From positions 14,277 through 78,276 of the forward strand of contig SCSU01000066.1 in NCBI GenBank assembly GCA_004299275.1: 64,000 nt of DNA, read 5' to 3'. Position numbers and translations under genes: made by a program. How positions within the stretch are numbered: position 1 is the first letter of the stretch; each line of letters opens with the position of its first letter. The notes beneath the pieces were generated by a model. The model searched no databases. It was given only the letters and a program-made list of their open reading frames with translations, and had not been told where the DNA came from. Source of the DNA: Patescibacteria group bacterium. GTDB lineage: Bacteria > Patescibacteriota > Patescibacteriia > 2-12-FULL-57-11. This document shows, in pieces, positions 1 through 64,000 of the stretch.

Positions 1-132
1 TTCCTGTCTTTCTGCGCTTTTGGCGCTTTTGGGTTAAGGAGCTCTTTATCTCTCTCGGACACGCCCGAGGGAGAAAAGCAACCAACAAGGTTAAGCGAAA
101 ATCAGAAATTTGTCAACCGGTGGATGTCTCTT

Positions 133-168
133 GACCTTCAAGGTCTGTTTTACAGACCTTCAAGGTCA
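133..168. repeat. GACCTTCAAGGTC hairpin doublet (TTCAA-loop family), copy 1
   Basis: ttGACCTTCAAGGTCtgttttacaGACCTTCAAGGTCaa. Same architecture as the copies at 7221, 41348 and 59507. Confidence 0.7.
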
Positions 169-1307
169 ATCGGCTTTTTGCCAATCCACTCGGCGACGAT
201 TTCACGGATATCTGCGGCCGACACCGTGGGCCGCGCGGCAGTAAGTTCTTTCCTGCGCAGTTTCTCCATGGCCCCAACCAGGTGCTCCAGGCGGCTGCGG
301 ATTTCCGTGAGTTCCGCTTCCTCGGTCAGTTCTGATTCCAAAGCTTTGAGATGTTCGAGTTCATCGCGCAGGCGTTTTTCTTCCTCGGATAAAGTTTGTC
401 CCCGCGTGGCGACGGCGGCGCCGGCGGCATGGAGCAGTCCCATGGCATGTTTGGCGTTGTGCGCCGCTTCAATCGAGACTTTGGCGCCGGCTTCGTCCAT
501 GAGGTCAATGGCTTTGTCCGGCAGATAGCGGTCTTTGATGAATTTTTTGGAGAGCTTGACGGCGGCGAGGAGCGCCGCGTCGTCAAAGACGACTCCATGA
601 TGCGCCTCATAGACCTCTTTAATGCCGCGCAGTATCTGGAGTGTGGCTTCCTCTGACGGCTCGCCGACAATCACCGGCTGGAAGCGGCGGTTCAGGGCGT
701 CGTCGGGTTTGATTAAATGTTCATATTCTTTCCAGGTGGTGGCGCCGATGGCCTGGAGCTCGCCGCGAGAGAGCGCCGGTTTTAATATATCCGAGACGTT
801 CATCGCTCCCTCGGCCCCTTTGGCCTGCTCGATCATGTGCACTTCGTCAATAAAGAGAATGATCCGCCGCGCCGTCCCCTTGATTTCATCGGTCAATTTT
901 TTCATCCGCTCTTCGAACTCGCCGCGATACTTGGTGCCGGAGATGAGGCCGCCTAAGTCCAAAGCGAGCACCCGTTTGTCACGGAGATTGTCGGGCACGT
1001 CGCCGGCGGCGATGCGCCGGGCGATTCCTTCCACGACCGCAGTTTTACCGACTCCGGGCTCGCCCAAAAGCAGAGGATTGTTTTTGGTGCGGCGCGAGAG
1101 AATGTGGATTACTCGGTCAATCTCCTCGGCGCGGCCGATGACCGGGTCGAGCGCCTTAGCCTCGGCCTCTTTGGTCAAATCGCGGGTGTAGGTTTGGAGC
1201 ACCGTTCCCTTGAAGCCGCCGCCGGCTCTCTGCCGCGAGTTGTACCACCAATAGAGCAGTCCAGCCAAAGCCAGCACCAAAACGATGAATATTTGAGTAG
1301 TGGCCAT
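150..1307 (-). CDS. Clp/Hsp100-family AAA+ ATPase with only the first nucleotide-binding domain (NBD1) and a coiled coil; N-terminal TM helix; ends just before where ClpB NBD2 would begin
   Basis: Walker [11 protein letters not shown] and a conserved Clp NBD1 block ([19 protein letters not shown]). The last ~9 codons and the stop codon are supplied by the dispersed hairpin repeat at 133-168. Confidence 0.8.
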
Positions 1308-1310
1308 AGA

Positions 1311-1883
1311 TTATTGCGTGCCTTTAATCTCCTGCGCCAGCGCTTCACGGTGCCATTTTTGGTCGGCCTGCACCAGTTCGAGAATTTTACGGGCAATGTC
1401 ATGAGGGTAAGGGATGCCGGCGAATTCAAATTGCGCCTTTTCTCCGGCGCTTTGCACGCGGATTAAACCGTAGTGGAAGATGGTGGCAAAAACGCCCTTC
1501 TGCTCCGAGGCGACATCCTGCACTTTGGAGAGCTGGAGTTCGGCAATCTCGCGGCCAAAGACGCCGTGCTGGTTCACGTCTACAATGCGTTCGTTGGTCA
1601 CGACCCAGATATCCAGATACCAGTCCATGTAGGCGGCGTAGAAGAGCAGGAGGACAAAAAGATCGTAGAGCGTGACCAGCAGGAGCACCGCCGGGCCGAG
1701 CGTGGGATGGTTCAGCCACTCGACCGCAACATCGCGGAGCACGAGATAGGCAATATATGGTCCGGTGAGCAGGGCGAGATAGAGCAAGGACTGGCCGAAA
1801 AGAATCAGCGGATGCTTGCGCATGAAAATCGCCGGCTTTTCCATTTCGCCGCCGTGGATTTTTATGAGAAAAGGGAAGTGCAT
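1311..1883 (-). CDS. membrane protein with a bacterial PH (YdbS/YdbT-like) domain
   Basis: Two TM helices followed by a PH-like segment (VTNERIVDV...GVFGREI...IPYPHDI). Confidence 0.5.
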   Translation of the reverse strand: MHFPFLIKIHGGEMEKPAIFMRKHPLILFGQSLLYLALLTGPYIAYLVLRDVAVEWLNHPTLGPAVLLLVTLYDLFVLLLFYAAYMDWYLDIWVVTNERIVDVNQHGVFGREIAELQLSKVQDVASEQKGVFATIFHYGLIRVQSAGEKAQFEFAGIPYPHDIARKILELVQADQKWHREALAQEIKGTQ

Positions 1884-1891
1884 AGCAAAAA

Positions 1892-2134
1892 TTAAAAGCT
1901 GGCTGAGGAAAAAATTGAAAAATTCAGGAGCGGCTGGTTCCAGTCAACTCCCCCGAGCTCGTTCCAGGCGAAAAAAAGGACGGTCGCGGCGCCGGCCCAA
2001 AACAGGAAAGTCGCGAGAAAAGCGGAAAAATCCCCGCCGAAGTTATAGAGGGAAATCATTGTGAGCAGACCGTAGAGCAGCACCCCGCCAGCGAAGAGGG
2101 CAAAGGGGATGAGAATTATATATAAAGGAAGCAT
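1892..2134 (-). CDS. small integral membrane protein, hypothetical
   Basis: 80 aa with two hydrophobic helices; tightly packed between neighbouring genes. Confidence 0.4.
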   Translation of the reverse strand: MLPLYIILIPFALFAGGVLLYGLLTMISLYNFGGDFSAFLATFLFWAGAATVLFFAWNELGGVDWNQPLLNFSIFSSASF

Positions 2135-2139
2135 GGCGT

Positions 2140-3162
2140 TTACAAAAGCGTCGGTCTCTCCGGCGGCTTTAGTCCCAGATGTTCGTAAGCGCGTGGCGTG
2201 GCGAGGCGGCCGCGCGGCGTGCGTTCGAGGAACCCCAGCCGGAGCAGGAACGGTTCGTAAATTTCTTCAATCGTGTCCACTTCTTCCGCCGTGGCGGCGG
2301 CGAGCGCCGAAAGTCCGACCGGACCGCCGCGGAAGCGCTCGATAATGGCTGTGAGGAGCCGCCGGTCAACAGCGTCCAGTCCGAGTCGGTCAACCTCGAG
2401 CGAAGCGAGGGATTGGACGGCGATTTCACTCGTGATTGTACCGGAATGCCGGACTTCGGCATAGTCGCGGACGCGCTTCAATAACCTGTTGGCGACCCGC
2501 GGCGTGCGGCGCGAGCGGCTGGCAATTTCCTGGAGCGCAATTTCTCCCGCAGCAACTCCGAGCAGTTTGGCGCTGCGTTTCAAAATTGAAAGGATTTCTT
2601 TTTCTTCGTAATAGTCCAGCCGGTAGGTGACGCCAAAGCGGTCGCGGAGCGGCGAGGAGAGGAGCGACATCCGCGTGGTCGCGCCGATTAAGGTAAAACG
2701 CGGGAGGGTGAGCCGGAGGGTGCGCGCCGCCGGCCCCTTGCCCACGACGAGGTCTAGGGCAAAATCCTCCATCGCCGGGTAGAGCACCTCTTCAATTTGC
2801 CGGTTTAAGCGGTGGATTTCGTCCACAAAAAGCACCTCGCCCGGCTCGAGCGATGAGAGAATCGCGGCGAGGTCGCCGACTTTTTCGAGCGCCGGACCAG
2901 AGGTCACTTTAATCGGCACCCGCATCTCAGCCGCGATGACGTGAGCCAATGTGGTCTTGCCCAAGCCCGGGTTGCCGTAAAGGAGCACGTGTTCAATCGG
3001 CTCTTTGCGCCGGCGCGCGGCTTCGAGAAATATTGACAGGTTCTCCTTGATTTTTTCCTGGCCGACAAACTCGGCGAGCGTCTTGGGGCGCAGGGTTTGC
3101 TCAAAAATTTGCTCATCCGGCGCGGCTGCGGCGGCAGTGGGGCGTAGGTCGGGGAGAGGCAT
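2140..3162 (-). CDS. ruvB: Holliday junction branch migration helicase RuvB
   Basis: [18 protein letters not shown] Walker A, DEIHRL, and the conserved RuvB C-terminal domain. The start is chosen at MPLPDL, so the upstream part of the ORF is probably not translated. Confidence 0.93.
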
Positions 3163-3227
3163 ACTACAGAGAGCGTATATCGGCGAATAGCAAATGGCAA
3201 ATTGTGAGTAGCACTTTGAAAATTCAA

Positions 3228-3300
3228 TTCGTATTTTCGTACCCATTCGTACTTTCGTCGTCTGATTATTCGTAAATTAGCGTTGATTCGTAATTCGTAT
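3228..3300. repeat. TTCGTAA/ATTCGTA heptamer array (locus A), just upstream of ruvB
   Basis: cattcgtactttcgtcg...attcgtaaatt...gattcgtaattcgtatcc. Related arrays occur at 4262-4360 and 45699-45748. Confidence 0.7.
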
Positions 3301-3400
3301 CCTATAAAAAAACCGCCTCGGGCCGTGGCCTCTAGCGGAGATGGACCTGTCCACCGGCTTGCCCCCCGAATCCGCCAGTTGGCGGAGAAGGGGGGAGCTC

Positions 3401-3688
3401 CTAGCGGAGATGAAAGAGAATCGCGTCCGAGCTGTGGACACACTCGCGGATTGCTCCTGGGCCGAATGCGCCGGCGACGGCGTCCATGATGATGACGCGG
3501 GCGGTCAGCAGAGCATTCCCCACGGGCTTGGTTTCGCGCCAGTCGGCGAGCAGTCCTCCGGCTCGGTCGCGGACGAAGACCCGGAGCTTGCCGTTGCCCT
3601 CGTCGCCCCAGCTCACGTGGACTGTTGCGATTTCGCCGCGCACCTCGCGGAGAGGGCGGAGGAGGGTCACTGGTTTATCAGCCATCAC
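3401..3688 (-). CDS. hypothetical protein (B-type); a paralog lies at 4452..4736
   Basis: 95 aa; aligns with the 4452..4736 product (VHVSWGDEGNGKLRVFVRD vs VQISWDSVGEDGSMEVRLFD). Confidence 0.55.
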   Translation of the reverse strand: MMADKPVTLLRPLREVRGEIATVHVSWGDEGNGKLRVFVRDRAGGLLADWRETKPVGNALLTARVIIMDAVAGAFGPGAIRECVHSSDAILFHLR

Positions 3689-3702
3689 TTTTCCCTCCGG
3701 TG

Positions 3703-4152
3703 CTAGATGAGCGAAAAGCCGGCGTAACCGTGCCAGAGGAGCACCGCTTCGTTCCGAGGGTCGAGGATTGTCTCCTCGCCCGAGAAGTCAGCGAAGTCGA
3801 GGTTGGCTGGGAGATTGTGGTACTCGAGTCCGTCGCTCGTGAAGTGCGTTGGCCCGCGGCCGCCGACCCAGATCTCCTCCTCGTAGGCCGAGAGCAATGC
3901 TTGCCTCAAGAAGGGAATGACGCGCTCGTCGTCCTTGCGCCAGCCGCGGTAGTGCATTCCCCAGACCGGCTGCTCCCGCCACCAGATGAGTATCTGGCCG
4001 AGGACCCGCTTGCCGATCGTGTGGCAGTCATCGGTGTAGCGCCAGTCCCCCTTTTGGTAGAAGGCGCTGGCAGCTGCCTCGGCTCCTGATTTTCGGCAGG
4101 CCTCCCGGCTGGCCCCGAAAAAGAACTGCTTGATTTCGGCATGGTTCGGCAC
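3703..4152 (-). CDS. hypothetical protein (A-type), co-oriented with the B-type gene
   Basis: 149-aa ORF with 15 nt to the next gene; no domain recognised. Confidence 0.5.
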   Translation of the reverse strand: MPNHAEIKQFFFGASREACRKSGAEAAASAFYQKGDWRYTDDCHTIGKRVLGQILIWWREQPVWGMHYRGWRKDDERVIPFLRQALLSAYEEEIWVGGRGPTHFTSDGLEYHNLPANLDFADFSGEETILDPRNEAVLLWHGYAGFSLI

Positions 4153-4261
4153 GTTCCCCTCCTTTGTTTGGGCGCGATGAAGGTATCAGGTAATTTTTTT
4201 TGAGGCAAGTGGATGCTCGCCAGAGGCTCGACCTCCTCAGAGGTCGAGCCTCTGGCGAGCA

Positions 4262-4360
4262 TTCGGTTATTCGTACGTTCGTCGCCTGCTTAGTCGTACT
4301 TTCGCAAAATTCGTAATTCGTAGATTTGTACTGATTCGTAATTCGTAATCCGTAATTCGT
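4262..4360. repeat. TTCGTAA heptamer array (locus B), preceded on the - strand by a hairpin plus T-run terminator
   Basis: attcgtaattcgtagatttgtactgattcgtaattcgtaatccgtaattcgtaaccc. Then ataaaaaaaccgcgagacgtgtagtccgcgg, which is a rho-independent terminator in - sense. Confidence 0.7.
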
Positions 4361-4451
4361 AACCCATAAAAAAACCGCGAGACGTGTAGTCCGCGGCGGG
4401 GGCCGTCCTTCGCTAAAGCTACGGACGGTAAATGGCGTGCGATGACTCCGC

Positions 4452-4736
4452 TCATTGGATTTTGAAGCTGATGGAGCGGTTCCGGATGGTGCTCTGGCGC
4501 ACACGGTTGGGGCCGAGCGCTCGTTCGACGATGAGCGCGAGGAACCTCCAGACGATGGCGTCTTTGGGCGGAACAATCATCGGGCCGGCCCAGACGTCGA
4601 AGAGGGTCCCGCCCGAGTCGAAGAGGCGCACCTCCATACTGCCGTCCTCCCCGACGCTGTCCCAGCTGATTTGCACTTCCCCGATGCCCGCCTGGTGTCT
4701 GGTCAGGTGGTTGTGGAGCTCTTCCGACGGTGTCAC
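4452..4736 (-). CDS. hypothetical protein (B'-type paralog)
   Basis: 94 aa, homologous to 3401..3688. Confidence 0.55.
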   Translation of the reverse strand: MTPSEELHNHLTRHQAGIGEVQISWDSVGEDGSMEVRLFDSGGTLFDVWAGPMIVPPKDAIVWRFLALIVERALGPNRVRQSTIRNRSISFKIQ

Positions 4737-4809
4737 GCGATGTCTCCTCCTGGGGAGGAGTACAGCACAATCAGTGTAATTTGACTAGTCCCTCGGAGTT
4801 GGCTGTTCG

Positions 4810-4845
4810 GCAACAAAAAACGCGAAATCTAATTTCGCATTTTTT
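4810..4845. terminator. bidirectional hairpin terminator
   Basis: aaaaaacGCGAAATctaATTTCGCatttttt. Confidence 0.55.
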
Positions 4846-4867
4846 GGTGCCTGGGGTGGGACTCGGG
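4846..4867 (-). repeat. 3' fragment of tRNA-Leu (T-loop to CCA), partial direct duplication
   Basis: tggtgcctggggtgggactcg matches the 3' ~20 nt of the intact tRNA at 4996-5078. Perfect hairpins at 4898-4920 and 4951-4996 lie between the fragment and the intact gene. Confidence 0.7.
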
Positions 4868-4995
4868 TTCGCCTTGGAGCGGCTCACCCCTGGGCTTGCG
4901 CCGGTCCGATACCATCGGACCGGCTCGAGCCCGTTCGACTCCCACATTTCGGGAACACTTCGGAAAGCCTCGCATAGAAGCGAGGCTTTCCGAAG

Positions 4996-5078
4996 TGCCT
5001 GGGGTGGGACTCGAACCCACACGGCCTTGCGGCCACTCAATTTTAAGTCGAGCGCGTATACCATTCCGCCACCCAGGC
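4996..5078 (-). tRNA. tRNA-Leu (anticodon TAA), long variable arm
   Basis: 7-bp acceptor stem gcctggg/cccaggc, anticodon loop cttaaaa, T-arm gggttcgagtccc, no encoded CCA. Confidence 0.85.
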
Positions 5079-5348
5079 AAAGCTTTCTTGCAACATCATC
5101 CTTAAGGTACTTTTCCCCTTGGAAGTCTTGAGGTATTTTTCTCTTCTGATTGCGTCATCTTTTGAAAGGAATACCTCGAAAAAGAGCAGTTTAACCGGCA
5201 GCACCCGTCGCGTCGTCCATGTTTTACCCGCGTTATGTTCCTTGATTCTGCTTTCAAGATTTTCAGTTCGGCCAATATAGAGCCTTCCGTCTCTTAAGCT
5301 TACCAAGACGTAAACCGTGTGCATAAAGGAGATTTTACCCAGCACCAC
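5043..5348 (-). CDS. GIY-YIG nuclease-domain protein (YhbQ/UPF0213-like)
   Basis: YVLVSLRDGRLYIGRTENLESRIKEHNAGK...REKYLK. The last 12 codons and the stop overlap the 5' end of tRNA-Leu, and the TAA stop codon is the tRNA anticodon. Confidence 0.75.
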   Translation of the reverse strand: MVLGKISFMHTVYVLVSLRDGRLYIGRTENLESRIKEHNAGKTWTTRRVLPVKLLFFEVFLSKDDAIRREKYLKTSKGKSTLRMMLQESFAWVAEWYTRST

Positions 5349-5388
5349 GTTGGGTGCTGGGTACCCCGTACCCTACGTGGTACGGGGT

Positions 5389-5471
5389 AAGTCGAGCGCG
5401 TATACCACCTGCCCCGTGCCGTCCCCCGACGTAACATCGGGGGACTGGTTCGGGGTTCCGCCACCCAGGCC
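5389..5471 (-). repeat. 5' fragment of tRNA-Leu (positions 1 to ~35) with a 49-bp insertion bearing a perfect 9-bp-stem hairpin
   Basis: taagtcgagcgcgtatacca[cctgccccgtgccGTCCCCCGAcgtaacaTCGGGGGACtggttcggggt]tccgccacccaggcc. Two further perfect hairpins lie at 5347-5388. Confidence 0.7.
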
Positions 5472-5473
5472 AG

Positions 5474-7213
5474 TCATCGTTTTAACGCTTTAAGGAACGC
5501 CTCGCAAGGGAGAGTGTTTAAAATATCCTTTTCTGTTGCCCAGCCGCGGCGCGCTTGGGCGACTCCGAGCTCGAGCCAAGAGTAGTGGTGCGGGGCGTGG
5601 GCGTCGGAGTCAACCACCAGTTTCACCCCGAGTTTGACCGCCTCGCGGATGTGGCTATCGCGGAGGTCTAACCGTTCCATCGAGCCGTTTATTTCCACGG
5701 CCACGCCGTACTCTTTGGCCGCGCGGAGAATTTTTAAAATATCCACTGGATACGGTTCGCGGCGGCCGATCAGCCGTCCGGTCGGGTGGAAGAGAACGTT
5801 CACCAGTGGGTGCTTTAGCGCGCGGATAATTCGGTTGGTCATTTCTGATTCGGAAAGGTTGAAATGCGAGTGCACGGCGACACAGACCAAATCCAATTTT
5901 TTGAGCGCCGCGTCGGCGATGTCGAGCATTCCGTCTTTTAAGATATTAACTTCGGCGCTTTTTAAAATTCGGAATTTTCGATGTAGAATTTTGTATTTCG
6001 AATTTAGTGCTTCGATTTCTTTACCCTGCTTCTCCAAATCTTTTTCCGTCAGCCCGCCGGTCATGGCTAACTGCCGCGTGTGGTCAGTAATGGCGATATA
6101 AGACAGGCCGTTCTTGGCCGCGGCCTCGGCCATCGCGGCGATTGACGCCGCGCCGTCAGTCCAGTTGGTCTGCACCTGGAGATCGCCCTTAAGCGAGCCG
6201 TAAGGGATGAGTTGGGGCAGGGCGTGTTTGGCCGCCGCCTCAATTTCGCCGGCAGCGCTGCGGAGCTCGGGCGGAATCCAGTCCAAGCCGAGTTTTTGAT
6301 AAATTTCTTGCTCCGTTTTTCCCGCGATGTGTTTCTCTCCCTTGAACAGCCCGTATTCCGAAAGCTTCCACCCCTTTTTAATGGCGATTTTTCGGATTTC
6401 GATGTTATGCGTTTTGTCGCCGGTAAAATACTGGAGCGCGGCGCCAAAACTCGCCGGCGGCAGGACGCGCAAATCGGCCTCGATCCCGGCGCTGAGGCGC
6501 ACGTTGGCTTTGGTCGGCCCGCGGCCGGTGACCTCGAGCACATCCGGGTGTTTGCAAAAAACATCCAGCGTCCGTCCGGAATTTTTGGCGATGGCCAGAA
6601 TATCAATATCGCCAACTGTTTCCTGCCGGCGCCGATAGGAGCCGGCAATAACCACTTCCTCCACACCGGGAACTTTGCGGATGGCGTCGGTCAGACGTCG
6701 GGCAACGGGGTCAACCGCGCCGAGCATAAAACGGCCGCGGCTTCGTTTTTGAAATTCAATACTCCGCAGAATTTTTTGCTCGGCGCGCGCTCCGTGGCGC
6801 GGCAGAGTGCGGATTTTGCCGGCGCGCGCCGCTTGCTCGAGGTCAGCGACCGTGCGCACTTTGAGTTTTTTCCAGAGCAGTTTGATGGTCTTCGGTCCCA
6901 CGCCTTCGACCGCGGTGAGCGCCTCCACGTCCACCGGCATTTTCTTTTTTAATTTTTCGTAGTAGGCGAGCTTGCCGGTCTTGAGCAGTTCTTCAATTTT
7001 TTCGGCGATGCTCACGCCGACTCCGGGCACGGAGTTGAGCGCTTTGATTCCCCCCTCGTTGTAGATATCTGCTAGCGACTGACCCAGGGACTCAATCGTC
7101 GCCGCCACGCGCTGGTAAGCGCGGGGCTTAAACGGTATCTCGTCCATTTCCAAAAAATCGGCGATGGTGTAGAAAATTTCGGCGATTTCCTGATTAGAAG
7201 GAATACGCGCCAT
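5474..7213 (-). CDS. polX: family X DNA polymerase with a C-terminal PHP domain (PolX)
   Basis: HhH motifs, GSYRRRQETVGDIDIL nucleotidyltransferase motif, and PHP histidines at the C-terminus (HTRQLAMTGG..., HSHFNLSE). Confidence 0.9.
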   Translation of the reverse strand: MARIPSNQEIAEIFYTIADFLEMDEIPFKPRAYQRVAATIESLGQSLADIYNEGGIKALNSVPGVGVSIAEKIEELLKTGKLAYYEKLKKKMPVDVEALTAVEGVGPKTIKLLWKKLKVRTVADLEQAARAGKIRTLPRHGARAEQKILRSIEFQKRSRGRFMLGAVDPVARRLTDAIRKVPGVEEVVIAGSYRRRQETVGDIDILAIAKNSGRTLDVFCKHPDVLEVTGRGPTKANVRLSAGIEADLRVLPPASFGAALQYFTGDKTHNIEIRKIAIKKGWKLSEYGLFKGEKHIAGKTEQEIYQKLGLDWIPPELRSAAGEIEAAAKHALPQLIPYGSLKGDLQVQTNWTDGAASIAAMAEAAAKNGLSYIAITDHTRQLAMTGGLTEKDLEKQGKEIEALNSKYKILHRKFRILKSAEVNILKDGMLDIADAALKKLDLVCVAVHSHFNLSESEMTNRIIRALKHPLVNVLFHPTGRLIGRREPYPVDILKILRAAKEYGVAVEINGSMERLDLRDSHIREAVKLGVKLVVDSDAHAPHHYSWLELGVAQARRGWATEKDILNTLPCEAFLKALKR

Positions 7214-7220
7214 ATATCAG

Positions 7221-7263
7221 CACGGACCTTGAAGGTCCGTTTTTCAGACCTTTAAGGTCCGTG
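7221..7263. repeat. GGACCTTGAAGGTCC / CAGACCTTTAAGGTCC hairpin doublet, copy 2
   Basis: cacGGACCTTGAAGGTCCgtttttCAGACCTTTAAGGTCCgtg. Confidence 0.75.
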
Positions 7264-7266
7264 TCA

Positions 7267-7542
7267 CTATTTGACGAGCCGGAAGGGGTTCACGGCATTC
7301 TCCCACTGCGGTTCCTTTTTCATTTTCCGTTTTTTGTTCGCTTCAAGAATTTCCCGGAAGATTTTGTAGTCCAAAGGTTCAATCGCATATTCGCGCTGGA
7401 GCGTCACGATGTATTCGGTCTGGGTGATGGTTTTGTAGAGGTAATTGTAAAGAAAGAAAAAAATGAACAGGACGGAGATGAACACGCTCACAATCATAAT
7501 GAGGAGCGAAAGCCGGTAGATTTGTTTCAAAGTCAGCTTCAT
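7267..7542 (-). CDS. small membrane protein, hypothetical
   Basis: 91 aa with one TM helix; its end overlaps the next gene by 4 nt. Confidence 0.45.
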   Translation of the reverse strand: MKLTLKQIYRLSLLIMIVSVFISVLFIFFFLYNYLYKTITQTEYIVTLQREYAIEPLDYKIFREILEANKKRKMKKEPQWENAVNPFRLVK

Positions 7543-8084
7543 AATTTAAAAGAGTCCGCTTCCGGCCAGGAAATCCAGCCATTGATTGTCGCTTCGGCGA
7601 CGCCGTCTTTGTCGGTGGAAAACACTTCAATTGTAGCGATGTTAAATAGCGGGTCAATCCGTTCCAGAGCGGAGAGAAATTTGCCGAGGCGGCGGGGATC
7701 GCCGGTTAGCCGCAGCTCAACCGTTAGTTTGCTGTTCAAATCAATCGGACCTCCTTGCGGCGGAATCAGCCGAATTTTTTCCTGAACCGAGTTCGCGGCG
7801 GCCAAATTTTCAATTGTCTCCACCAAGCCGACCTCTTGGCCGCGAGCGAGCGTGAGCGCGCGCAGTTCCGGCAGGTCGTGTTTGATTTTGGTCATATACT
7901 CGATGGTTTTGCGCACTTTCTGCCGATGGAAATAACGTTCTTCAACCATGACGCGTTCGTTGTTGATGAGTCCGCGGATGGAAAGGATTTTTTTGACTGT
8001 CGGGACGATGAGCGCGGCGAAAGTCACGCTGATCAATAGCAGGGCAGTCGCGAGGGACAGGATGATTTTTTGACGTCTGGTCAT
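7539..8084 (-). CDS. pilO: type IV pilus assembly protein PilO-like
   Basis: N-terminal TM helix, then a coiled coil and a periplasmic domain; position directly after pilM-pilN. Confidence 0.5.
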   Translation of the reverse strand: MTRRQKIILSLATALLLISVTFAALIVPTVKKILSIRGLINNERVMVEERYFHRQKVRKTIEYMTKIKHDLPELRALTLARGQEVGLVETIENLAAANSVQEKIRLIPPQGGPIDLNSKLTVELRLTGDPRRLGKFLSALERIDPLFNIATIEVFSTDKDGVAEATINGWISWPEADSFKL

Positions 8085-8818
8085 AAAGTGGAGGTAGCGG
8101 TTTCCCGATTGACGGTGGCCGGGAAAATCGGGGTGGGCACGGCGTCAATTTGCAATCGGCCAGAGAACTCAAAGGGGATATTTTGCTTCACAAACAGGTT
8201 GGAGAGAGGGGACTCCAAGTTGGCGATGAGCGGCGAGGCGGCGAGAGCATCGCGCAGGCGGTTTAAATCTTGGCGTTTTTCGGCGACGCCGCGCAAGAGC
8301 AGATTTTTTCCGGCGATGTTCAAGTGGAGCGTGTTCAGCGCTATTCCCGACGGCACCAGGGCGAGGATGCCGCCGTAGAGGTCGCCGCTCGGGACAAACT
8401 GGCTTTGAATTTTTTGTAGGTTCCTGATTTCCTCGTTCAGCGCGCGGATTTCGCGGTTGCTGGCGCCGAAGGTCGTGGCGATACTCAGCGCTTGTTCAAC
8501 CGATTGGCGAAAATTGACTTCCAGAATATGGCGTCCGACGACAAGGAGCGAGCCCAAGAGCAAGGTCTCAACAAGCAAGACGAAGAACACATTCCTAAAG
8601 GTCAAAGAGATGAGATGACCTCGGAGCGACTTTTTCTGTTCCTCGGTCAGGAGGTTCAACCGCCACTGATTCGGGAACAGCGTCGTGCCCGGCTGCATTT
8701 TGCTCGCCGAGCGCGTCGGCGGAGCCGAGCGCGCGGCGTCCGTAATTTTCGCGAGGAGATTTTTTTGGTGGAGAGGGCGCAGAGGCATAGAGGTCAGCTG
8801 ATAATTCCGTTTCGTCAA
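8081..8818 (-). CDS. pilN: type IV pilus assembly protein PilN-like
   Basis: Single TM helix plus a periplasmic coiled coil; synteny with pilM. The true start may be the ATG in ...tgacctctATGcctctg. Confidence 0.5.
   Translation of the reverse strand: MTKRNYQLTSMPLRPLHQKNLLAKITDAARSAPPTRSASKMQPGTTLFPNQWRLNLLTEEQKKSLRGHLISLTFRNVFFVLLVETLLLGSLLVVGRHILEVNFRQSVEQALSIATTFGASNREIRALNEEIRNLQKIQSQFVPSGDLYGGILALVPSGIALNTLHLNIAGKNLLLRGVAEKRQDLNRLRDALAASPLIANLESPLSNLFVKQNIPFEFSGRLQIDAVPTPIFPATVNRETATSTL
8790..8815. repeat. solo terminal-inverted-repeat (TIR)-like segment of the GAGGTCATCTGAGAATTCCGTTTCG element family
   Basis: gaggtcagctgataattccgtttcgt, preceded by gcatag exactly as in the copy at 13294. 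Confidence 0.5.
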
Positions 8819-8820
8819 CG

Positions 8821-9936
8821 TTAGACGGAGTTCATGTGGCCGGAGGCCTCCATGGGGAGGAATCGCGCCGCGCGCCGCGCTAAACCGAGAGCCGTGGTGA
8901 ACGAGGCCGTTCGCTCGCGCGGGAATTTGTCGGGGATGGTGAGCCCGCCGAGCGGGTTGCCGCGAGAGACGCGCGTGAGCAGTTTTTGCGCCAGGTAGGA
9001 GTCGATTTTGAGCGTGTTGGCGCTGCCGCCGGCAAGCAGAATGCGTCTGACGCGGTGCCCGCCGGGGTTGCCACGGCGGTAGGCGAGTGTCGCGGCGCGG
9101 ACGTCCTCAATCAAGTCGCGCAGGATTCCAGCAACCACCGGACGGATACGATTGCCGCACCGCGCCGGGTCAAGACCGCAGCTGACCTTGGCTTTTTCCG
9201 CTTCCACCAGCGATACCTTGAGCCATTCCGCGATCTGCGCGGTCGCGACATCGCCCGAGAAGGAGAGAGAGGTCGTAAGCTGAATGGTTCCTTGGTCGTA
9301 GATGATAACGTTGGAGCGCGAGGCGCCGAGGTCGAGGACGGCGATGGCTTCGTCGTTTTGGCTCAGGATTTCGATTAGCAGGCCGCGGACAATGGCGATG
9401 GCCTCGATCTCTACCGCGAGGATGGTGAATCCGGCGGCCTCGAGCGCTGTCGAAAAATTTTCCACGAGCTCCCGCGGGGCGACGGCAACAATTACGCGCT
9501 GCCGCTCCGCGGCGGTCACGCCCGGAAGCGGCGGCAAGAGCTGCCAGTCCAGGGTCGCTTCTTCAAAGGCGAGGGGGATATGCGCCGCCGCCTCGCGAAT
9601 GACTTCGTCGCCGATGCGCTCCGATTCAACTTTTGGAATTTCGATGGTTTTGATGAAAGTTGTGGTTTCGGGCAGCGAGACGACGGCACTGCGCGTTTTT
9701 ATCGCTTTCGGCGTCGCCGTGCGGACCACCGCGCGGAGCAGTTTGGCGGCGGTTTCGGCTTGCTCCACCCTGCCCGGGGAAAATACCCCATCGGGCACCC
9801 GAACTTCGTTCCAAGTGCTCAATTCAAGGCGCGGTTTGCCGAAGACCAGCCGGTTGTACTGCAAATCCACCGCTTTAATTGAGCGGTCGCCGATGTCCAG
9901 TCCAAAGGCGTGATACGAGGATTCGAGCGAGGGCAT
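8821..9936 (-). CDS. pilM: type IV pilus assembly protein PilM (actin-like ATPase fold)
   Basis: FGLDIGDRSIKAV N-terminus and the general layout of PilM. Confidence 0.8.
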   Translation of the reverse strand: MPSLESSYHAFGLDIGDRSIKAVDLQYNRLVFGKPRLELSTWNEVRVPDGVFSPGRVEQAETAAKLLRAVVRTATPKAIKTRSAVVSLPETTTFIKTIEIPKVESERIGDEVIREAAAHIPLAFEEATLDWQLLPPLPGVTAAERQRVIVAVAPRELVENFSTALEAAGFTILAVEIEAIAIVRGLLIEILSQNDEAIAVLDLGASRSNVIIYDQGTIQLTTSLSFSGDVATAQIAEWLKVSLVEAEKAKVSCGLDPARCGNRIRPVVAGILRDLIEDVRAATLAYRRGNPGGHRVRRILLAGGSANTLKIDSYLAQKLLTRVSRGNPLGGLTIPDKFPRERTASFTTALGLARRAARFLPMEASGHMNSV

Positions 9937-9964
9937 ATTGGTTTGCGTAAGCGAGCGAGCCGCG

Positions 9965-11755
9965 TCACTTGATTTCGCGCCAGCTGTCTTTGGCTATCTT
10001 CCAAGTGCCGCCCGCGCCGCCAGTAAAACGGGAGTCGGCGAGCCCCGAGTCGTAGACGAGCGTCGCGTTGTTGGAGAGGTTGACTTTTTTGGCCGTGAGC
10101 GAGATAAGGCGCACGTTATTCTGCAGCTTGGCGAGCCCGTTCGGAGCAAAGAAGACTGCTCCCGTGACATTGTTCTGGAAATCCATAGCTGGATTGTCGT
10201 CGCCGCCCGCGGCGGTGGAGATAACCAGCACATAGGACCCCGCGCCCGCGCCTTGGAAGGCGGCGTTATTGGACACGCGCAGCCAGCCGTTACTCACCAG
10301 TACGCCGCCGTTCGAACCATAGCCGGCATCAAGGCGAATCTGCGAGTTGTTGTCTATGGTGACGTTGCCGCGGACGAAAAGCGTGCCGGTCATAATCAGC
10401 GTTTGGTTGTTGTCAAGAATCAGATTGCCGGTGATTTCTTTGGGGCCAAGATAGTTCGTGCTGTCCGCCGCCGGGCGGTAATCGCCGGTGATGACCCCGC
10501 CGCTTGAGGCCCCCTGCTGCCAATCATTGATTTGCGCATCGGAGAGCGGATAGACCGTCGGTCCCGGGTCGGGCGAGCCCGGGTAAGCGGTGCCGGCAAT
10601 TGAACAGCTCGCGATGGCCTGATAATAAGCGTCGCCAGTCACGCTGCAGTTTTTTATCGTATTGGCGCGGAGCGTTCCGCTGACCGTGACTTTGTCTAGA
10701 AACGTGGGGATGCCGCCCATCCAGGTTTTAAAGCCGAGGTCGGAATTGGCGTCGGACCAAACCAGGGTGGCTGGGCTGGTTTTGCCTGTGCCGCTCGCGT
10801 AGCCCTGGGCGGTGTCCTTGCCCCAGACCAGGTAATTTGAGGCGTCCAGCGTGGAGTTAATTACTATCCAGTATAGCCGACCGGCGGTGAGTGTCGGCGG
10901 CGCGGCAAAGCCGACTGTAACCCAGCCATAGGCGCCAGTCACTTGCGAGGACTCCAGCGTGGCGCTCGCGAGCGCACCGGTTTCCGGCTTGCCGCCGTCG
11001 TCCCCATTGATGCTCACGGTTTTGTTTGACGGCGAGCCGACCTTCTTTAAATAAAGCGAGACCAGGTTCAGCGGTCCGCCGGCCGTAGGGATAAAACTCT
11101 GCGCCGCGTTAATCACGGTCACTTCTTGGCCAAAAGGCAGGTCGTCGTTTTGGGCGAGCGATTGCTGGTTGGCCAGCGGTTGGGTGCCGCCGGCAATCCA
11201 AACATTGTTGGTAATGACCACGTTGTTACTGCCATTGATGTTGCCGTTCGAGTAGACATTGCCGACGACGGAAGAGTTGTTGTCCATTTCGAGTCCGCCC
11301 TCGCCGACCTGCAAAGCGTAGTTAAAAGACAAATTTTCGGACTTAATCGTCGCCTTGGCGCGGAAGCGCTGAGTCGCAATTGGCGCGGCGGCGTTTGGGG
11401 AGTAGGCGGTAACGTCAATCTGTTTGGTTAGGGGGTCGATTGTAGTGATGCTCGAGGTGTAGGTTGCTCCGGCGAGCGGGACGTTGTTTTCGCCGGTAAA
11501 ATTGCCGCCGGCGGCGCCGTTGCAGTCGGTTGCGGCTGTTGGGTTATTGAGGCACCAGACGGCTTTTTGAACTCCGGCGCTTGCCGCTGCGTTGGCCACC
11601 CGGCTCTTAGCTAAAGTATTGCCGGCGCGGAAGACCGCCTGATTAGTCTCGGAGAGGGCGACGGTGAGCGCTAGCACAAAAAAAAGCAGGACGGTCGCGA
11701 TCAGGATTGTCTGGCCGCTGGTTTGCCGGGTAAAAAATTGAGACGCGCGGGTCAT
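9965..11755 (-). CDS. large pilin-like/pseudopilin surface protein (N-terminal TM helix, 596 aa)
   Basis: N-terminal GQTILIATVLLF hydrophobic helix and a long Thr/Asn/Gly-rich extracellular region; lies within the pilus cluster. Confidence 0.5.
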   Translation of the reverse strand: MTRASQFFTRQTSGQTILIATVLLFFVLALTVALSETNQAVFRAGNTLAKSRVANAAASAGVQKAVWCLNNPTAATDCNGAAGGNFTGENNVPLAGATYTSSITTIDPLTKQIDVTAYSPNAAAPIATQRFRAKATIKSENLSFNYALQVGEGGLEMDNNSSVVGNVYSNGNINGSNNVVITNNVWIAGGTQPLANQQSLAQNDDLPFGQEVTVINAAQSFIPTAGGPLNLVSLYLKKVGSPSNKTVSINGDDGGKPETGALASATLESSQVTGAYGWVTVGFAAPPTLTAGRLYWIVINSTLDASNYLVWGKDTAQGYASGTGKTSPATLVWSDANSDLGFKTWMGGIPTFLDKVTVSGTLRANTIKNCSVTGDAYYQAIASCSIAGTAYPGSPDPGPTVYPLSDAQINDWQQGASSGGVITGDYRPAADSTNYLGPKEITGNLILDNNQTLIMTGTLFVRGNVTIDNNSQIRLDAGYGSNGGVLVSNGWLRVSNNAAFQGAGAGSYVLVISTAAGGDDNPAMDFQNNVTGAVFFAPNGLAKLQNNVRLISLTAKKVNLSNNATLVYDSGLADSRFTGGAGGTWKIAKDSWREIK

Positions 11756-12354
11756 CGGTTTTCAAGTTTACTTTGAGTCGAGAGCGCCGAGCGGATGGCG
11801 GCGTTGCCGGCAATCTCTTTGGTCTCGAGGTAGATTTCCACGAGTGTGGAGTTTGCCGGCGTGCTGGTATTGTATCTAATTCGGAAAACATCCACAAAAC
11901 TGGCGATGGTGTAGCGGCCGGTGCGCCGCACACTGCTTGTGGCCGCCTCAATTTCCTCCAAAAGAATGGTGTTGTCGCCGGGGTCTCGCCGGAAGCCGAT
12001 GAGGTCTGCGCCAGAGAGGAGCGCGCCGGCGGCGTTAATCGCCGGGAGACTGAAGACCACGGTGGAAGTGCCGGAAGTAAACGGTGTTCCGTTGACGGTG
12101 GCGCTCGCGAGCACCGCCGAGGCGCCCTTGGCCGCCTCGCGGATTAATTCGATGCCGCCCGCGGTCCGGCGCTCGACGTCCGCGGCCGCCCCCTCGCGGG
12201 TGTTAAAACGGATGACCGCGGCGGTCATCTCGGCGATAGCCAGCGCCAGTAGGGTAAAAACCGCCGCGGCGACGGTGAGTTCCACGGCCGTGAGTCCGCG
12301 CTGGTCAAACGGCGCGAAATTTTTTTTTGGCGCGAAATTTTGTTTGCGGAACAT
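11752..12354 (-). CDS. type IV pilin-like protein (prepilin N-terminal methylation domain)
   Basis: QRGLTAVELTVAAAVFTLLALAI matches the prepilin cleavage motif (G/LTAVE). Start chosen at MFRKQNF. Confidence 0.7.
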   Translation of the reverse strand: MFRKQNFAPKKNFAPFDQRGLTAVELTVAAAVFTLLALAIAEMTAAVIRFNTREGAAADVERRTAGGIELIREAAKGASAVLASATVNGTPFTSGTSTVVFSLPAINAAGALLSGADLIGFRRDPGDNTILLEEIEAATSSVRRTGRYTIASFVDVFRIRYNTSTPANSTLVEIYLETKEIAGNAAIRSALSTQSKLENR

Positions 12355-12359
12355 ACTAG

Positions 12360-13301
12360 CTAACGGGCGTAGCCGGTCGCCGTCACGTTTTGCGTCCCGA
12401 TCGCCGTGCTCCACTGGATGCGGGTTTTAATTCGCGCCAGATTGCCGCCGGTGAAAGGGTGGTCAATAGTGATGTCGCCCGCGCCTCCGGGCAGGTCGGC
12501 GGCGCTGAGCGTCCGCCAGTCAACCGGAGGCAAGCCGACGGCGTCGGCGTCAAAGCGCCAGGTAGCGGTGGCCGCGCCGGTCACGGCCACGTCATCAAAG
12601 GCCGCGGCTAAATTTCCCATCGCGACCAACGCGAGGTCGCCGGAGCCCCAAGTGGAGTCGGTGACTATGGTGAGCGGGACGCCGTCTTTGGAGAGCGATA
12701 GTTGGCTGCCGCTTGCGGAGATGGCAAGCGTGGTCCAGGTGTCCGGCGCGGCGCTGGTGCTCAAGGTATAGAGTTCGGTCGCGACCCCGTTCGTGAGCCG
12801 TTCCAAAGTTACCGTGGCGGCGCCGAAGGTATAACGGTAAGTATTGCCGAGGTCGCGGCTCCGGAAGAGCAAGCCGGCGCGCCAGCCGCTCGGCGGACTC
12901 GGGGGAACATAGATTGCGGCGGCGAGCGCGCCATTGGCGCTCGGCGGCGTGATGAGCCGTAGAGCGGCAGTTGTGCCGGCAATCGCCGGCGAGGAGGTCG
13001 CGATGGCGAGGACATTGGGGGCCGACGGCGCGCCGGTCTGCGCGCGCACCCACCATTGTCCGCGTTTTTCGGTAAAACCGATGAGCGGCGCGCTGACCCG
13101 GTCGGTGAGCGCTGAGCTCGGCAGGGCAAGCGCGGCGGCGAGCGCGCCCTCGGCGAGCGCTGTCGCCTTGGTTTCGTAATTGACTCGGACTCGGAGCGTG
13201 CGGGCGGAGAGCATGCTGGCGAGCGCGGCAAACATCGCGCCCACGAGCGCGATGGCTACGACGACCTCGAGGAGTGACATTCCGCGGCGCATAGAGGTCA
13301 T
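12360..13301 (-). CDS. type IV pilin-like protein
   Basis: MRRG|MSLLEVVVAIALVG prepilin leader with Glu at +5. The true start is probably the second ATG (13292). Confidence 0.7.
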   Translation of the reverse strand: MTSMRRGMSLLEVVVAIALVGAMFAALASMLSARTLRVRVNYETKATALAEGALAAALALPSSALTDRVSAPLIGFTEKRGQWWVRAQTGAPSAPNVLAIATSSPAIAGTTAALRLITPPSANGALAAAIYVPPSPPSGWRAGLLFRSRDLGNTYRYTFGAATVTLERLTNGVATELYTLSTSAAPDTWTTLAISASGSQLSLSKDGVPLTIVTDSTWGSGDLALVAMGNLAAAFDDVAVTGAATATWRFDADAVGLPPVDWRTLSAADLPGGAGDITIDHPFTGGNLARIKTRIQWSTAIGTQNVTATGYAR

Positions 13302-13457
13302 TTGAGAATTCTGTCCCGCCGTGGTGGGATTACGGGATTTGGAACGAGGCGAGGAGCGACGACGAAGGCGTATATGGAATATACGTCAAGGAGGAGCGAC
13401 CAAGCCGTAGTCCAAATACCGTAATTGCAGCAGAAAAAGGAATTTTCAGATGACCTC
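13294..13457. mobile_element. MITE-like element with 18-bp terminal inverted repeats GAGGTCATTTGAGAATTC / GAATTTTCAGATGACCTC, copy 1 (164 bp)
   Basis: Perfect TIRs. The internal end ...attgcagcagaaaaaggaRttttcagatgacctcat is shared with the copy at 24604-24676. Confidence 0.65.
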
Positions 13458-13462
13458 ATTAT

Positions 13463-14575
13463 CTAAATCGTTTCCGAGAGCGTGTAAATCGGCGAGATAA
13501 TGGCGACGGCAATGCCGGCGACCGCGGCGCCCAAAATCAGGATGAGCAGCGGTTCAATAATCTGGGTGAGGTTGGAGAGCGTCGAGTCCACTTGGGCCTC
13601 GTAAAAATTCGCGACCTCGCCGAGCATCTCATCCAGTTTTCCCGACTGTTCGCCGACCGTGGTCATTTGAATCACGAGCGGCGGAAAAAGCCGAGGGTAT
13701 TTGGCGAAAGACTCGCCGACTTTGGTGCCGCGCCGGAGTTCGTCCTCCGCGGCGACGAGCGCTTTTTGATAGTGGACGTTGCCGACGACCTCGGAAGTGA
13801 TTTGAAACGCTTCAATCACCGGAATTCCCGTGCGGAGCAGAGTCGCGAGCGTGCGGAGCGCGCGGGCGAGATTAACTTTTTTCACGATCGGGCCGATGAT
13901 GTAGAACCTGAGGAACGTCCAGTGGAGCAGTGTTCGGCCGCCGGGCGTCCGGGCGAGATAAACAAGCAGGGCGACGAAGAGCAGCACTCCCAGCGCGACC
14001 AGCGGGCCCCGCGTGGTGATGGCTTGGGAAACTGCTAGGAGAATTTTAGTGGGCAGCGGGAGCTCGGCTTTGAATTCCTTAAAGATGTCCAGGATGCGGG
14101 GCACGACAAAAATGAACAAGGCGATTGAGATCAGCACCGTGGCTGAGAGGGTGATGGCCGGGTACATCAGCGCGCCGCGGATTTTGCCGCGCATGGTCAG
14201 CTCCTTTTTCATCTGCAGTCCGAGTTCTTCCAAAGATTTTTCCAGCGTCCCGGAGACCTCGCCGACCCGGACCATGCTCACAAAAAACGGCGGGAAGTCC
14301 TCGTGGTGGGTGAGCGCGCCGGCAAAGGATTCGCCACGCTCCAACCTTTTCGCGATATCCTGCAGTATCAGCCGCCAGCGCTTTTTTTCCGCCTGCAGAA
14401 TCAGCGTCTCAAAGGCCTGGGTGTAAGAGAGGCCGGCGCGGACCATGACGCGTAGGTTTTCCACGAAAAAAATTTTTTGCGCCAAGGGAATGCCGAGGCG
14501 CGGCAGCCAGGAGCGGCGTTTGCCTTTGGCGTCGGCTGCCGGTTTTTGGGCGGGGTTTTCCGAAGTAGCGGCCAT
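13463..14575 (-). CDS. pilC: type IV pilus platform protein PilC (GspF family)
   Basis: Two T2SS-F repeats and three TM segments. Confidence 0.9.
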   Translation of the reverse strand: MAATSENPAQKPAADAKGKRRSWLPRLGIPLAQKIFFVENLRVMVRAGLSYTQAFETLILQAEKKRWRLILQDIAKRLERGESFAGALTHHEDFPPFFVSMVRVGEVSGTLEKSLEELGLQMKKELTMRGKIRGALMYPAITLSATVLISIALFIFVVPRILDIFKEFKAELPLPTKILLAVSQAITTRGPLVALGVLLFVALLVYLARTPGGRTLLHWTFLRFYIIGPIVKKVNLARALRTLATLLRTGIPVIEAFQITSEVVGNVHYQKALVAAEDELRRGTKVGESFAKYPRLFPPLVIQMTTVGEQSGKLDEMLGEVANFYEAQVDSTLSNLTQIIEPLLILILGAAVAGIAVAIISPIYTLSETI

Positions 14576-14580
14576 GGTGG

Positions 14581-16308
14581 CTAATCTTTGGTTACGCGGA
14601 AGACTTCGGCGAGCGAGGTCAGCCCGCGGGCGGCTTTAACCACGCCGTCATGGAACATGGTGAGCATGCCGTCCGCGTGGGCCTGGCGCTTGAGCTCGTC
14701 CACCCCCGCCCGTTTGGCGATGAGCGCGGCGAGCGCCGGGGTAACCTCCAGAATTTCGTAAATGCCGATGCGGCCGCGATAGCCCTCTTGGTTGCATTTA
14801 CTGCAGCCCACGCCGCGCGCGAGCATGAGCGAGTTCAGACGGGCGGAGGCGGACAGTTCCTTGGCCCGGACCAAGTCGCGGAAGAGTTCCGCCGAACCGC
14901 CGACTCTTCGGTCGAGTTCTTCGAGCTCGGCGGCGGTGATTTTGTAGTTGGTCGAGCAATCCTTACAGACCTTCCGGACCAGGCGTTGGGCGATAATCAG
15001 GTTGGTGGTAAAAGCGACGAGGAACGGCGCGACGCCTAAGTCGTCGAGCCGGGTAATCGCGCTCGGCGCGTCGTTGGTATGGAGGGTGGAGAGCACGAGG
15101 TGGCCGGTCAAGGCCGAGTTCGCGGCGATGTCGGCGGTCTCGTTGTCGCGGATTTCGCCGACCATGATGATGTTCGGGTCCTGGCGGAGGATGGAGCGGA
15201 GGCCGTTCGCGAAAGTGTAGCCGATGCGCGGGGCGACCTGGCTTTGGTTCACGCCGGCCATGCGGTATTCAATCGGGTCTTCCACGGTCACGATGTTGAC
15301 GCCCGGTTTGTTTAAGATGCCGAGGAGCGAATAGAGTGTCGTGGTTTTGCCGGAGCCGGTCGGACCGGTGGCGTAGATAATGCCGTGGGGACGGGTGACG
15401 GCGCGTTCCACGAGCTCGCGCGGCGAGTTTAAGAGTCCTAGTTCTTCCAGAGTCAGGGCCTTAGCGCTCTCGGCCAGGAGCCGCATCACGACTTTTTCCC
15501 CGTCGTAGACGGGCAGAATCGAGACGCGGATGGAGTAGCGGTAGTCCGGCGACTGGACTTTAAAGCGCCCATCCTGCGGCAGGCGGTGCTCGTCAAGTTT
15601 TAAGTTGGCGAGGATTTTGATGCGCGCGAGGACCCCGTCCTGCGCCGCCTTGGGCAGAGTCATCACCTGCCGGAGCACGCCGTCAATGCGGTAACGGATG
15701 GCGAGCGCCTCCTCGGCCGGCTCGATGTGGATGTCCGAGGCGTTCTCGTACGTCGCGTGCTCAAGCAGCGAGTCCACAATGCGCACAATCGGGATGTCCT
15801 CGGCCAATTGTTTAAGGTCCTTTTCTTCCGCTGGTTTACCCTTGGCGGCGCCGGTCGTGAGTTCCTCGAATTCGGCGGTGAGACTCCGGCGGTAGGATTT
15901 GAGCACCGTGGCGATGCCGGCCGGAGTCGTTAAATGCACTTTGACCGGCAGGCCGGCGCGGCGGCGGATGAATTCGAAAGTTTGGAGGTCCTCGGGGTCG
16001 GTCGTGGCAATCAAGACCTCTTTGTCTGTCTGATCGAAAGGGATGACGGAGTGGCTCGCGGCAATCGGCTCGGGAATCAAGAACAAAACATCTTTGCGGA
16101 CAACTTTGGAAGTGAGGTCAATAAAAGGCAGATTGACCAGGCGAGCCAGCTCGCGATAAAGGGCCTCCTCGGAAACGAGGCCGCTTTTAACCAAAAGTGG
16201 TCCGAGCAGGGTGTGTTCCTTCTCCGCCTGCGCCGCGGTTTTGCGCAGGGCCGAGGCGGGAATGATAGTGGAGTGCCGGAGCAGACGAGTGAGACGGATG
16301 TCAAGCAT
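14581..16308 (-). CDS. pilB: type IV pilus assembly ATPase PilB (GspE family)
   Basis: Walker A GPTGSGKTTTLYS, Walker B and Asp/His boxes, and a CxxC...CxxC zinc motif at the C-terminus. Confidence 0.95.
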   Translation of the reverse strand: MLDIRLTRLLRHSTIIPASALRKTAAQAEKEHTLLGPLLVKSGLVSEEALYRELARLVNLPFIDLTSKVVRKDVLFLIPEPIAASHSVIPFDQTDKEVLIATTDPEDLQTFEFIRRRAGLPVKVHLTTPAGIATVLKSYRRSLTAEFEELTTGAAKGKPAEEKDLKQLAEDIPIVRIVDSLLEHATYENASDIHIEPAEEALAIRYRIDGVLRQVMTLPKAAQDGVLARIKILANLKLDEHRLPQDGRFKVQSPDYRYSIRVSILPVYDGEKVVMRLLAESAKALTLEELGLLNSPRELVERAVTRPHGIIYATGPTGSGKTTTLYSLLGILNKPGVNIVTVEDPIEYRMAGVNQSQVAPRIGYTFANGLRSILRQDPNIIMVGEIRDNETADIAANSALTGHLVLSTLHTNDAPSAITRLDDLGVAPFLVAFTTNLIIAQRLVRKVCKDCSTNYKITAAELEELDRRVGGSAELFRDLVRAKELSASARLNSLMLARGVGCSKCNQEGYRGRIGIYEILEVTPALAALIAKRAGVDELKRQAHADGMLTMFHDGVVKAARGLTSLAEVFRVTKD

Positions 16309-16407
16309 AGATTGTGTTGGTTGCTCTTATGATACCACGCGGACGACGACAAAAAAACGGCTCCGCATTTTGCGGAGCCGTTTTTTCGACGGCGAGCAGG
16401 AGGCCGT

Positions 16408-16899
16408 CTATTTTACGTAGAGCGTCCAGGCGCCGCGATAAGCGCCGGTGTCCCAGAATGAAGAGAAAGTGATATTGCCTTCGGCCGGAAAGGAGACGGA
16501 TTTGGAAGTCCCTCCTTTGACCAGTCCCAGGTCGTATTTGTTGGATTTGATAATCAGCCCGTTGTAAATCACGTTGGAAGAACGAACTTTAAAGGTAACC
16601 GTGACCAGCGACCCTTTGCGCGCGGTGCCAGAGACCGGGTAAAAGCCCTTGTCGTCGGCTTCAACATAAAATGACGTTTTCGGAGCGGCGGCGGGGGCCG
16701 TCGCTGTTTTTGGTTTTGTCGGAGCGTTGACGTTGGCGTTAGCGTTTGTCGTGGTCGCGGCGGCGGCAGTCGTGGTGGCTGTCTTTTCCTCTGCCGGCGG
16801 CGCTGGCGGAGCGTTGACATTGCTCGGCGCGGCAGCTTTGAGACAGCCGAAGCCGAAGAGCGTGAGTCCGGCCAAAATTCCAATTATTGCGCGGTTCAT
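16408..16899 (-). CDS. secreted/lipoprotein-like hypothetical protein with an Ala/Thr-rich linker
   Basis: Signal peptide MNRAIIGILAGLTLFGFGC and a low-complexity TTTAAAATTTNANANVN segment. Confidence 0.55.
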   Translation of the reverse strand: MNRAIIGILAGLTLFGFGCLKAAAPSNVNAPPAPPAEEKTATTTAAAATTTNANANVNAPTKPKTATAPAAAPKTSFYVEADDKGFYPVSGTARKGSLVTVTFKVRSSNVIYNGLIIKSNKYDLGLVKGGTSKSVSFPAEGNITFSSFWDTGAYRGAWTLYVK

Positions 16900-16956
16900 A
16901 GTTACAAAGGGTAAGTATACGCCTTTTGCGGGCAAAGACAACCGCGCGAACCGGAA

Positions 16957-16987
16957 GAGGTTGGATCTCCCAAGGAGATCCAACCTC
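16957..16987. repeat. GGAGATCC palindromic hairpin (GAGGTTGGATCTCC-caa-GGAGATCCAACCTC)
   Basis: Perfect 14-bp stem; family members at 33631-33662 and 36879-36913. Confidence 0.75.
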
Positions 16988-17045
16988 GAGGAGGTTTGCG
17001 GCCTTGCCTCTGTCCGTTCCTGTTGTTAAACTCATCGCACAAAAT

Positions 17046-17120
17046 CGCGGGTATCGTATAGCGGCTATTATGCCACCTTGCCAAGGTGGAGATGGGGGTT
17101 CAACTCCCCCTACCCGCTCC
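17046..17120 (+). tRNA. tRNA-Gly (anticodon GCC)
   Basis: Acceptor gcgggta/tacccgc, anticodon loop ttGCCaa, T-arm gggggttcaactccccc, CCA encoded. Confidence 0.85.
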
Positions 17121-17121
17121 A

Positions 17122-17160
17122 AGAAAACACGCTCCTCTTCACGAGGGGCGTGTTTTCTTT
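17122..17160 (+). terminator. hairpin terminator after tRNA-Gly
   Basis: gaaaacacgctcctcttcacgaggggcgtgttttcttt. Confidence 0.6.
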
Positions 17161-17215
17161 GTAGTCGGTCGTGGGGAGTTGAACCTGCCTGCCGGCTGGC
17201 AGGCGGCAGAAGCGA

Positions 17216-17240
17216 GCCGAGGTGATAATTCAAGACCTGC
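17216..17240. repeat. 22-bp direct repeat (left) flanking the low-GC GH5 island
   Basis: gtgataattcaagacctgcccc; partner at 19405-19430 (gtgataattcaagacctgacccc). Confidence 0.7.
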
Positions 17241-17451
17241 CCCCCGTGTGACGCCCCCCGTGACCCCTTATTGCCCTAGCACCTTCAACATGCGATATTG
17301 TGTAATATGAGACTGTAGAAAAATGATTTTTATTGCCTGATCTTGTCGAAGGCCATAATGAAACGTAGCCAAAAACCCCTTCGACTCCTCCGCCGGCTGG
17401 CGGATTCGCTTGGGGAATAACACTTTTAGGTACTTTTTCTACAGTCTCAAT

Positions 17452-19104
17452 ATGAATATTCAACGCCCCTCTCTCCATTCTCTCCTCTTTGTCACAGGAT
17501 GCGTTTTTGCATTTCTATTTGCAGCCAACTTACCCGTTACCGCCGCAATGAGTGCTTCAGGGCAAGAAAAGTTTTCCCTATGGAAAAAGCCATCTTTTTT
17601 TCGCGGCGCGGCAATACATCCATATAATCCTTACTACGATGGTGTTAAAATTTTTAGCTTCGTGACAAAAGAAGACTTTGCCTCCTTGAGGAATCAGGGA
17701 GCGAACGTTGTCTCTTTGAATTATCCAGGGCCGTATCGCGCAGATCCCCCGTATGCGCTTGATCCTATTAAGCTGAAATGGCTTGATGATGCAGTCGGCT
17801 GGGCAGAGGAGGTGGGGCTGTACGTCGTAATTCATTTTCGAAACGGGCCTGGAAAATCAGAAGCGACCTTTGCCGGTTCACCCGACGGAGCGGATGAGAT
17901 TCTTTGGTATTCTCAAACAGCGAAAGACAAGTGGGTGGACATGTGGCGATTTGTCGCTGACAGATACAAAAATCGAACGCACGTCGTCGCGTACAATTTA
18001 ATGGTTGAACCGCATCCAGATGTTCCGGTCAAACAGCCGCCGCTCCCGGCTTCTGTCTGGTTCGATCTCGCGAAACAAATAACCAAAGGAATCCGTGAGG
18101 TTGATACCCAAACTCCGATTATCGTACCTGCGACCACGTGGTCAAATCCGCTCGCCATGGAAGACGCGGTGCCGACAGGCGATGCGCGCACCATCTATAG
18201 TTTTCACATGTATGAACCTTTTGATTTTACCCATCAGGGTTTTGATTGGGCGGGAAAAGGCAATATTTCCGGCCTCGTGTATCCGGGGAAGATACCGTCT
18301 GATATTTATCCAGAAACAATGTATTGGGATAAAAATCGACTAAGGGACGTGATGAAACACGCTCTGGCGTTTCAAACCAAATATCAAACACCGATTTTTA
18401 TCGGTGAGTTTGGATGCAACCGCCGGGTCCAAAGCTGTATTGTGTTTCTTGATGATCTTCTGTCTATTTTTGAAGAATATGGCTGGAGTTACACTCACTT
18501 TGTGTGGCGTGATGGGGCGGAGTCTGGAGCCGGGGGCGGTGATTTTGATTACGAAACCGAACCAACGGGAACTGCTCCAGTTTTAGAATCGAGTTATATG
18601 CGGATGTTTAAGAAACATTGGAAAGCGGCTGAAACCATTTCTCCGGCTCCGGGCTCTCTTATAAAACAAACCTGCCCAAGTGGAGCTACGGCGGCTCATC
18701 CATGTAAGGCCGTCTATTATTACGGCCAAAATGGCAAGCGTTTCGTGTTTCCAAATTTTATGACGTTTACCACTTGGTATCCAGATTTCACCACCATTAA
18801 AACCATCAGCCCCGAAACCTTATCTTCCATCCCGCTCGGGGGCAACGTCACCTATCGTCCGGCGGTCAAACTGGTCAAAATCACCACCGACCCCAAGGTC
18901 TATGCTGTGGCTGTCGGCGGCGTTCTCCGTTGGGTCAGAACCGAAGCTCTAGCTATTTCCCTCTACGGTACAGATTGGAACCAAAAGATAGATGACGTCC
19001 CCGACGCCTTTTTCGTGAACTACAGCGTGGGGGCAGATATTACGACAGTCTCCGACTTTTCTCCGGCGGCAGAGCTGGCCGCCGCCAGCAGTATTAATTA
19101 TTGA
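17452..19104 (+). CDS. secreted glycoside hydrolase family 5 (cellulase-like) with a C-terminal extra domain
   Basis: Signal peptide; conserved Glu in NLMVEPH, nucleophile motif IFIGEFG. GC content is markedly lower than the flanking DNA. Confidence 0.8.
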   Translation: MNIQRPSLHSLLFVTGCVFAFLFAANLPVTAAMSASGQEKFSLWKKPSFFRGAAIHPYNPYYDGVKIFSFVTKEDFASLRNQGANVVSLNYPGPYRADPPYALDPIKLKWLDDAVGWAEEVGLYVVIHFRNGPGKSEATFAGSPDGADEILWYSQTAKDKWVDMWRFVADRYKNRTHVVAYNLMVEPHPDVPVKQPPLPASVWFDLAKQITKGIREVDTQTPIIVPATTWSNPLAMEDAVPTGDARTIYSFHMYEPFDFTHQGFDWAGKGNISGLVYPGKIPSDIYPETMYWDKNRLRDVMKHALAFQTKYQTPIFIGEFGCNRRVQSCIVFLDDLLSIFEEYGWSYTHFVWRDGAESGAGGGDFDYETEPTGTAPVLESSYMRMFKKHWKAAETISPAPGSLIKQTCPSGATAAHPCKAVYYYGQNGKRFVFPNFMTFTTWYPDFTTIKTISPETLSSIPLGGNVTYRPAVKLVKITTDPKVYAVAVGGVLRWVRTEALAISLYGTDWNQKIDDVPDAFFVNYSVGADITTVSDFSPAAELAAASSINY

Positions 19105-19404
19105 TATAGATAAAAAACTGGCTGCGATGTCTCCAGCTCCTTTATTATTTCTTTTCCTTGCATGATAGTGCCGATTTTTTCCGCATATTTTTGGTTCCCA
19201 ATGATGATTCCGCGGCACGCATGCTTCCAATTTTGTCTATCGTCATCCCTGCCGTTCTCGACGGATTTTTTGATATTCGCTCTGTGCGATAGTTCGATGG
19301 AGGGTGAACTGTGAGCGTATCCAATCGCACGTGAGGAAAAGCGGGTTTTCTCTTAGCATAGCGCAGATCCTAGAACGATTGGATTGTCAGAGGACAGGGG
19401 TGTG

Positions 19405-19430
19405 GAAAGTGATAATTCAAGACCTGACCC
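19405..19430. repeat. 22-bp direct repeat (right) flanking the GH5 island
   Basis: See 17216-17240. Confidence 0.7.
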
Positions 19431-19512
19431 CCAAACAACAAACACAATAAAAAAATCCACCGCGGCTTGAGAGTCAGCTTTGGTGGATGGCTTAACCCCG
19501 GCTTTGGCCGGT

Positions 19513-19722
19513 TTAGAGCTCGGAGTGGGCGGGCGGCGGACGCGCTCCCGTGCGGAGCGTCGGCGGGTCTTGTTCGCGGAGCGTATCCGGCGACTCGTCG
19601 CCGTAGATCTCCCTTTCCGTCACGTCGTTCCAGTCTTCGATGACGAACGATTGCCCAGTGAGGAGCGAGGTGGCGATCCAGCGGCTTCTGCCGGCGGACC
19701 AGTAGACGAGGTAGTGAGTCAT
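19513..19722 (-). CDS. small hypothetical protein; start/stop overlap with the upstream gene
   Basis: ATGA overlap with 19719..20546; a hairpin plus T-run terminator follows at 19458-19495 on the - strand. Confidence 0.4.
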   Translation of the reverse strand: MTHYLVYWSAGRSRWIATSLLTGQSFVIEDWNDVTEREIYGDESPDTLREQDPPTLRTGARPPPAHSEL

Positions 19723-20546
19723 CGCGAGGCCTCCCAGTCGGCGATGATGGCGCCGGTCAGGAGCTCTTCGGTCTGGCCCTTGATGCTCTTCCGGTCCGGC
19801 GCGATTTTGCCGAAGTAGATGATGGTGTCGTCCTTGAGCCGGACCTCATCGCCGACCACGATGCCCTTGATCTGCCAAGGGAGGAGAAAGAGCTCGCGGC
19901 CGCCTTGGACCACGGTCGTCTTGACGCACCCCTCCCCGAAGCTGGCGCCGGAAAAGCACCAGTCGCCCTCGAGGTTAACCACGCCCCGGACCTTGATGGG
20001 CAGGCAAACCTTGGGCAAACAGTCGAAGGACTCGTAGACTGGTTCGCTGCAGGCGTTTTGAGCGCAGACCTCGAAAATCGTTTCCGGCTCCGTCGTGCCG
20101 TCGCCGTCGAAGAGGTCTCGGGTTCCCCGGCCGTAGACCGAGTTGCGCTCCGGGAGCCAGGGGTAGGTGCCGACCGTGGCCCAGAGCGGCGCGCCGGAAG
20201 TCCAGTCGAGAGCGGCCTTGACCTTCCAAAGCAGGCCGTCCTCCTCGTGGTAGGGCGTGACCTCGGCGATCTCGCCGCAGGTGGCTGAGTCGCGGTTCCG
20301 GGGCAGAGCGAGCTCGGGCGGGTAGACCTTGCAGGTCTTGACCATGAGCCCGGTCACGTCTTGCGAGGCCGGCGGCATTCCGCCCTCGTTGACACTCCGG
20401 TTCGGCGGCGCGCCGCTGTCCGGCGAGGGGGATGTTTCGGCTTCGCGCCGCGGCGAGGGGATGAGTTCCTCCCCGTAGAGGCAGGCCGGAGCGGAGACGA
20501 ACGGAACGATGATGGAAAAGAACAGGTGGTTGATTGGTTGCTTCAC
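19719..20546 (-). CDS. secreted Cys-rich hypothetical protein
   Basis: Signal peptide and multiple Cys residues; no recognised domain. Confidence 0.5.
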   Translation of the reverse strand: MKQPINHLFFSIIVPFVSAPACLYGEELIPSPRREAETSPSPDSGAPPNRSVNEGGMPPASQDVTGLMVKTCKVYPPELALPRNRDSATCGEIAEVTPYHEEDGLLWKVKAALDWTSGAPLWATVGTYPWLPERNSVYGRGTRDLFDGDGTTEPETIFEVCAQNACSEPVYESFDCLPKVCLPIKVRGVVNLEGDWCFSGASFGEGCVKTTVVQGGRELFLLPWQIKGIVVGDEVRLKDDTIIYFGKIAPDRKSIKGQTEELLTGAIIADWEASR

Positions 20547-20630
20547 GACACTTCTCCTTTTTCGGTTTCTGTTTCTGTTACTGTTTCTTTTCTACGTTCT
20601 ACATCCTACGTTCTACCTACTACCTACTGT

Positions 20631-23498
20631 TTAATAATCACCTCCTTTCTGTGCAGTCGAACGCTTAAGAATTTTTTCCGCGAGTTCGGCCAGCCGCCGC
20701 CGCCAAGGGAGAGCCGCTCCCCAGCCGGCGGTGAGCAGTACGCCGCCCGCGGCGCCGGTGGCGCCGGCGCTGGCCGGAGAAATCGGCGGCTCGTTTTTTC
20801 CCGGTCGCGGCGGCAAGGGCGCGGGCAAGAGCACTTGGAGGTCACCTCCGTCGCGTACGGCCAGTTCGCGTTCGCCTTTGGTCGTGAGCCGCAGAATTCC
20901 GGTGGCTCGTACTTCGGCACCGACCGCATAGGCGTCGCGGCTTTTAAGTTTTGTCGGGAGCTTTAGGTCCAGCTCGCCCTGCCGCGAAAGAGTGATTTTT
21001 TGCGCGGTTTTATCAATTACGGTTCCTTCAGTAGTGAGGAGCGTGAGGAGCGGCGCGTCTTCGGCTTCCTCGAGCGCGGCGAGAAATTGCGGCTCTGGCG
21101 CCGCGCCGGGTTCGGCGGCAATCGTCTGCGCGCGAACCCGCTCCTGACCGCTGCGCGTGATTGTCGTTCCAGTCACTTTTAGACGATCGCCGCGGTTTAT
21201 TTCCCTTGCGTCTTTAGGGAGCTCAATCAAAATGCCGCCGGTCTCGGTCAGGACTGGAATGGTTTGAGCGCCGAGCGGCCCGCGTTCAGCGAGCGCGATG
21301 CCGCCTAAAGTGATACGCGGAGATTTTTTGGGGCTGGTTGTTTTTTTCTTAGATTTAATTCGGTAGGTTCGGTTCGAAGAAGTTTTAACGCTGGCGATTT
21401 CCATTACCGCCTCTTCTTCTTCCGCCAAATCTTTTTTATAGACGCGCAGTGAACGCTTTAGTGTGGAAGATGCTCCGGCGGCGTCAGCAACAGCCAGAGA
21501 GACAGAAAATTTTCCGGATGAGGCGTAGACATGCGCCGCCGACACTCCCTCGGCCGTCAGGCCGTCGCCAAAGTCCCAGCGGTAGGCGGAGAGCGGACCG
21601 TCGGCGTCCCAGGATTCCCCGGCGTCAAAGATAAAGGGGTCGCCGGGGGAATCCGGCCGCGTGATGTCTATCGCCGGCCGCGGCAGATGAACAGGGGCAG
21701 CGATAATATTTGTCTCCCCCGGCGTTGGCTGGCTGGTCCAGTTGGGCTCGCCGTCGCCGCCGCGGCCGCGGGCAATACCGGATTCAGCCGCCTCGTAACC
21801 GAGCCGGTCAGCGATGGCGCCATCCGGCGCGATTAGAGCGAGCTCGGCGCCGGAGTTGGGGAGAGCGATTTTTATTTCTTCACGATTAAGCGCGACAAAG
21901 CCGCCGACTGGGATTGTAATTTCCGGGAGCGCGCTCGGCCGGCGGGAGTCAAACGCGACTTTCCAGCCGGCGAGCTTTTGGCTTGAGCTGGAAATGTTCT
22001 GAATCTCCACGAACTCGCCTAGGGCATCCGGGCCGGCCGGGTTCGGGAGTATCTCGGAAATTCGGAGCGGGGCGATTCCAGAGAGGAGCGTGGTGATTTC
22101 ATTTGTCCCGCCTGGGGTTGGCGTGGCGGACTCGGCAAAGTCTTCAGCCGCGTTGCCGCTGGAAAATCCGTCAAAAACGCGGGCAATGCTCGTGCCGGGG
22201 CGGCTCCCGGCTGGCGCGTTATCCTCGGGCGTTCCGTCGCCGCTCCCCCAAATTACCTGCTCGCTGGTGTAGCCCTCCGGGTCAATCAGAAAAATAATGC
22301 CGCTTTCTTTGTTGATTGCGCCGGTAAGACTCGGGACGAGCAGATGTGCGTCTCCGGCCAGCGTGCCGGTGAGCGCCACGGGCTCGTCGGTATTGGCGCG
22401 GAGCCGCCAACCGGCGAGCGACACCGCGCGCGGCTCCGGATTAGCCAGCTCCACCCAAGCGCTCAGAGCGTCGTCGGGGTAAATTTCGTTGACTAAAACT
22501 CGCCCCGGAGGATAGCGGCGTTCCGCTGACTCGACGCTCGTGTTTCGTTTTTTATTTGATATCGGCGCAACAACCACGTTTTGACCACCGGGAGTTGGCG
22601 CGGCGGTCAGCCGCCAGGCGCCGTCGGGCAAAGTCTCTCGCGCGATTGATTGCCCGGGTTCTGGTGCGGGCAGAGCAGAGCCGCCGTAGTTGATTGTGTC
22701 CTCGGTCGCCCCGTTGCAGATGAGCGACACCGTGTCCCCGTCGTTGTTTAGTTTGGCGGAGGGGAGATAGACCGTGAGATAAGCCGCCGGCACATTGAGC
22801 TCAGCGACAGACGCTATTTTTCCGTGACTGTCGTGAAGCTCGCAGAAATCAGCGGGGACTGTTGCTGGGCCGGCATTAAAGAGTTCAACCCACTCTTTTC
22901 CATCGGCTGCCGGCGCGGGAAAAATTTCCGATAATTTGAGCGTTAGAGGAGGGGGTGTCGGCTCGGCGGGCAGCTCTTCGATTTTTCCGCAGTCATTCTC
23001 GAGGCCGGCGCTGTCGCCCTCCAGCCGCTCGCACCAATTTTCCGGCAATGGTTCGGCGTGCGAGTCGCGCCGCTCGATGACTTTGTTTTTGGTGGCCGGA
23101 TAGGTAAAAACCTCGGCCAGCGTTCCCGAGGCGTCGCGTAAGCCGATTTCTTCGCCGGATTCGGCAAGCGAGCCCCAAGCGGAGTCAAAAACAGTCAGTG
23201 TGCTTGAGGCCTTATCGGCGAGAAATGTCGCCGCATCCCCGGCAATAATAGCCAGACCTTGCGGCGGGAGGAGATTGCCGCCCTGATAGGATTTAATGCC
23301 GTGGTTGGTCTTCTGTTCCCAAAATTTCCAAAGTGTGAGGTCAATCGGCGCTTCGGAGATGTTTTGAATTTCAAGCCACTCGTGCTCCGCCGCGCCAATA
23401 GTCGAAATTTCGGTAATAACCAGCGGGCTGGCGGCGCGGACAACAGTCGGCGCGAGCAGAAGGAGCAACGAAAAAACCAGAGAGGGGAGAAAACGCAT
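20631..23498 (-). CDS. large surface protein with repeated lamin-tail (LTD) domains and a PKD domain; C-terminal TM anchor
   Basis: LTD motifs (ITEISTIG..EWLEIQN; LSEIFPAP..EWVELFN; LVNEIYPD..AWVELAN; ISEILPNP..EFVEIQN), PKD signature WDFGDG, N-terminal signal peptide, C-terminal hydrophobic helix. Confidence 0.7.
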   Translation of the reverse strand: MRFLPSLVFSLLLLLAPTVVRAASPLVITEISTIGAAEHEWLEIQNISEAPIDLTLWKFWEQKTNHGIKSYQGGNLLPPQGLAIIAGDAATFLADKASSTLTVFDSAWGSLAESGEEIGLRDASGTLAEVFTYPATKNKVIERRDSHAEPLPENWCERLEGDSAGLENDCGKIEELPAEPTPPPLTLKLSEIFPAPAADGKEWVELFNAGPATVPADFCELHDSHGKIASVAELNVPAAYLTVYLPSAKLNNDGDTVSLICNGATEDTINYGGSALPAPEPGQSIARETLPDGAWRLTAAPTPGGQNVVVAPISNKKRNTSVESAERRYPPGRVLVNEIYPDDALSAWVELANPEPRAVSLAGWRLRANTDEPVALTGTLAGDAHLLVPSLTGAINKESGIIFLIDPEGYTSEQVIWGSGDGTPEDNAPAGSRPGTSIARVFDGFSSGNAAEDFAESATPTPGGTNEITTLLSGIAPLRISEILPNPAGPDALGEFVEIQNISSSSQKLAGWKVAFDSRRPSALPEITIPVGGFVALNREEIKIALPNSGAELALIAPDGAIADRLGYEAAESGIARGRGGDGEPNWTSQPTPGETNIIAAPVHLPRPAIDITRPDSPGDPFIFDAGESWDADGPLSAYRWDFGDGLTAEGVSAAHVYASSGKFSVSLAVADAAGASSTLKRSLRVYKKDLAEEEEAVMEIASVKTSSNRTYRIKSKKKTTSPKKSPRITLGGIALAERGPLGAQTIPVLTETGGILIELPKDAREINRGDRLKVTGTTITRSGQERVRAQTIAAEPGAAPEPQFLAALEEAEDAPLLTLLTTEGTVIDKTAQKITLSRQGELDLKLPTKLKSRDAYAVGAEVRATGILRLTTKGERELAVRDGGDLQVLLPAPLPPRPGKNEPPISPASAGATGAAGGVLLTAGWGAALPWRRRLAELAEKILKRSTAQKGGDY

Positions 23499-23705
23499 AA
23501 CTTTTTGGCGCCCCTCTCTGGCGCGTTATCCACAGTTCAGCGTAACACGAACCTTCCCTGCCTTGTGGATTACTCCTTGTCAAGCCCCCGAGTTTAGTCC
23601 CGAATTTCGTGATTTAAGTTCCCGAGCAAAGTCGAGGGACTACATAAAATCCGCATTTTGATCTCGACTAAGCGCTTCCTTATATATATGATGCCTTTGC
23701 CAGCC

Positions 23706-23737
23706 AAGGTCTGACCTTGCAAGGCCAGACCTTGATG
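23706..23737. repeat. overlapping GACCTTGCAAGG palindromes immediately upstream of tRNA-Leu(TAG)
   Basis: caaGGTCTGACCTTGCAAGGCCAGACCttg. Confidence 0.55.
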
Positions 23738-23738
23738 T

Positions 23739-23820
23739 GCCGGTGTGGCGAAATTGGCAGACGCACCAGCCTTAGGAGCTGGGGCCGCAAGGCATGGGGG
23801 TTCGAGTCCCTCCACCGGCA
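23739..23820 (+). tRNA. tRNA-Leu (anticodon TAG), long variable arm
   Basis: Acceptor gccggtg/caccggc, anticodon loop cTTAGGa, T-arm gggggttcgagtccc. Confidence 0.85.
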
Positions 23821-23836
23821 TCAGGATTAACTTTTT

Positions 23837-24463
23837 ATGAAAAAAATTATTGTAAGCACGATCGGCTTAATAGGATTAAGTTTTTCTCTTGCCGGTTTTG
23901 CTTTGGCGCAAGGAATGCCCGCTGCGACGAGTACAGACGGAAACACGGCGCGCGAAGAAGCTGAGGGCAAGGCTGTTTGGGATAAACTGCAAGCGAAAAC
24001 GTTCGCCTGTGACAAGCTAACGAATGACAACCTCGAACTTTTGGGCGAATACTTTATGGGACAGATGGCGGGGACTGCCCATGAAGCGATGAATAACATG
24101 ATGCTTCAGATGATGGGTGAAAATAACGAGGCACAAATGCACATTACGCTCGGCAAGCGACTTTCCGGTTGCGATAAAGCCGCGGCATTTCCTCTGCAGG
24201 GCGCCGGTTTTATGCCGATGATGCAGATGATGATGGGCGGCGGCATGATGGGCGGGTGGTCTGCCCGCCAAAGCCTTGGCGACGGCGGGTCAAACTCATC
24301 CTCACTAAATAATTTTAATAATCCTATGATGGGGAATTGGGGTCAAAATCCAATGGGGTGGGTTGGAGTTGGTTCGTGGCTCGTAACCTTAACTTGGGTA
24401 GTCTGGCTGGCTGTCGGCGTTCTGGCGGCAATTTGGCTGTGGCGGCAGATTAACAAAAAATAA
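23837..24463 (+). CDS. secreted Met/Gly-rich protein with a C-terminal TM helix
   Basis: Signal peptide, MQMMMGGGMMGGW and NMMLQMMGENNEAQMH Met-rich tracts, and a C-terminal hydrophobic helix. Confidence 0.6.
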   Translation: MKKIIVSTIGLIGLSFSLAGFALAQGMPAATSTDGNTAREEAEGKAVWDKLQAKTFACDKLTNDNLELLGEYFMGQMAGTAHEAMNNMMLQMMGENNEAQMHITLGKRLSGCDKAAAFPLQGAGFMPMMQMMMGGGMMGGWSARQSLGDGGSNSSSLNNFNNPMMGNWGQNPMGWVGVGSWLVTLTWVVWLAVGVLAAIWLWRQINKK

Positions 24464-24603
24464 ATCAACCCATTCGACACTGCGGGCTAAAGCCCGCGTT
24501 ATGCTCAGGGTTGATACTGAGCCGCGCCTTAAACCGCGCCCTTTAGGGCACGGTTTGGCGCGAGTCGAAGTATCAAAAAAATGGCGCCAAAAATTTGAAA
24601 TTG

Positions 24604-24676
24604 AGGTCATCTGAGAATTCCGTTTCGTAGCGAAATTACGCGATTGCAGCAGAAAAAGGAGTTTTCAGATGACCTC
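24604..24676. mobile_element. MITE-like element, copy 2 (73 bp), TIRs GAGGTCATCTGAGAATTC / GAGTTTTCAGATGACCTC
   Basis: Perfect inverted termini; internal gcagcagaaaaagga shared with copy 1. Confidence 0.65.
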
Positions 24677-24690
24677 ATCATGAAACTCAT

Positions 24691-25338
24691 ATGCCCGAGC
24701 GCGGATTTGACCCCAACAGAACAATAATCGGCGAGTGGCGGCCGACGCCGGAAGATTTGGCGCGTCTGCCCGAAGAGCTCCGCAAAAATTTTGAGCGGAC
24801 TGCGCTGGAAGTCCCCCGTCCCGCGGGGGAGCGGAGGCGGGAAAAGCGCGCTGAGGCGGAAGCCGCCGCCGAAGCGCCGCCGGCTCTTGAATCCTTTGTC
24901 GCTGATGAGGCGGCCAATTATTTAGAGAGCGCGCGAACGACAGAGAGCTTGCTTTTGGCTGACCAGGAAGCCGTTCAACGCAAGGCATTCTCCGATACCA
25001 TCATGCCCATTGGCGAGGAATCCTACACCGATGCTCTGGTGCGCCACATCCAGCAGCTGGAGCAGTCGCAGATAGCGCTCCGCGACAGCATTCTCGCCGA
25101 CCGGATGCGCGCCGACTCGCTCCTTGAGGGAATTGAGGCCATCGGCCGCGGCGAACCGCCGCCGGCGGACTTTAAGGCGACCTTGGATTTGATTGAGAGA
25201 GAAGCCGTCACGGCGGTCGGCAGCAGGAGCGCCGAATTGGAGAAAAACCCAAATGCGCTGGGTTATAAGGAAGAGCTGAAAAAAGCGCAAAAGCGGCTTA
25301 AGACTATTGCCGATTTGCGGCGTAAGGCAGGTGTTTAA
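24691..25338 (+). CDS. hypothetical coiled-coil protein
   Basis: 215 aa, charged and helical; followed by a terminator. Confidence 0.5.
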   Translation: MPERGFDPNRTIIGEWRPTPEDLARLPEELRKNFERTALEVPRPAGERRREKRAEAEAAAEAPPALESFVADEAANYLESARTTESLLLADQEAVQRKAFSDTIMPIGEESYTDALVRHIQQLEQSQIALRDSILADRMRADSLLEGIEAIGRGEPPPADFKATLDLIEREAVTAVGSRSAELEKNPNALGYKEELKKAQKRLKTIADLRRKAGV

Positions 25339-25351
25339 TCAAAAACAAAAA

Positions 25352-25382
25352 ATACTCCGACACTTTGGTCGGGGTGTTTTTT
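25352..25382 (+). terminator. rho-independent terminator
   Basis: ccgacactttggtcggggtgttttttt. Confidence 0.7.
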
Positions 25383-25395
25383 TAATTTCGGGAAT

Positions 25396-26361
25396 CTATT
25401 GCGGCGCGATTAACGGGTTAGTCGCGGCACTCCCAGTCGCGCTCGCACTCGTATCAAGCGGTGTTGTTGGTTCGTTTACGACTGGCGGCGGCGGTTCGTC
25501 AACCGTCGCCGCGGTCGGCGCGGCAAAGAGCGTGTCGTAAGCGTTCTTGAGCGCCGCCTGCTCGGAGGAGTCCGCCGTGAGCGCGATGTCCACTGCGGCG
25601 CCGACTTCTGATAGCGTTCCCATCACTCCTACCGCCGTCGCTTCTTCGGCCGGCTGGCCGGCTGCAGCTTCGGTTTCAAATTGCGCATCAGCTCGCTCGT
25701 TCTCCGTAAACCATTCTTCTTTCTGGACTTCTTCGGGGATAGGGCTCACGGCTTCATCCAGATTAGGAATAACCACATCCTCCGGCGGCAGGCTCAGGCG
25801 ATAATTTTCGGAAAGAGCCAGTTCTTGGCCGGCGCGCGCCACCGTAACGACGCTTTCGGCGACGTCAATATTTACGCCGCCGCTCTCCTCCACCGCAAAG
25901 TTAAAGGCGGTGCCGCGGACAGTCGCCACCGTCGTGGAATGAAAGACCTCGTAGCGGGAATTTTTGTCGAGGAATTTGAGTACGCGCGACCAGACCCGGC
26001 CCTTAACCGCCTCGAGGCGGACAACTTGCCGCCGCCGATTGCCGGCCGTTACCGAAGTTTCTTTACTGATTTCAATTTCCGTATTTTTGTCGAGCCGCGC
26101 CTCAGCCCGCCCGAAAAAGACGATTGTCGCGCGGCCGTCAGCACCGGTGCGAATGCTTTCCCCCGGCGAGAACAGCGCTCCAGCGCGGGCCGGCCGCCAG
26201 ACGAAAGAATCTGGAGCCCGTCTCTCCACCGTCCCCCGAGCTTCCGTGAGCCTGACCACGAGCGGTGGCGTGATTTTTGCCCGCGCGGCAGAGCGCAGTC
26301 CAATCAGGGCGATGACCACTAGCGCCACCAGAACGGCGATGATAATGATTCGCGTTTTCAT
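25396..26361 (-). CDS. FecR-domain membrane-anchored protein
   Basis: N-terminal TM helix, then a FecR-like beta-sandwich region (GRATIVF..ARL..NTEIEI) and an acidic, Pro-rich tail. Confidence 0.5.
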   Translation of the reverse strand: MKTRIIIIAVLVALVVIALIGLRSAARAKITPPLVVRLTEARGTVERRAPDSFVWRPARAGALFSPGESIRTGADGRATIVFFGRAEARLDKNTEIEISKETSVTAGNRRRQVVRLEAVKGRVWSRVLKFLDKNSRYEVFHSTTVATVRGTAFNFAVEESGGVNIDVAESVVTVARAGQELALSENYRLSLPPEDVVIPNLDEAVSPIPEEVQKEEWFTENERADAQFETEAAAGQPAEEATAVGVMGTLSEVGAAVDIALTADSSEQAALKNAYDTLFAAPTAATVDEPPPPVVNEPTTPLDTSASATGSAATNPLIAPQ

Positions 26362-26445
26362 AGGGTTTTTCCGGCGTTTTTGGCTCGGCGCGGCAGCGGA
26401 GAGCTGACCCCCGTTTTTTACTATACAAAATTAACAATCATTTGT

Positions 26446-26474
26446 CTCTTGACTGCGATGTCAGCTTACCATAG
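26446..26474 (+). promoter_or_regulatory. sigma70-like promoter TTGACT-17-TAGAAT
   Basis: tcTTGACTgcgatgtcagcttaccaTAGAATag, followed by a gggaggagag ribosome-binding site and the ATG at 26520. Confidence 0.55.
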
Positions 26475-26519
26475 AATAGCGGCGCTTCGTTTGCAAAAAT
26501 ACCGAGAGGGAGGAGAGAG

Positions 26520-27086
26520 ATGCAAATTGAAAGTTCAAATCCGCCCCCCGGGCGGATTACCCCGCGTCCATCAGCGCGGGGAGCGCCGGTTTCCGAAGAG
26601 GGGAGTCCTGAGGATGCCCGGAGCGCGCTCCGCAGGCGGCGACTGGAGACGGTGCTCCGCGAGAGCCGGCTCATGCGGCGAGTGCTCCGGAACGCGCCGG
26701 TGCCCATCATCGTAACCGACCTCGACTGGCGCGTGCGCCTGGTGAATCTCGCCGCGGTCGCCGCCTACGGCTATCTGAAGCGCGAGTTCAAAAACGCGCC
26801 CGCGCCCTTCGTCCGCCTTGGCGAGTGCGATCCGCAAAAACCGGAACGCCCGGTTTACCTCTCCGACCTGGAGAGAATCCAGCGGGAACTCGCGCGGTTC
26901 GCCGGCCAGTTCCTCGAGACCCGCACGCTCATCAGATTGGCCAACGACGAATGCGAGCCGGTCGTCCTGCGGATTTCCCACCTCTTCTCCGAGGAAGATG
27001 CGTGGGAGGGAGTCATCATTGCGATTCTCCCCGACGAATCGCCGCCGGAGTCCGCGCCGCCGACCGCGCCAGCTCGGCAAACGTAG
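26520..27086 (+). CDS. stand-alone PAS-domain sensor protein
   Basis: PAS core PIIVTDLDWRVRLVNLAAVAAYGY. Confidence 0.5.
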   Translation: MQIESSNPPPGRITPRPSARGAPVSEEGSPEDARSALRRRRLETVLRESRLMRRVLRNAPVPIIVTDLDWRVRLVNLAAVAAYGYLKREFKNAPAPFVRLGECDPQKPERPVYLSDLERIQRELARFAGQFLETRTLIRLANDECEPVVLRISHLFSEEDAWEGVIIAILPDESPPESAPPTAPARQT

Positions 27087-27149
27087 CCGGCCTTTGCGCC
27101 AAAGGTTGCGCGTTATGCCGTCAGTTTCTTCCCGCCGGAAGCGCCGACG

Positions 27150-27182
27150 GCTTTTTTTATAAAAAAACCGCGACCATCGGTC
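27150..27182. terminator. bidirectional terminator between convergent genes
   Basis: ggctttttttataaaaaaaccgcgaccatcggtcacgg. Confidence 0.5.
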
Positions 27183-27723
27183 ACGGAGCCCCCTTGGCCT
27201 CGCCGGCGTAGCGTTTGGTTTGGAAGAGCACCTTTCCTCCGGCGTCGAGTATTCTGAGCTCGAGGCGCTGGCAGGCGAGCAGTCCCTCGAGCGTCTTGCC
27301 GGCTTCGGTGATCGCCGCGTCGATTGCCCGGAACTGCTCCTCCACCCGTTCTTTTTTCGGCGCGCGCTTCCCTGACAGCAGCAGCCGGAGGTCGGAGATT
27401 CTGTTCTCCGCCAGCTCGGCTGATTGCCGGTATACCTTCTCCTCGCGGCCGCACGGCCGCGACTTCGCCTCGTCTTTGTACTCGCGCGAGCGGGAGTACC
27501 CTTGCCCAAAGGCCGCGAGACGGAGCGTGGCGCTTTTGAGCTCCCTCGAGACGGGGAGGAGCGTTTCCTGCCCCGTATTGTCTTCTTCACCCTGCTCTTC
27601 CACGGCCGGCCCCGCTGCTGGCGGGGCGGCCGGGGGCGGAATCGCAGGCGGCGGCGCGGTGTTCTTGGCGCAGTGCGCGCAAGTCAGAGCAACCGCGGCG
27701 GCCAGTGTCAGCAGAAGTCGCAT
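27181..27723 (-). CDS. lipoprotein, hypothetical (Pro/Ala-rich linker)
   Basis: Signal peptide plus an LTCAHC lipobox-like segment. Confidence 0.5.
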   Translation of the reverse strand: MRLLLTLAAAVALTCAHCAKNTAPPPAIPPPAAPPAAGPAVEEQGEEDNTGQETLLPVSRELKSATLRLAAFGQGYSRSREYKDEAKSRPCGREEKVYRQSAELAENRISDLRLLLSGKRAPKKERVEEQFRAIDAAITEAGKTLEGLLACQRLELRILDAGGKVLFQTKRYAGEAKGAP

Positions 27724-27862
27724 TTCCTCTCCTCAGTGGCGCTCAGTCCAGAGTGCCGCCAAGAGAACCCTGCCTCCGCCTCTTTAAATGTCAACCCCCT
27801 TGACGCCTTTTTGGCCCTTCATTACACTAGCCATACTGCGGCTGTGGATAAAGGAGGTCTTA

Positions 27863-27922
27863 ATGCGTAATAACCAGCAAAATATGCGGCTTTCGCACGA
27901 ACTAACCCTAAGCGGTGCCTAA
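27863..27922 (+). other. 19-codon sORF with a perfect ribosome-binding site (aaggagg) in the rRNA leader region
   Basis: aaggaggtcttaATG...; encodes MRNNQQNMRLSHELTLSGA. Its 3' half sits in a 9-bp-stem hairpin (cgaactaac/gttagttcg). Confidence 0.25.
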
Positions 27923-29656
27923 CCTAACCGTTAGTTCGGTGCACGCCGCTTGGGAGCCCCCGAGCGGTTTTTCGTTTCTAAGAGCTTCCGCGTTTGGCGC
28001 ATTGTGTTGACGAGACGTTGTCTTTGGCCACTGACGCTAGTGGGTGTCCAAAGTTCAGCGGAACGTGGCGGGACTTTGACAATTTAATGACGAATAAAAA
28101 GGGTAATGAAAAATAGCTCCATAAGCGCGAAAAGGACGTTTTCGTGCTTCAGTGGAGTGAGAGCATACACTAAGGGCAAACGGTGGATGCCTCGACACAA
28201 GAAGCCGATGAAGGACGTAGCAGCCTGCGATAAGCCCCGGGGAAGTGGCAAGCAACTTTTGATCCGGGGATTTCCGAATGGGGAAACCCATCGTGCTGGA
28301 AGAGCACGGTATCGTGCGCTGAATCCATAGGCGTACGAAGGGCACCTGGCGAAGTGAAACATCTCAGTAGCCAGAGGAAGAGAGACAAAAAATGCTGACC
28401 CAACAGACAACCGACAACTTACAACGAACAACCGAAAGGTTGGGAGTTGTTCGTTGATCGTTGTCCGTTGCGTCAGCTGGATTCCCCTAGTAGTGGCGAG
28501 CGAACGGGGACCAGCCGAAACTCCAGGCGTGATTCACCGAACTGACCCCGACTTTACGTCGGGGCGCAGACGGCTGATGAAGGTGTAGGCCGCTGCGCCT
28601 GGAGGGTAACAGGATCGTGACGTCGGACGCCTACTCGTCCGGGTAGAGGAAACCGCAAGGACATGTCTTCCCAAGCAGAATCCGCTGGAAAGCGGAACCA
28701 GAGCGGGTGATAGTCCCGTACGCGAATGGGGACATAACTCTACTGTCGCGAACCCTCAGTACCGCGGGTCTCGTGAAAGCCTGCGGGAAAGCGCCGCGAC
28801 TATGCGGCAAGGCTAAATACTTCTTGTGATCGATAGTGAACCAGTACCGTGAGGGAAAGGTGAAAAGCAGCCCGGAAGGGCGATGAAACAGTATCTGAAA
28901 CCGTTTGCTTACAAGGAGTCAGAGCCGTGCGCAGCACGGCGACTATCAACTACCAACTATCAACAAAACAACGGTCAATAATTCTGTTGCCCGTTGTGTG
29001 TTGTAAGTTGTGTGTTGGTTGTTGCCGCGCTGTGCGCGGTGATGGCGTTCCTATTGAAGAATGAGCCAACGAGTTTGCCGTGCGTCGCTTAGGTTAAGTC
29101 CCTGAGGGGACGAAGCCGGAGCGAAAGCGAGTCTGAATAGGGCGTATGGACTTTAGAGGCGGAGTTGGAGCCGGCGCGCAAGCGTCAAACCTCCAACTTC
29201 TCACCTCTAATTTCCAAAGGTGGCGCACGCAAGACCCGAAACCCGGTGACCTAGCCATGACCAGGGTGAACTCCGCCGAAAGGCGGAGGGAGGCCCGAAC
29301 CCGTAAGCCGTGCAACACTTTGGGATGAGTCGTGGTTAGCGGAGAAATTCCAATCGAACTGGGTGATAGCTGGTTCTCCCCGAAATAGCTTGAGGGCTAG
29401 CGTCGGTTACACCTCGCGAGGGGTAGAGCACTGAAAGGAAAGCGGTGGAGCAATCCTACGCGTTCCTACCAAACTCCGAATACTCGCGGGGCATCCCGGC
29501 AGTCAGAGCATGGGGGCTAAGCTCCATCGCTCAAAAGGGAAACAGCCCAGATCGCAGTCTAAGGCCCCTAAATCTTCCCGACCTAAAGTCGGGACTCCGA
29601 CACCGCAAGGTCGTCGGAGCGGTTAAGTGTCAAAGGTTGTGGAGTAACTTAAACAA

Positions 29657-29687
<31 letters not shown>

Positions 29688-30780
29688 TAAAGAAAGCGTA
29701 ACAGCTCACTGGTCAAGTCGCTCTGCGCCGAAAATATACCGGGGCTAAAACCGAGTGCCGAAGACGCGACTCCGACGTAAGTCGGAGGGTAGGGGAGCAT
29801 TCTGTCCGCGCTGAAGCCGCGCCGTAAGACGCGGTGGAGCGAACAGAAGGGAGAATGTTGGCATAAGTAGCAAAAAGACGGGTGAGAACCCCGTCCGCCG
29901 TAAACCCAAGGTTTCCTGGGCAACGCAAATCGTCCCAGGGTTAGTCGGTCCTAAGGCGAGGCCAAGAGGCGTAGCCGATGGATGAGCAGGTTAATATTCC
30001 TGCACTACGGCCGTGTCAGGCGCGAGAGGACGCGTCGCAATATCTTCCGAGTTCGAAGGCTACACTTCCGGTGTCGCAAGCCGGCCGCGAGGCAAATCCC
30101 GCGGCGCAAAGCAAGCGATGCCGGCTAGTCTGCGAGTAATCGCGGGCAAGGGAAGAAAATGTGGCGCCTAGAAAAGTCTCGCGATAACGGCATGGCCGCA
30201 CCCGTACCGGAAACCGACACAGGTGGGTGGGCATAAGTGTGCCCAGGCGTACGAGAGAAACATCGTTCAGGAACTCGGCAATACAGCGGCCGTAACTTCG
30301 GGATAAGGCCTACCCCGACGTAAAGTCGGGGTCGCAGCGAAAGACGCTTAGCGACTGTTTACCAAAAACACAGGTCCCTGCGAAGTCGAAAGACAATGTA
30401 TAGGGGCTGATGCCTGGCCAGTGTCAGAACGTTACGGGGAGAGGTCATGGCCGACGCAAGTCGGCCGGCAGCCTTGAACCTAAGCGCTGATGAACGCCGG
30501 CGATAACTATAATCGTCCTAAGGTTCCCTGAATCACTGGCAAGTGGTTCCGGGTAGGACTGGGACGATTATCGAATGGTGAACAAGCAAGCTACCTTGCT
30601 CTGCAGCAATGCAGAGAAAAAGTCCGTTAATGGCTAAATACCTACGTTTCCGAAGAACTAGGTAGGGAAGTCCGATTTTTCGGACCCCGAGAGACCATAC
30701 GCCATGCTCCCGACATACCGTCGGGATGAAGACATGGTCCTTCGTTTAAGGAATCGGAGAGCGAAATTCCTTGTCGGGTG

Positions 30781-30811
<31 letters not shown>

Positions 30812-31050
30812 GAGCGACTGTCTTAACGATGTACTCGGCGAAATTGCAAGATGAGTGAAGATGCTCATTACCCGTGGTTAGACGAAAAGACCCCGTGAAG
30901 CTTTACTACAACTTGCTATTGGCTGCATGCTTCGCCTGTTCAGCGTAGGTGGGAGGTCCGACGAAAGTCGGACCAACAATGAGACACCACCCTTGCGCTG
31001 CGTGCAGTCTCATCTCCGGCCGTGATCCGGCTGGGGAGACAGTAGCTGGT

Positions 31051-31096
<46 letters not shown>

Positions 31097-31166
31097 TTTA
31101 CCAAGGTCGGCTTAGCTCCGATGGAAACGGAGCTGGACGTGCAAGCGCACAAGCCGGCTTTACTGC

Positions 31167-31198
<32 letters not shown>

Positions 31199-31268
31199 AA
31201 GCTAGTGATCCGACCGTTCGAAGTAGGACGGCGGAAGCTCATCGGATAAAAGCTACTCCGGGGATAAC

Positions 31269-32119
31269 CCCAAAAGGGTTGTTGTCCCGATCCGACGGTA
31301 ACGTCGGATCATGAAAACGGCTAATAACGGTGGAGTCCCGCCAGGCGGGATAATACCGTGGGAAGTTCTTCGTCTCATCATCATAATTATGATTGAACGC
31401 GAACGAAATATCGTGATTGGTTGCGTACTTGGCGACGGTTTTCTCCAATCGACCGGAAGACATAACGCGCGGCTGCGGCTCGAGCATTCCATCAAACAGA
31501 AGGAATATCTCGAGTGGAAGTGGCGCGAACTGGCGCGCTATATGCAAGATCGCCCCAAGCGCCTGGTTCGTTGGAATCCGGTTTGGAAAAAACGTTACGA
31601 GTATCTGCGATGCCAATCGCACAGTTCGCCGCAATTCGGCAAGCTTCGGGAATTATTCTATCGCGATCAGACGCGGCAGGTTCCCGATGAGATAGCCAAG
31701 TTGCTGCGCTCGCCGCTCTCGTTGGCGGTTTGGTTTATGGATGACGGATATTACTATACGCGAGATCGCGTAGCGTATATCTATCTTCCTAAACTATCCG
31801 CCGATGACATTCGGCGTTTGTGTCAAGCATTAAATGATGATTTTGATCTTCATCCGAAGGTCGAACGCAAGAAAACTGGGGCACTAAACCTCAAATTTTC
31901 TGCGGCAGAAACGAAAAAATTAATTAAGATAATCGCCCCGCATATAATCAAAAGTATGCGGTACAAAATCGGCGAAGAACCCCGTATCGACTGAGTCCTA
32001 TGGACGAGGTGGCGCAGAGGAGGGAATATCCGCGCCACAATATGCCGTACTCCTTGTCTGGCGAGACAAGGATGAAGATATAGTCAGTGCCCTTAGTAAT
32101 AAGGGAGTAAAACATGAAC
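31269..32119 (+). mobile_element. group I intron 1 in the 23S peptidyl-transferase region (after GGGGATAAC), carrying a LAGLIDADG ORF
   Basis: The exon sequence GATAAC|AGGCTGATC is split by ~850 nt. Confidence 0.75.
31311..31994 (+). CDS. LAGLIDADG homing endonuclease (intron-encoded)
   Basis: Two LAGLIDADG-type motifs, [11 protein letters not shown] and [10 protein letters not shown]. Confidence 0.85.
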
Positions 32120-32200
32120 AGGCTGATCGGGTCCAAGAGTCCACATCGACGACCCGGTTTGGCACCTCGATGTCGGCCCGTCGCATCCTGGGGCTGGAGA

Positions 32201-32937
32201 AAACATACCTTCTCTCCTGCGAGGAAACTCGCGGGTAATAAACAAGCTCAAACGGTAGAGACCACACCATACGACCTTCCTGTTTCGGAGGTCCCAGGTC
32301 TGCTATAGTGCAGATGTATGACGGTTAATGCCGTAGGAAAGGAATGCGTTGAAGTCGATCGAGCATATCTTGCCGGTCTCATTGACGGTGATGGTGCCAT
32401 CATGGCTATCATCGAACCGCACAGTGAGAAGAAATTTCGTTTCCGTGTTCGGATCGAAGTAAAAGTGACTCAAAAGCATGAGGAAGACGTCTCGTTTTTG
32501 CCGAAACTTTTGGGTTGCGGATTGATTCGAACAAATAGGACAACGTATGAGTGGATTACACGAGACCAGCAACATGTCTTGCGTATCCTCTCAATGGTTC
32601 GTCCTTATACGAGAATGAAAAATCGGCAGATGGAAATAGCAATGAAGATCATCCGTACTCCGATACGGACTCAGGGTGATCTTTTGCGCGTTGCTCGATT
32701 GGCAGATGCATTGGCGCGTTTCAACGTGCGATCCAACAATCGCCGTAGGAACTATGCGACAATGATCGAAACGCATTTCTCCTCTAACGACTGATTGGTA
32801 AACGTTGGGTTTACCATGAGATATGCCCCGCCATGGCGGGGGTATCATACGGCTTGCACCTGTGTTGTGTCCGGTGACGGATATCAATATGGTGATGGAA
32901 TAGTCTGATACTCGCGGAAACGCGAGATAACAAAAAT
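32201..32937 (+). mobile_element. group I intron 2 in the 23S (after CCTGGGGCTGgag), carrying a LAGLIDADG ORF
   Basis: The exon sequence GGGGCTG..AGGTCCCAAGGGT is split by ~740 nt. Confidence 0.75.
32318..32794 (+). CDS. LAGLIDADG homing endonuclease (intron-encoded, single-motif type)
   Basis: YLAGLIDGDG motif. Confidence 0.85.
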   Translation: MTVNAVGKECVEVDRAYLAGLIDGDGAIMAIIEPHSEKKFRFRVRIEVKVTQKHEEDVSFLPKLLGCGLIRTNRTTYEWITRDQQHVLRILSMVRPYTRMKNRQMEIAMKIIRTPIRTQGDLLRVARLADALARFNVRSNNRRRNYATMIETHFSSND

Positions 32938-32965
32938 GAGGTCCCAAGGGTTTGGCTGTTCGCCA

Positions 32966-33288
<323 letters not shown>

Positions 33289-33630
33289 TCGGTCTCCTAT
33301 CTACCACGGGCGCAGAAACTTGCGGGGGCGCTCTCTCAGTACGAGAGGACCGGAGAGCACGAACCTCTTGTGTACCAGCTGTCCTGCCAAGGGCATCGCT
33401 GGGTAGCGAAGTTCGGAACGGATAAACGCTGAAAGCATCTAAGCGTGAAGCCGTCCCCAAGATTAGGTTTCATTACGAGACCCCAGAGAGATGATCTGGT
33501 TGATCGGCGGCAGGTGTAAGGCCCGCAAGGGTTTGAGCCGAGCCGTACGAATCGGTCCAGTGTGCTCCTCTAACCACTGAAGCACGAAGCCGTTCTTCAT
33601 TACCTATTTATTCGTCAATTTCAAAAGACA

Positions 33631-33662
33631 GAGATCCGATCTCCCATAGGAGATCGGATCTC
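33631..33662. repeat. GGAGATCC palindromic hairpin (GAGATCCGATCTCC-cata-GGAGATCGGATCTC) in the 23S-5S spacer
   Basis: Perfect 14-bp stem. Confidence 0.75.
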
Positions 33663-33687
33663 GATGTCGCTTTGGCCGCAGCATTCT

Positions 33688-33808
33688 CGGTGCCTCGAGC
33701 GAGGTGGTCACACCCGTTCCCATCCCGAACACGGCAGTTAAGCACCTCAGCGCCGATGGTACTTGGCGTAAACTAACGCCCGGGAGAGTAGGCCGGTGCC
33801 GAGTATAT
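33688..33808 (+). rRNA. rrf: 5S rRNA
   Basis: ggtggtcacacccgttcccatcccgaacacggcagttaagc...cccgggagagtaggccggtgccgag. Ends are approximate. Confidence 0.8.
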
Positions 33809-33902
33809 TGAGGCTAAAGTTGGCGCGGGGCAGGCACGGCAGCCCGCCTTCGCAAGCGCTACGGCGGACAAGCAGGCCCCGTACCAAAGCCGCCCAAACA
33901 AG

Positions 33903-34037
33903 GGCGGCTTTTGGTTCGGGGTTAAGCACCTCAGCGCCGACCTGCCCTGTACCGTCCGACGCGCGTCGGACTGGTACGGGGGTGGTACTTGGCGTAAACT
34001 AACGCCCGGGAGAGTAGGCCGGTGCCGAGTATATTGA
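33903..34037 (+). repeat. partial duplicate of the 5S 3' half, interrupted by a 38-nt near-perfect hairpin insertion
   Basis: ggttaagcacctcagcgccga[cctgccctgtaccgtccgacgcgcgtcggactggtacggg]ggtggtacttggcgtaaactaacgcccgggagagtaggccggtgccgagtat, plus the same 3' flank as the intact 5S. Confidence 0.75.
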
Positions 34038-34165
34038 GGCCAAAGCTGGCGCGGGGTAGACCGGCGCCGTGACCCTGAACTCTTTTTGGTTTTATAGTTG
34101 ACGCGGCGGAATAGATGCGATAGCGTTTCTTCACCAATAGTGTCGGGTCGGCGTAACGTTATTCT

Positions 34166-34837
34166 ATGGCCATTGACCGCGTCATCCTTGACCTCGACAA
34201 CACCCTTTTCCATACTTCCAATTTTAAGGTTGCCCTGCTCGGCGCGCTCAAACCGCTCGGGGTAACTGACGAGGCTTTCTGGGGAACATACCGCCATGCT
34301 CGGGATCCTCACCATGGAGCCTGCCAGTATCGTTTTAAAAATCATGTTGATTTAATCGCTCAACGCCAACCGCTTGACCAGGCCGCCGCGTTGAACGCCC
34401 TCGGAGAGGTGCTCGCGCGTTCCGAGGAATTTCTTTTTCGCGACAGCAAAGATTTCCTTTCCCGAATTATTTCCTTGGGAATCTCTTCAATCCTGCTTAC
34501 TCGCGGCGACCCTGAGTTTCAGCAGGCGAAGATTGCGGCGAGCGGCATAGACAAATTAGTGGAGCGCATCATCGTCACCGAAGAACCGAAAATTAATCGT
34601 ATTTCTGAATGTCTCGAGGGAGCGCGCGGTGCGGTTTACATGGTCGATGACCACCTGGACGCCACCTTGGAGATCGTCCGGCGTTACCCGAATATCGTGC
34701 CGATTTTAAAACGCCGCCCTGACCTGCCGCCGGAGCGTTACCTTGGCTCCCGGATTCTTAACTTCAAAACTTTGGAGGAAATCCGCGATTATTTAACTAT
34801 AGTCCAGGCGACCAACCCCCACTATGCCGGGGAGTGA
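34166..34837 (+). CDS. HAD-superfamily hydrolase
   Basis: DLDNTLF motif I and conserved later motifs. Confidence 0.75.
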   Translation: MAIDRVILDLDNTLFHTSNFKVALLGALKPLGVTDEAFWGTYRHARDPHHGACQYRFKNHVDLIAQRQPLDQAAALNALGEVLARSEEFLFRDSKDFLSRIISLGISSILLTRGDPEFQQAKIAASGIDKLVERIIVTEEPKINRISECLEGARGAVYMVDDHLDATLEIVRRYPNIVPILKRRPDLPPERYLGSRILNFKTLEEIRDYLTIVQATNPHYAGE

Positions 34838-35627
34838 AAACTCGACTGACGTCATTATTCTCGCCGCCGGCAAAGGCAAACGCATGCACCAGGCCTTCCC
34901 CGGTGTGCCCAAGGCGCTGGTGCCGCTCGCGGGCAAACCGATGCTCATCCGCGTGCTGGACGCCGTGGAGCGTTCCGGCGCGGCGCGGCGCGTGTTTGTA
35001 GTCGTTGGCCCGGCGGTGGAAGCAAAGGTGCGCGCCGCCCTCAAAGGACGCGAGATAACTTTTGTTCTCCAGGGCGAACCGAAGGGCACGGGCCATGCCG
35101 TGCTCTGCGCCCGGCCGCAAGTTTCGGATGACGCCGAGCACCTGCTCGTGCTCTACGGCGATCACCCGCTCTACTCCGCCGGAACGATTCGCCGCCTGGT
35201 TCGGCAACATATAAAAAGCAGCGCGCCGGTGACCATGCTTACCGTGCCGCTCGCCGATTTCAAAGACTGGCGGGCGTCATTTGCCGACTGGGGCCGCGTA
35301 ATCCGCAGCGCGGACGGCAAGTTCAAACAAGTGGTTGAAGCCAAGGATGCCACGGGTAAGCAGCTAGCGGTGACCGAGGTCAATCCGGCGCTCTATTGCT
35401 TTCGCGCCGACTGGCTTTGGCGGCATCTGCCGCAAGTTAAGTGCGAAAATGTTCATAGGGAATATTATCTGCCCGATGTCCTCGGTTTTGCGGTAAAAGA
35501 AGGGGAGATGGTGGAGACCGTTCCCGTGCCCGACGCCCGCGAGGCGATGGGCGCCAACACTCCCGAACAACTCTCGATGCTGGAGGAAATTTACGCCAGA
35601 GTCAAAGAGATTTGGGGAAAAGGGTAG
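34824..35627 (+). CDS. sugar-phosphate nucleotidyltransferase (GlmU N-terminal / NDP-sugar pyrophosphorylase-like)
   Basis: VIILAAGKGKRM...PKALVPLAGKPML signature. Confidence 0.75.
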   Translation: MPGSENSTDVIILAAGKGKRMHQAFPGVPKALVPLAGKPMLIRVLDAVERSGAARRVFVVVGPAVEAKVRAALKGREITFVLQGEPKGTGHAVLCARPQVSDDAEHLLVLYGDHPLYSAGTIRRLVRQHIKSSAPVTMLTVPLADFKDWRASFADWGRVIRSADGKFKQVVEAKDATGKQLAVTEVNPALYCFRADWLWRHLPQVKCENVHREYYLPDVLGFAVKEGEMVETVPVPDAREAMGANTPEQLSMLEEIYARVKEIWGKG

Positions 35628-35680
35628 CTACGCAGTCGAGTTCCGATTCCCTCCGGAGATCGGCTCTCGTGCGTTATTTT

Positions 35681-36667
35681 ATGGACTCCAAAAAAATCGT
35701 TACCATTGGCGGCGGAACGGGCAATTTTACCGTTCTCTCCGGACTTAAGGAATACAAGCATCAGCTTTCGGCCATAGTTTCCATGGCCGACGACGGCGGC
35801 TCAACCGGCGTGCTCCGGACCGAGCTCGGCGTCCTGCCGCCCGGCGACGTGCGGCAGTGCCTGGTCGCGCTCTCCCGCTCCTCGGCGCTCTTACGAGACC
35901 TCTTCACTTACCGTTTCGAGTCCGGCCGTTTCGAGGGCGCTAATCTCGGCAACCTTTTCCTCTCGGCGCTCCAAAAAATCACCGGCGATTTTGATACGGC
36001 CGTTCAGCGCACCGGCGAAGTACTTCGCATTCGCGGGAGCGTCATTCCGGTCACAACCGAAAACATCACTTTGGTGGCGACTCTCTCCGATGGCTTCGTC
36101 GTGCGCGGTCAGGCGGAGATTAACAATACCGTTCTTACTGCTGCTGTGTCCTTGACTCTTGACCCGATGCCGCGGGCTAATCCGCGCGCGCTCGCGGCCA
36201 TCGCCGAGGCGGACCTGGTCGTCATCGGGCCGGGGGACCTCTTCACCAGCATTATCCCCAATCTTCTCGTCCGAGGCGTGCCGGCAGCGCTCAGCTCCTC
36301 GTCGGCGCGGAAAGTTTATGTCGCCAACTTGGTCAATAAGCCGAATCACACAAAGGATTTCCATGTCGCCGACTATGCGCTGGTAATCGAAAAATATCTC
36401 GGCGCGCGCGCCTTTGATGCGGTCATCTACAACACCGAGCCGCCCTCAGCCGAGCTTTTGTCGCGCTACGCGCGGGAAGGGGAGAGGCCGGTCCGCTCTG
36501 ACGGCGAAGGGTTCGAGGGAGCGGCATATCGGGCAATCGGCGCGCCGCTCCTCTCCGAGAAAATTGTCGCCCCGCAGAACCCCCATGACCAGATTGAACG
36601 CACTCTTATCCGCCACGACTCGGTAAAATTGGCCAAAGTTTTGCTCGAGCAATTTCTCGACCGATAG
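35681..36667 (+). CDS. YvcK/CofD-like (UPF0052) gluconeogenesis factor family protein
   Basis: IVTIGGGTGNFTVLSGL...SMADDGGSTG...PGDVRQCLVAL. Confidence 0.85.
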   Translation: MDSKKIVTIGGGTGNFTVLSGLKEYKHQLSAIVSMADDGGSTGVLRTELGVLPPGDVRQCLVALSRSSALLRDLFTYRFESGRFEGANLGNLFLSALQKITGDFDTAVQRTGEVLRIRGSVIPVTTENITLVATLSDGFVVRGQAEINNTVLTAAVSLTLDPMPRANPRALAAIAEADLVVIGPGDLFTSIIPNLLVRGVPAALSSSSARKVYVANLVNKPNHTKDFHVADYALVIEKYLGARAFDAVIYNTEPPSAELLSRYAREGERPVRSDGEGFEGAAYRAIGAPLLSEKIVAPQNPHDQIERTLIRHDSVKLAKVLLEQFLDR

Positions 36668-36674
36668 GACTAAT

Positions 36675-37949
36675 ATGAAAACCATCCTTGACCTCCATAT
36701 CCACTCGCGTTTTTCGCGGGCCTGTTCCAAGGACCTCACCCTTCCGAATATCGCCCGGTGGTGCGAGCGGAAGGGGATTGACATTGTGGGCACTGGAGAT
36801 TTTACGCATCCGGTCTGGCTTTCGGAAATCAAAAACCAGCTCACCGAGAGCGAGCCGGGAATTTTTCGGCTCAGGATCGGAGATCCAATCTCCAGAACGG
36901 AGATTGGATCTCCAGCCCGTTTCATGCTCACGACCGAACTTTCCTCAATCTACAAACAGGGCGATAAGGTGCGTCGCGTGCACCATCTAATTTGCATGCC
37001 GACGATCGCGGCAGTAGAGCGTTTGGTCGCGGCGCTGGAAGCGCGCGGCTGTAACCTCAAGTCCGACGGCCGGCCGATTCTCGGCCTGAACTCCAAAGAA
37101 CTTCTACAGATAGTACTGGAAGCTGACAGCCGTTCGCTGCTCATCCCGGCGCACGCTTGGACGCCATGGTTCGCGATTTTCGGCTCGGAGTCCGGGTTTG
37201 ATTCCATTGAAGAATGTTTTGGTGACGAGTTAGCCAAGGAAATCCATGCCATCGAAACCGGACTTTCCTCGGACCCGCCGATGAATTGGCGACTGTCGGC
37301 GCTTGACCGCGTGATGCTCGTTTCCAATTCCGACGCGCACTCGCTCCGGAACCTCGGTCGCGAGGCGAATCAGCTGGACCTTGCCGAGCAGTCTTTTGAC
37401 GCTTTTTCCTCCATTTTGAAAAATCGGGACAGAACACGCTTTCTCCAAACGCTTGAATTTTTTCCCGAGGAGGGCAAGTATCACGCTGACGGCCATCGGC
37501 TCTGCGGCGCGCGCTTGACCCCGGCGGAGACTAAGCGGCAGGGCGGCAAGTGCCCGGTTTGTGGCAAGCCGGTCACGGTCGGCGTGCTCCATCGCGTGGA
37601 CGCGCTCGCCGACCGGCCGGAAGGGACGCGCTCGCCGAGCGCGGTGCCCTTTACCCATTTAGTACCGCTCGAAGAGGTCATTGCCGACACCCTCGGCAAA
37701 GGCAAGGGGACAAAAACCGTGAATGATTTGTATCTGAAGCTGACCGACATTGCGCCGGAGTTCTCGCTGCTCTTTGACTTTCCGCTTGCCGACCTCGCGG
37801 GAAGAGTTGCTGAACCGATTATTGAAGCGCTTCGTCGCTTGCGGGAGGGAAAGGTAAAAGTGCTCCCGGGCTACGACGGCGAGTATGGGACAATCAAAAT
37901 TTTTTCTGAAGAGGAACGACGCGGGCCGGCGCAGGGAAAATTAATTTAA
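36675..37949 (+). CDS. PHP-domain nuclease with a zinc ribbon, endonuclease Q-like
   Basis: LDLHIHSRFS PHP start, conserved His/Asp, and CPVCGKPVTVGVLHRV. Contains an in-frame 35-nt palindromic insertion at 36879-36913. Confidence 0.55.
   Translation: MKTILDLHIHSRFSRACSKDLTLPNIARWCERKGIDIVGTGDFTHPVWLSEIKNQLTESEPGIFRLRIGDPISRTEIGSPARFMLTTELSSIYKQGDKVRRVHHLICMPTIAAVERLVAALEARGCNLKSDGRPILGLNSKELLQIVLEADSRSLLIPAHAWTPWFAIFGSESGFDSIEECFGDELAKEIHAIETGLSSDPPMNWRLSALDRVMLVSNSDAHSLRNLGREANQLDLAEQSFDAFSSILKNRDRTRFLQTLEFFPEEGKYHADGHRLCGARLTPAETKRQGGKCPVCGKPVTVGVLHRVDALADRPEGTRSPSAVPFTHLVPLEEVIADTLGKGKGTKTVNDLYLKLTDIAPEFSLLFDFPLADLAGRVAEPIIEALRRLREGKVKVLPGYDGEYGTIKIFSEEERRGPAQGKLI
36879..36913. repeat. 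GGAGATCC palindromic hairpin inserted in-frame in a CDS (encodes ...GDPISRTEIGSPA...)
   Basis: GGAGATCCAATCTCC-agaac-GGAGATTGGATCTCC, a perfect 15-bp stem. Confidence 0.75.
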
Positions 37950-38000
37950 TACAAAACTTCCTCGCGATGCGGGGAAGTTTTGCGAAAGAACAAAGCGGGT

Positions 38001-38048
38001 TTAGCGCTTCTTCTTTTTTTTCATCGCCTTCTTTTTCTTCTTTGCCAT
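38001..38048 (-). other. 15-codon Lys-rich sORF (MAKKKKKAMKKKKKR) with a perfect ribosome-binding site
   Basis: ggaggtgaccgaaATGgcaaagaag...cgcTAA in - sense. Confidence 0.3.
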
Positions 38049-38258
38049 TTCGGTCACCTCCTTCCGTAAAAAGTTTTTCGATTGCGGCGCGGAAAAAATT
38101 TTCCCGCCCCGTTCGTCCGTATTGTCTCAAGTTTTTTTCTTGTCAACAAGAGAAATAGCGCGAGTTATGCACAGGTAAGATTTTTTTTCGCTTGATGCCG
38201 GCTATTTGGCATTCGGCCGAAGTTTGGTAAACTAAAGTCAAATACAATCTAAACTCTT

Positions 38259-38675
38259 ATGTTTGATTTTTTATTCTCCCTTAATTTTTTCTCGGACTTT
38301 GGACTGTTCGTTCTCCGTCTCGCCATTGCCGCGATTTTTATCGTTCATGGCGTTAAAAAGTGGGCGATGTGGAAGATGCAACCGTCGCCGCAGATGCCCG
38401 CGGGGATGCTCTCGGTTATGAAAATCCTTGCTATTGCCGAGCCGTTCGGGGGGCTGGCGCTGCTGGCTGGTTTTCTCACCCAGCTCGCCGCTCTGGGGTT
38501 CTCAATCATTATGCTCGGAGCGATTTACTATAAAACCCGGGTCTGGAAGACGCCCTTCGCCGCGCAGGACAAAATGGGTTGGGAATTTGACCTCGTCCTC
38601 CTAGCGGGAAACCTTCTGTTGCTTATCGCCGGCGCGGGCGTCCTTTCCCTCGATCGAGTGTTTTTGGGGTTGTAA
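38259..38675 (+). CDS. DoxX-family membrane protein
   Basis: Four TM helices and the characteristic DoxX hydropathy pattern. Confidence 0.5.
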   Translation: MFDFLFSLNFFSDFGLFVLRLAIAAIFIVHGVKKWAMWKMQPSPQMPAGMLSVMKILAIAEPFGGLALLAGFLTQLAALGFSIIMLGAIYYKTRVWKTPFAAQDKMGWEFDLVLLAGNLLLLIAGAGVLSLDRVFLGL

Positions 38676-38733
38676 TTTGGCCGAAAAAGAGATTGGACCT
38701 CCCGCGGAGGCCCAATCTCTGTTATTATTTCAT

Positions 38734-39714
38734 CTATCGTTTTTTCACGAGAAATGCCAGATACCCGGGCACGAATACATTCACCCCAGGAACCAGAATA
38801 AGGAGTCCAATCCATGATGGCGCGCCGCGCGTGACGGCAATCTTAATCCAAGTAATCGCGAAGGCGACGACATTGACTCCCGGGATCAGGTAGAGCACAT
38901 ACCAAAACCCTGGTTGGCCGGCGATCTCGATGCAGTAGAAAAAGTTGATGAGCGGTACCCAGGCGGCCCAACGATGCTCCCGTTTGGCATCGGCGGCGAG
39001 CACGGACAGGGCGTAGGAGAAGTAGAGGTGCACGGCCAGAAGGAAAAAGACATTGGCGATTCCCGGATCTTGCGAGTAGAGAAAAATCGCGATGATCGCA
39101 ATGACGGCGATTGCCCAGCGCGGCAGTTTTGTGCCGACGACGGAGACCGGTTTTGTAAAAAGCGGCTTTAGGCCCGCGCTCGGTGCCGCCGGCTGGACCG
39201 ACGGTTCTTGGAGCACTTTATAGACTTTGATTTCGTGCGGGATTCCCTTGAGATGCCGCACACCGACCTCGGCGCTCGGCACTTCGGCCTTGTTCATCGC
39301 GAGGTAAACCGCTTCGGTAAAGTAGATCTCGTTGACCTCGGCGATGCCCTCAATCCGCGCGGCGATGTTGACCGGCTCGCCGAAGACGTCGTTATCTTTC
39401 ACCGTCACCTCGCCGGAGTTGATAGCCACCCGCACCTCGATCCGCTCATTGGGGTGAGCCGAGGCATTGTGCGCTTTGAGGATGCGCTGGATTTCCATGC
39501 CGCAGAGGACGGCGTCGGTGGGACTCTCGAAAGTGACCAAAAAGGCGTCGCCGATGGTTTTGACCACTGTGCCGCCGAATTTTTCAAAGACCGGGCGCAC
39601 TAAGCGGTCATGTTCTTCAAGCAGTCCGAGGAGTTCTTCGCGAGTTTTCTCCGAGGACTTGACCGTATAATTCTTAATGTCCGTGAACATCACCGTCAGA
39701 TGCTTGGTTTGCAT
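38734..39714 (-). CDS. class III adenylate/guanylate cyclase with a C-terminal membrane domain
   Basis: VMFTDIKNYT...KTIGDAF...IEVRVAINSGEV..GEPVNIAARIE catalytic motifs, followed by four TM helices. Confidence 0.85.
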   Translation of the reverse strand: MQTKHLTVMFTDIKNYTVKSSEKTREELLGLLEEHDRLVRPVFEKFGGTVVKTIGDAFLVTFESPTDAVLCGMEIQRILKAHNASAHPNERIEVRVAINSGEVTVKDNDVFGEPVNIAARIEGIAEVNEIYFTEAVYLAMNKAEVPSAEVGVRHLKGIPHEIKVYKVLQEPSVQPAAPSAGLKPLFTKPVSVVGTKLPRWAIAVIAIIAIFLYSQDPGIANVFFLLAVHLYFSYALSVLAADAKREHRWAAWVPLINFFYCIEIAGQPGFWYVLYLIPGVNVVAFAITWIKIAVTRGAPSWIGLLILVPGVNVFVPGYLAFLVKKR

Positions 39715-39736
39715 ATATAGGTATCCTACTTTTATC

Positions 39737-39768
39737 AGGTTAGACCTTGCAAGGTCTAACCTTGACCA
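39737..39768. repeat. perfect palindrome TTAGACCTTGCAAGGTCTAA upstream of tRNA-Ile
   Basis: 20-bp perfect palindrome with the GACCTTGCAAGGTC core shared with 23706-23737. Confidence 0.6.
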
Positions 39769-39809
39769 TCGGCGGTGTTTTTTTTACACTTCCCTCGCGT
39801 TAAAGACAG

Positions 39810-39886
39810 GGGCGTGTAGCTCAGTTGGTTAGAGCGTCACACTGATAATGTGAAGGTCGGTGGTTCGACTCCACCCACGCCCACCA
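39810..39886 (+). tRNA. tRNA-Ile (anticodon GAT)
   Basis: gggcgtgtagctcagttggttagagc...ctGATaa...ggttcgactcc..cacgccca+CCA. Confidence 0.9.
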
Positions 39887-39887
39887 A

Positions 39888-39925
39888 GGAAAATGCTCCA
39901 GGTTCCCCTGGGGCATTTTCCTTTT
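39888..39925. terminator. hairpin terminator after tRNA-Ile (possibly bidirectional)
   Basis: aaggaaaatgctccaggttcccctggggcattttcctttt. Confidence 0.65.
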
Positions 39926-39947
39926 GATGAGTAAGGTCGTGGAAGAC

Positions 39948-40394
39948 TTATTCGACCACAATTGTTCCAGTGTCTGCAGGGTTTACGTGGTTGTGGTATT
40001 TCCAACTGCCGGCGAGGTCGAACTTAAAAGTCCAGGAAGCGCCGGGCCGGATGCTGACGCAGGCGTCAAAGGTGCTCGCAATGCAGCCGCCGGTTGTCGG
40101 ATAGGCCGCGTGCGATGGGTGGACTGCCGACGCCGTCCACATCGCGCGGGAACTGGTATTTTTGAAAGTGACCGTCTCGCCAGTTTTGATGTTAAGCGTT
40201 TTGGGCGAATAGCCGCTGTCGCTGTAAGTCACGACATTTTTTTCGGCCGGAGCAGTCGGCGTAGTTTTTGGCGTTGCCGCAGTCGAAACAGGGGCGTTAT
40301 AACTTGGCGCCGCCGGTTGCTTGCCCTTAAGAAGAAAATAACCGCCGCCGATGACTACGACGGCAATGATAATGTAGAGAAGATTTTTTTGCAT
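39948..40394 (-). CDS. secreted cupredoxin-fold (plastocyanin-like) protein
   Basis: Signal-anchor helix, Thr/Pro-rich linker, and a C-terminal beta-rich domain with candidate Cu ligands (H..H, GGC, H.H). Confidence 0.45.
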   Translation of the reverse strand: MQKNLLYIIIAVVVIGGGYFLLKGKQPAAPSYNAPVSTAATPKTTPTAPAEKNVVTYSDSGYSPKTLNIKTGETVTFKNTSSRAMWTASAVHPSHAAYPTTGGCIASTFDACVSIRPGASWTFKFDLAGSWKYHNHVNPADTGTIVVE

Positions 40395-40456
40395 AAGATT
40401 AATTAATAAGTATTATTCTCCCTTTCTTAAAGGGAGTACCCGCAGGGGGGAGGGAT

Positions 40457-40861
40457 TTATAAAATTTTGTTATTTTGATTTTTCTGCAGAGCAATAATTT
40501 TATCGGCGAGAGTTTTGGGCAGGGCATCGGCCATGAGCGCCACGGTCGCGGTTAAAATCGCTATATCCCTCACCGTGATATCGGTAATGCCGCTCACGGT
40601 GAGGACAATCACGAGGTGAATCGCGCCGACGGCCGCCGCGAGCCAGACGTAAGTGTCCAGCAAAAGCAGGGCGCCGATTAGGATGTCTAAAATCGCCGTC
40701 CCGAGCATCGCTTGGGTCAGGGGTATCGGCAATAACCCGGCGGCCCAGGGCTGGAGATAGCCGCCCCAGGCCTCGGGTTCTTTGAAAATCAAAACTCCAA
40801 TCCAGAGGAAGGTTATACCCACGCCGACCCGCAGGATGTGGAATGAGGGCTTTTTCATCAT
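40457..40861 (-). CDS. DoxX-family membrane protein
   Basis: Four TM helices; adjacent to the VKOR gene. Confidence 0.5.
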   Translation of the reverse strand: MMKKPSFHILRVGVGITFLWIGVLIFKEPEAWGGYLQPWAAGLLPIPLTQAMLGTAILDILIGALLLLDTYVWLAAAVGAIHLVIVLTVSGITDITVRDIAILTATVALMADALPKTLADKIIALQKNQNNKIL

Positions 40862-40862
40862 A

Positions 40863-41309
40863 TTAAACCGCCAGACTTGCGATTATTATAAACCCCATGA
40901 GCCAGATGGTAAAAGCCGACATCAGACACCAAAAACACCAGGCGCGGATGACTTGCCACTGGAGGTAGGTGAGGAGGAGTGAGACGAGCGCCGCGGCGGC
41001 CACCAGAATTTTTAGGAAAATGTCCCACAAAGATGTCGGCTCAACGCCGATGACGAGCAGGGCGGCGATCGTAGCAATCACGATATAGGCCAAGAGCCCG
41101 AGGGTGTCATTGGGGACAATAAAAATTTTGTTGTATTTGCTCGTGAGCACTTGGGCACAGCCGCCGCCGATAGGGCAAATTGGTTTTTCCGCCGCAATTC
41201 TTTTTCGGATGAGATAGACGGTCTCGCTCACGCCAACAGCGGCCAGGGTAAAAAGCAGAGCAAAGGCGGTCATACCCGGTACTAGAATGCCGACTCCGAA
41301 CCCCGCCAT
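40863..41309 (-). CDS. vitamin K epoxide reductase (VKOR) family protein
   Basis: Loop cysteines CPIGGGC and active-site CFWC inside a TM helix; 4-5 TM topology. Confidence 0.65.
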   Translation of the reverse strand: MAGFGVGILVPGMTAFALLFTLAAVGVSETVYLIRKRIAAEKPICPIGGGCAQVLTSKYNKIFIVPNDTLGLLAYIVIATIAALLVIGVEPTSLWDIFLKILVAAAALVSLLLTYLQWQVIRAWCFWCLMSAFTIWLMGFIIIASLAV

Positions 41310-41347
41310 GCGGGATTCGGCCAGCGAACATCCTTTACGATTATTAG

Positions 41348-41391
41348 CACGGACCCTAAAGGTCCGTTTTTACAGACCTTCAAGGTCTGTG
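41348..41391. repeat. GGACCCTAAAGGTCC / CAGACCTTCAAGGTCTG hairpin doublet, copy 3
   Basis: cacGGACCCTAAAGGTCCgtttttaCAGACCTTCAAGGTCTGtg. Confidence 0.75.
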
Positions 41392-41464
41392 TCCAGCTTG
41401 CTGTCGTCGTTTCAGTACCGGGCATACCCGGCATTATAGCGCATTTGGAGCTGGATGAATTGCT

Positions 41465-42019
41465 CTAGCGCTCGACGTGGCGGTCGGCGACGGCGGCGGC
41501 GGCGTAGGCCTCGGGTTTGATGCGGGCGACAAAGCCGTTGCCGCGGACAACGCCGATGACTTCCTGAATCATTTGTTTGGTCGGGCCGTTCGGGCCGACG
41601 TCAACGTGGATTTCGATGTTCGGCGGCGGTTGTTCGCTCCCGAAGAGTTCAACAAGGCGTTGGGCGCAGTTGATGGAAAAAAGGGCTTCCTGCCAGATGC
41701 GGTCGCGGAGCGTGGCGAAGCGCGGGCTCCGGCTGTGTGTCCAAAAATAGCGGCCGCCGCGGCCGACGCGGTGCACAACTACGGCAGTCACAAAATCAAC
41801 CTCGAGCCCGACTTCGGAATCCGAGCCGACGACCAGCGAATAGCGGCAGGCGGGCTCGGCCTGGATGTAGGCGAGGATTTCCTCGGCGACTTCGTTTTCC
41901 TTGAGCAGACCTTTGCTGGGGCTCCTAAAAACAAGCTGCCTGGTTTGATTGTTCTGTGCTGTTTCGGACACGCGTTCCATAGTTCCAATCAGCCTAGCAG
42001 AGCTTGGTTTTTGGTTCAA
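41465..42019 (-). CDS. YkuK/DUF458-like RNase H-fold protein
   Basis: VVGSDSE..., VHRVGRGGRYFW, IHVDVG..K..IQEVIG.V.G.G pattern. The family assignment is from memory. Confidence 0.45.
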   Translation of the reverse strand: MNQKPSSARLIGTMERVSETAQNNQTRQLVFRSPSKGLLKENEVAEEILAYIQAEPACRYSLVVGSDSEVGLEVDFVTAVVVHRVGRGGRYFWTHSRSPRFATLRDRIWQEALFSINCAQRLVELFGSEQPPPNIEIHVDVGPNGPTKQMIQEVIGVVRGNGFVARIKPEAYAAAAVADRHVER

Positions 42020-42051
42020 CCTTGGCGGCAGAGCCGAGCGGCCAATCCCCC

Positions 42052-42085
42052 CTTGACTTTTCCCTAATTTTTTTGCTATTTTATC
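42052..42085 (+). promoter_or_regulatory. putative sigma70 promoter TTGACT-N18-TATTTT plus a leader hairpin
   Basis: ccTTGACTtttccctaatttttttgcTATTTTat, then ccgcggtttcctctccaccgcgg and an aaaggagagg ribosome-binding site. Confidence 0.4.
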
Positions 42086-42162
42086 CCGTTACTATCCGCG
42101 GTTTCCTCTCCACCGCGGGGGTAAGTTCATTAACCAAAGGAGAGGCGAAAGAGGAAAGTTCG

Positions 42163-43305
42163 ATGGGCATCAGCACGGAGAAGATGGTGAAGATCGAGTC
42201 GCGGAGCGACACTGGGAGCTTTCTCGTGCCCTGCTACGGGTTCGAAAAGCCGGGACAGGCGATCAAGTACGCGGTCGGGCCGTGGGCCGGCGAGTGCCGC
42301 CTCATCGGCCCGGAGGACGCCTACAGCCCGATTTTCTGGGGGCATAAGTCCTACGTGGCGCGCGTGAGCGCCCAGAGCAGCAAGTGGCGCGCGGGCGAGT
42401 TCATTTCGCGGAGCGAGTCGCGTCACCGCGACAGGCCCGCCATCTGGGAGATGATCCGCGGCAAGGACACGGCGAAGCCCGACGGCGCCTATCACGCGGC
42501 GCTCCTCGTCGAAGGCCGGCGGCAGTTCTACCACCACTCCCGCGAGACCACCAAACACCCCAAATGGTGGTACCGGCTCTCGGACGGCTGGAAGGACTGC
42601 TACGCGGTCTGGGCCCGCCGCGACGGGAGCGAGATCGCCGACGGTATGTTCGTCGATGGCGACCGGCGCGTCTTCGTCGCACGGAGCGCCCGCGGGGTGC
42701 TCTACTCCCGCGAGATGCTTTTCGCGAACAGCGGTGAGCCCTGCGGCTGGCGCGTGGAGCTCGTTCGGGTCGAGTTATCGATTTTGGACCGGGACCCGGC
42801 CAAGGACGACATGCTCAAGGTCGCCGTGGTCAACACCACCTTCTCGTCCGAAGAGCCGGCGAAGGTTCCCGAGTTGTCGCTGGACCATCTTGACGAGGTC
42901 TGGCGGGGGCTCATCGGGGATGCGATCGACGGTTTCGAGGAGCACTGCCAGCCGGTATCGCAGAAGGTCGAGGCGTGGCGCCAGTTTTTCCTCGACCAGC
43001 GGGAGAAGGCCGAAGCAGACCGGCGGCGCTACAGCGATAGCTTTGCCGAGCGCGTGAAGGCGCTCGACTGGCAGGAGGCGCTGTGGCAGGTGGAGGAGCC
43101 CTGGCAGCTCGCGGCTGTGGTTGGCGCGCACGCGCGCAAGTCCGAGTTCTACGACAGCCCGGGCTACTCGGGCGCGACCGGCACCCGGGTGCGGAACATG
43201 CTCGCACTGCAAGTCTGCGACGATGCTCGGCGCGAACAGCTCCAGAAGATGGTCGCCGACTACGTCGAGCACGGCGACAGCCTTTGGGACTACACCGGGG
43301 ACTAG
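42163..43305 (+). CDS. hypothetical Trp-rich protein, unusually high GC (~66%)
   Basis: 380-aa ORF (start chosen at MGISTEKM), no recognisable domain, followed by a terminator. Confidence 0.6.
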   Translation: MGISTEKMVKIESRSDTGSFLVPCYGFEKPGQAIKYAVGPWAGECRLIGPEDAYSPIFWGHKSYVARVSAQSSKWRAGEFISRSESRHRDRPAIWEMIRGKDTAKPDGAYHAALLVEGRRQFYHHSRETTKHPKWWYRLSDGWKDCYAVWARRDGSEIADGMFVDGDRRVFVARSARGVLYSREMLFANSGEPCGWRVELVRVELSILDRDPAKDDMLKVAVVNTTFSSEEPAKVPELSLDHLDEVWRGLIGDAIDGFEEHCQPVSQKVEAWRQFFLDQREKAEADRRRYSDSFAERVKALDWQEALWQVEEPWQLAAVVGAHARKSEFYDSPGYSGATGTRVRNMLALQVCDDARREQLQKMVADYVEHGDSLWDYTGD

Positions 43306-43317
43306 AGGCGCACGGCT

Positions 43318-43360
43318 CGGCGGCGGATTCGCAACAGCGGATTCGCCGCCGGGCCTCTTT
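43318..43360 (+). terminator. rho-independent terminator
   Basis: cggcggattcgcaacagcggattcgccgccgggcctctttttt. Confidence 0.6.
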
Positions 43361-43367
43361 TTTATTT

Positions 43368-43388
43368 ATCGGATGTTCAACATCCGAT
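43368..43388. repeat. perfect palindrome ATCGGATGTTCAACATCCGAT (TTCAA-loop hairpin family variant)
   Basis: 10-bp arms; a related half-site gttcaacatccgat lies at 63485-63498. Confidence 0.6.
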
Positions 43389-43435
43389 AATTGCACATTT
43401 GCCGTGTTTGTGCCATCTTTTTTGCAGGAGGTCTG

Positions 43436-43747
43436 ATGCCGGTACAAAGTAAAAGGCGGTTTCGATTCCTGCGATTCACGGCGTCAGTCGAGCTCGCGCA
43501 CAACGTGATCGACGGACCCCAAGAGATGCGAGTTCTCTCGGAGATTGACGCGGAAGACGGCTGGCTCATCACTCTGAACTCCGGCTGGTTCGAAATCCGA
43601 ATGTGGCGCGATGGACACTGGCTCGATGAGGGCGGCGGCTTAGTGGAACGCGCTCGCATCGCGGCGGCCATCCCCTACGAGTACCCGGACGGCACGGAGA
43701 TCTCGGAGGAATTTCCGGATGACCTTTATCCGGAACGGTACGGATGA
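43436..43747 (+). CDS. small hypothetical protein
   Basis: Start chosen at MPVQSKRRF; acidic C-terminus. Confidence 0.4.
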   Translation: MPVQSKRRFRFLRFTASVELAHNVIDGPQEMRVLSEIDAEDGWLITLNSGWFEIRMWRDGHWLDEGGGLVERARIAAAIPYEYPDGTEISEEFPDDLYPERYG

Positions 43748-43831
43748 TTGCTCACGTCAGTCATCCTTTTTTTGTTATCAAAACCCCGCCATGAGAGCGG
43801 GGTTTGTTTTTTCAAGCCAATGTCATTTCCT

Positions 43832-43849
43832 TGACGGTTGCAACGTCTG
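43832..43849. promoter_or_regulatory. 16S pre-rRNA processing-stem half (inverted-repeat partner at 45676-45693)
   Basis: ttgacggttgcaacgtct here, and agacgttgcaaccgtcaa on the other side of the 16S (exact reverse complement, 18 bp). Confidence 0.65.
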
Positions 43850-43984
43850 GCGCCGGAGGCGCAACAGTTAACTTTCAACTTACAACTTTCAACTTGGTTG
43901 ATTGTTGTTTGTTGATTGTTTTACAGTTGCGCTGCTTCGCAGCGCTCGACCTGGTTGTCATCCGCCTTACGGCGGAGTAACTCC

Positions 43985-45560
<1,576 letters not shown>

Positions 45561-45675
45561 AGAGAAAACCCCTCTACCCTCGCGGGTTTCGGGGCTCAAT
45601 CAATGAGTCATTACCCAACTTGCCTGCCATAGGCAGGCGTTGTTTTTGTTGTTGGAGTTTCACTCGAAAATTATA

Positions 45676-45693
45676 GACGTTGCAACCGTCAAA
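45676..45693. promoter_or_regulatory. 16S processing-stem half (partner of 43832-43849)
   Basis: See 43832-43849. Confidence 0.65.
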
Positions 45694-45698
45694 GACAC

Positions 45699-45748
45699 GA
45701 TATCCTACGAATTACGAATCAGATACGAATTTACGAATCCGTAATGTT
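45699..45748. repeat. TACGAAT/TTCGTAA heptamer array (locus C), upstream of the 16S
   Basis: ctacgaattacgaatcagatacgaatttacgaatccgtaatgttcgtagg. Confidence 0.7.
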
Positions 45749-45995
45749 CGTAGGCCATTGCCTAGACGGTTTTTGGCTTGATGTTTGTTCGTCTTCAGTT
45801 GTCAAAGTCCCGCCGCGGCCTTGGCCACGGTGCGAGCAGTATATAAGGAAGGCGTCTAGGGCGTCAAGGAGCCGGTGTCAGGTTGTGTCCACCGGGCTTC
45901 CTCAATGCTCAGATAGCTGATTTTGCCATTATTTTTACAACTTTTGACCTCGGGGAGCGATTGGCTTATATTGTTCGGGCGCCAAGGAGGAGAAC

Positions 45996-46541
45996 ATGCG
46001 CAACTTGAGTCCGCCGGTCTTGGACCGGCGTCAGTTCTGCGGCGGAACAGTCGCTGTCGGTCTCGGCCTCACCGGTTCGCTCGTCACGGCCTGTCTCGCG
46101 CCGCGGGACGAAGAGGAGGAAGAGGGCTACGACGAAGTTGCCTATTTCCAGGCGACCGCGAGCGATGACGGCCACACGGCGCACGGAGTCATCCTGCGGC
46201 GTTACGACCGTTTCCGCTCTGTGCCGATGAGGCTCTTCGCGGACGGCGACCGCTCGCGTCCGGTCATGGTCGGCGGCCGGCCGGTTTCCGGCCCGCTCGT
46301 CTACGCCATCCCCGGGCTCGGCGGCAAACCCAGCGAGCCGCACGCCTACGAGATCCACTACGTCCAGTCGAACAGCGAACGGGTATGGCTCTCGTTGGCC
46401 TGGCATCTTCAGCCGCTCGTGGCGGGACACGCCTACGCCGTGCTCCGCAAGCGGGCGCGACTCGCACTGCCCGCACCCGAGGAACTCTACGCCGAGGACC
46501 GCGCCATCATCGCCAAGGAAGAGGCCTGGGCGCTCGGCTGA
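45996..46541 (+). CDS. Tat-signal lipoprotein, hypothetical; very high GC (~68%)
   Basis: DRRQFCGGTVAVGLGLTGSLVTAC twin-arginine motif plus a lipobox. Confidence 0.55.
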   Translation: MRNLSPPVLDRRQFCGGTVAVGLGLTGSLVTACLAPRDEEEEEGYDEVAYFQATASDDGHTAHGVILRRYDRFRSVPMRLFADGDRSRPVMVGGRPVSGPLVYAIPGLGGKPSEPHAYEIHYVQSNSERVWLSLAWHLQPLVAGHAYAVLRKRARLALPAPEELYAEDRAIIAKEEAWALG

Positions 46542-46660
46542 AATAGAACGCCCCGACGTTTCGGTCGGGGCGCGACGCAAGAGGTTGCGGAAGCGACCTC
46601 TTTTTTTCTCACCTTGATTGCCAGCAGGTTGGAAATTATACTTGGTCGTGGAGAAAAACT

Positions 46661-47206
46661 ATGGAACAGCTGACATCACAGAGGCCGACGACTTGGGAAC
46701 AGGTGCTTACCGACTGGCGCAGTCGCGAGGCGAACCGTTGGGGTTGGGAAAAAATTTGGCGCGAGCGCGGTTTCGCTTCTTGGGACGCTTGGCGGGCTAC
46801 CTATTTTGAATCGCTGCATCTCATGGAGCGGTCGTGGGCCGAGTACCGCGTCGCAGACCCCGAGGTATTCATTCCCAAGATGTGGGCCGTGGCCTATAGC
46901 GGCTGGAAGCGCTACTACCCGCCGGGTGCGGTTAAGGCGCGTCTGGCTGATATTGCCGGACACCCGGAACTGCCGGCTAATGGTAAAGTCATGAGCCTGC
47001 TCAAGACTTTTCCCAACCCGACCACGATTATTGGCATCCGTTGTCGCGACGAACTGGCGCTTTTTGAGGGCATGCACCGCGCGGCCACCATCGCTTTGGC
47101 CGCGAGGAGAGGGGAGATGGTCGTGGTGGAGTTACGACTTGTACTTACCGAGTTCCGAAGCGACGAAGCTGGACTCTTCGAAAAAGTCATCACGCAGCAG
47201 GAGTGA
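46661..47206 (+). CDS. hypothetical Trp-rich protein
   Basis: 181-aa ORF, no recognised domain. Confidence 0.5.
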   Translation: MEQLTSQRPTTWEQVLTDWRSREANRWGWEKIWRERGFASWDAWRATYFESLHLMERSWAEYRVADPEVFIPKMWAVAYSGWKRYYPPGAVKARLADIAGHPELPANGKVMSLLKTFPNPTTIIGIRCRDELALFEGMHRAATIALAARRGEMVVVELRLVLTEFRSDEAGLFEKVITQQE

Positions 47207-47242
47207 CGCTTATGAAAGACAACCACCAGCAGGTGATTTTTA

Positions 47243-47905
47243 TTAGGAATGCTTCTTTCGCCAGGCGGCGATTTTTTTGTGGTCGCCGGAGAGAAGAACC
47301 TCGGGAACCTTGGCGGCAATCGTGCGTTTGCCGATTTTGAGCTTCGCCTCGCGCGGGCGGGTGTACTGCGGAAAACTGCCTTTGATTTCCTCGAGCGACT
47401 CCTGTTTGCCAAGCACTCCGGGAATCTGGCGGCTCACGGCATCTACCACGACCAATGCCGGCAACTCGCCGCCGGAGAGCACAAAGGGGCCGAGAGATAA
47501 TTCTTCGTCAGCGATGTGTTCGGCCACGCGTTCGTCCACCCCCTCGTAGCGGCCGCAAATCAAGATGAGCTGGTCGTATTTCGCGAGCCGCCGCGCCTCG
47601 GCTTGGCTGAACTCTTTACCGCGAGTGGAAAAAAGGATAACCCGGGCTTTTCTTTTGTTGCGTCCGCGCAGAGCGCTGACGGCGCGGGCAATCGGCTCCA
47701 CCGCGAGCACCATCCCCGGCCCGCCGCCAAAGGGTTTGTCGTCCACCGTGCGGCGGCGGTCGCGCGTCCAGCGCCGGAGGTCGTGGCCGGCAATTTTAAT
47801 CAGCTTGCGCTTGGCCGCCCGCGCCAAAATTGACTCATTGGCATAGGCAGCAATAATCTCGGGAAAGATGGTGATGATATCGAAGCGTTTCATATCAGGT
47901 GTCAT
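47243..47905 (-). CDS. trmD: tRNA (guanine37-N1)-methyltransferase TrmD
   Basis: MKRFDIITIFPEII...HDLRRWT...DDKPFGGGPGMVL SPOUT knot motifs. Confidence 0.95.
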   Translation of the reverse strand: MTPDMKRFDIITIFPEIIAAYANESILARAAKRKLIKIAGHDLRRWTRDRRRTVDDKPFGGGPGMVLAVEPIARAVSALRGRNKRKARVILFSTRGKEFSQAEARRLAKYDQLILICGRYEGVDERVAEHIADEELSLGPFVLSGGELPALVVVDAVSRQIPGVLGKQESLEEIKGSFPQYTRPREAKLKIGKRTIAAKVPEVLLSGDHKKIAAWRKKHS

Positions 47906-48017
47906 CCCGAGCGCAGGTCATCCGACGTTACGTCGGAGGACCGCAGCCGAGGGAACTTCTACTCTCTATCGCAGAATTGAAGTTCTCTCCGCCCGGGTCG
48001 AGATGACATTTTATATT

Positions 48018-48052
48018 GTAACGCCTTTAGGGAAATTTGGTATATTCTGCAC
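48018..48052 (+). promoter_or_regulatory. putative promoter TTGTAA...TGgTATATT (extended -10)
   Basis: atTTGTAAcgcctttagggaaatttgGTATATTct, with aaagggggtgg ribosome-binding site before the ATG at 48084. Confidence 0.4.
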
Positions 48053-48083
48053 AGAAACACAGCAAAGAAAGGGGGTGGCTCAA

Positions 48084-48692
48084 ATGAAAATCTATCGTCA
48101 ATTAACAGTTGGTTTGACTGCGGGGGCAATGCTTGTCGCCGCTCTGCCGGCTTTGGCTACGGACGCGGCCGCAACGGCCCCCAAAACCGAGGCTGTGGCT
48201 AAAAAGGCCGAGACGGCCAAGTGTCTCACTGCCGCGCGGGAGAAGTATTTTAAGGCCATGGCGGCGAGCCGCGAGGCCTACGACAAAAAGCGGCTCGCGG
48301 CTTGGGACGCCTACTCCGCGGCATTAAAGCCAGCGCAGGAGAAGCGTAATGACGCGGTCAGGACCGCTGTCGTCAACTGGGAGTCCAGTATGAAGAGCGT
48401 CAGGGAAACTCTCTCGGCCGCACTGGAGAAGGCCAAGCAGGAGGGGGATTCTAAGGCGGCTCGTGAGGCGGCCTTAAAGGCGTTTAAGCTCGCGCGCGAG
48501 TCGGCGGCCAAAACCCGGGAAGAGGCGGTAAAAGCGGCTAAAGAATCTTTCCGCTCAACTTTGGAGGCCGAGCGCGAAAAGCGGACCAGCGCGGTTAAAT
48601 CCGCCAAGGATATTCTTAGGACAGCTTGGGATAGCGCTAAAGAAGTTTGGAAGATGGACCGTGACGCTTGCAAACCAGCCAGCGCGCAGTAG
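48084..48692 (+). CDS. secreted alpha-helical Ala/Lys/Glu-rich protein
   Basis: Signal peptide MKIYRQLTVGLTAGAMLVAALPALA, then repetitive helical AKxA segments. Confidence 0.55.
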   Translation: MKIYRQLTVGLTAGAMLVAALPALATDAAATAPKTEAVAKKAETAKCLTAAREKYFKAMAASREAYDKKRLAAWDAYSAALKPAQEKRNDAVRTAVVNWESSMKSVRETLSAALEKAKQEGDSKAAREAALKAFKLARESAAKTREEAVKAAKESFRSTLEAEREKRTSAVKSAKDILRTAWDSAKEVWKMDRDACKPASAQ

Positions 48693-48749
48693 TTTGTGGA
48701 AATAGAAAAACTCTCCGCTTGCGGCGGAGAGTTTTTGTTTTTTTCCTCT

Positions 48750-48911
48750 GAGGTCATCTGAAAATTCCAGATTTGGTCGAAATCGCCCAGTTTTGGCTGC
48801 ACCGACCTTCTCGACCCTCACAAGATACTCCGTATATTGTTCGGGTCTGCGGCGGCCGGCTCGCTCAAAACTGGACAATTTCGCTTCAAAAGCGAATTTT
48901 CAGATGACCTC
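48750..48911. mobile_element. MITE-like element, copy 3 (162 bp), TIRs GAGGTCATCTGAAAATTC / GAATTTTCAGATGACCTC
   Basis: Perfect 18-bp inverted termini; the interior is unrelated to copies 1 and 2. Confidence 0.6.
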
Positions 48912-48912
48912 T

Positions 48913-49245
48913 CTATATTTTGAGGTCATCAAGCGCGTCAAGCGACAAGGGGTCGCCTCCCGCTGCTCCGCCGCCGCGTTCCCGGCCCTGGCGCGAGCCC
49001 TCAGGTTCGTAAATCTTCAGACTCACGCGGGCGTTGGACTTGGCGCCGACGGCGCGGACGAGACGGCGGAGCGACTCCGCGGTCTTGCCGTCCTTGCCGA
49101 TGACGTAACCCATGTCCTCAGGGTTGACGTGCAGAGTGATGAGCACTCCTTCGTTGTCCACCTTCCGTTCGGTTTTGACGTCTTCCGGATGGTTGACGAT
49201 GGCTTTGACGATGTATTCAACAAATTGTTGTTCAACTTCGGCCAT
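48913..49245 (-). CDS. KH-domain RNA-binding protein (YlqC/UPF0109-like)
   Basis: VIGKDGKTAESLRRLV KH motif; located between rpsP and trmD as in the canonical operon. Start chosen at MAEVEQQ. Confidence 0.75.
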   Translation of the reverse strand: MAEVEQQFVEYIVKAIVNHPEDVKTERKVDNEGVLITLHVNPEDMGYVIGKDGKTAESLRRLVRAVGAKSNARVSLKIYEPEGSRQGRERGGGAAGGDPLSLDALDDLKI

Positions 49246-49446
49246 AACATTCTGATTTTTTATCGATAGATTACAGTCCTGTCGACCTGCCGGAACACGG
49301 CACGCTGATTTACGGCGCTGATAGACGCTGTTCATCAGCGTAAATCTGCGCAAACAATCTGCGGGTAAAAAATCAGCGGGCTTCGGTTCGCGTTTTCAGC
49401 ACTGGTAACTGTCAGTATAACGCCTGATTGTCGGTTGTCAAAATTT

Positions 49447-49758
49447 TTAACTGACGGCCGCCGGTTCGGCTTCCTTTTTCGTTTCGTCTTTTTTTGGAGG
49501 TGGCACTATTTGGCGCTTTTTCCCCTCCACCAAGTTTAGGGAAAGCAAAAGATTCCAGACCGTGTCCGAGGTTTGCGCGCCGCGGCTGAGCCAATGACGG
49601 ACGCGTTCGGCGTCGAAGTCGGCTTTTTTGGTGCGGGGGTTGTAGTTGCCGAGGATTTCCACAGCCACGCCCCAGGGGTCGCGGGCCTTCTCCGACACAA
49701 TCAGCCGATAGTAGGGTTGTTTTGTTTTTCCCGTGCGGGAGAGACGGATGGTTAACAT
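49447..49758 (-). CDS. rpsP: 30S ribosomal protein S16
   Basis: MLTIRLSRTGKTKQPYYRLIV...GNYNP. Confidence 0.95.
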   Translation of the reverse strand: MLTIRLSRTGKTKQPYYRLIVSEKARDPWGVAVEILGNYNPRTKKADFDAERVRHWLSRGAQTSDTVWNLLLSLNLVEGKKRQIVPPPKKDETKKEAEPAAVS

Positions 49759-49911
49759 GAGGTTAGTAGTTGGAGGTTAGAGGTTAGAGGTTGGATGTGG
49801 GGACTTTTTTGACTGGTTGAGTATAGGGGAGCAGCGGCCGGGAGTCAAGAGTTTGCCGACCGCGATGACAAAACGGCCTGGCTCTGTTACATTCCTCTCC
49901 GGAGGTGTCCG

Positions 49912-50154
49912 TTGTGGTGGTTTATTGCGGCGCTGTTCGCCTCAATGGGCGCGCTAACGGCAATCGCGCTCTGGCGTCGTCGGCGGACTCAAAAGTCTGA
50001 GCTCCGGCGTGCGAGCGTTGATGACCTCTTGGCGCGGGTCAAGCAAAAAGATGTCGAAATTCGCGAGACGCGCCGCGACCCCGGGACTTACCCGGTTTGG
50101 CCGGGTTATCTCGGGGAGGACGACGATGATGAGCCGGATGGCATCATCCACTAG
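49912..50154 (+). CDS. small membrane protein, hypothetical
   Basis: One TM helix and an acidic C-terminal tail. Confidence 0.4.
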   Translation: MWWFIAALFASMGALTAIALWRRRRTQKSELRRASVDDLLARVKQKDVEIRETRRDPGTYPVWPGYLGEDDDDEPDGIIH

Positions 50155-50217
50155 CGCGCGCGGACTCGGCCTGTTCTTCGGAGCAGGCATTTTTTTATTG
50201 GAGTTCAATCAGGTAGA

Positions 50218-51510
50218 ATGGATGCAATTAAGGCAATTATGAAAAAACGAATCCGCGGCTGGCTCGGCCGTTTTTGGAAGATTCTCGGCCCGGGGGTCAT
50301 CACCGGCGCTTCGGACGACGACCCATCGGGTATTGTGACCTACGCCATTGCCGGGGCGAAGGGCGGGTTTTCATTGCTTTGGACGGCCTGGCTCACCACC
50401 CCGCTTATGGCCGCGGTTCAGGAGATGTGCGCGCGAATCGGAATCGTGACCGGCAAGGGGCTCGCCGGAGTGATGAAGCGCCGTTACCCTCGTCCGCTCC
50501 TTTGGCTCGTGGCGATTTTGGTGGTCGGTGCTAACACAATAAACATCGGCGCCAACATCGGCGGCATGGCCGAGGCCACCGCCCTGCTCGTGCCCTTGCC
50601 CCAGATTTTTTTGGGTTTTGTTTTTACCATTTTAATCGTCGGGCTGATGATTTATCTCCCTTACCGCAAAATTGCCGGCTCTCTCAAATGGCTGACTTTC
50701 GCGCTTTTCGCTTACATTCTGGCGGCTTTCGCCAGCCGTCCAGATTGGCTAGTCGTCCTCTCCCAAACTTTTACCCCAAAAATTCAATGGAACGGTGAAA
50801 CCTTGGTTTTGCTCACCGCGATTTTGGGCACCACCATTTCTCCCTACCTTTTCTTTTGGCAGACCTCCGAGGAGGTGGAAGAACGGACGGAGAAAAGCAG
50901 GTTCCGCTTCCAGCACCACATTGTCACGCGGCAGGAATTAAAACAGATGCGCGAGGACGTTAATCTGGGGATGGTTTTTTCCAATTTGGTGATGTTTTTT
51001 ATTATGGTCAACGCCGGCACGGTTTTCCACAGTCGTGGTATCACCGAGCTCGCGACCGCCGGTCAAGTCGCCTCGGCGCTCGAACCGCTGGTCGGGCAAT
51101 TCGCCTCAATAATTTTTTCGCTGGGGATTATCGGCACCGGACTTATTTCCATCCCGGTCTTGGCCGGTTCTGCGGCTTATGTCGCGGCCGAGACCTTTGG
51201 CTTGAGCGAGGGACTCGGCAAACGCTTCCAGCAAGCCCGGGCTTTCTACGGCATCATCGCTCTGGCCACCTTTGTCGGTTTTGCCATGAATTTTTTCGGC
51301 ATCAGCCCGGTGCGGGCGCTGTTTGCCACGGCCGTGATTTTTGGCCTTATTGCGCCGCTCCTGATTTTGCTCATCTTGGACATCGCCAACCGGCGCGAGG
51401 TGATGGGCGGAAAGATTAATAACTGGTTCCAGAATCTGCTGGGCTCGGCGGCGTTCTTGATAATGTTTTTTTCGGCGCTCGCCACCGGGGCGGTTTTTTT
51501 GGTGAAGTGA
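50218..51510 (+). CDS. mntH: Nramp-family divalent metal transporter
   Basis: GPGVITGASDDDPSGI...MAAVQEM consensus; 11-12 TM helices. Confidence 0.9.
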   Translation: MDAIKAIMKKRIRGWLGRFWKILGPGVITGASDDDPSGIVTYAIAGAKGGFSLLWTAWLTTPLMAAVQEMCARIGIVTGKGLAGVMKRRYPRPLLWLVAILVVGANTINIGANIGGMAEATALLVPLPQIFLGFVFTILIVGLMIYLPYRKIAGSLKWLTFALFAYILAAFASRPDWLVVLSQTFTPKIQWNGETLVLLTAILGTTISPYLFFWQTSEEVEERTEKSRFRFQHHIVTRQELKQMREDVNLGMVFSNLVMFFIMVNAGTVFHSRGITELATAGQVASALEPLVGQFASIIFSLGIIGTGLISIPVLAGSAAYVAAETFGLSEGLGKRFQQARAFYGIIALATFVGFAMNFFGISPVRALFATAVIFGLIAPLLILLILDIANRREVMGGKINNWFQNLLGSAAFLIMFFSALATGAVFLVK

Positions 51511-51564
51511 ATTATAAAAATACCGGACTCAGGCATAATATCAGAGTCTGGTTTTCATTTTATA

Positions 51565-51735
51565 CTATGAGGCCGTTGCAAAATCCCGTTTTGTCTGTCA
51601 TTCCTGCGCAGGCAGGAATCCAGAAGTGGAAAGATGCGGGGTAAACTCCGGCAGGAATCCAGACGGTTGTTTTTAAGCGAATTTTCTGGATCCCGCATCA
51701 AGTGCGGGATGACAGGTTTATAGTTTTGCAATAAT
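51565..51735. repeat. palindromic CCGTTGCAAAA...TTTTGCAA element with internal inverted repeats (caggaatccaga x2)
   Basis: gaggccgttgcaaaatcccg ... agttttgcaataa; sits between the convergent genes mntH and smc. Confidence 0.5.
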
Positions 51736-51737
51736 CT

Positions 51738-53990
51738 CTATCTCTCTTTCACTTCCTCCAGACTTACCGAAAGGAGCTGGCTCGTGCCGTCCTCGCGCAT
51801 GGTGACGCCGTAGAGGATGGCCGACTTTTCCATGGTGTAGCGGTTGTGAGTAATCACGATAAATTGCGATTTGGCCGAGAGTTCGTCAACGATGGCGGCA
51901 AAGCGGATGGAGTTGGACTCGTCGAGCGCCGCGTCCACCTCGTCTAAGACCACGAACGGGGAAGGGTTGTTGGAGATGATGGCCGAGACCAGAGCGATGG
52001 CGGTCATCGCCCGTTCGCCGCCCGAGAGCATGGTGGTGGACTTAATCCGTTTGCCGGGCGGGTTGGCCGAAATCTCAATAGAGTAATTTTCGCTGGCGAA
52101 TTTTTCCGCGATGGTCTTGGGTTTTTCTTCCGGCGCTTCACCCTGCTCCAGCGCTTCTTCTGCCGGAGTATGCTCCGGTTCGAGACGATGCTTGGCGAGC
52201 GAGGCTGTGCCGCCGCTGAAGAGGATTTTGAAGTAGCGGCCGAAGTCGTCGGAAAGCTTGGTAAAAGCGCGCTCGAATTGTTCTTCGATCTGCCGGTTGA
52301 GTTCGGTGATGATTTTTTCCAGATCGTTTAGAGAGCGGCGCAAATCATCGGATTGGGTTTTTAGAAAATTGTAGCGTTCGCTGGTCTCCCGGTGTTCTTT
52401 GACGGTTTCGGGGTCAATGCCGCCGATTAGCTCCAAATTGTATTTGAGTTTTTGGATACGGGCTTGCGCTTCGACCACGTCGATTGCCGCCGCCTCGCCG
52501 CCGGAGCTCCCTTCGGCGCGGACGCGCTCCAGCCGTTCGCGGAGTTCCGCCACCATTTCCTGTTCCAGCGACTCTCTTCTGGTCTCGTGGCGCGCCATCT
52601 CCACTTTGATTTCATTTTCCCGACTTTCCAGAGTATGCAGTTCCGCGAGTTTCGTCTCGAGCCGGCGCTGGGCGCCAAAGATGGCTGACTTTTTTTCTTT
52701 TTCCTCGTCGCCGCGTTTTTCGAGCGACTTCGCCGCCGCCGCGAGTTCAGAGTCAAGCTTGGCCAGTTGATTTTTTATTTCGCGGCTTTCGGCCTCGAGC
52801 TTCGGGTCAATTTTCCTTTGACCTTCGGCCTGGGGCGGATGCTCCAGACGATCAACCAATTCGGCGCCCGCCTCGGCGAGCCGTTCCGCTTCCTTGGCCA
52901 GGGCGCGCGCCTCCTCGAGGGTTTTAGCCTCGGCTATCCGCCGCGCCAGCGCCGCGCAGTTTTGGCGGAGGTCCTGCACTTCGCGGATGATTTGGGTGAG
53001 CGGCAAGGGGATGGGGAGTTCAGCAACGCTCTCGGCGCGCATAATGGCGCTTTCAATTTCCAAAAGCCGCGACTGCAGTCTGTTCTTTTCCTTTAAGATC
53101 GCCTGCGAGCGTTCCTGAAATTTAATCAGTTCGCCGGCGCGCGTCTCCTCCTTTTCCAGCCCGGCGAATTCGGCGCGGATTACCTCCACTTCTTTTTGCT
53201 TTTGCTCGCGGGTGGCCGCCGCGGCCGCGAGCAGTCCTTCCGTTTTTTTGATTTTTTCCGCGAGTTCGCGCCAAAGAGTCAGGTAATAGGCCTGCTGGAG
53301 ACCTTGGAGTTCTGCTTCAATCGTCTGCCGTTCCTCCAGTTTTTTGACCATGCGGTTCAGCGTTCTGAGGCGCGGTTCAATTTCGCGGATAAGTTCCATG
53401 GCGCGGAACAGGTTTTCCTCGGTGAGGCGCAGTTTGGCCAGCGACTGCTCCTTTTTGATTTGGAACGGTTTGACTCCGGTGGCCTCGTCAAAAAATTCTT
53501 TGCGCTCCTCGGGCGAGAGTTGGAGAATGGACTCAATCATCCCTTGGCCAATGACCGAGTAATGCCGTTCGCCGAAGTTGGCCCGGGCCAAAAGGAGCTG
53601 GATGTCCGCGAGCCGGACTTTACTCTTGTTAATCAAGTACTCGGACTCGCCGTCGCGGTAGAGGCGTCTCGTAATCGCGACCTCGGGGTATTCGATGTCC
53701 ACCTTGCGGTCTTCGTTATTCAAAAACAAGGTGACTTCGGCAAAACCGGAACGGGCTTTTTTGCCCGAGCCGGAAAAAATAACATCCTCCGACTTTTTGC
53801 CGCGGAGTAGCTTTAGCGATTGTTCGCCGAGAACCCAGCGGATGGCGTCGGCGACGTTGGACTTGCCCGAGCCGTTCGGGCCGACGATGGCGGTCACGCC
53901 CTTGGTTTGGGCGCTGCGGCCGACAAACTCAAGCGTCGTCCGAGCGGCGAACGACTTAAACCCCTGCATTTCAAGTTTTTGCAGAAACAT
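51738..53990 (-). CDS. smc: SMC-family chromosome segregation ATPase, short form (750 aa)
   Basis: N-terminal Walker A GPNGSGKSN and C-terminal signature LSGGERAMTAIALV plus Walker B VLDEVDAALD; coiled coil much shorter than in canonical SMC. Confidence 0.8.
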   Translation of the reverse strand: MFLQKLEMQGFKSFAARTTLEFVGRSAQTKGVTAIVGPNGSGKSNVADAIRWVLGEQSLKLLRGKKSEDVIFSGSGKKARSGFAEVTLFLNNEDRKVDIEYPEVAITRRLYRDGESEYLINKSKVRLADIQLLLARANFGERHYSVIGQGMIESILQLSPEERKEFFDEATGVKPFQIKKEQSLAKLRLTEENLFRAMELIREIEPRLRTLNRMVKKLEERQTIEAELQGLQQAYYLTLWRELAEKIKKTEGLLAAAAATREQKQKEVEVIRAEFAGLEKEETRAGELIKFQERSQAILKEKNRLQSRLLEIESAIMRAESVAELPIPLPLTQIIREVQDLRQNCAALARRIAEAKTLEEARALAKEAERLAEAGAELVDRLEHPPQAEGQRKIDPKLEAESREIKNQLAKLDSELAAAAKSLEKRGDEEKEKKSAIFGAQRRLETKLAELHTLESRENEIKVEMARHETRRESLEQEMVAELRERLERVRAEGSSGGEAAAIDVVEAQARIQKLKYNLELIGGIDPETVKEHRETSERYNFLKTQSDDLRRSLNDLEKIITELNRQIEEQFERAFTKLSDDFGRYFKILFSGGTASLAKHRLEPEHTPAEEALEQGEAPEEKPKTIAEKFASENYSIEISANPPGKRIKSTTMLSGGERAMTAIALVSAIISNNPSPFVVLDEVDAALDESNSIRFAAIVDELSAKSQFIVITHNRYTMEKSAILYGVTMREDGTSQLLSVSLEEVKER

Positions 53991-54023
53991 GGGGATAGTA
54001 TATAGAAAAAAAGGAGTGAATTA

Positions 54024-54040
54024 CAGACGTTGAACGTCTG
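54024..54040. repeat. CAGACGTTGAACGTCTG hairpin (TTGAA-loop family), left flank of the small zinc-ribbon gene
   Basis: Identical copy at 54472-54488; a degenerate copy at 60661-60677. Confidence 0.7.
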
Positions 54041-54145
54041 TAGGGGGATCTGACACAGGGTCTTGCCGCGCCGGTCCTTATTAGCTTATAGTTTTGGTGT
54101 AGGCGCTGACGAACTGTCAGGTCGGCATCAAGGGAGTTCATTGAG

Positions 54146-54409
54146 ATGAATATCGCGATAATCATCTGGGTCCTGTCTGTTGTTCTGACATTCATCGGGA
54201 TCCCGCTGACGATCTTTCTCTGGTTCAAATACCAGAAGTACAAAGACGGCCACTGTCCTGACTGCAAAACGCCACTCGAGAAGGGGGAGACTAGGACGGA
54301 TGTAGCTATCAGCAGCGGCTTCTTCGAGGACCAGACGGACTTGCATTGTCCTCGTTGCAAGAAGATCGCCAGGGTCGAGCATTACAACAGTTGGATGTAC
54401 GGCAACTGA
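54146..54409 (+). CDS. small membrane protein with two CxxC pairs (zinc-ribbon)
   Basis: TM helix; CPDC...CPRC. Confidence 0.5.
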   Translation: MNIAIIIWVLSVVLTFIGIPLTIFLWFKYQKYKDGHCPDCKTPLEKGETRTDVAISSGFFEDQTDLHCPRCKKIARVEHYNSWMYGN

Positions 54410-54471
54410 TGCCCCGCAGTCCTCGGTCCCGGACACGACGATGTCCGGTTTTTTATACCGAAAGTTGGTTA

Positions 54472-54488
54472 CAGACGTTGAACGTCTG
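54472..54488. repeat. CAGACGTTGAACGTCTG hairpin, right flank
   Basis: Exact repeat of 54024-54040. Confidence 0.7.
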
Positions 54489-54518
54489 GGTCTTTTATGG
54501 TAGGGTCAGACCTTCTAT

Positions 54519-55484
54519 ATGATGGATCGACTTTACCGACAGGCCTACCAAACGGCGCTCGCCGCGCGGCATCCGCTGTTGGTTTCCCATCCCAAACCCG
54601 ACGGGGATACTCTCGGAGCGATGCTCGCTTTCGGCGCCACTCTTGAGGCCGCGGGCAAAACGCACACCCGTTTTTGCGCTGACGCGGTGCCCAGACAGTA
54701 TCGCTTTATGGCCGGAGTGGAGCGGGTGACGGCGGACCGCGAGGCCGTCGGCCGGAGCTCTCCCGACGCGGTTTTTGTTTTTGACGCCGGCGACCTCAAA
54801 TATGCCGGCATTGAAGAGCTGATTCGCGAACTCGGCCGCCCGAAAATAGTGAACATTGACCACCACAATTCCAACCAACGCTACGGCGACATCAACGTGG
54901 TTGTTCCGGACGCTTCTTCCACCGCCGAAGTGGTCCATCGCCTGCTCGCCGCGAATGGCGCCATCGTGGACCGCGAAATCGCCACCTGTCTCTTAACCGG
55001 ACTCTGCACCGATACTTCCAATTTCAGCAACCCGGCGACGTCAGCCAGCGCGCTCAAGCTCGGCGCCGAACTCCTCCGGCGCGGGGCCAAATTTGCCGCC
55101 GTGCAGAAGTATTTATTTCAAAATAAGTCGGCGGCCGCCTTGCGCCTTTGGGGAATCGCGCTCTCGCGGCTTACGGTCAACGAAAAGTACGGCCTCGCTT
55201 TTACGGTGATTACGGAAAACGATTTGGAACACACAGCCGCCAAGGGCGAAATCACGGAAGGCATCTCCAATTTTTTAAACGCCGTGCTCAATGTGCCGAC
55301 GGTGCTGGTTTTGCGCGAAGACGCCGGCGGGCTAGTCCGCGGCTCGCTCCGGACCAACGGCGGACGCGACGTGAGCCGTTTGGCGCAAGCGCTCGGCGGT
55401 GGCGGGCACAAAAAGGCGGCCGGGTTTACCATTAAAGGGCGGCTGGTCGAGGAGCAGGGGAATTGGAAAATAAAACAGTTTTAA
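54519..55484 (+). CDS. nrnA: DHH-family phosphoesterase (NrnA-like nanoRNase/pAp phosphatase)
   Basis: DHHNSNQRYGD DHH motif and GGGH in the DHHA1 domain. Confidence 0.85.
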   Translation: MMDRLYRQAYQTALAARHPLLVSHPKPDGDTLGAMLAFGATLEAAGKTHTRFCADAVPRQYRFMAGVERVTADREAVGRSSPDAVFVFDAGDLKYAGIEELIRELGRPKIVNIDHHNSNQRYGDINVVVPDASSTAEVVHRLLAANGAIVDREIATCLLTGLCTDTSNFSNPATSASALKLGAELLRRGAKFAAVQKYLFQNKSAAALRLWGIALSRLTVNEKYGLAFTVITENDLEHTAAKGEITEGISNFLNAVLNVPTVLVLREDAGGLVRGSLRTNGGRDVSRLAQALGGGGHKKAAGFTIKGRLVEEQGNWKIKQF

Positions 55485-55757
55485 GAGAATAAAATTTTTG
55501 TTCTGTGCGTAAGATGTGGGCAGAGCTGTGGGTAACAGGCCAAATGGGCGCTGATTTCGCTTGACCGCGCACAAAAACGATGATATATTTATCCTTCCCA
55601 CATTATGCCCGGTAGTGAAACGCCGACAGTGTTACTAAAGCAAAGTTTCTCCTGGACAATGCAGTATATTCCAGAACAGAGGCTGATAATATTAAAGTAA
55701 AGTTCGCTTGCTGAACCCCGCCTAGCGGGGTTCAGAGTCGGCGTTCTACTACCGGGT

Positions 55758-56360
55758 ATGAGCAATCCTTACGAAATTCGCAGTCAATTTTTGATTCCGA
55801 CAGTGATTGAAAAAACTTCCTACGGCGAACGGGCTTATGATATTTATTCCCGTTTACTTAAGGACCGCATAATTTTTCTCGGTGACGAAATCCATGACGG
55901 CCTGGCCAACACCGTCATCGCCCAGATGCTTTTTTTGGAAAGCCAGGACAAAGAAAAAGACATTAAGCTCTACATCAATTCTCCGGGCGGCTCGGTGACC
56001 GCCGGCATGGCGGTCTACGACACCATGCAGTACATCAAGCCGGATGTTTCCACCATCTGTATCGGCTTGTCCGCCTCGATGTCGGCCATCCTGCTCGCCG
56101 CGGGAAAAAAGGGGAAGCGTTTTGTCCTGCCCAATTCCGAAATCATGATTCACCAGATTATGGGCGGCGCCGAGGGTCAGGCCACGGACATCAAAATCCG
56201 CGCCGAGCGCATTCTCAAAATGAAGCAACGTTTAAACGAGCTTTTGGCCCGCCACACCGGGCAAAAAATTGAAAAGGTGGAAAAGGACTCCGACCGCGAT
56301 TATTTTATGTCGCCGACCGAGGCGGTTGCCTATGGTTTGGCGGACAAGATCATCTCTTAG
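55758..56360 (+). CDS. clpP: ATP-dependent Clp protease proteolytic subunit
   Basis: [15 protein letters not shown]..., catalytic Ser/His/Asp context, IMIHQ. Confidence 0.95.
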
Positions 56361-56484
56361 CCCGTTGCAAAACTCGCGATCTGTCGGCTTGCGTGGCCCC
56401 GCCACCCCCTCAACGTACGTTTTAAGTACGCCTCGGGGGCTGGCTACCCCGCGTGCCGACATCTCATCAAGTTTTGCAACGGTC
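56361..56484. repeat. ~125-bp imperfect palindromic element CCGTTGCAAAACT...AGTTTTGCAACGG
   Basis: agcccgttgcaaaactcgcgatctgtcggc...gccgacatctcatcaagttttgcaacggtctg; second family member at 51565-51735. Confidence 0.55.
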
Positions 56485-56892
56485 TGCGTGCCCTCTTGAC
56501 AGTAAAAACACGCTGTGATAACTTATCGGGTCGCACTGCTTAAGGTTTGGCTTTCCCAAACCGCTCCGACGTGAGGTCGGGGCATAAGCGACTCCTCATG
56601 TCCCCGCCTTGGCGGGGTTGCGGACGAGCGCTTTATTTATGCCGAGAGACCAGCGCTCACGACAAGCATGGAGGCTCGTAACAGGTTTACTCTGGCCTCG
56701 GCTAGATTTCTCCTGCTTCGAACCTTCTTGAGCGCTGTACGTTCGGCAAAAAGAGAGCTCTCCTTTGCGCCAAAAAATCCCCCGCGGGGGATTTTTGGTT
56801 TTTTACCACCTTCGCCGAAAGCCACGGGTGAATACCCGTGGCTGCATGTGGAAAGGATAACCCACCGGTAGCCTAAGCGAAGGCGGGTGTGC

Positions 56893-58815
56893 TCAATTTG
56901 TCTTGTTCGGCGTGCCGGTGGTGTTGGTGCTCGGCGCGGGGATGTCCGCGGTGGGTATCATTTCGCCGTCTGTGGTTTGGCCGGCGACTTCTTCCGGCGT
57001 CGCGCCGATCATGCAGATTTGCGGCAGGGCGCGGTAATGGCTGGTAAAGACGCGTTCCGTTTTGGTCCCGTCCGATTTTTCTACGGTGTAAGTGAAGCTG
57101 GTGTCCGCGCCCTTGAAGGCGTTTTGGCACTCCTTGGTGCCGACGGGGAGGTCGGTGGTCTTGATTTCCTTCGGCGCCGGCGGTGGGTACCACTTGCTCA
57201 CGTTCGGCGCGGAGTAAGAACCCTGGCGTCCGTCCTTGGTGCCCCAAAAGACGAATCGGAGGTCGCCCATTTTTTCGTCCATCAGCGCTTGGAAGAAAAT
57301 ATAGTTCCCCGTGTCGTTCAGGAAACGGAAGTCGGGGGACGGCTCGTAGATGGTCGCGTCAGTGCCCGGGTTGCCGTTTCTTGGGTCGCTATAGTATTTC
57401 ACCACCAGCGAATGGCTGGTCCGTTGCGTTATCGGCAGGCCGCTCATCATCGCGGCGCGGAAAGTGGTGGTGCCGATCTGACAGGCGCCGCCGCCGATCT
57501 CGGGTTTAATCCGGTCGCCCTTAATCACTTTTTCCGGCAGATAGCCGCCTTCCGCGGTAAAGGGCTGGAGCGCCTTGAGCAGAGAGAATTCTTCCCCGGG
57601 CTTAATCAAAATGCCGTTCAGTTTGCGGACGGAGTTCCGGATGTTTTTGACGCGGTTGACCGGACTGCCCGCGAAATTGGAGGTGCCGACCCCGAGGATT
57701 TCTTTAATGCCGAGGTTATTGGAGGATTCGGTAGTGATTTTTGGCGCGGCAGTTTTTATCGCCAGTTCAACAATTTGAGTCTGGCCGCTTAGCCACTCTT
57801 TTTCCAAGATAGAAATTAACGCTTCGCGGTCAATCTCTTTGCCGTCGCGGCTTGCCTCAAAAGCTACCACGCGGTCATTTTTAACTTCAAAGACGGCATC
57901 AGTCGGTTCCACTTCCACCGCCGCCGCGATGGGGGAGAGGATCTCTTTGAGCTCCTCGACCGCGATACCCAGCTTGGCGTAGCCTCCGGCCTTTTGGGGA
58001 GCGATGAGCCGGGCGCGATTGAGCGCGGCGAGCTCCCATTTTTTGTCTTCAAAAACGAGCGTGAGCGGCGAATCAAAGGCGATTTTTTTGGCTTCCTCAG
58101 CAAGATCCTTGGCTTCCGAATCGGAAATCGTCGGTTCCGCTTGCCGGCTTTTAATTTTGATTGGTTCATTTTTTAGAGCAAGGAAATCTTGTTCCATCGT
58201 CTGAATCGCCGCGTCCAGGTTAAAAAAGCGTCCCGGAGAACCCGGCTGAACTCTAACGGCCAGTTTTTTGTCGCGCTCTTCACTCCATTTAAATTGCGGT
58301 TCGGAGACCGTTTTTTGCAAGGTTTCTAATTTTACGCGGAGGAGGTCAGCGGCCGCCGCGCGGTTGAGCGAAATCTGGAGCGGCAGACGGGCGGGTATAA
58401 CCAGGCTCGCCGCGGTCGTGAGCGCTCGCGCCGGCAGGAGCCCGCGGTGTCCGCGCTCCATGGCGCGGCTGAGCGTCTGGTCGGCATCCAGATGGACGAT
58501 ATCATTGGTCTGGTCCGGGTCGTTCCAGCCAAAACTGCCGCGGTCCAGAACAACACGTTGGCCGTCGGCGATAAAAACAAAGCCATTCCCGACGTATTCG
58601 TCAAAAGCGCGGTTTACCCGTTCCGCCGCTTCCGCTCGCTCGAGACCCGAGATGTCCACGCCGCCAACAGAAGTGTTGGGCAAAAATCGTCCGGTGTAAC
58701 GCTCGGCCAAAACCATTCCGGTTGTGACGGCGATGCCAGCGGCTACGAGTAAAACAAAAGCCGCGGTCAGAAGAATTTTTTTCTTTTTGCTTAGTTTTTG
58801 AAAACTTTTGTTCAC
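56893..58815 (-). CDS. VanW-family protein (N-terminal TM anchor)
   Basis: C-terminal GGGACQIGTTTFRAAMMSGLPITQRTSHS VanW signature. Confidence 0.65.
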   Translation of the reverse strand: MNKSFQKLSKKKKILLTAAFVLLVAAGIAVTTGMVLAERYTGRFLPNTSVGGVDISGLERAEAAERVNRAFDEYVGNGFVFIADGQRVVLDRGSFGWNDPDQTNDIVHLDADQTLSRAMERGHRGLLPARALTTAASLVIPARLPLQISLNRAAAADLLRVKLETLQKTVSEPQFKWSEERDKKLAVRVQPGSPGRFFNLDAAIQTMEQDFLALKNEPIKIKSRQAEPTISDSEAKDLAEEAKKIAFDSPLTLVFEDKKWELAALNRARLIAPQKAGGYAKLGIAVEELKEILSPIAAAVEVEPTDAVFEVKNDRVVAFEASRDGKEIDREALISILEKEWLSGQTQIVELAIKTAAPKITTESSNNLGIKEILGVGTSNFAGSPVNRVKNIRNSVRKLNGILIKPGEEFSLLKALQPFTAEGGYLPEKVIKGDRIKPEIGGGACQIGTTTFRAAMMSGLPITQRTSHSLVVKYYSDPRNGNPGTDATIYEPSPDFRFLNDTGNYIFFQALMDEKMGDLRFVFWGTKDGRQGSYSAPNVSKWYPPPAPKEIKTTDLPVGTKECQNAFKGADTSFTYTVEKSDGTKTERVFTSHYRALPQICMIGATPEEVAGQTTDGEMIPTADIPAPSTNTTGTPNKTN

Positions 58816-58824
58816 ATCTCTAAT

Positions 58825-59064
58825 TTATTCAGCGGCCGACGACGATTTAAGGAGCTCGTTTAACATCGCGGCCGCGAGGCGGTTCCGCTCTACTTCTTCG
58901 GTTTCGGCAGAAATGATTTTTAAGCAGAGACCGTCCGCGCCCAGCGCGGCCGGCGGCAGGTCGGCCGCGAGCCAGCGGACCTCCGCACCGTCAGGGTCGG
59001 AGAAGACGGCTTGGTCGCCGTCCAAACGGAGAAACTTTAATTTTTTTTCAAAATTTTGATTCAT
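58825..59064 (-). CDS. small hypothetical protein, downstream of hsp20
   Basis: 79-aa ORF overlapping the hsp20 stop. Confidence 0.35.
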   Translation of the reverse strand: MNQNFEKKLKFLRLDGDQAVFSDPDGAEVRWLAADLPPAALGADGLCLKIISAETEEVERNRLAAAMLNELLKSSSAAE

Positions 59065-59494
59065 GGTTGCTGAGCGGAATTTTTCCGTGCAAAACAGTCT
59101 TCGGCAGGCGAATGGTCAGAATGCCGTTTTTGAGCTCAGCCGTCGCCTCCTCGGAGCGAACCGGAGCGGGCAGGATTATTGAGCGGGAGAACGGACCCCA
59201 GTGACACTCTTGGTGCAGGGTCCGGCGCGAATCAGCGGACTCCTCCTCGGTTCTTTTTCCGCGAATCGTGAGCATATCATGGTGCAGAGAGAGGTCAAGG
59301 TCCTCGGGCCGGACGCCGGCGATGGGCGCGCGGACAACGATGGCCTCGGGGTATTCCAAGACATCAACAGAGAGTGCCCCCTCGTTTTCCGCGAGCCAGG
59401 GGTGAGTGGACGTCGCTTCCGCCGCCGCGCCGCCATCGGCGGCCCGACGGATGGGGAAAAGGGGCGTATTGGGTTGGGACCAGGGTGTTGGCAT
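59048..59494 (-). CDS. Hsp20/alpha-crystallin family small heat-shock protein
   Basis: Alpha-crystallin domain ending in the GILTIRLPK motif; start chosen at MPTPWS. The longer ORF N-terminus is encoded by the hairpin repeat. Confidence 0.8.
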   Translation of the reverse strand: MPTPWSQPNTPLFPIRRAADGGAAAEATSTHPWLAENEGALSVDVLEYPEAIVVRAPIAGVRPEDLDLSLHHDMLTIRGKRTEEESADSRRTLHQECHWGPFSRSIILPAPVRSEEATAELKNGILTIRLPKTVLHGKIPLSNHESKF

Positions 59495-59506
59495 AACCGG
59501 TACTAG

Positions 59507-59550
59507 CACAGACCTTGAAGGTACGTTTTTACAGACCTTCAAGGTCTGTG
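59507..59550. repeat. CAGACCTTGAAGGTACG / CAGACCTTCAAGGTCTG hairpin doublet, copy 4
   Basis: gcaCAGACCTTGAAGGTACgtttttaCAGACCTTCAAGGTCTGtg, in the divergent region between hsp20 and 59622. Confidence 0.75.
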
Positions 59551-59621
59551 TACCGCTTCATTATATAAAAGAGAAATGCGCTATACTATAGCTGTCGCGT
59601 TTAATCTATCCCCAGACGATT

Positions 59622-60644
59622 ATGAAGAAGACGGTTGCGGTTATGGCCGCGTTTTTGCTCCTGCTTGGCGCGGGCTGTGCCTTAGCATCGAAAGAGAGTC
59701 CAGCCGCCAAGTATGGCGTGGCCTATTCGCCCCGCGGCTATCCGGACAGCGTCACCGATGCTGATGTCCGCGCCTTTTTTGCTGACGCCCGGGGGCTCGG
59801 CGGGCTGGTCGCTTTCCACACCAACTGGCGGGACAACCAGAGCGCGGCCGGCGAGATTCCCCAAGTGACGCAGTTTGCCCGCGCCGCGGCCAAAGAGTTT
59901 GGCATTGTACCGGCTGTTGGTTTTGGCTGGACTGTTGGCGACCAAGCGGATTTGGTGAGCGTCGCGGCGCCTAAAAATAATTCTTGGCTCAACGAGGAAA
60001 CGCGGCAGAAGTTTAGAGAGATGGTTGTGAGCTACGCCAAAGAGAACCAGCCGCGTTTTCTTTTTTTAGGCAACGAGATTGATGGCTACTATCTTCGGGC
60101 GTCAAAAAAAGAGTGGCAGGCCTGGGTCTCTGAGTTTCGTGAAACCTACGACGCGGTTAAGGCAGCGAGCCCTAAGACAATAGTTTTTACTACTTTACAG
60201 TTGGAGCGGTTGAAGGGCAACGGCAAGAAGAACGGCTGGCGGAACGCGCCGGCTTGGGAGCTCGTCAAGGATTTTGGCGACAAGATTGACGCGCTCGGTT
60301 TTACGACCTATCCCTATTTTGACTACGACGCGCCCGCGGCGATTCCCGACGATTACTATAGCGAGATAAAAAAGTATTGGAGCGGGCCGGTGATTTTTAC
60401 CGAGCTCGGCTGGCTGGCCAAAAATTCTGGGCCGTATCGCGGCAGTGAGGCCGAGCAGACGGCGTTTGTGAAAAAGTTTTTTGGGCTGACCAAAGAATTG
60501 GAGGTAAAATATGCGGCCTGGCTTTTTGCGCATGACCTTTCTAAAGCGCCGCCGGCTTTTGACGGCATTGGGCTCAAAGCGGCGGACGGCGCGCCGCGCC
60601 CCGCCTACGCCGCCTGGCGCGAGATGGTGGCGGGGAAGAGGTAG
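59622..60644 (+). CDS. lipoprotein, putative TIM-barrel glycoside hydrolase (GH5/GH26-like)
   Basis: Lipobox LLGAGC; FLGNEID and TTYPYF segments resemble beta-strands of a GH clan. Confidence 0.4.
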   Translation: MKKTVAVMAAFLLLLGAGCALASKESPAAKYGVAYSPRGYPDSVTDADVRAFFADARGLGGLVAFHTNWRDNQSAAGEIPQVTQFARAAAKEFGIVPAVGFGWTVGDQADLVSVAAPKNNSWLNEETRQKFREMVVSYAKENQPRFLFLGNEIDGYYLRASKKEWQAWVSEFRETYDAVKAASPKTIVFTTLQLERLKGNGKKNGWRNAPAWELVKDFGDKIDALGFTTYPYFDYDAPAAIPDDYYSEIKKYWSGPVIFTELGWLAKNSGPYRGSEAEQTAFVKKFFGLTKELEVKYAAWLFAHDLSKAPPAFDGIGLKAADGAPRPAYAAWREMVAGKR

Positions 60645-60704
60645 AAAGTAGAGGAAGACACAGACGTTTGACGTCGGCAAAAAATAGAGCTACTTTATTA
60701 CCGT

Positions 60705-60926
60705 ATGAAACAGCAATTTACCGCGATTTATGAAAAGCGGGGCAAGTGGTATTTGGGCTGGGTGGAAGAGATCCCCGGCGTTAATACGCAGGGGAAAACA
60801 TTGAAAGAAGCAAAAGAAAATCTCAAAGAAGCCCTGGAGCTTATTTTGGAAGTCAACCGCGTAATGTCCCGTAAAGAAATATCCGGCCGGGTCATCCGGG
60901 AGCCTGTAGTTCTCGCGCACACATGA
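60705..60926 (+). CDS. hicB: HicB-family antitoxin
   Basis: IPGVNTQGKTLKEAKENLKEALELIL, typical of the HicB N-terminal domain; overlaps the following gene by 4 nt. Confidence 0.6.
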   Translation: MKQQFTAIYEKRGKWYLGWVEEIPGVNTQGKTLKEAKENLKEALELILEVNRVMSRKEISGRVIREPVVLAHT

Positions 60927-61108
60927 AACGGAAAAGCCTCATTCGACACATCCTCAAAGCGGGATGTGTTTTCATACGTGAGGGAGCGAACCATAGCGTA
61001 TTTTTTAATCCGTCGCTTCGACGAACATCAACCGTGCCGCGTCACGCTGAAGTTGACGATTTCCTGGCCAAGAAAATTTGCGAAGATTTGGGTATTTCGC
61101 CACCGTGA
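60923..61108 (+). CDS. hicA: HicA-family toxin (mRNA interferase)
   Basis: 61 aa with GCVFIREGANHSVFFNP...VPRH.E.....KICEDLGI. Confidence 0.6.
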   Translation: MKRKSLIRHILKAGCVFIREGANHSVFFNPSLRRTSTVPRHAEVDDFLAKKICEDLGISPP

Positions 61109-61194
61109 CAAATTTTGGCGTTTTGATTGTCGGCTGAGGACCGAAAATTGACCTGGAGAATTTTTTAGAGTACCATCGTGCCGCCGCGATGCAT

Positions 61195-61216
61195 GGCCCC
61201 ATCGTCTAACGGCTAG
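61195..61216 (+). repeat. 5' fragment of tRNA-Glu (acceptor to D-loop), followed by two perfect hairpins
   Basis: ggccccatcgtctaacggctag equals the first 22 nt of the intact tRNA-Glu at 61539. Then CCCGGCgaCCCTGGCaaaGCCAGGGgGCCGGG and TCCGGCctGCGGCttctGCCGCggtaGCCGGA. Confidence 0.7.
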
Positions 61217-61280
61217 CCCGGCGACCCTGGCAAAGCCAGGGGCCGGGTCCGGCCTGCGGCTTCTGCCGCGGTAGCCGGAG

Positions 61281-61553
61281 ATGCCACATACCATGTATTA
61301 CGTTTACATTCTCGAACGCTTGAAAGACGCTCGATGGTACATTGGCAGTACAAAAAATGTTGAGGAGCGACTCACCTATCACAATGCCGGGAAAATCACG
61401 TCAACGCGTCCCCATCGGCCTTATCGGCTTGTCTATCTCGAATCGTTCGAGAACAAAACTCAAGCGCTTCTCCGTGAGAAACAAATCAAAAAATCGGGTA
61501 TCATCCGGAAAGCGATTAAATCGCGAGTTGAAAAATACGGCCCCATCGTCTAA
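61281..61553 (+). CDS. GIY-YIG nuclease-domain protein (YhbQ/UPF0213-like), second copy
   Basis: YYVYILERLKDARWYIGSTKNVEERLTYHNAGK...REKQIK. The stop codon TAA lies in the D-loop of the downstream tRNA-Glu (15-nt overlap). Confidence 0.75.
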   Translation: MPHTMYYVYILERLKDARWYIGSTKNVEERLTYHNAGKITSTRPHRPYRLVYLESFENKTQALLREKQIKKSGIIRKAIKSRVEKYGPIV

Positions 61554-61610
61554 CGGCTAGGACGCCACGCTTTCAATGTGGCAATGGGGGTTCGATTCCC
61601 CCTGGGGCTA
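61539..61610 (+). tRNA. tRNA-Glu (anticodon TTC)
   Basis: ggcccca..gtctaacggctaggac..ccacgcTTTCaatgtgg..gggggttcgattccccc..tggggct+a. Confidence 0.85.
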
Positions 61611-61648
61611 AACACAAACCCGTCACACAAGGTGACGGGTTTGTGTTT
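61611..61648 (+). terminator. perfect 16-bp-stem hairpin immediately after tRNA-Glu
   Basis: AACACAAACCCGTCACacaagGTGACGGGTTTGTGTT; another perfect hairpin lies at 61716-61749. Confidence 0.55.
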
Positions 61649-61779
61649 AGCTCTGAGGTGGAAGGGGAATCGAACGGGCAGAAGCGAGACAATCCCGCCA
61701 TAGGCGGGAGCAGACGAGCGTCGGCAACGCCAATGGCTTGGCGTTGCCGCTGCCCAGGACAAGGAGCGTAAGCGACGCG

Positions 61780-61797
61780 TAATTCCCCCTGGGGTTA
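61780..61797 (+). repeat. 3' fragment of tRNA-Glu (T-loop to acceptor)
   Basis: taattccccctggggtta versus cgattccccctggggcta in the intact gene. Confidence 0.55.
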
Positions 61798-61833
61798 ATA
61801 ATTTCCTCCTCACTTTTGTGGGGAGAAAATTTT

Positions 61834-61905
61834 TATTCTCGCGGGAATCGAACCCGCCTTCGCTAATTCAGCCGTCGTAGCTATAGGCTACCATGGCGGA
61901 GTTGG
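61834..61905 (-). pseudogene. tRNA-like remnant (T-arm and D-arm present, acceptor stem cannot close)
   Basis: gcggg-aatcgaa-cccgc (reverse complement of a T-arm) and gtagctataggctac D-arm-like segment on the - strand; no 7-bp acceptor pairing found. Confidence 0.3.
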
Positions 61906-61962
61906 CAGTTTCTGCGGGCAGGCAGGGGAGGGCGTCGGTGGAATAAAAAAAGACCGCGCGCT

Positions 61963-62568
61963 TTACTCCAGCGGACGGTCGGCCTCCCAGAAGCTCATGG
62001 CGACGACACGCGGATCCGAAGCGAGCTGGTGCGCGCGCAGCAGGAGCGGTGCGATAAGCCGCATGGCCGGACTTGTCACCGCGGTGCCGTAATAGTCGAA
62101 GTCCGCCGTGATCGTCTCCTGCAGATGTTCACCGCGTCCGTAGGCCCAAACCCCGCTCATTTTCGCGCAGGCATGGATTTTGAGGACGGGAAGAGGTCCG
62201 GCAACGGAGTCCACAGTTTCGGGACGCGGTACGCGTGGCCAGAGAACAAGGGTGCCGAATGCACCGTCTTCTCCGCGCCAGCCGATCGCGCCGGCGAAGC
62301 CCGTGTAGCGGTGATCCGGCCGGAGTGCTATGCAGCGCCAGCGATCGCCGCGGTTGGCGATATTGAACAGCTCTCCGGTGCCGAGGACCTCGCGCACCTC
62401 CTCGAAGAGCATCTCCGGAATCGTCAGCAGGGAAACGTTTCCGGGTTCCGGCGCGGACTGCTCGGCGGTCAGAGCGCCGCCCTTTTTCTGCAATTTATCG
62501 GTCACGAGTACCTCCGACCATAGATGTAGCAGATAGGCGGGAGTATGTCGAGGTTCCTTGACAGACAT
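61963..62568 (-). CDS. hypothetical protein
   Basis: 201-aa ORF, no domain recognised. Confidence 0.45.
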   Translation of the reverse strand: MSVKEPRHTPAYLLHLWSEVLVTDKLQKKGGALTAEQSAPEPGNVSLLTIPEMLFEEVREVLGTGELFNIANRGDRWRCIALRPDHRYTGFAGAIGWRGEDGAFGTLVLWPRVPRPETVDSVAGPLPVLKIHACAKMSGVWAYGRGEHLQETITADFDYYGTAVTSPAMRLIAPLLLRAHQLASDPRVVAMSFWEADRPLE

Positions 62569-62642
62569 TACTTTTAGAGATTAAACTTCTCCACTCTGCT
62601 GGTGAACGCATCGCCTAATGCAGAAAAGAAAGGAGACGTACC

Positions 62643-63422
62643 TTGAGAGGCATATTCCCCTTGTACGTGACACAGGAGCCCGACATGCACTCTGGCGCTG
62701 TGACCGCCGCGTTGTCAGGCATCGAAGAAATGCTTGAGATCGCCGGCGTCAGCCAGATGATTTCCGTTGGCAATCTCGGTGTCTGGCGGGCTAGCGACTA
62801 CCGCGATGGCAGTCGTCTGCGCGAATACCGGAGTATCGACTGGTATCTCGCGCGTGGCCGTCAGACCGGGAGGCGTGGTCAGCTCAACGCGAGCACCATC
62901 ACCTTCGATCTTATGGAAGAGCCATGGCGTCGGCAGGAGCACCATTACGATGTCATTCTGCTCGAGAGCGACATCTACAATGGCGGCAACACCAACTTTG
63001 TTCTTGGTGTCGGGACGCAAGCCAGCTCCGCCATCATCTCTAGGCATCGTTTGAGCCGCAGATACCTACCGGAGCTTCCGGAGGACGAGCTCATCGAGTG
63101 CTACAAGACAGCCGTCATGCATGAGGTTGGGCACATGCTCGGGCTCCCGGGGCGCTTCGGCACCCGCGGCCACCTCGAGGAGAGTCTTGGCATGCACTGC
63201 ACGAACACCTGTCTCATGCGTCAGCGCCTGCGTCTTGAGGGCTGGGAAGAGCTCACTGCTGACCGATTGCGTCGCGGCTCTCTCTGCATCGAGTGCAGGA
63301 GAGAGATAGTGAATTTCTTCCAGGACATGCTGCCGGACGGGCACTTCGAGCCGATGGAAAGCTCGGAGGCATCTTTCCGGCCGGTGGGGGATGACCAGTT
63401 CATTCCGATCGGGCGACGGTAA
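62643..63422 (+). CDS. archaemetzincin-family zinc metalloprotease
   Basis: HEVGHMLGL....CTNTCLM...(17)...CIEC matches the archaemetzincin HEXXHXXGX3CX4CXMX17CXXC signature. Confidence 0.7.
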   Translation: MRGIFPLYVTQEPDMHSGAVTAALSGIEEMLEIAGVSQMISVGNLGVWRASDYRDGSRLREYRSIDWYLARGRQTGRRGQLNASTITFDLMEEPWRRQEHHYDVILLESDIYNGGNTNFVLGVGTQASSAIISRHRLSRRYLPELPEDELIECYKTAVMHEVGHMLGLPGRFGTRGHLEESLGMHCTNTCLMRQRLRLEGWEELTADRLRRGSLCIECRREIVNFFQDMLPDGHFEPMESSEASFRPVGDDQFIPIGRR

Positions 63423-63585
63423 CGCCATTTGCGAGATAATCGGGCATTGAGCACATGACCCGATTTTTTTATCTTTCATCAGCTGTTCAACATCCGATTT
63501 TTTGGTATTGTGGGTGTCGTTATGCGGATTCTTGGAAATATAACCCCTCACATTCTCCTCTTACTCTAAGGGGAGGAGAGCAGGT

Positions 63586-64000
63586 ATGAGAATCCTTGGT
63601 ATTGAAACCTCTTGCGACGAGACGGCGCTCGCGATTGTTGAGGGCAAGGGCGAGCGGGTGCGGGTGGCGCGAGAGCTCGTTGCCTCGCAGGTTAAAATTC
63701 ACAAAAAGTACGGCGGGGTGGTGCCGGAAGTGGCGGCGCGGCGGCATGCCGAAGTGATGCCGTGGATGCTTAAAAAAATGCTCGGCCGAGAACGAGCGCG
63801 GGCTTTTGATGTGATTGCCGTGACCGCCGGTCCGGGGCTTATCACTTCGCTCCGCGTCGGCGTGGACACGGCGCGCTCGCTCGCTTACGCCTGGGGTAAG
63901 CCGCTCGTGGCTGTGAATCATCTCGCGGGGCACATTGCTGCCAATTTTATTGACGAAATAACAAATACCAAATACCAAATTCCAAATACCAAATTCCAAA
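63586..64000 (+). CDS. tsaD: tRNA N6-adenosine threonylcarbamoyltransferase TsaD (5' portion; runs off the window)
   Basis: MRILGIETSCDETALAIV...GGVVPEVAARRHAE...AVTAGPGLITSLRVG...AVNHLAGH. Confidence 0.9.
   Translation, partial: MRILGIETSCDETALAIVEGKGERVRVARELVASQVKIHKKYGGVVPEVAARRHAEVMPWMLKKMLGRERARAFDVIAVTAGPGLITSLRVGVDTARSLAYAWGKPLVAVNHLAGHIAANFIDEITNTKYQIPNTKFQ

Follow-up and report, generated by a model that had tools for sequence, protein, structure and literature searches.

What are the hairpins that recur between the genes of a 64,000-nucleotide stretch of a Patescibacteria MAG near Uhrbacteria (hereafter, the window): transcription terminators, sites for a DNA-binding protein, or copies of a mobile repeat? 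The genomes of CPR/Patescibacteria are among the smallest and most streamlined bacterial ones, and one would not expect them to tolerate repeats.

A dispersed family of inverted palindromic doublets

The original prediction was of a true dispersed family built on GACCTT/AAGGTC, and this is borne out by matches far above chance. In the 64-kb window, GACCNNNNNGGTC is matched 9 times, where 0.84 matches are expected and none of 100 shuffles gave more than 4, and GACCTTCAAGGTC, with up to 2 mismatches, has 22 against 1.72 expected; the motif, whose frequency the prediction had proposed to compare with expectation, is thus enriched well over chance. The basic unit is an imperfect palindrome of 19-21 nt, (A)C-R-GACC-TTNAA-GGTC-Y-G(TG). 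As ACRGACC-TTNAA-GGTCYGT, it occurs eight times in doublets and two to four times singly in the window, a density of ~1 unit per 6-8 kb. A shorthand for this type of unit is CAGACCYTNARGGTCTG. In the doublet module, of 46-52 nt, two inverted units surround a T4-5(A) spacer.

Four doublets, here termed c1 to c4, are present where they had been predicted (133-168, 7221-7263, 41348-41391 and 59507-59550) and with the predicted layout. The prediction held for their cores but not for their extent, since the conserved unit of c2-c4 is wider, running from TAYY-AGCAC to GTGT over ~52 nt; likewise, the T5(A) spacer claimed for all doublets is T4A in c1. The full units c2 (7215..7267, +), c3 (41342..41395, +) and c4 (59501..59554, +) align over ~52 nt with sharp edges and dissimilar flanks (nhmmer E-values from 6e-18 to 2e-19; 6.3e-18, 1.8e-19 and 3e-19, respectively), and have in common an oriented asymmetry, with AGCAC on the left versus GTGT on the right and an apex of CCG-T5-CAG. 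Judged from their sequences, c2-c4 are shown to descend from one oriented unit by copy-and-paste. The unit reads TATC-AGCAC-GGACC-TTGAA-GGTCCG-T5-CAGACC-TTTAA-GGTCCGTGT in c2, the halves of c3 are perfect 7-bp hairpins (ACGGACC/GGTCCGT and ACAGACC/GGTCTGT), and the long hairpin of c4 has 16-17 perfect consecutive pairs. The short form c1 (131..169, +; E=2.2e-8) lacks the AGCAC/GTGT flanks, and its arms (131-148 and 152-169) are paired at 17 of 18 positions. The doublets are all oriented alike, along the G-rich strand of a single replichore. This fits single-stranded DNA transposition, but four copies would agree in this way with a two-sided probability of 0.125. The sequence of c4 recurs unchanged in contig L008 (inside the window), which comes from an independent assembly by Logan of run SRR8426596, a further 2.2 kb of the host genome (L015) contains no copy, and no Rfam family matches any copy at the gathering threshold.

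The copies all lie between genes, except for c1, which overlaps a gene 3' end by 17 nt, and nhmmer detected no further copies inside coding sequence in the 64-kb window. As predicted, copies are found at the ends of genes and in divergent regions; often, they adjoin a start or stop codon. Doublet c2 takes up the whole 53-nt gap from the stop (7267-7269) of a 91-aa pilus-operon gene, which it adjoins, to the PolX ATG (7213), which is 1-4 nt from the end of the unit and 7 nt from the base of the hairpin. Doublet c3 lies within the 191-nt gap between an RNaseH-like gene (41465-41980, -) and a VKOR gene (40863-41273, -), and c4 between the HSP20 ATG (59494, -) and a GH53-like gene (59622, +). The gene overlapped by c1 (150..1307, -) encodes a membrane-anchored single-NBD Clp/Hsp100-like AAA+ ATPase of 385 aa (Pfam AAA and AAA_lid_9), and its stop (150-152) falls in the c1 spacer. 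It had been proposed that c1 supplies the last 9 codons and the stop of a Clp ATPase truncated by insertion before its NBD2. The copy does supply the stop and the C-terminal codons, although ~6 (IDLEGL) rather than 9. Truncation, by contrast, is refuted, because the orthologues in three relatives are equally long (384 aa in L004, 380 aa in L006 and 393 aa in L017) and have the same TM and single-NBD architecture. The orthologues align with 71% identity over their full length and diverge only past EW(I/S/V)G(K/R); on the evidence of this alignment, c1 merely replaces a variable C-terminal tail of the protein.

Single units are found alongside the doublets. The two predicted singlets with an identical core, ACAGACGTTGAACGTCTG(T), are present at 54022-54042 and 54471-54489. 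The former (TACAGACG-TTGAA-CGTCTGTA; RNA fold of -11.7 kcal/mol) is centred 42 nt upstream of the ATG of an SMC/SbcC-like gene (51738-53990, -), and its inner stem pair is G-C versus C-G in the doublet halves, both sides having changed. The latter (ACAGACG-TTGAA-CGTCTG) is centred 39 nt upstream of the ATG of a DHH-family gene (54519) and is preceded by the canonical terminator (54429-54448) of a small Zn-ribbon ORF. The predicted degenerate copy at 60660-60678 (ACAGACG-TTTGA-CGTCGGC; a weak nhmmer match, E=1.4) lies 16 nt past the stop of the GH53-like gene, with its centre 36 nt before the ATG of a HicB-like ORF (60705). A variant predicted near 43 kb proved to be a 10-bp perfect palindrome, TTATCGGATG-TTCAA-CATCCGATAA (43366-43390; DNA fold z-score of -7.35), which fits C-R-G-A-Y-S-TTSAA-S-R-T-C-Y-G via two further compensated transitions. 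It may plausibly be a diverged member of the family, although nhmmer did not recover it in the window.

Both palindromes that had been noted next to tRNA genes exist, although not quite as described. The one at 23705..23734 (AAGGTC-T-GACCTT-GC-AAGGCC-A-GACCTT; DNA fold z-score of -3.3) has the same hexamers in another order, has only a 12-13-nt core in common with the doublets and ends 3 nt before tRNA-Leu(tag); its positions 23713-23726 read GACCTTGCAAGGCC, one mismatch from the sequence originally quoted. The other (AGGTTAGACCTTG and CAAGGTCTAACCT side by side, 39737..39768; DNA fold z-score of -5.5), supposedly directly upstream of a tRNA, is 42 nt from tRNA-Ile (39810, +) and nearer, at 23 nt, to the divergent ATG of an adenylate-cyclase gene (39714, -). 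A second family of like nested-palindrome design, GGAGATnnnATCTCC, occurs twice in the same window.

Folding and compensatory change

The doublets had been pictured as pairs of short hairpins, with T5 as a possible terminator run between them. Instead, the minimum-energy fold of all four, on either strand, is a single hairpin of 17-21 bp, with the T/A-run as the apical loop, an energy of -24 to -32 kcal/mol and a z-score of -5.6 to -9.5, which is better than two short hairpins by 1-16 kcal/mol. For the RNA of the + and - strands, respectively, the energies are -26.7 and -27.7 kcal/mol in c1 (z-score of ~-7.9), -32.2 and -29.9 kcal/mol in c2, -23.6 and -31.4 kcal/mol in c3, and -31.5 and -30.3 kcal/mol in c4. 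The outer flanks of the doublet, CAC/GTG, are inverted, and the long hairpin is stable as single-stranded DNA too. An intrinsic terminator was rejected. The first half of each doublet does resemble one, in that a G+C-containing stem is followed by T5 on the + strand, but the T-run is inside the long hairpin, with none after it, and is antisense to the flanking genes, there being no + strand gene upstream of the T-runs. The window has ordinary bidirectional terminators, e.g., at 16344-16394 and 48700-48742.

Compensatory changes bear out the proposal that the hairpin is maintained as a nucleic acid structure and not by coding constraint. Four of the seven stem pairs of the 19-nt unit have changed on both sides, none of 500 shuffles reaches the covariation score, and 85.7% of the stem cells of the unit copies are paired; the palindromy of the unit is maintained, because changes compensate across the arms. 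The companion statement, that the loop is conserved while the stems covary, is correct for the stems but overstated for the loop, at the centre of which the copies have C, G, T or A.

Relatives of the host and matches in public data

In relatives with 78-83% RuvB identity, hence distant ones (at most 83%), synteny is conserved and the family is absent at the orthologous sites, namely, the 3' end of the AAA gene and the regions upstream of PolX, VKOR, HSP20 and DHH/SMC. The genes right of c3 have no orthology with L006. One relative (L004) has a hairpin family of its own, (AAGCRT)n...(AYGCTT)n, with 34 matches versus 2.2 expected. Its copies, which are found in both orientations, occupy almost every intercistronic gap, those of the pilus operon included, and have only the apical AAGGTC in common with the window family. 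One of them separates pilM from pilN, two genes that in L006 and the window are just 2-3 nt apart; this is an insertion polymorphism and a clear presence/absence case, for the L004 family only.

In public data, the strict doublet pattern occurs in three other places, one genome and two metagenome contigs, with 0 matches in viral contigs and none from a close relative. The pattern comprises 23 bases, for which, by our own estimate, ~0.05 chance matches are expected in 596 Gb. The sole genome match among 185,579 species genomes is to contig JAGYNK010000101.1 of a Ca. Moraniibacteriota MAG (locus L001). There, the doublet, the resemblance of which to the window doublets is largely enforced by the search pattern, sits within an ORF with a Pfam Y1_Tnp match (E=5e-7) and "REP-associated tyrosine transposase" as the best NCBIfam match. 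The ORF is flanked, 15 nt upstream and 11 nt downstream, by the singlets CAGACCC-TAA-GGGTCTG and CAGACCC-TTA-GGGTCTG, which are outside the search pattern, yet have the stem CAGACC/GGTCTG and the 3' TG of the window family, from which they are one compensated pair apart (C-G vs T-A at the inner stem position). Hairpins placed in this way around a Y1/RAYT-like gene are the classic REP-RAYT layout. Further likenesses are the 3-5-nt loop on a 7-bp stem, the A/T-run as doublet spacer, and a copy that gives the upstream pgk its stop codon, as c1 does for the AAA gene; the loops (TAA, TTA, GAA or TTC) and the adjacency of a transposase gene are different. Since the hosts come from different CPR lineages, common descent and convergence are indistinguishable. 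No Y1/RAYT gene was detected in the 64-kb window (Pfam on ~55 ORFs; tblastn with the L001 protein), and no RAYT in the other loci examined by tblastn with the same protein and Pfam scans.

Origin and possible roles of the hairpins

Collectively, we consider it probable that the hairpins represent a lineage-specific REP/REPIN-like dispersed palindromic repeat, most likely a mobile, "junk-or-domesticated" one, rather than terminators. REPs and REPINs, such as the REP/BIME of E. coli and the GI-GIII REPINs of Pseudomonas fluorescens, are extragenic and consist of short palindromes inverted around a spacer, which fold into one near-perfect hairpin; those of P. fluorescens measure 89 bp (PMC3337134). 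The window family resembles them in being made of short imperfect, extragenic palindromes, with a 19-21-nt unit to compare with a repeated core of ~20-40 nt, in forming inverted doublets that, in all four cases, yield one near-perfect hairpin whether as ssDNA or as RNA, and in having less regular singlets alongside, a species-specific sequence and several families per genome. It differs in the size of the module (46-52 nt vs ~89 bp), in the spacer, which is just T4-5(A), and in the almost perfect palindromy of each unit, because of which the doublet reads as a direct as well as an inverted repeat. Other differences are that no RAYT was detected in the 64 kb and that the repeat resides in the reduced genome of a CPR bacterium. 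The 64 kb contain four doublets and two to four singlets; REPs typically number tens to hundreds across a genome and go with a cognate single-copy RAYT (Y1/HUH transposase) gene, which they commonly flank. In the literature searched, REPIN or RAYT was not linked to the CPR group. REPIN populations are said to persist vertically, whereas relatives at 83% RuvB identity do not have the window sequence, which counts against the likeness.

Under the REP/REPIN-like reading, the family would have spread through a single-stranded intermediate in hairpin form, on which an HUH/Y1 (RAYT-like) transposase, presumably encoded elsewhere in the genome, acts in trans, and the singlets would be remnants or a sub-family. 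Once it is part of an operon transcript, this hairpin (-24 to -32 kcal/mol) may act secondarily, possibly by blocking 3'-exonucleases, by serving as an RNase III target or by slowing ribosomes that finish or start beside it. Secondary effects of these kinds (exonuclease barrier, RNase III target, ribosome brake) have been described for E. coli REPs. There is also a likeness to the PATE-type MITEs derived from IS200/IS605, in that only the subterminal hairpins are conserved, classical terminal inverted repeats are lacking, inspection of the aligned c2-c4 revealed no consistent target-site duplication, the copies are co-oriented on one replichore, and a conserved tetranucleotide, TAYY, is present on one side only, left of c2-c4. 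The difference is that TnpA/TnpB were not found near the copies. Going by the three copies, TAYY might serve as the target or be where cleavage occurs.

The hairpins might instead be host RNA elements in their primary function, that is, selected cis-acting structures duplicated by recombination, not transposition, and serving as RNase III intercistronic processing sites, mRNA-stabilising 3' hairpins, attenuators or unconventional terminators. The RNA hairpins are indeed very stable on the - strand, which is sense for the genes flanking c1-c3, the doublets c1 and c2 abut stop codons, the L004 hairpins occupy almost every gap of the same pilus operon, and the short h1 stem with its T5 formally fits an intrinsic terminator on the + strand; furthermore, E. 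coli REPs near stop codons were reported to stall ribosomes, in work cited in PMC12306157. However, we regard such a primary role as rather unlikely, given that the long hairpin has no U-run after it on either strand, that the T-runs are antisense to neighbouring genes, and that other gene ends, e.g., that just before the 54471 singlet, are served by proper A-tract/stem/T-tract terminators. Moreover, the corresponding junctions of relatives have no hairpin, in the window the gaps at pilM-pilN and 80-aa/bPH measure only 2-8 nt, the L004 copies lie in both orientations, and no RNA role is obvious for the flanks that are conserved but unpaired (TAYYAG). An RNA function would nevertheless suit a mobile REP that was co-opted secondarily. 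Retention of the clade's long hairpins as operon "punctuation", or as a network bound by a RAYT or a regulator, strikes us as unlikely; each lineage would then have its own family between stop and start codons, for RNase III-type processing or translation termination/re-initiation or, alternatively, for stress/repair coordination. The genes concerned mostly lack an SD motif, and, if this were true, the coordinated set would comprise PolX, HSP20, the ClpP neighbourhood and the SMC/SbcC-like gene.

The 13-bp palindromes GACCTTNAAGGTC, with doublet centres 22-23 bp apart (~two helical turns), could also be imagined as operators, bound by a dimeric or tetrameric transcription factor that runs a stress and repair regulon. 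The downstream genes include PolX, HSP20, VKOR, the SMC/SbcC-like ATPase and DHH (RecJ/NrnA-like) followed by ClpP, with the Clp-like AAA gene on the 3' side, and a palindrome is centred 36-46 nt upstream of six ATGs (PolX, HSP20, SMC/SbcC-like, DHH, adenylate cyclase and HicB-like ORF). Many genes have a short or no leader, with an SD motif in 16 of 56, and ~40 nt upstream would then be near -40 from the transcription start; in addition, the DHH gene of a relative (L009) is preceded, at 30 nt, by a TCAAGGGACCTTGA palindrome. Set against this is the nature of the repeat itself, as compensatory changes that preserve the arms are expected of a hairpin, not of a protein half-site, and a 52-nt conserved unit with non-palindromic flanks far exceeds the size of an operator. 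At c2, there is no room for a promoter, because the unit follows the preceding stop and ends 1-4 nt from the PolX ATG. The palindrome-to-ATG offsets (18/40 nt for PolX, 23/46 nt for HSP20 and 85/108 nt for VKOR) differ by 5-6 bp between PolX and HSP20, and neither a fixed position relative to promoters nor conservation at orthologues was found, as relatives do not have the element in front of HSP20, VKOR, PolX or the AAA gene. The HSP20 promoters of three relatives have plain -10 boxes of the TATAAT type, without such a palindrome, clpP of L009 is preceded by a CIRCE element instead, the 8-mer GACCTTGA is merely at background in relatives, and the window yielded no DNA-binding regulator. The grouping of the genes is, finally, post hoc, with 2 of 7 left as stress or repair genes under a strict definition, and overall we hold the operator explanation to be improbable. 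Far less credible still is a DNA-uptake sequence, a species-specific tag in inverted pairs read by the competence/type IV pilus machinery. The window does contain a type IV pilus operon, the singlet arms CAGACG/CGTCTG correspond to six bases of the Neisseria DUS, GCCGTCTGAA, and inverted DUS pairs likewise form hairpins at gene ends. Nevertheless, at ~1 unit per 6-8 kb the family is too sparse when compared with the ~1 per kb of known uptake sequences, its copies were not found inside genes, its conserved unit is 52 nt rather than 10-12 nt long, and it is missing in relatives with which a shared dialect would be expected.

To return to the REP/REPIN-like repeat, the two families in the window, the third in a sister lineage and the RAYT-like gene with matching hairpins in another CPR phylum suggest that REP/REPIN-type elements live in the CPR radiation and turn over quickly. 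For assembly and binning, such repeats could be one cause of the shortness of same-sample Logan contigs; for gene calling, it matters that the elements donate stop codons and C-terminal tails. They also bear on gene-expression studies of these uncultured organisms. Knowledge of how REPs work is unchanged by the window family.

Several resemblances to other known elements were examined and set aside. The left flank of c3 and c4, T(T/C)TAGCAC, is like the left arm of CIRCE, and c4 stands before HSP20, but the CIRCE/HrcA operator raised by this TTAGCAC flank (TTAGCACTC-N9-GAGTGCTAA) has 0 matches in the window with up to 3 mismatches, the second arm at N9 is lacking, and the resemblance extends over just 7 bases. 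The GTGCTRRTA flank, considered as an extended -10 promoter, abuts the ATG in c2 and does not keep the key -10 positions, and a sigma-70 scan returned no promoter at c2-c4. GTTGAAC fits the GTTRRRY of integron attC sites; no integrase was found, and the R''/L''-L'/R' spacing is lacking. Finally, the region at 28.4-31.2 kb, considered as a candidate CRISPR, is the 23S rRNA gene.

Distribution and anatomy of the hairpin unit

The four hairpin doublets of the original prediction are all present in the window: c1 (131-169), c2 (7215-7267), c3 (41342-41395) and c4 (59501-59554). So are its further copies, namely two identical single hairpins or singlets (54022-54042 and 54471-54489), a degenerate copy (60660-60678), a perfect 10-bp palindrome (43366-43390) and two palindromes near tRNA genes. 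The motif occurs far above chance: within the window, GACCNNNNNGGTC has 9 matches against 0.84 expected (at most 4 in 100 shuffles) and GACCTTCAAGGTC, at up to 2 mismatches, has 22 against 1.72. A chance origin is effectively excluded. Run SRR8426596, assembled independently (Logan), contains c4 in identical form, so that this doublet is no artefact of MAG assembly. The T-run lies on the + strand in all 4 doublets, + being the G-rich strand across the whole window.

The copies are placed extragenically. Intergenic enrichment is shown by 23 of the 52 GACCTT and AAGGTC hexamers, which fall within the intergenic 21% of the window. The 53 nt that separate the PolX ATG from the stop codon of a 91-aa pilus-operon gene, which carries a 4-residue tail not found in its orthologue, are taken up entirely by c2; c3 separates an RNaseH-like gene from VKOR. 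Of the singlets, one stands before an SMC/SbcC-like gene and the other before a DHH-family gene with clpP next in line. Siting at gene ends and in divergent regions, also predicted, is seen in c1, at the end of a Clp/Hsp100-like AAA gene, and in c4, which stands between the HSP20 ATG and a divergently oriented GH53-like gene. The overlap of c1 with the AAA gene is real and the stop codon falls inside the spacer, but the doublet covers about 6 final codons, not 9.

Aligned with their flanks, c2, c3 and c4 prove to be copies of one ~52-nt unit with sharp edges, past which they have no similarity to one another; its consensus is TAYY-AGCAC-RGACC-YTNAA-GGTMCG-T5(A)-CAGACC-TTYAA-GGTCYGTGT. A search profile built from these three doublets gave E=2e-19 to 6e-18 for its own source copies. 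It also picked up c1, a shorter form that lacks the outer flanks (E=2e-8), and, weakly, the two singlets (E=0.06-0.5); it had no match within genes of the window. All three share a left end GCAC against a right end GTGT, and a C·A mismatch adjoining the T-run. Symmetric selection would not yield such asymmetries, and c2-c4 therefore descend from one oriented sequence, from which the copies arose by copy-and-paste.

The two singlets bracket an 87-aa ORF (54146-54409) whose product combines a TM helix with a zinc ribbon of the form CPxC...CPxC. At the matching position of a relative (L009) this ORF is missing and a 293-aa gene stands there instead; the ORF may be an inserted cassette.

Folding of the doublets and their relation to gene ends

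On either strand, every doublet prefers to fold into a single 17-21-bp hairpin whose apical loop is the T/A-run (-23.6 to -32.2 kcal/mol; z-scores -5.6 to -9.5). This long hairpin beats two separate short hairpins by 1-16 kcal/mol and is the best ssDNA fold in 3 of the 4 doublets; the 19-nt half-unit is also self-complementary by itself. The predicted stem covariation is present, with two-sided changes (A-T/G-C, C-G/G-C, C-G/T-A) at 4 of 7 stem pairs in 12 units and a score of 0.299 against 0.139±0.039 in shuffles (reached by 0 of 500), the looser members among the units having been selected for being palindromic. The signal collapses in slid registers. The hairpin is thus maintained, and the matching of its arms could also be kept by quasi-palindrome correction during replication. 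The loop is less conserved than had been held, because its central base is C, G, T or A among copies.

Truncation of the Clp ATPase by c1 is refuted. Next to RuvB and a bPH_2 gene, an arrangement conserved across the clade, the window's gene (150-1307, - strand) encodes a Clp/Hsp100-like AAA+ protein (380-393 aa across the clade) that is anchored in the membrane, has one domain of the NBD1 type and lacks NBD2. Orthologues in three relatives (L004 12307-13461, L006 12065-13207 and L017 8355-9536; 384, 380 and 393 aa) align over the full length at 71% identity and share the membrane helix at the N-terminus and the single Clp-type NBD. The tails diverge only after EW(I/S/V)G(K/R), reading KPIDLEGL in the window and SEIKNHR or T in the relatives; what c1 replaced is therefore the stop together with a few codons of the tail.

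The idea that transcripts terminate at the T-runs also fails, the T-run lying inside the hairpin and antisense to the flanking genes, with no U-run after it on either strand. A naive filter for terminators accepts the combination "h1 + T5" on the + strand, where no gene lies upstream of it. Ordinary A-tract/stem/T-tract terminators stand at real gene ends in the window, one directly before the 54471 singlet.

Relatives, a RAYT-like gene and the nature of the family

The family is restricted to the window's lineage: it is absent from all syntenic regions of relatives that were compared (L004, L006/7, L009/10, L011/12, L013/14, L016 and L017/18). There, either a canonical terminator or some other hairpin stands at the 3' end of the AAA gene, plain -10 boxes of the TATAAT type lie before HSP20, and the VKOR leader is unrelated to that of the window. 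One relative, L004 (GCA_041643055.1), has a long-hairpin family of its own, (AAGCRT)3-4 ... loop ... (AYGCTT)3-4, with 34 word matches against 2.2 expected; the other relatives have ordinary terminators alone. The L004 hairpins (943-1001, 2125-2189, 3401-3465, 3745-3803, 11379-11400, 11987-12002 and 12179-12194) start 4-5 nt past stop codons, end 5-13 nt short of start codons, and occur in nearly all pilus-operon gaps, in the RuvB-AAA region and before PolX. They are present in both orientations, as two copies are mutually reverse-complementary at the centre. One fills the pilM-pilN gap, which measures just 2-3 nt in the window and L006 and thus marks an insertion polymorphism of the L004 family. 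The apical stems, AAGGTCGA/TCGGACTT in L004 and AAGGTCTG/CAGACCTT in the window, have AAGGTC in common, a sequence likeness that hints at common ancestry of the two families.

Elsewhere in CPR, hairpins of this type accompany a RAYT-like gene (RAYT, REP-associated Y1 tyrosine transposase). A strict doublet pattern of 23 specified bases had 1 match in 185,579 species genomes, 2 in JGI metagenomes and 0 in IMG/VR. The sole genome match comes from a Ca. Moraniibacteriota MAG; the contig concerned (L001, 2.9 kb) has its doublet (1653-1692) within an ORF (1474-2142) that matches Pfam Y1_Tnp (E=5e-7) and, as its top NCBIfam match, "REP-associated tyrosine transposase" (E=1e-6, under the curated cut-off). 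This doublet is inserted in frame, coding CSRPEGSVKTDPSGLG. Single hairpins that the search pattern did not demand flank the ORF: CAGACCC-TAA-GGGTCTG(T) lies 15 nt before it (1441-1459) and CAGACCC-TTA-GGGTCTG(TG) 11 nt after it (2153-2171). Compared with CAGACCT-TNA-AGGTCTG(TG) in the window, they differ at one compensated base pair. The pgk stop codon forms the loop of the hairpin before the ORF, just as c1 provides the stop codon of the AAA gene. Such an arrangement, a RAYT-type transposase with palindromes that it is thought to mobilise on either side, defines REP/RAYT systems (PMC3337134).

We consider the window's family to be probably a REP/REPIN-like dispersed hairpin repeat (REPIN, inverted REP doublet), a membership that is incomplete: copies were counted within the 64-kb window, where no RAYT gene occurs. 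REPs and REPINs are familiar elements, chiefly of Proteobacteria; in the literature searched, no paper ties REPIN or RAYT to Patescibacteria, and a 2025 survey of REPs makes no mention of this phylum. The unit would be mobilised in single-stranded hairpin form, by a Y1/HUH enzyme whose gene lies outside the window, and the one-sided conserved TAYY may be its target or cleavage site. At the RNA level, the hairpins might secondarily block exonucleases, serve as RNase III sites or stall ribosomes next to stop codons, the last reported for E. coli REPs in work cited in PMC12306157. That they serve primarily as immobile host RNA elements, a reading compatible with co-option of a mobile REP, is unlikely.

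Quite improbable, too, are operators of a stress and repair regulon. The neighbours (PolX, HSP20, VKOR, SMC/SbcC-like and DHH-clpP) and a palindrome centre 36-46 nt upstream of six start codons would suit such operators, but this gene grouping is post hoc, ATG offsets differ between copies, and c2 leaves no space for a promoter. Covarying arms, a conserved unit of 52 nt with non-palindromic flanks and the lack of the element before orthologous genes of relatives likewise argue against them. A DNA-uptake sequence can effectively be dismissed.

Host features and other repeats

The RuvB protein (2140-3162, - strand) is 83% identical to those of its nearest relatives, and further matches carry the name Uhrbacteria. 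An intron-interrupted 23S, a 5S and an unlinked 16S rRNA gene form a layout typical of CPR bacteria. The 23S gene (28160-33559) holds ~2 kb of group I intron sequence near its 3' end with two LAGLIDADG homing-endonuclease ORFs (31311-31994 and 32318-32794); its last exon (33314-33559) is followed by 5S (33686-33804), and 16S (43989-45566) lies 10 kb away on the opposite strand. The 16S 3' end (~43990-44000), GGATCACCTCCTTTCT, carries CCUCC, and SD-like motifs (GGAG/GAGG/AGGA, -20 to -5) precede only 16 of 56 predicted genes. Many gene starts follow within a few bases of a TA-rich -10-like box, which points to short leaders or none. Retention of the hairpins as operon punctuation in such SD-poor genomes is a further, improbable reading.

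A second dispersed family that is likewise built as a palindrome of palindromes, [GGAGAT-nnn-ATCTCC] N3-5 [GGAGAT-nnn-ATCTCC], has 8 matches against 2.1 expected. Its copies (16956-16988, 33630-33663, 36879-36913 and 38685-38723; partial, 35655-35669) include one in the 23S-5S spacer, one inside a 424-aa ORF and one between convergent genes. A 46-nt segment with the hairpin CTCCCTT-N5-AAGGGAG (40415-40460), 91% identical to one upstream of a SpoIID gene on another piece of the window's genome (L015 47-91), is a third small dispersed repeat.

VKOR and clpP have a ~45-nt upstream segment in common (at 41274-41320, - strand, and 55711-55757, + strand), a 10-bp hairpin CCGAAyCCCGC-NNN-GCGGGGTTCrG followed by AGTCGGCrTTCTAsTACCGGGT-ATG, which could be a common promoter or leader of proteostasis genes. 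Its last part, CTAG(T/C)ACCGG, also precedes HSP20, at 59495-59507, and ORF 3401-3688. A near-consensus CIRCE, TTAGCACTC-N9-GACTGCTAA, lies before clpP in L009 (9640-9670, - strand); the window has none.

Four of the five tRNA genes are directly followed by a near-perfect hairpin of 17-20 bp that overlaps the last 1-4 tRNA bases (4956-4997, 17121-17159, 39886-39923 and 61607-61651). The one after tRNA-Glu, a perfect 20-bp stem, adjoins a GIY-YIG ORF (61293-61553) that overlaps the 5' end of this tRNA. The longest inverted repeat of the window is a perfect 23 bp with a 4-nt loop; heptamer tandem arrays, AATTCGT x7 and AAATACC x6.4, lie near it and at the window end (4213-4262, 4308-4362 and 63956-64000 for repeat and arrays together), all in apparently non-coding stretches.

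Follow-up and report, generated by a model that had tools for sequence, protein, structure and literature searches.

The REP and BIME sequences of Proteobacteria are short, extragenic, often palindromic, multi-copy repeats that lie within operons or after gene ends and vary between strains, while the Correia elements of Neisseria and the Rickettsia palindromic elements are miniature inverted-repeat elements with subterminal repeats. Repeated words also serve as operators, as in the heptad arrays of ribbon-helix-helix repressors such as omega of plasmid pSM19035, which reads arrays of direct or inverted 7-bp words with one word per protein dimer, and in arrays of Fur-type boxes. Over-represented heptameric simple repeats have been described in several bacteria, including the STRR of cyanobacteria, GGGAATC of Xanthomonas and TAACTGA of Beggiatoaceae (PMC4692102, PMC4679880), and the last of these have been proposed to tune translation near the ribosome-binding site (PMC4679880). 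Heptamer repeats in general are a known but poorly understood feature of bacterial genomes. The arrays analysed here, from a 64-kb stretch of Patescibacteria DNA (the whole of which we call the window), share with these repeats a 7-nt word, an intergenic position, direct and inverted copies and a patchy distribution across lineages (PMC4692102, PMC4679880), as well as several family members directly upstream of start codons with a weak canonical ribosome-binding site. They differ in that four heptads at fixed distances of 8, 10-11 and 7 nt make up a polar module, which mostly comes as an inverted pair, and in that this module is common to Patescibacteria of very different base composition. A literature search found the repeat sequence itself in no paper, and the structured heptad-module family appears to be undescribed.

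Fifteen of the 16 exact copies of TACGAAT/ATTCGTA in the window fall within three clusters (Table 1), confirming the motif and the positions reported for it in an earlier note; the palindrome TACGAATTCGTA that this note associated with the motif is not itself present in the 64 kb. Exact TTCGTA words start at 3228, 3236, 3246, 3269, 3287 and 3294 (plus strand) in array 1 and at 4270, 4310, 4317, 4335, 4342 and 4356 in array 2, and array 3 carries them at 45706, 45713, 45724 and 45732 on the opposite strand and at 45747 on the plus strand. The densest cluster holds six copies per 100 nt, compared with a maximum of one in 290 of 300 first-order Markov simulations and never more than three, so that clustering of the heptamers in the window is far beyond chance. 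All three arrays are intergenic, with the next start codon 64, ~110 and 245 nt away from arrays 1, 2 and 3, respectively. Rfam covariance models gave no match on array 1 or array 2 (E <= 1) and, at the gathering threshold, none on any of the three arrays. Array 2 is identical to the window in two short Logan contigs found through gene B (L291 and L292, from different sequencing runs but probably one population), indicating that the window arrays are not assembly artefacts; these two samples likewise showed no variation in array 2 copy number. Both contigs break off within array 1, at a k-mer common to all three arrays, which makes heptad arrays a practical cause of assembly breaks.

Table 1. 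Features of the window around the three heptad arrays.
Feature	Position	Strand	Description
ruvB	2140-3162	-	Gene downstream of array 1; ATG at 3162
Array 1	3227-3299	+	Six heptads: five exact ATTCGTA and one TTTCGTA
Array 1, partial module	3227-3251	+	Offsets 0/8/18
Array 1, full module	3268-3299	+	ATTCGTA a ATTAGCG ttg ATTCGTA ATTCGTA
Intrinsic-terminator-like hairpin	3306-3338	-	After gene B; predicted by folding; hairpin 3313-3338, U7 run 3306-3312
Gene B	3401-3688	-	95 aa; orphan
Gene A	3703-4152	-	149 aa; DUF5680 domain (PF18931, E = 2.9e-12); start GTG at 4152
Perfect 23-bp inverted repeat	4213-4262		4-nt loop; between array 2 and gene A; -58.7 kcal/mol, z -8.6
Array 2	4262-4361	+	Degenerate left part 4262-4285
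Array 2, module	4292-4322	+	AGTCGTA c TTTCGCA aa ATTCGTA ATTCGTA
Array 2, overlapping module	4316-4347	+	ATTCGTA g ATTTGTA ctg ATTCGTA ATTCGTA; two more heptads up to 4361
Intrinsic-terminator-like hairpin	4368-4397	-	After gene B'; predicted by folding; hairpin 4375-4397, U7 run 4368-4374
Gene B'	4452-4736	-	94 aa; weak paralogue of B
5' half of putative 16S processing stem	45675-45692	-	TTGACGGTTGCAACGTCT; just 3' of array 3 in pre-rRNA
Array 3	45699-45754	-	Perfect module 45706-45738, minus strand: ATTCGTA a ATTCGTA tctg ATTCGTA ATTCGTA GG
Promoter-like site	45838-45867	-	TTGACG-18-TATACT; consensus match only; upstream of array 3

None of the clusters is a plain tandem repeat. Neighbouring heptads in the window arrays are spaced at 7, 8, 10 or 11 nt, with no strict 7-nt period, and the sole contiguous four-heptad run (4334-4361) contains one mismatch; elsewhere the heptads form dimers 8, 10, 11 or 18 nt apart. 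Every cluster contains at least one polar module of the form ATTCGTA-N-ATTCGTA-N2-4-ATTCGTA-ATTCGTA, a 32-33-nt unit in which four copies of the heptad, with ATTCG as conserved core, stand at offsets 0, 8, 18-19 and 25-26 (the third heptad at 17-19 in the window modules). A relaxed-threshold scan of the 64 kb returned four modules, at the three array sites and nowhere else; the source genome is sampled by these four modules at three sites in one window. Across 2.86 Mb of DNA from the loci examined, the spacing 0/8/18-19/25-26 gave 45 matches, compared with 0-7 for seven other spacings, three for the mirror-image order and none for reversed sequences. TIGR-Tas arrays, which need variable spacers between conserved edges, were set aside because the heptad arrays lack such spacers.

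The heptad module also occurs outside this stretch, in other Patescibacteria-like contigs. We found at least 38 modules in at least 20 metagenome contigs with GC contents of 0.32-0.44; the window, at 0.57, nevertheless has the same module architecture as these low-GC loci, including the YTG spacer. Lineage was confirmed for the window and, by protein search, for one metagenome locus only, a Nealsonbacteria-like member of the Patescibacteria (L136), whose 14 kb comprise an S10/spc ribosomal-protein operon with at least seven modules, including inverted pairs at the S3/L16, L14/L24 and S8/L6 junctions. The metagenome modules are mostly inverted pairs of this kind, with a variable core of 7-56 nt and a total length of 72-120 nt, and they fill gene junctions from the stop codon to the ribosome-binding site. 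Their polarity with respect to genes is strict, a distal YTG-type arm following the stop codon and an A-rich arm preceding the start codon. Among the matches listed, a start codon follows 13 of the 38 modules at a distance of 5-21 nt, in the ATTCGTA orientation, with the last heptad running into a G-rich, Shine-Dalgarno-like stretch; these 13 fit the start-proximal position of the TAACTGA repeats, whereas the window arrays are too far from their start codons to do so. A further contig (L122) bears an inverted pair inside its 23S rRNA gene and a solo arm 6 nt past the T-run of a terminator, the same position as in the window. The window arrays are all solo arms, without terminal inverted repeats around a core, and only distal-type arms are seen: read along local transcription (minus strand), array 1 is an arm of the type TACGAAT TACGAAT CAA, and arrays 1 and 2 point the other way from the start-proximal arms seen in other genomes. 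Strict polarity and a fixed distance between module and start codon fit a selected function as well as selfish spread.

Occupancy of a given junction changes between relatives. Between S8 and L6, L136 has a 119-nt element where the spacer of L448 is 4 nt long; between S3 and L16, both L136 and L448 have a 97-nt element where the spacer of L449 is 16 nt long, with S3 proteins 95-96% identical. At the L14/L24 junction L448 and L449 carry a different subfamily of the element, and in more distant relatives these junctions are empty or occupied by other palindromic elements. Upstream of ruvB, the degenerate module of L081 is turned around and adjoins a different upstream gene, and L083 has a single TTTCGTA. 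That a trace of the motif precedes ruvB in all three lineages examined (the window, L081 and L083) could mean a conserved promoter role. RuvB proved too conserved to guide a contig scan: its best matches, at 60-67% identity, came largely from other phyla, and the 85 loci, none of them with a module, served as a negative control. Some copies have short TAA/TTA matches at their flanks, as expected beside stop codons in AT-rich spacers, but filled and empty junctions differ in their neighbouring bases too, and no clean target-site duplication is definable.

Given this gain, loss and replacement between very close relatives, the elements behave like REP- or MITE-type repeats and not like gene-specific operators. 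As with REP and BIME sequences, they are short, extragenic and often palindromic, lie between operon genes or past gene ends and vary between strains; they recur within the window and within L136. However, a REP is a single imperfect palindrome with a conserved stem, whereas here the arms consist of repeated heptads without compensatory change, and the stem-loop palindrome, present at the family level in 10 inverted pairs, is missing from arrays 1 and 2 and weak in array 3, where a short inverted segment (CCTACGAA ... TTCGTAGG) gives a hairpin with z -2.6. Correia and Rickettsia elements offer a second likeness in their inverted ends around a short variable core, their presence/absence polymorphism, their insertion at gene junctions and even in RNA or protein genes, and their capacity to provide downstream expression signals; the heptad elements are shorter than these and showed neither a clean target-site duplication nor an autonomous partner. 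The presence/absence polymorphism at orthologous sites that is typical of MITEs is seen at the family level, and the window and its relatives differ upstream of ruvB.

We hold it about evenly probable that the clusters in the window are solo arms from a dispersed, non-coding repeat found in Patescibacteria-like contigs. A complete element is an inverted module pair around a variable core, spanning stop codon to ribosome-binding site between two genes, and can also be found at helix tips of 23S rRNA. The window arms would then be remnants or half-elements at transcription-unit boundaries, where insertions may be tolerated. How the heptads are read is suggested by the 10 inverted pairs from related contigs, in which 20 arm changes are one-sided and three compensated, the 2-4-nt spacer is complementary at six of 30 positions, and the 1-nt spacer is complementary in three of the ten pairs. 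Judged by these alignments, conservation extends to the heptad word and its spacing but not to the pairing of the arms, suggesting that a trans-acting protein recognises the heptads. Such a protein could serve to spread the element, or it could be a nucleic-acid-binding protein of the host. Our data show that the family exists, how it is built, where it occurs and how it turns over; mobility, recognition by a protein and the absence of a gene-specific role are inferred. In the material covered, which includes 64 kb of the source genome, we came across neither a transposase or RAYT-like gene nor a binding protein.

Rather unlikely, in our estimate, is that the elements act on RNA, with paired modules forming long hairpins with conserved internal loops on which a factor such as RNase III would act, by cutting or binding, so that cistrons are processed, stabilised or insulated, and single modules beside ribosome-binding sites tuning translation. 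Pairs inside operons that need read-through and in 23S rRNA would suit such a role, as would the modules that run into Shine-Dalgarno-like stretches, the TAA that the repeat presents in all three frames in the ATTCGTA direction, and the precedent of the Beggiatoaceae TAACTGA repeats (PMC4679880). So would the place of array 3 just 5' of the putative 16S processing stem, the exact complement of TTGACGGTTGCAACGTCT being found at 43831-43848, 3' of the 16S gene. Array 3 is upstream of the 16S gene, 139 nt from its 5' end (45566), and if the promoter-like site further upstream is used, array 3 is inside the 16S leader transcript. However, the arm changes are uncompensated and the spacers non-complementary, and arrays 1 and 2 are solo arms that, read as RNA, have less structure than 95% of shuffled sequences (z +1.5 and +1.6). 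These two arrays also lie 64 and ~110 nt from start codons, reversed with respect to the start-proximal arms elsewhere, and since they follow terminators it is uncertain whether they are transcribed.

The genes around arrays 1 and 2 are all on the minus strand, and the layout described previously is correct: B and B' are each followed by a terminator-like hairpin with a U7 run, an array and the next gene (ruvB and gene A), and array 3 is upstream of the 16S gene. From the T-run to the first heptad the distance is exactly 6 nt at both arrays (ATAGGA at array 1, ATGGGT at array 2). Array 1 ends 64 nt from the ruvB start codon, and the ~110 nt between array 2 and the start of gene A contain the perfect 23-bp hairpin, which has no T-run beside it on either strand and was rejected as a repeated element since it is single-copy in the window. 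The comparison does not allow us to show that the whole gene-terminator-array unit was tandemly duplicated, as the earlier note proposed. Both units have their parts in one order, but identity between the proteins is 26%, the two terminators have no sequence relationship, and DNA likeness between the two units is limited to ~60 nt of the arrays. The alignment does support B and B' as weak paralogues (26% identity over 81 aa, E = 5e-5 as a single comparison), with low similarity overall (25% in a global alignment).

Gene B has no Pfam, NCBIfam, PHROG or PADLOC match, and among 5.8 billion proteins it has no homologue but itself. Its AlphaFold2 model (alpha-beta3-alpha-beta2, pLDDT 75.6, moderate confidence) has no relative among solved structures (E >= 0.07) and matches no DNA-binding fold; with neither homologues nor a matching solved fold, B was rejected as the array-binding protein. 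Since A, B and B' match nothing in PHROG or PADLOC, we rejected an origin in phages or defence systems for all three. No relative of the three was found in ~290 loci, including all 20 module carriers, so a co-occurrence of the A/B genes with the arrays is not supported. The interval from tRNA-Leu to ruvB is a variable islet, as comparison with relatives revealed: L081 and L083 have wholly different genes there. The window belongs to Patescibacteria, with relatives that bear Uhrbacteria names. Partial tRNA duplicates and a GIY-YIG gene adjoin this interval.

It is unlikely that the arrays are DNA operators or upstream-activating sites for a host regulator or nucleoid protein, with ruvB, gene A, the 16S gene or the gene at 45996 as targets, although several observations point that way. 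The heptad word and spacing are kept without compensation between arms, the three arrays all lie upstream of genes, traces of the motif precede ruvB in three lineages, and TCGTAAT, a cyclic permutation of the unit, equals the half-site of the Bacillus Zur box. The omega operators of pSM19035 are likewise arrays of direct or inverted 7-bp words; however, omega heptads are strictly contiguous and overlap promoters, whereas here the spacing is irregular and modules lie inside operons and rRNA. A consensus promoter scan of 3000-5000 found no sigma-70-like site, by eye we saw weak candidates only, 30-190 nt downstream of the arrays, and the 16S promoter-like site is upstream, not downstream, of array 3. 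Elsewhere the module sits inside polycistronic ribosomal-protein operons and 23S rRNA and is present or absent between close relatives, its orientation relative to ruvB is reversed between the window and L081, no candidate regulator is encoded nearby, and the model of B matches no DNA-binding fold. A sigma-70 promoter within the module was rejected, as by inspection no heptad spacing yields a usable -35/-10 pair and the scan found none; a LexA/SOS box upstream of ruvB was rejected because the module is also at unrelated junctions, and to our knowledge the heptad motif is unlike any LexA box. The binding-site array proposed in the earlier note for a regulator or nucleoid protein thus survives in part: the conservation pattern fits recognition of each heptad by a protein, while arbitrary junctions, occurrence in 23S rRNA, and gain and loss in relatives argue against a gene-specific regulon.

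Plain heptamer microsatellites that arose by independent replication slippage, with neither family nor function, are an improbable source of the arrays. Period-7 arrays of many unrelated units number eight in the window, versus none for periods 4, 5, 8, 10, 11 and 13, and unrelated bacteria have 33 in 1.3 Mb, versus 2-10 for periods 4, 5, 8, 10 and 11. Plain (TACGAAT)n occurs in 85 viral stretches, compared with 7, 29 and 115 for control heptamers, and bacterial over-representation of heptamer repeats is documented (PMC4692102). However, slippage yields multiples of 7, whereas the window arrays and the at least 38 modules share the polar spacing 8, 10-11, 7; the spacer bases CTG/TTG are common to genomes of 36% and 57% GC, and array 2 is identical in two sequencing runs. 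The common module spacing largely refutes an origin by slippage.

A plasmid or phage integrated at tRNA-Leu, with the arrays as its iterons or centromere-like repeats, is scarcely credible, although the variable interval with its adjoining tRNA duplicates and GIY-YIG gene and the placement of arrays 1 and 2 as direct repeats flanking genes A and B might point to it. The unit is 7 nt (the module 32-33 nt) and not the ~17-22 bp expected of direct repeats beside a replication initiator gene. The neighbours are a DUF5680 gene, a pair of orphans and ruvB, among which PHROG and Pfam show no replication family; genes for replication, partition, an integrase or phage functions are absent, and A, B and B' have no PHROG or PADLOC family. 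The third array is 41 kb off beside the 16S gene, relatives have the ruvB-upstream motif without A or B, and the module is essentially absent from the 85 viral stretches with the plain repeat (one weak match).

A broader and more tentative reading, which we regard as possible but doubtful, is that the polar four-heptad module may be the recognition site of a putative trans-acting protein common to distant Patescibacteria, and that the two together would make up a new class of small element that colonises gene junctions, brings a ribosome-binding site to the gene downstream and builds expansion hairpins in rRNA. Its role would be that of a mobile element whose transposase binds the heptads, or else of a lineage-wide system for marking or processing cistron boundaries. 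A role as ruvB-specific switches or replication iterons is unlikely, and the window arrays should not be annotated as ruvB/SOS operators or iterons. The 32-nt module is a concrete bait for the protein that reads it. In Patescibacteria, with their tiny genomes and almost no recognised regulatory DNA, a structured repeat at cistron boundaries, in ribosomal-protein operons and in rRNA would be notable, and its turnover between near-identical strains adds to the interest. The heptad element would be one of few handles on how transcription units are organised and reshuffled in these bacteria.

The heptamer arrays that the earlier note had picked out are real, as 15 of the 16 exact copies of the heptad (TACGAAT/ATTCGTA) in the window fall within three clusters, arrays 1-3, and six of them crowd into the densest stretch of 100 nt, compared to at most three in the largest cluster of 300 Markov simulations. 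Two independent Logan assemblies match array 2 identically, and both Logan contigs stop inside array 1, at a k-mer common to all three arrays. The window has a GC content of 56.6% and derives from a metagenome-assembled Patescibacteria genome; an NCBI protein of 'Patescibacteria group bacterium' matches its RuvB at 100% identity, with Candidatus Uhrbacteria as its nearest named relatives. All genes around arrays 1 and 2 lie on the minus strand; the gap from T-run to array is exactly 6 nt in both cases, and the next start codon follows 64 nt after array 1 and about 110 nt after array 2. Array 3 is flanked by a promoter-like site and by one strand (the 5' half) of the putative 16S processing stem, which has its exact complement beyond the 16S gene. 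The proposed tandem duplication of a gene-terminator-array unit could not be shown: the small genes B and B' are only weakly related (26% identity across 81 aa; pairwise E = 5e-5), DNA likeness of the two units is restricted to about 60 nt, all within the arrays, and their terminators have different sequences.

Positions of the arrays, their neighbours and other repeats in the window
Feature	Position	Strand	Context
tRNA-Leu(taa)	4995-5078	minus	first in transcription order toward ruvB
B'	4452-4736	minus	after tRNA-Leu(taa), then terminator
Array 2	4262-4361		after terminator of B'
Perfect 23-bp hairpin	4213-4262		between array 2 and gene A
Gene A (DUF5680)	3703-4152	minus	before B
B	3401-3688	minus	after gene A, then terminator
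Array 1	3227-3299		between terminator of B and ruvB
ruvB	2140-3162	minus	last in this order
Array 3	45699-45754		between 16S gene and plus-strand gene starting 45996
16S gene	43989-45566	minus	
16S processing stem	45675-45692; 43831-43848		5' half; 3' half
Promoter-like site	45838-45867		flanks array 3
Modules (starts)	3268, 4292, 4316	plus	
Module (start)	45738	minus	
23S hairpins	28385-28475; 28930-29035		within 23S rRNA gene
AACTTTC x4 + GTTGATT x3	43863-43922		16S 3' end to processing-stem 3' half
(AACCTCT)n	49740-49803		adjoins rpsP start codon (49739, minus)
(AAATACC)n	63951-64000		within tsaD
TTTCTG, TTCTACG, CTACCTA (mixed)	20551-20633		upstream of minus-strand gene (GTG 20547)
tRNA-Leu(taa) partial copies	4848-4872; 5390-5470		3' end; 5' half
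GIY-YIG endonuclease ORF	5043-5348		overlaps tRNA-Leu(taa)
Group I intron match	32887-33227		between 23S match end (31397) and 5S (33686)
Inverted-repeat elements	24602-24677; 48750-48911		
GACCTT-N-AAGGTC hairpins	131-169; 7208-7276		

Successive heptads in the window are spaced 7, 8, 10-11 and 18 nt apart, which are not multiples of 7, and every array contains a polar module, ATTCGTA-N-ATTCGTA-N2-4-ATTCGTA-ATTCGTA (spacers TTG, CTG and TCTG). No further modules were found in the 64-kb window, even with a relaxed threshold. In the fetched DNA as a whole (2.86 Mb), the module's spacing gave 45 matches, compared to 0-7 for other spacings, 3 for the mirror-image order and 0 for reversed sequences. 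Searching with TACGAATTACGAAT-N(0-30)-TACGAAT returned at least 120 stretches from metagenome contigs and 85 from viral contigs, and the matches listed fall into two classes. Plain (TACGAAT)n runs occur on contigs of 25-67% GC, phage and cyanobacteria-like sequence included, and are part of the documented heptameric repeat excess in bacteria (PMC4692102; PMC4679880). Control heptamers searched in the viral set by the same design gave 29 (TAGCAAT), 7 (ATCGATA) and 115 (TAACTGA) stretches versus 85 for TACGAAT, indicating that any heptamer forms arrays and that TACGAAT is among the commoner. The structured module accounts for at least 38 copies at no fewer than 20 metagenome loci of 32-44% GC among the matches listed, appears once, as a weak copy, among the 85 viral stretches, and is absent from 85 ruvB loci, mostly of other phyla.

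Complete elements, that is, inverted pairs of modules, occupy three junctions (S3/L16, L14/L24 and S8/L6) in L136, the S10/spc ribosomal-protein operon of a Nealsonbacteria-like member of the Patescibacteria. Read as transcribed, these run from the stop codon through 3-5 nt, TACGAAT TACGAAT cag TACGAAT a TACGAAT, a 17-41-nt core and ATTCGTA g ATTCGTA aat ATTCGTA ATTCGTA to G(G/T)(G/A)AA..ATG; the element therefore takes up the whole spacer, with a Shine-Dalgarno-like sequence at its end. A start codon lies 5-21 nt past the module end in 13 of 38 modules among the matches listed, with gap, rplM, ftsZ and rplP among the genes downstream. Wherever it could be judged, the stop-codon-side arm carries a YTG spacer (ATTCGTA sense) and the start-codon-side arm an A-rich one; by their spacers, all window arms belong to the distal type. 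The 23S rRNA gene of another fetched locus, L122, contains an inverted module pair, and a solo arm of L122 lies 6 nt past a terminator T-run, with a promoter-like site for 23S about 70 nt further downstream, a layout shared with arrays 1 and 2.

Elements turn over between close relatives of L136 (L448 and L449, S3 95-96% identical). At S8/L6, L448 has a spacer of 4 nt and L136 one of 119 nt; at S3/L16, L449 has 16 nt where L136 and L448 have 97 nt; and the L14/L24 junction of both relatives holds a second subfamily retaining only the core ATTCG (ATTCGTT, ATTCGAT, ATTCGCT). In farther relatives (S3 70-93% identical), the same junctions are empty or carry diverged copies or unrelated palindromic elements. 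Upstream of ruvB, one degenerate module, in reversed orientation and beside a different upstream gene, is present in L081 (RuvB 83% identical), and a single heptad in L083; comparing gene content between tRNA-Leu and ruvB, as had been suggested, revealed unrelated genes in both. Separately, the S10/spc operons of L448, L449, L293 and L296 carry several further recurrent intergenic hairpin families at ribosomal-protein gene junctions (for example ...cctctctggcct..agagtttcttggcaaggtattaatatttaaagacc, ccccgttagaa...ttctaacgggg and, in L296, a GC-rich element of about 150-300 nt), which differ among close relatives within these Nealsonbacteria-like Patescibacteria.

Conservation was assessed on 10 inverted pairs among the matches listed. 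Both arms keep the consensus at 257 heptad positions, 20 positions are altered in one arm only and 3 are altered compensatorily; spacer complementarity is at chance level (6 of 30 positions in the 2-4-nt spacer; for the 1-nt spacer, 3 of 10 pairs). Folded as RNA, arrays 1 and 2 have less structure than 95% of shuffled sequences, and array 3 forms a weak hairpin only. It is therefore the word and its spacing, not pairing, that is under selection or under the generating process. We infer, mainly from this conservation of word and spacing without pairing, that a putative reader would recognise the heptads directly; no reader protein for the heptads was found.

A DNA operator or nucleoid-protein array, one of the earlier guesses, is possible, and is favoured by the conserved heptad words and by the motif traces that three lineages carry upstream of ruvB. 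The gene-specific form of that idea is disfavoured, as modules sit inside operons and rRNA, turn over between relatives and are without adjacent promoters. A role at the RNA level, whether in processing, insulation or translation, is an appealing reading of the paired start-codon-proximal copies, for which Beggiatoaceae TAACTGA repeats are a precedent, but it is without covariation support and fits the solo arms of the window poorly. Slippage alone is at odds with the non-heptameric spacing common to the arrays and other modules. The guess of iterons of an integrated element is contradicted by unit size, unsuitable gene content and the module's absence from viral contigs save one weak copy. 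Nor do the A/B genes travel with the module family, a check that had been suggested: no relative of A, B or B' occurs in the fetched loci examined, searches found no homologue of B other than B itself and no phage or defence match for A, B or B', and no solved fold matched the predicted model of B (pLDDT 75.6).

Period-7 arrays generally characterise the window, which holds eight of them and none with periods 4, 5, 8, 10, 11 or 13. Two long hairpins are inserted at helix tips of the 23S rRNA gene, at Rfam model positions ~229 (an 88-nt insertion) and ~583, the latter presumably the helix-25 area. Both have heptamer arrays for arms (CAACNNA x5 versus its complement; ACTATCA... versus GTTGTGT...) and look like expansion or intervening sequences made of heptad repeats. 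The array at rpsP, a gene with no Shine-Dalgarno sequence and with a TATACT -10-like hexamer ~60 nt upstream, resembles the start-codon-proximal heptamer repeats of Beggiatoaceae. The tsaD array is in frame directly after ...VNHLAGHIAANFID, would be translated as EITNTKYQIPNTKFQ and is cut by the window end. Elsewhere, the GIY-YIG ORF and the tRNA-Leu(taa) that it overlaps sit between partial copies of this tRNA, the 5'-half copy having an inserted segment; the 2.3 kb that separate 23S from 5S contain the group I intron match (79 bits); two inverted-repeat elements with the common terminal sequence GAGGTCATCTGA(A/G)AATTC may form a small MITE-like family; and one GACCTT-N-AAGGTC hairpin lies at the end of a clpB-like gene, the other upstream of a PolX gene.

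Both small extragenic palindromes and an excess of heptamer repeats between genes are known in general. No paper in the literature searched matched the repeat sequence, an absence that is no proof of novelty, and we know of no earlier description of a polar four-heptad module common to Patescibacteria of 32-57% GC, or of its stop-codon-to-ribosome-binding-site placement, 23S rRNA occurrence and strain-level turnover. We read arrays 1-3 as half-elements or remnants at transcription-unit boundaries. Because arrays 1 and 2 flank genes A and B as direct repeats, and because the tRNA-Leu-ruvB genes are unrelated in L081 and L083, we speculate that these two arrays may have taken part in local rearrangement.

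What the first reader, a model, noticed from the sequence alone, without database searches (positions are those of the whole stretch)
4846..5471. tRNA-Leu locus: [5' tRNA fragment + hairpin insertion]-[GIY-YIG ORF ending inside the tRNA]-[intact tRNA]-[perfect hairpins]-[3' tRNA fragment]
On the - strand the intact tRNA-Leu(TAA) (4996-5078) is immediately preceded by a YhbQ-like GIY-YIG nuclease ORF (5043..5348). Its last 12 codons are read from the tRNA 5' end, and its TAA stop is the tRNA anticodon. Upstream of the ORF is a second copy of tRNA positions 1 to ~35 (5389-5471), broken exactly in the anticodon loop and carrying a 49-bp insertion with a perfect 9-bp-stem hairpin in the D-loop. 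Downstream of the intact tRNA are two perfect hairpins (10-bp and 16-bp stems) and then a ~20-nt copy of the tRNA 3' end including CCA (4846-4867). Anticodon loops and T-loops are classic recombination points. The same five-part architecture recurs at tRNA-Glu 56 kb away (next finding). That recurrence argues for a mobile or homing module that targets tRNA genes and carries, or regenerates, an intact tRNA copy. I am not aware of a described element with this organisation.
Basis: seen in the sequence. Interest (0 to 1): 0.85.

Follow-up and report, generated by a model that had tools for sequence, protein, structure and literature searches.

The report
Nuclease-hairpin cassette nested in tRNA genes
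Two tRNA genes of this Patescibacteria genome each sit next to a small GIY-YIG nuclease gene with conserved DNA hairpins, all nested between broken pieces of a second copy of the same tRNA; this layout recurs next to tRNA genes in dozens of other bacteria and looks like an undescribed selfish element that invades tRNA genes while always leaving one working copy.

Summary
At tRNA-Leu(TAA) and tRNA-Glu(TTC) an intact tRNA is preceded by a 5' tRNA fragment, a twin hairpin and a 86-93 aa GIY-YIG ORF. It is followed by a terminator-like hairpin, a GC-rich structured module and a 3' tRNA fragment. The pattern is general. Of 49 homologous ORFs from many phyla, 31 have a same-strand tRNA abutting them (0.7% expected). 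About 40 carry a covarying twin hairpin (ACC-ACGTAG-GGT / ACC-CTACGT-GGT) directly between tRNA-derived sequence and the ORF. Break points always lie in D-, anticodon- or T-loops or at the 3' end, and they differ between lineages, which argues for repeated insertions. The fragments match the local tRNA. PolX-syntenic relatives have a plain tRNA-Leu. No integrase, transposase or group I ribozyme is present. The same hairpin family also splits a partial 5S rRNA copy. The closest described system is the Ssn family (single-domain GIY-YIG ssDNA nucleases flanked by their own hairpin repeats, 2025), but its hairpin consensus is absent here and no tRNA link was reported. Best reading: a hairpin-guided GIY-YIG selfish cassette that colonises stable-RNA genes by duplicative insertion. 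Mobility and mechanism are inferred, not shown.

The parts
5456..5470 (-). 5' tRNA-Leu fragment, positions 1-15 (outer, non-functional copy). It starts 3 nt after the PolX stop codon.
   Evidence: Exact match to the intact tRNA; sequence read.
5408..5455 (-). 48-nt nested hairpin inserted in the D-loop (15/16) of the 5' fragment. Its outer stem CCCCGAACC..GGCACGGGG belongs to the same hairpin family as HP1, with an inner hairpin in its loop.
   Evidence: Fold z=-5.2. The family has 4 copies in the window against 0.01 expected.
5388..5407 (-). 5' tRNA-Leu fragment, positions 16-35, ending in the anticodon loop.
   Evidence: Exact match.
5338..5387 (-). Twin hairpin: HP1 CCCCGTACC-ACGTAG-GGTACGGGG and HP2 CCCAGCACC-CAACGT-GGTGCTGGG. 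It is followed by AAAATC, which equals tRNA positions 36-41.
   Evidence: Covariance-model hit of 71.6 bits, E=4e-16. Covariation is 13/18 pairs and 98% of cells paired. Fold z=-4.6.
5043..5324 (-). GIY-YIG single-domain nuclease ORF (93 aa), Leu clade. It has lost its own stop codon and reads 36 nt into the tRNA.
   Evidence: Pfam E=2e-16. Catalytic-type residues Y5, Y16, R26, H30 and E62 are conserved. An identical protein is annotated in NCBI.
4995..5078 (-). Intact tRNA-Leu(TAA), with no encoded CCA.
   Evidence: ARAGORN; Rfam 60.3 bits.
4956..4997 (-). Perfect 18-bp hairpin directly after the tRNA; terminator-like.
   Evidence: Analogous hairpins follow tRNA-Gly, tRNA-Ile and tRNA-Glu.
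4866..4955 (-). T-loop module. It holds an inverted copy of the tRNA's own T-loop and T-stem (GTGGGAGTCGAAC, 4944-4932), a GGGC..GCCC closing stem and an 11-bp hairpin at 4924-4900.
   Evidence: Its layout parallels the Glu module aligned in A4, although its own sequence aligns poorly to it.
4845..4865 (-). 3' tRNA-Leu fragment from T-loop C56 to CCA (outer copy), followed by a terminator at 4822-4838.
   Evidence: Exact match to tRNA positions 66-84; terminator. CCA is also encoded in 4 of 5 syntenic relatives.
61148..61176 (+). Promoter-like site (TTGACC-17-TACCAT) 19 nt upstream of the Glu 5' fragment.
   Evidence: consensus match only.
61195..61216 (+). 5' tRNA-Glu fragment, positions 1-22 (outer copy).
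   Evidence: Exact match.
61217..61279 (+). Two adjacent nested hairpins (CCCGGC..GCCGGG and TCCGGC..GCCGGA) inserted at 22/23. The tRNA then resumes as GATGCCAC (61280-61287, about positions 23-30).
   Evidence: Fold z=-5.8. The TCCGGC-loop-GCCGGA hairpin is conserved in L134.
61293..61553 (+). GIY-YIG ORF (86 aa), Glu clade, 47% identical to the Leu-locus ORF. It reads 15 nt into the tRNA.
   Evidence: Pfam E=3e-16; BLASTP.
61539..61610 (+). Intact tRNA-Glu(TTC).
61607..61651 (+). Perfect 20-bp hairpin; terminator-like.
61652..61781 (+). T-loop module. It holds a degenerate copy of tRNA positions ~39-53, an inverted T-loop (GGGGAATCGAAC), then GGGCAGAAGCGAGACAA...GCTGCCCAGGAC enclosing two hairpins.
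   Evidence: Conserved with L134 (alignment A4).
61782..61796 (+). 3' tRNA-Glu fragment (ATTCCCCCTGGGGtT), followed by a terminator at 61806-61825.

Best explanation
Each locus is a tRNA gene colonised by a small selfish cassette. The cassette consists of a single-domain GIY-YIG nuclease gene and its cognate DNA hairpins; nuclease clade and hairpin type go together. The outer 5' and 3' tRNA pieces are the split remains of one tRNA copy. They keep the native promoter on the left and, on the right, the terminator and (at the Leu locus) the CCA end. The nuclease gene and a complete tRNA lie between them.

Shown: every event has the form X-[hairpins +/- ORF]-X. X is a tRNA segment running from a single-stranded loop (D, anticodon or T) to the end of the gene, so one copy always stays intact.

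Inferred mechanism: by analogy with Ssn nucleases, the protein binds its hairpin in single-stranded DNA, for example the displaced strand of a highly transcribed stable-RNA gene, and nicks nearby or in exposed loops. Repair by copying from a cassette-bearing template, or by fill-in of staggered nicks, then duplicates the flanking tRNA segment and installs the cassette.

Inferred consequences: the cassette is transcribed from the tRNA promoter, and RNase P cleavage at tRNA position 1 separates mRNA from tRNA. Because the only working tRNA copy is embedded in the cassette, the host cannot easily lose it.
For: - tRNA association: 31/49 homologous loci have a same-strand tRNA within 130 nt 3' or 300 nt 5' of the ORF, against 0.7% expected (P~5e-54). 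Many of the remaining loci have a tRNA 3' fragment abutting the hairpin.
- Twin hairpin: found just 5' of the ORF in about 40/49 loci. 13/18 pairs covary and 98.3% of cells are paired, with 0/500 shuffles reaching this. It scores equally on both strands, so it is probably a DNA-level structure.
- Left flank: the sequence 5' of the hairpin is tRNA-derived in nearly every copy.
- Junction positions differ between lineages: Leu at 15/16, 21/22 and 33-36; Glu at 13/14 versus 22/23; T-loop at 55-58; and the 3' end. This implies repeated independent insertions.
- Fragments are identical to the local tRNA in the window, L132 and L134. In L001 and L004 they differ from it.
- ORF clades track configuration and target: the ORFs that abut a tRNA-Leu 5' end fall in one NJ cluster.
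- Most of the 49 ORFs appear full-length with the conserved motifs; four or five are truncated or decayed (conserved residues from a separate 33-sequence alignment).
- PolX-syntenic relatives carry a plain tRNA-Leu(TAA) with CCA and no module.
- No integrase or transposase lies nearby, and there is no ribozyme signal.
- The same hairpin family sits beside and interrupts a partial 5S copy.
- Precedent: Ssn GIY-YIG nucleases bind flanking hairpins and cut ssDNA next to them (PMC11893778).
Against: - No isogenic filled/empty pair was found, and the syntenic relatives are only 65-68% identical in PolX.
- GIY-YIG enzymes are hydrolytic nucleases. The joining or duplication step has no identified catalyst and is inferred.
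- The full five-part layout is conserved between the window and L134 although the ORFs are only 53% identical. This could mean long-term vertical retention or a host function rather than ongoing mobility.
- The inverted T-loop segment in the 3' modules is not explained by simple duplicative insertion.
- No relatives were found in viral contigs, so no transfer vehicle is known.
- The Ssn hairpin consensus (SRM) is absent, and ssDNA specificity is untested for this clade.
Confidence: 0.5

Rival explanations
1. Domesticated, immobile system. An Ssn-like ssDNA nuclease and its hairpins are host-maintained next to stable-RNA genes, for example to modulate recombination or transformation, or to process ssDNA at highly transcribed loci. 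The tRNA and 5S fragments are by-products of hairpin-induced replication slippage or repair.
For: - Ssn in Neisseria is proposed to be domesticated and to modulate transformation.
- The five-part layout is conserved between the window and L134 at 53% ORF identity.
- Most ORFs are intact.
- Hairpins also lie at 5S with no ORF.
Against: - Junction positions differ between lineages.
- There are tandem arrays and decayed copies (L044, L017, L045, L047).
- Some fragments are foreign-looking (L001, L004).
- Syntenic relatives lack the module.
All of these are typical of selfish turnover.
Confidence: 0.22
2. Scars of integrase-mediated integration and excision of genomic islands or prophages at tRNA genes (attL/attR direct repeats), with the GIY-YIG gene as a passenger remnant.
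For: Anticodon loops, T-loops and 3' ends are classic integrase crossover sites, and partial tRNA duplication that preserves an intact gene is the hallmark of such elements (established knowledge, e.g. Williams 2002 NAR).
Against: - No integrase lies in or near either locus.
- The inserts are only 130-400 bp.
- 5'-segment duplications and D-loop breaks are atypical.
- The same ORF plus hairpin occupies the insert in dozens of lineages.
Confidence: 0.05
3. A degenerate group I intron with a GIY-YIG homing-endonuclease ORF in the tRNA-Leu(UAA) anticodon loop, the classical bacterial tRNA intron.
For: - The break is at the anticodon loop of tRNA-Leu(UAA).
- GIY-YIG ORFs are common intron passengers.
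- Group I introns at 35/36 are known in Patescibacteria tRNAs.
- The window has another group I intron.
Against: - No Intron_gpI signal even at E<=1.
- The ORF is followed by a complete tRNA from position 1, not by the 3' exon.
- The only conserved non-coding element is a 50-nt twin hairpin.
- The same cassette sits after tRNA 3' ends and in D- and T-loops.
Confidence: 0.03
4. Metagenome assembly artefact: collapsed or chimeric joins between strain variants at repeated tRNA sequence.
For: The window is from a MAG, and repeats of 20-35 nt can confuse assemblers.
Against: The same ordered architecture is found in independent assemblies from NCBI, JGI and ENA, including complete chromosomes.
Confidence: 0.02

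Closest known systems
Ssn family: SsnA with NTS/SRM hairpin repeats (Chenal et al. 2025, PMC11893778)
   Same: - Single-domain GIY-YIG protein of about 90 aa.
- Catalytic Tyr/Tyr/Glu at nearly the same positions: Y6/Y17/E64 in SsnA versus Y5/Y16/E62 here.
- The gene is accompanied by its own 20-50-nt hairpin repeats.
- Solo hairpin copies occur elsewhere, giving an IS-like look.
- Each nuclease lineage has its own hairpin variant.
   Different: - The published SRM consensus is absent (0 matches in 51 flanks).
- Here the hairpins are twin (an inverted duplicate pair) with ACGTAG/CTACGT loops.
- They are almost always fused to tRNA-derived sequence.
- The paper does not mention tRNA at all.
- cd10448 membership and ssDNA specificity were not tested here.
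Free-standing GIY-YIG homing endonucleases, especially T4 SegB in the tRNA gene cluster (own knowledge; also PMC2988022, PMC13096335, seen in the search listing only, not read)
   Same: - A GIY-YIG nuclease gene sits beside tRNA genes.
- Spread is proposed to occur by break-induced copying with co-conversion of flanks.
   Different: - Seg proteins are about 200-250 aa with a separate DNA-binding domain and occur in phages.
- They leave no tRNA fragments or hairpins.
- This ORF is the catalytic domain only.
tRNA-targeting integrative elements (tyrosine-integrase islands and prophages; own knowledge)
   Same: - Target sublocations are the anticodon loop, T-loop and 3' end.
- The insertion duplicates a tRNA segment so that one intact gene survives.
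- The displaced fragment marks the far end.
   Different: - No recombinase is present.
- The insert is 0.13-0.4 kb.
- 5'-segment duplications and D-loop sites occur.
- Hairpin insertions are nested inside hairpin loops.
IS200/IS605 and REP/RAYT systems (own knowledge; discussed)
   Same: - A small gene is associated with palindromic repeats recognised as ssDNA hairpins.
- Non-autonomous hairpin copies multiply, as in the arrays in L017 and L019.
   Different: - Those use HUH Y1 transposases that form covalent intermediates; here there is a hydrolytic GIY-YIG nuclease.
- They have no tRNA-loop targeting and no long target duplications.
[quoted passage not shown]
   Same: - The anticodon-loop location in CPR tRNA genes.
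- They can carry endonuclease ORFs.
   Different: - No ribozyme is present.
- An intact tRNA is adjacent rather than a spliced product.
- HNH, not GIY-YIG, is reported for Patescibacteria tRNA introns.

Membership tests
GIY-YIG nuclease superfamily | GIY-YIG catalytic domain detectable by profile | tested here: met
   PF01541, E=2e-16 and 3e-16, both above the gathering score.
GIY-YIG nuclease superfamily | Conserved Tyr (GIY), Tyr (YIG), Arg, His and metal-binding Glu | tested here: met
   Y16, G18, R26, H30 and E62 are invariant and Y5 is >=90% conserved across 33 sequences that include both window ORFs.
Ssn (cd10448) site-specific ssDNA nucleases | Single-domain protein of ~90-100 aa with no DNA-binding domain | tested here: met
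   86 and 93 aa, with only PF01541. Homologues are 77-101 aa.
Ssn (cd10448) site-specific ssDNA nucleases | Assignment to CDD cd10448 / monophyly with SsnA | not tested
   No CDD model or SsnA sequence was available in the tools. The nearest solved relatives are UPF0213 proteins 1zg2 and 1ywl, then SLX1.
Ssn (cd10448) site-specific ssDNA nucleases | Gene flanked by hairpin-forming repeats | tested here: met
   A twin hairpin lies 5' of the ORF in about 40/49 loci and a second copy lies 3' in about 8 loci. Structure is supported by covariation.
Ssn (cd10448) site-specific ssDNA nucleases | Repeats match the SRM consensus HGTCWY..YYVSBRH..WNVSBRG..RNCYNB | tested here: not met
   0 matches in 51 flanking regions (shuffled mean 0.1). 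0 NTS in the window.
Ssn (cd10448) site-specific ssDNA nucleases | Cleaves only ssDNA next to its hairpin | not testable with these tools
   Needs a biochemical assay.
Homing endonuclease gene (free-standing) | Presence/absence polymorphism at an otherwise identical site | tested here: inconclusive
   Syntenic PolX-tRNA-Leu(TAA) loci lack the module, but they are only 65-68% identical.
Homing endonuclease gene (free-standing) | Nuclease cuts the cassette-free allele | not testable with these tools
   Needs an assay. The internal intact tRNA would contain any site that lies wholly within the tRNA.
Integrase-mediated tRNA island | Tyrosine or serine recombinase gene within the element | tested here: not met
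   ORFs between and beside the repeats are GIY-YIG, PolX, DUF5680 and HicAB only.
Group I intron | Ribozyme core (P3-P9) detectable; exons contiguous after removal | tested here: not met
   No Intron_gpI hit at E<=1 at either locus. The same model scores 79 bits elsewhere in the window.
IS200/IS605 / RAYT | HUH Y1 transposase | tested here: not met
   The only ORF in the unit is GIY-YIG.

The most novel reading that the evidence does not exclude
A new class of 'hostage-taking' homing element. A minimal GIY-YIG nuclease cuts the exposed loops of a stable-RNA gene in single-stranded or cruciform form, guided by element-specific hairpins. It replaces the resident gene with a cassette that contains its own gene plus the only intact tRNA copy. 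The element thereby becomes essential and uses the tRNA promoter and RNase P for its own expression. It needs no integrase, transposase or ribozyme.
Probability: 0.3. Interest if true: 0.88.

Novelty: new variant of a known kind. Interest (0 to 1): 0.72.

Why it matters
If correct, this gives the newly described Ssn-type nuclease/hairpin pairs a concrete genomic lifestyle: colonising tRNA and 5S genes. It would add a recombinase-free route by which essential RNA genes are invaded and yet preserved.

It also bears on annotation. tRNA fragments and hairpin-split copies in CPR and other MAGs can be miscalled or can hide tRNAs.

It offers a natural set of small nucleases with co-evolving hairpin specificities that could be exploited as ssDNA tools.

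Finally, it makes testable the question of why tRNA loops are universal insertion hot spots.

Tried and rejected
- Group I intron reading: rejected. Rfam at E<=1 finds nothing at either locus.
- Integrase island scar: rejected. No recombinase is present.
- A tRNA or tmRNA gene on the opposite strand to explain the inverted T-arm pieces: no ARAGORN or Rfam call, and the stems do not pair.
- Ssn SRM/NTS motif around the ORFs: none.
- Phage carriage: no relatives in IMG/VR with the two peptide patterns used.
- First search for related loci attempt with the broad alignment A1 failed because it lacks a sufficiently conserved stretch. The narrower alignment A2 worked.
- P0009, the only other ORF seen to read into a tRNA-Leu(TAA), and P0045: DNA was not retrievable.
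- Strict empty-site comparison: the metagenome scan returned no PolX relative above 68% identity.
- I could not decide between three mechanisms: Campbell-type integration of a circle carrying a tRNA segment, fill-in of staggered nicks, and one-ended copy-repair. L001 and L004 (fragment differs from the intact tRNA) argue against a simple target-site duplication. The window, L132 and L134 (fragment identical to the intact tRNA) fit any of the three.
Full report
**Source.** The window is a 56.6% GC Patescibacteria (CPR) contig. Both GIY-YIG proteins are identical to NCBI entries from a 'Patescibacteria group bacterium'. The rRNA genes are unlinked and carry LAGLIDADG ORFs and a group I intron.

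**Observation.**
- The intact tRNA-Leu(TAA) lies at 5078-4995.
- A 93-aa ORF runs from ATG 5324 to stop 5043. It is a GIY-YIG domain protein (Pfam E=2e-16). It reads through tRNA positions 1-36 and stops at the anticodon TAA.
- Upstream, tRNA positions 1-15 (5470-5456) and 16-35 (5407-5388) are repeated exactly. They are separated by a 48-nt nested hairpin.
- Downstream are two perfect hairpins (4997-4956 and 4924-4900).
- A 21-nt copy of the tRNA from the T-loop to CCA lies at 4865-4845, followed by a terminator.
- The tRNA-Glu locus has the same order: positions 1-22 (61195-61216), two hairpins, an 86-aa GIY-YIG ORF (47% identical to the first) that runs 15 nt into the intact tRNA (61539-61610), a perfect hairpin, a structured module and ATTCCCCCTGGGG (61782-61794).

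Between the Leu 5' fragment and the ORF lies a twin hairpin at 5387-5338, followed by AAAATC (tRNA positions 36-41). Its two halves are CCCCGTACC-ACGTAG-GGTACGGGG and CCCAGCACC-CAACGT-GGTGCTGGG.

**Comparative evidence.**
- A scan of one genome per species for relatives of the ORF gave 49 loci from Patescibacteria lineages, Planctomycetota, Omnitrophota, Zixibacteria, Nitrospirota-like and others.
- In 31 of 49 loci a same-strand tRNA abuts the ORF, against 0.7% expected from the tRNA density of control loci (P~5e-54).
- Two configurations exist.
  - (A) The ORF stop lies 0-14 nt before position 1 of a tRNA. 10 of 11 such tRNAs are tRNA-Leu.
  - (B) A tRNA (Asn, Gln, Ser, Trp, His, Tyr or Lys) ends 56-290 nt before the ORF.
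- In A loci a 5' tRNA fragment lies upstream. In several B loci a 3' tRNA fragment follows the ORF.
- In these relatives the ORF has its own stop just before the tRNA. The overlap with the anticodon in the window is therefore a local stop-codon loss.

**The twin hairpin.**
- It is conserved. In an alignment of 17 copies, 98.3% of cells pair and 13 of 18 pairs show compensatory changes. No shuffle or register shift comes close.
- A covariance model finds it within about 15-120 nt upstream of the ORF in about 40 of 49 loci, equally well on both strands. G-U pairs are rare. Both points favour a DNA-level structure.
- The sequence immediately 5' of the hairpin is tRNA-derived in nearly every copy. 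It is either the 3' end of a full tRNA (the tRNA's own CCA often forms the base of hairpin 1), a 3' tRNA fragment where no tRNA is called, the Leu anticodon loop (..GACTYA|), the D-loop, or the T-loop (GGTTC|).
- Solo hairpin copies and arrays also occur (L017, L019), as do tandem [ORF + 3' fragment] arrays (L044).

**The two closest relatives of the Leu ORF.**
- L132 is a clean version: tRNA 1-35 | twin hairpin | AAATC | ORF | 4 nt | intact tRNA-Leu(TAA).
- L130 is permuted: 5' fragment with hairpins | intact tRNA | ORF | twin hairpin | 3' part of the tRNA with another hairpin in the T-loop.

**The Glu ORF.** Its relative in another Patescibacteria genome (L134, 53% identity) shows the whole five-part layout at tRNA-Glu, including a homologous T-loop module (GAACGGGCAGAAGYGAGACAA ... 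GCTGCCCAGGAC). Three details matter:
- The D-loop break differs (13/14 versus 22/23).
- The fragments and the inverted T-loop piece match each genome's own tRNA.
- The TCCGGC..GCCGGA hairpin is shared, but the window copy has an extra hairpin nested in its loop.

**Variable junctions.** Junction positions also vary within the Leu clade (15/16, 21/22, 33-36). One ancestral insertion cannot give different junctions. I therefore infer repeated insertions.

**ORF phylogeny and integrity.** A neighbour-joining tree puts the ORFs that abut tRNA-Leu in one cluster. Most of the 49 ORFs appear full-length with the conserved motifs, and four or five are truncated or decayed.

**Structure of each event.**
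- All cases reduce to X-[hairpins +/- ORF]-X. X is a tRNA segment from a loop to the gene end, so one intact gene survives.
- In the window both kinds of event are present, one on each side of the intact tRNA.
- After the Glu hairpins the tRNA resumes (GATGCCAC, about positions 23-30). The 3' module begins with a degenerate copy of positions ~39-53.
- The outer copy is therefore nearly complete and is split near the anticodon arm by [ORF + intact tRNA + terminator-like hairpin].
- The outer pieces keep a promoter-like site (61148-61176) on the left. On the right they keep terminators and, for Leu, the CCA.
- Four of five syntenic relatives encode CCA, whereas the inner Leu tRNA does not.

**Empty-site test.** A metagenome scan with the C-terminus of the adjacent PolX gene returned 80 loci. 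The closest (65-68% identity) keep a same-strand tRNA-Leu(TAA) 0.6-1.5 kb downstream, with no GIY-YIG, hairpins or fragments. This shows the plain gene is the background state in the lineage. It is not an isogenic comparison.

**Alternatives.**
- No integrase or transposase lies nearby.
- No group I intron or other Rfam family matches at E<=1.
- The hairpins directly after tRNA-Leu, -Glu, -Gly and -Ile look like ordinary bidirectional terminators.
- Independent assemblies share the architecture, which excludes an artefact.

**Generality beyond tRNA.**
- The outer-stem family CCYGWACC..GGYWCRGG has four copies in the window (0.01 expected).
- Two copies are at the Leu locus and two are downstream of the 5S rRNA gene.
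- At the 5S locus a partial 5S copy (from about position 45, plus 40 nt of 3' flank) follows the intact gene. One hairpin precedes this copy and the other interrupts it.
- Three of the four copies have a further hairpin nested in their loop.
- Insertion therefore seems to target unpaired loops of folded single strands in general.

**Literature.**
- The closest described system is the Ssn family (PMC11893778). These are 94-aa single-domain GIY-YIG nucleases with catalytic residues Y6/Y17/E64. They bind hairpin repeats that flank their own gene and cut ssDNA a few nt upstream. That paper never mentions tRNA.
- Here the residues are Y5/Y16/E62 and the gene-plus-hairpin logic is the same. However, the published SRM consensus is absent, and I could not test cd10448 membership.
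- The nearest solved relatives are UPF0213 proteins and SLX1, a structure-specific nuclease.
- Six literature searches found no report linking GIY-YIG/Ssn genes to tRNA genes or describing this architecture.

**Mechanism (inferred).**
- A hairpin-guided nuclease nicks single-stranded DNA at or near its hairpin and in exposed loops of highly transcribed stable-RNA genes.
- Copy-repair, or fill-in of staggered nicks, installs the cassette and duplicates the adjacent tRNA segment.
- The flipped T-loop in the 3' modules would fit resolution of a T-arm cruciform into hairpin-capped ends, but this is speculation.
- The cassette would be expressed from the tRNA promoter and separated from the tRNA by RNase P.
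- I cannot distinguish duplication of local sequence from import of a tRNA with the cassette. The fragment equals the intact tRNA in the window, L132 and L134, but differs from it in L001 and L004.

**Verdict.** This is a real, non-random and widely recurrent architecture. Most likely it is a new tRNA/5S-associated variant of the nuclease-plus-hairpin (Ssn-like) selfish elements. Mobility is supported indirectly. The mechanism is unproven.

Noticed in passing
window 33686-34060: The 5S rRNA locus has the same 'intact gene + hairpins + partial copy' layout without a nuclease ORF. The intact 5S is at 33686-33804. A hairpin lies at 33876-33921. A 5S copy from about position 45 follows; it is interrupted by a second nested hairpin (33941-33982) and continues through about 40 nt of duplicated 3' flank.
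   Followed up: partly
window 17122-17270: tRNA-Gly(GCC) is followed by a terminator-like hairpin. After it come an inverted copy of its own T-loop (GGGGAGTTGAACC, 17173-17185) and GGCAGAAGCGAG, the motif of the Glu T-loop module. There is no clear 3' fragment and no ORF, so this may be an older decayed scar.
   Followed up: partly
window 61830-61930 (- strand): A perfect T-arm-like sequence GCGGGTTCGATTCCCGC (61857-61842) lies on the minus strand next to the Glu locus. Neither ARAGORN nor Rfam calls a tRNA or tmRNA there.
   Followed up: partly
window 16957-16987, 33631-33662, 36879-36913, 39737-39762, 23700-23735, 140-160: Two families of long perfect palindromes (GAGATCCGATCTCC-type and AGGTCTRACCTTGCAAGGTYAGACCT-type) lie 25-60 nt upstream of tRNA-Gly, 5S, tRNA-Ile and tRNA-Leu(TAG). 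They may be regulatory or promoter-associated elements of stable-RNA genes.
   Followed up: no
window 28160-33230: The 23S rRNA region is followed by two LAGLIDADG endonuclease ORFs (31311-31994 and 32318-32794) and a group I intron hit (32887-33227). The rRNA genes are unlinked (16S at 43989-45566 on the other strand).
   Followed up: partly
window 60705-61108: A HicB-like (UPF0150) / HicA toxin-antitoxin pair lies immediately upstream of the tRNA-Glu locus.
   Followed up: partly
window 4213-4262: A 23-bp perfect hairpin (50 nt) lies downstream of the Leu locus, inside or next to a DUF5680 ORF region. Its function is unknown.
   Followed up: no
L014 424-1181: In a Phycisphaerales MAG the tRNA-Asn is split near the anticodon loop (about 35/36) by a ~580-nt insert that appears to encode an HNH-like motif. 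This resembles the group I intron site reported for Patescibacteria, and extra 5' fragments are present. The GIY-YIG cassette sits after the same tRNA.
   Followed up: no
L017 671-1425; L044 1122-2100; L019 1854-2183: L017 has arrays of about 5 twin hairpins after each of tRNA-Arg and tRNA-Ala. L044 (Melioribacteraceae) has tandem repeats of [GIY-YIG ORF + 3' tRNA-Leu fragment]. L019 has four twin hairpins alternating between anticodon-loop and T-loop contexts.
   Followed up: partly
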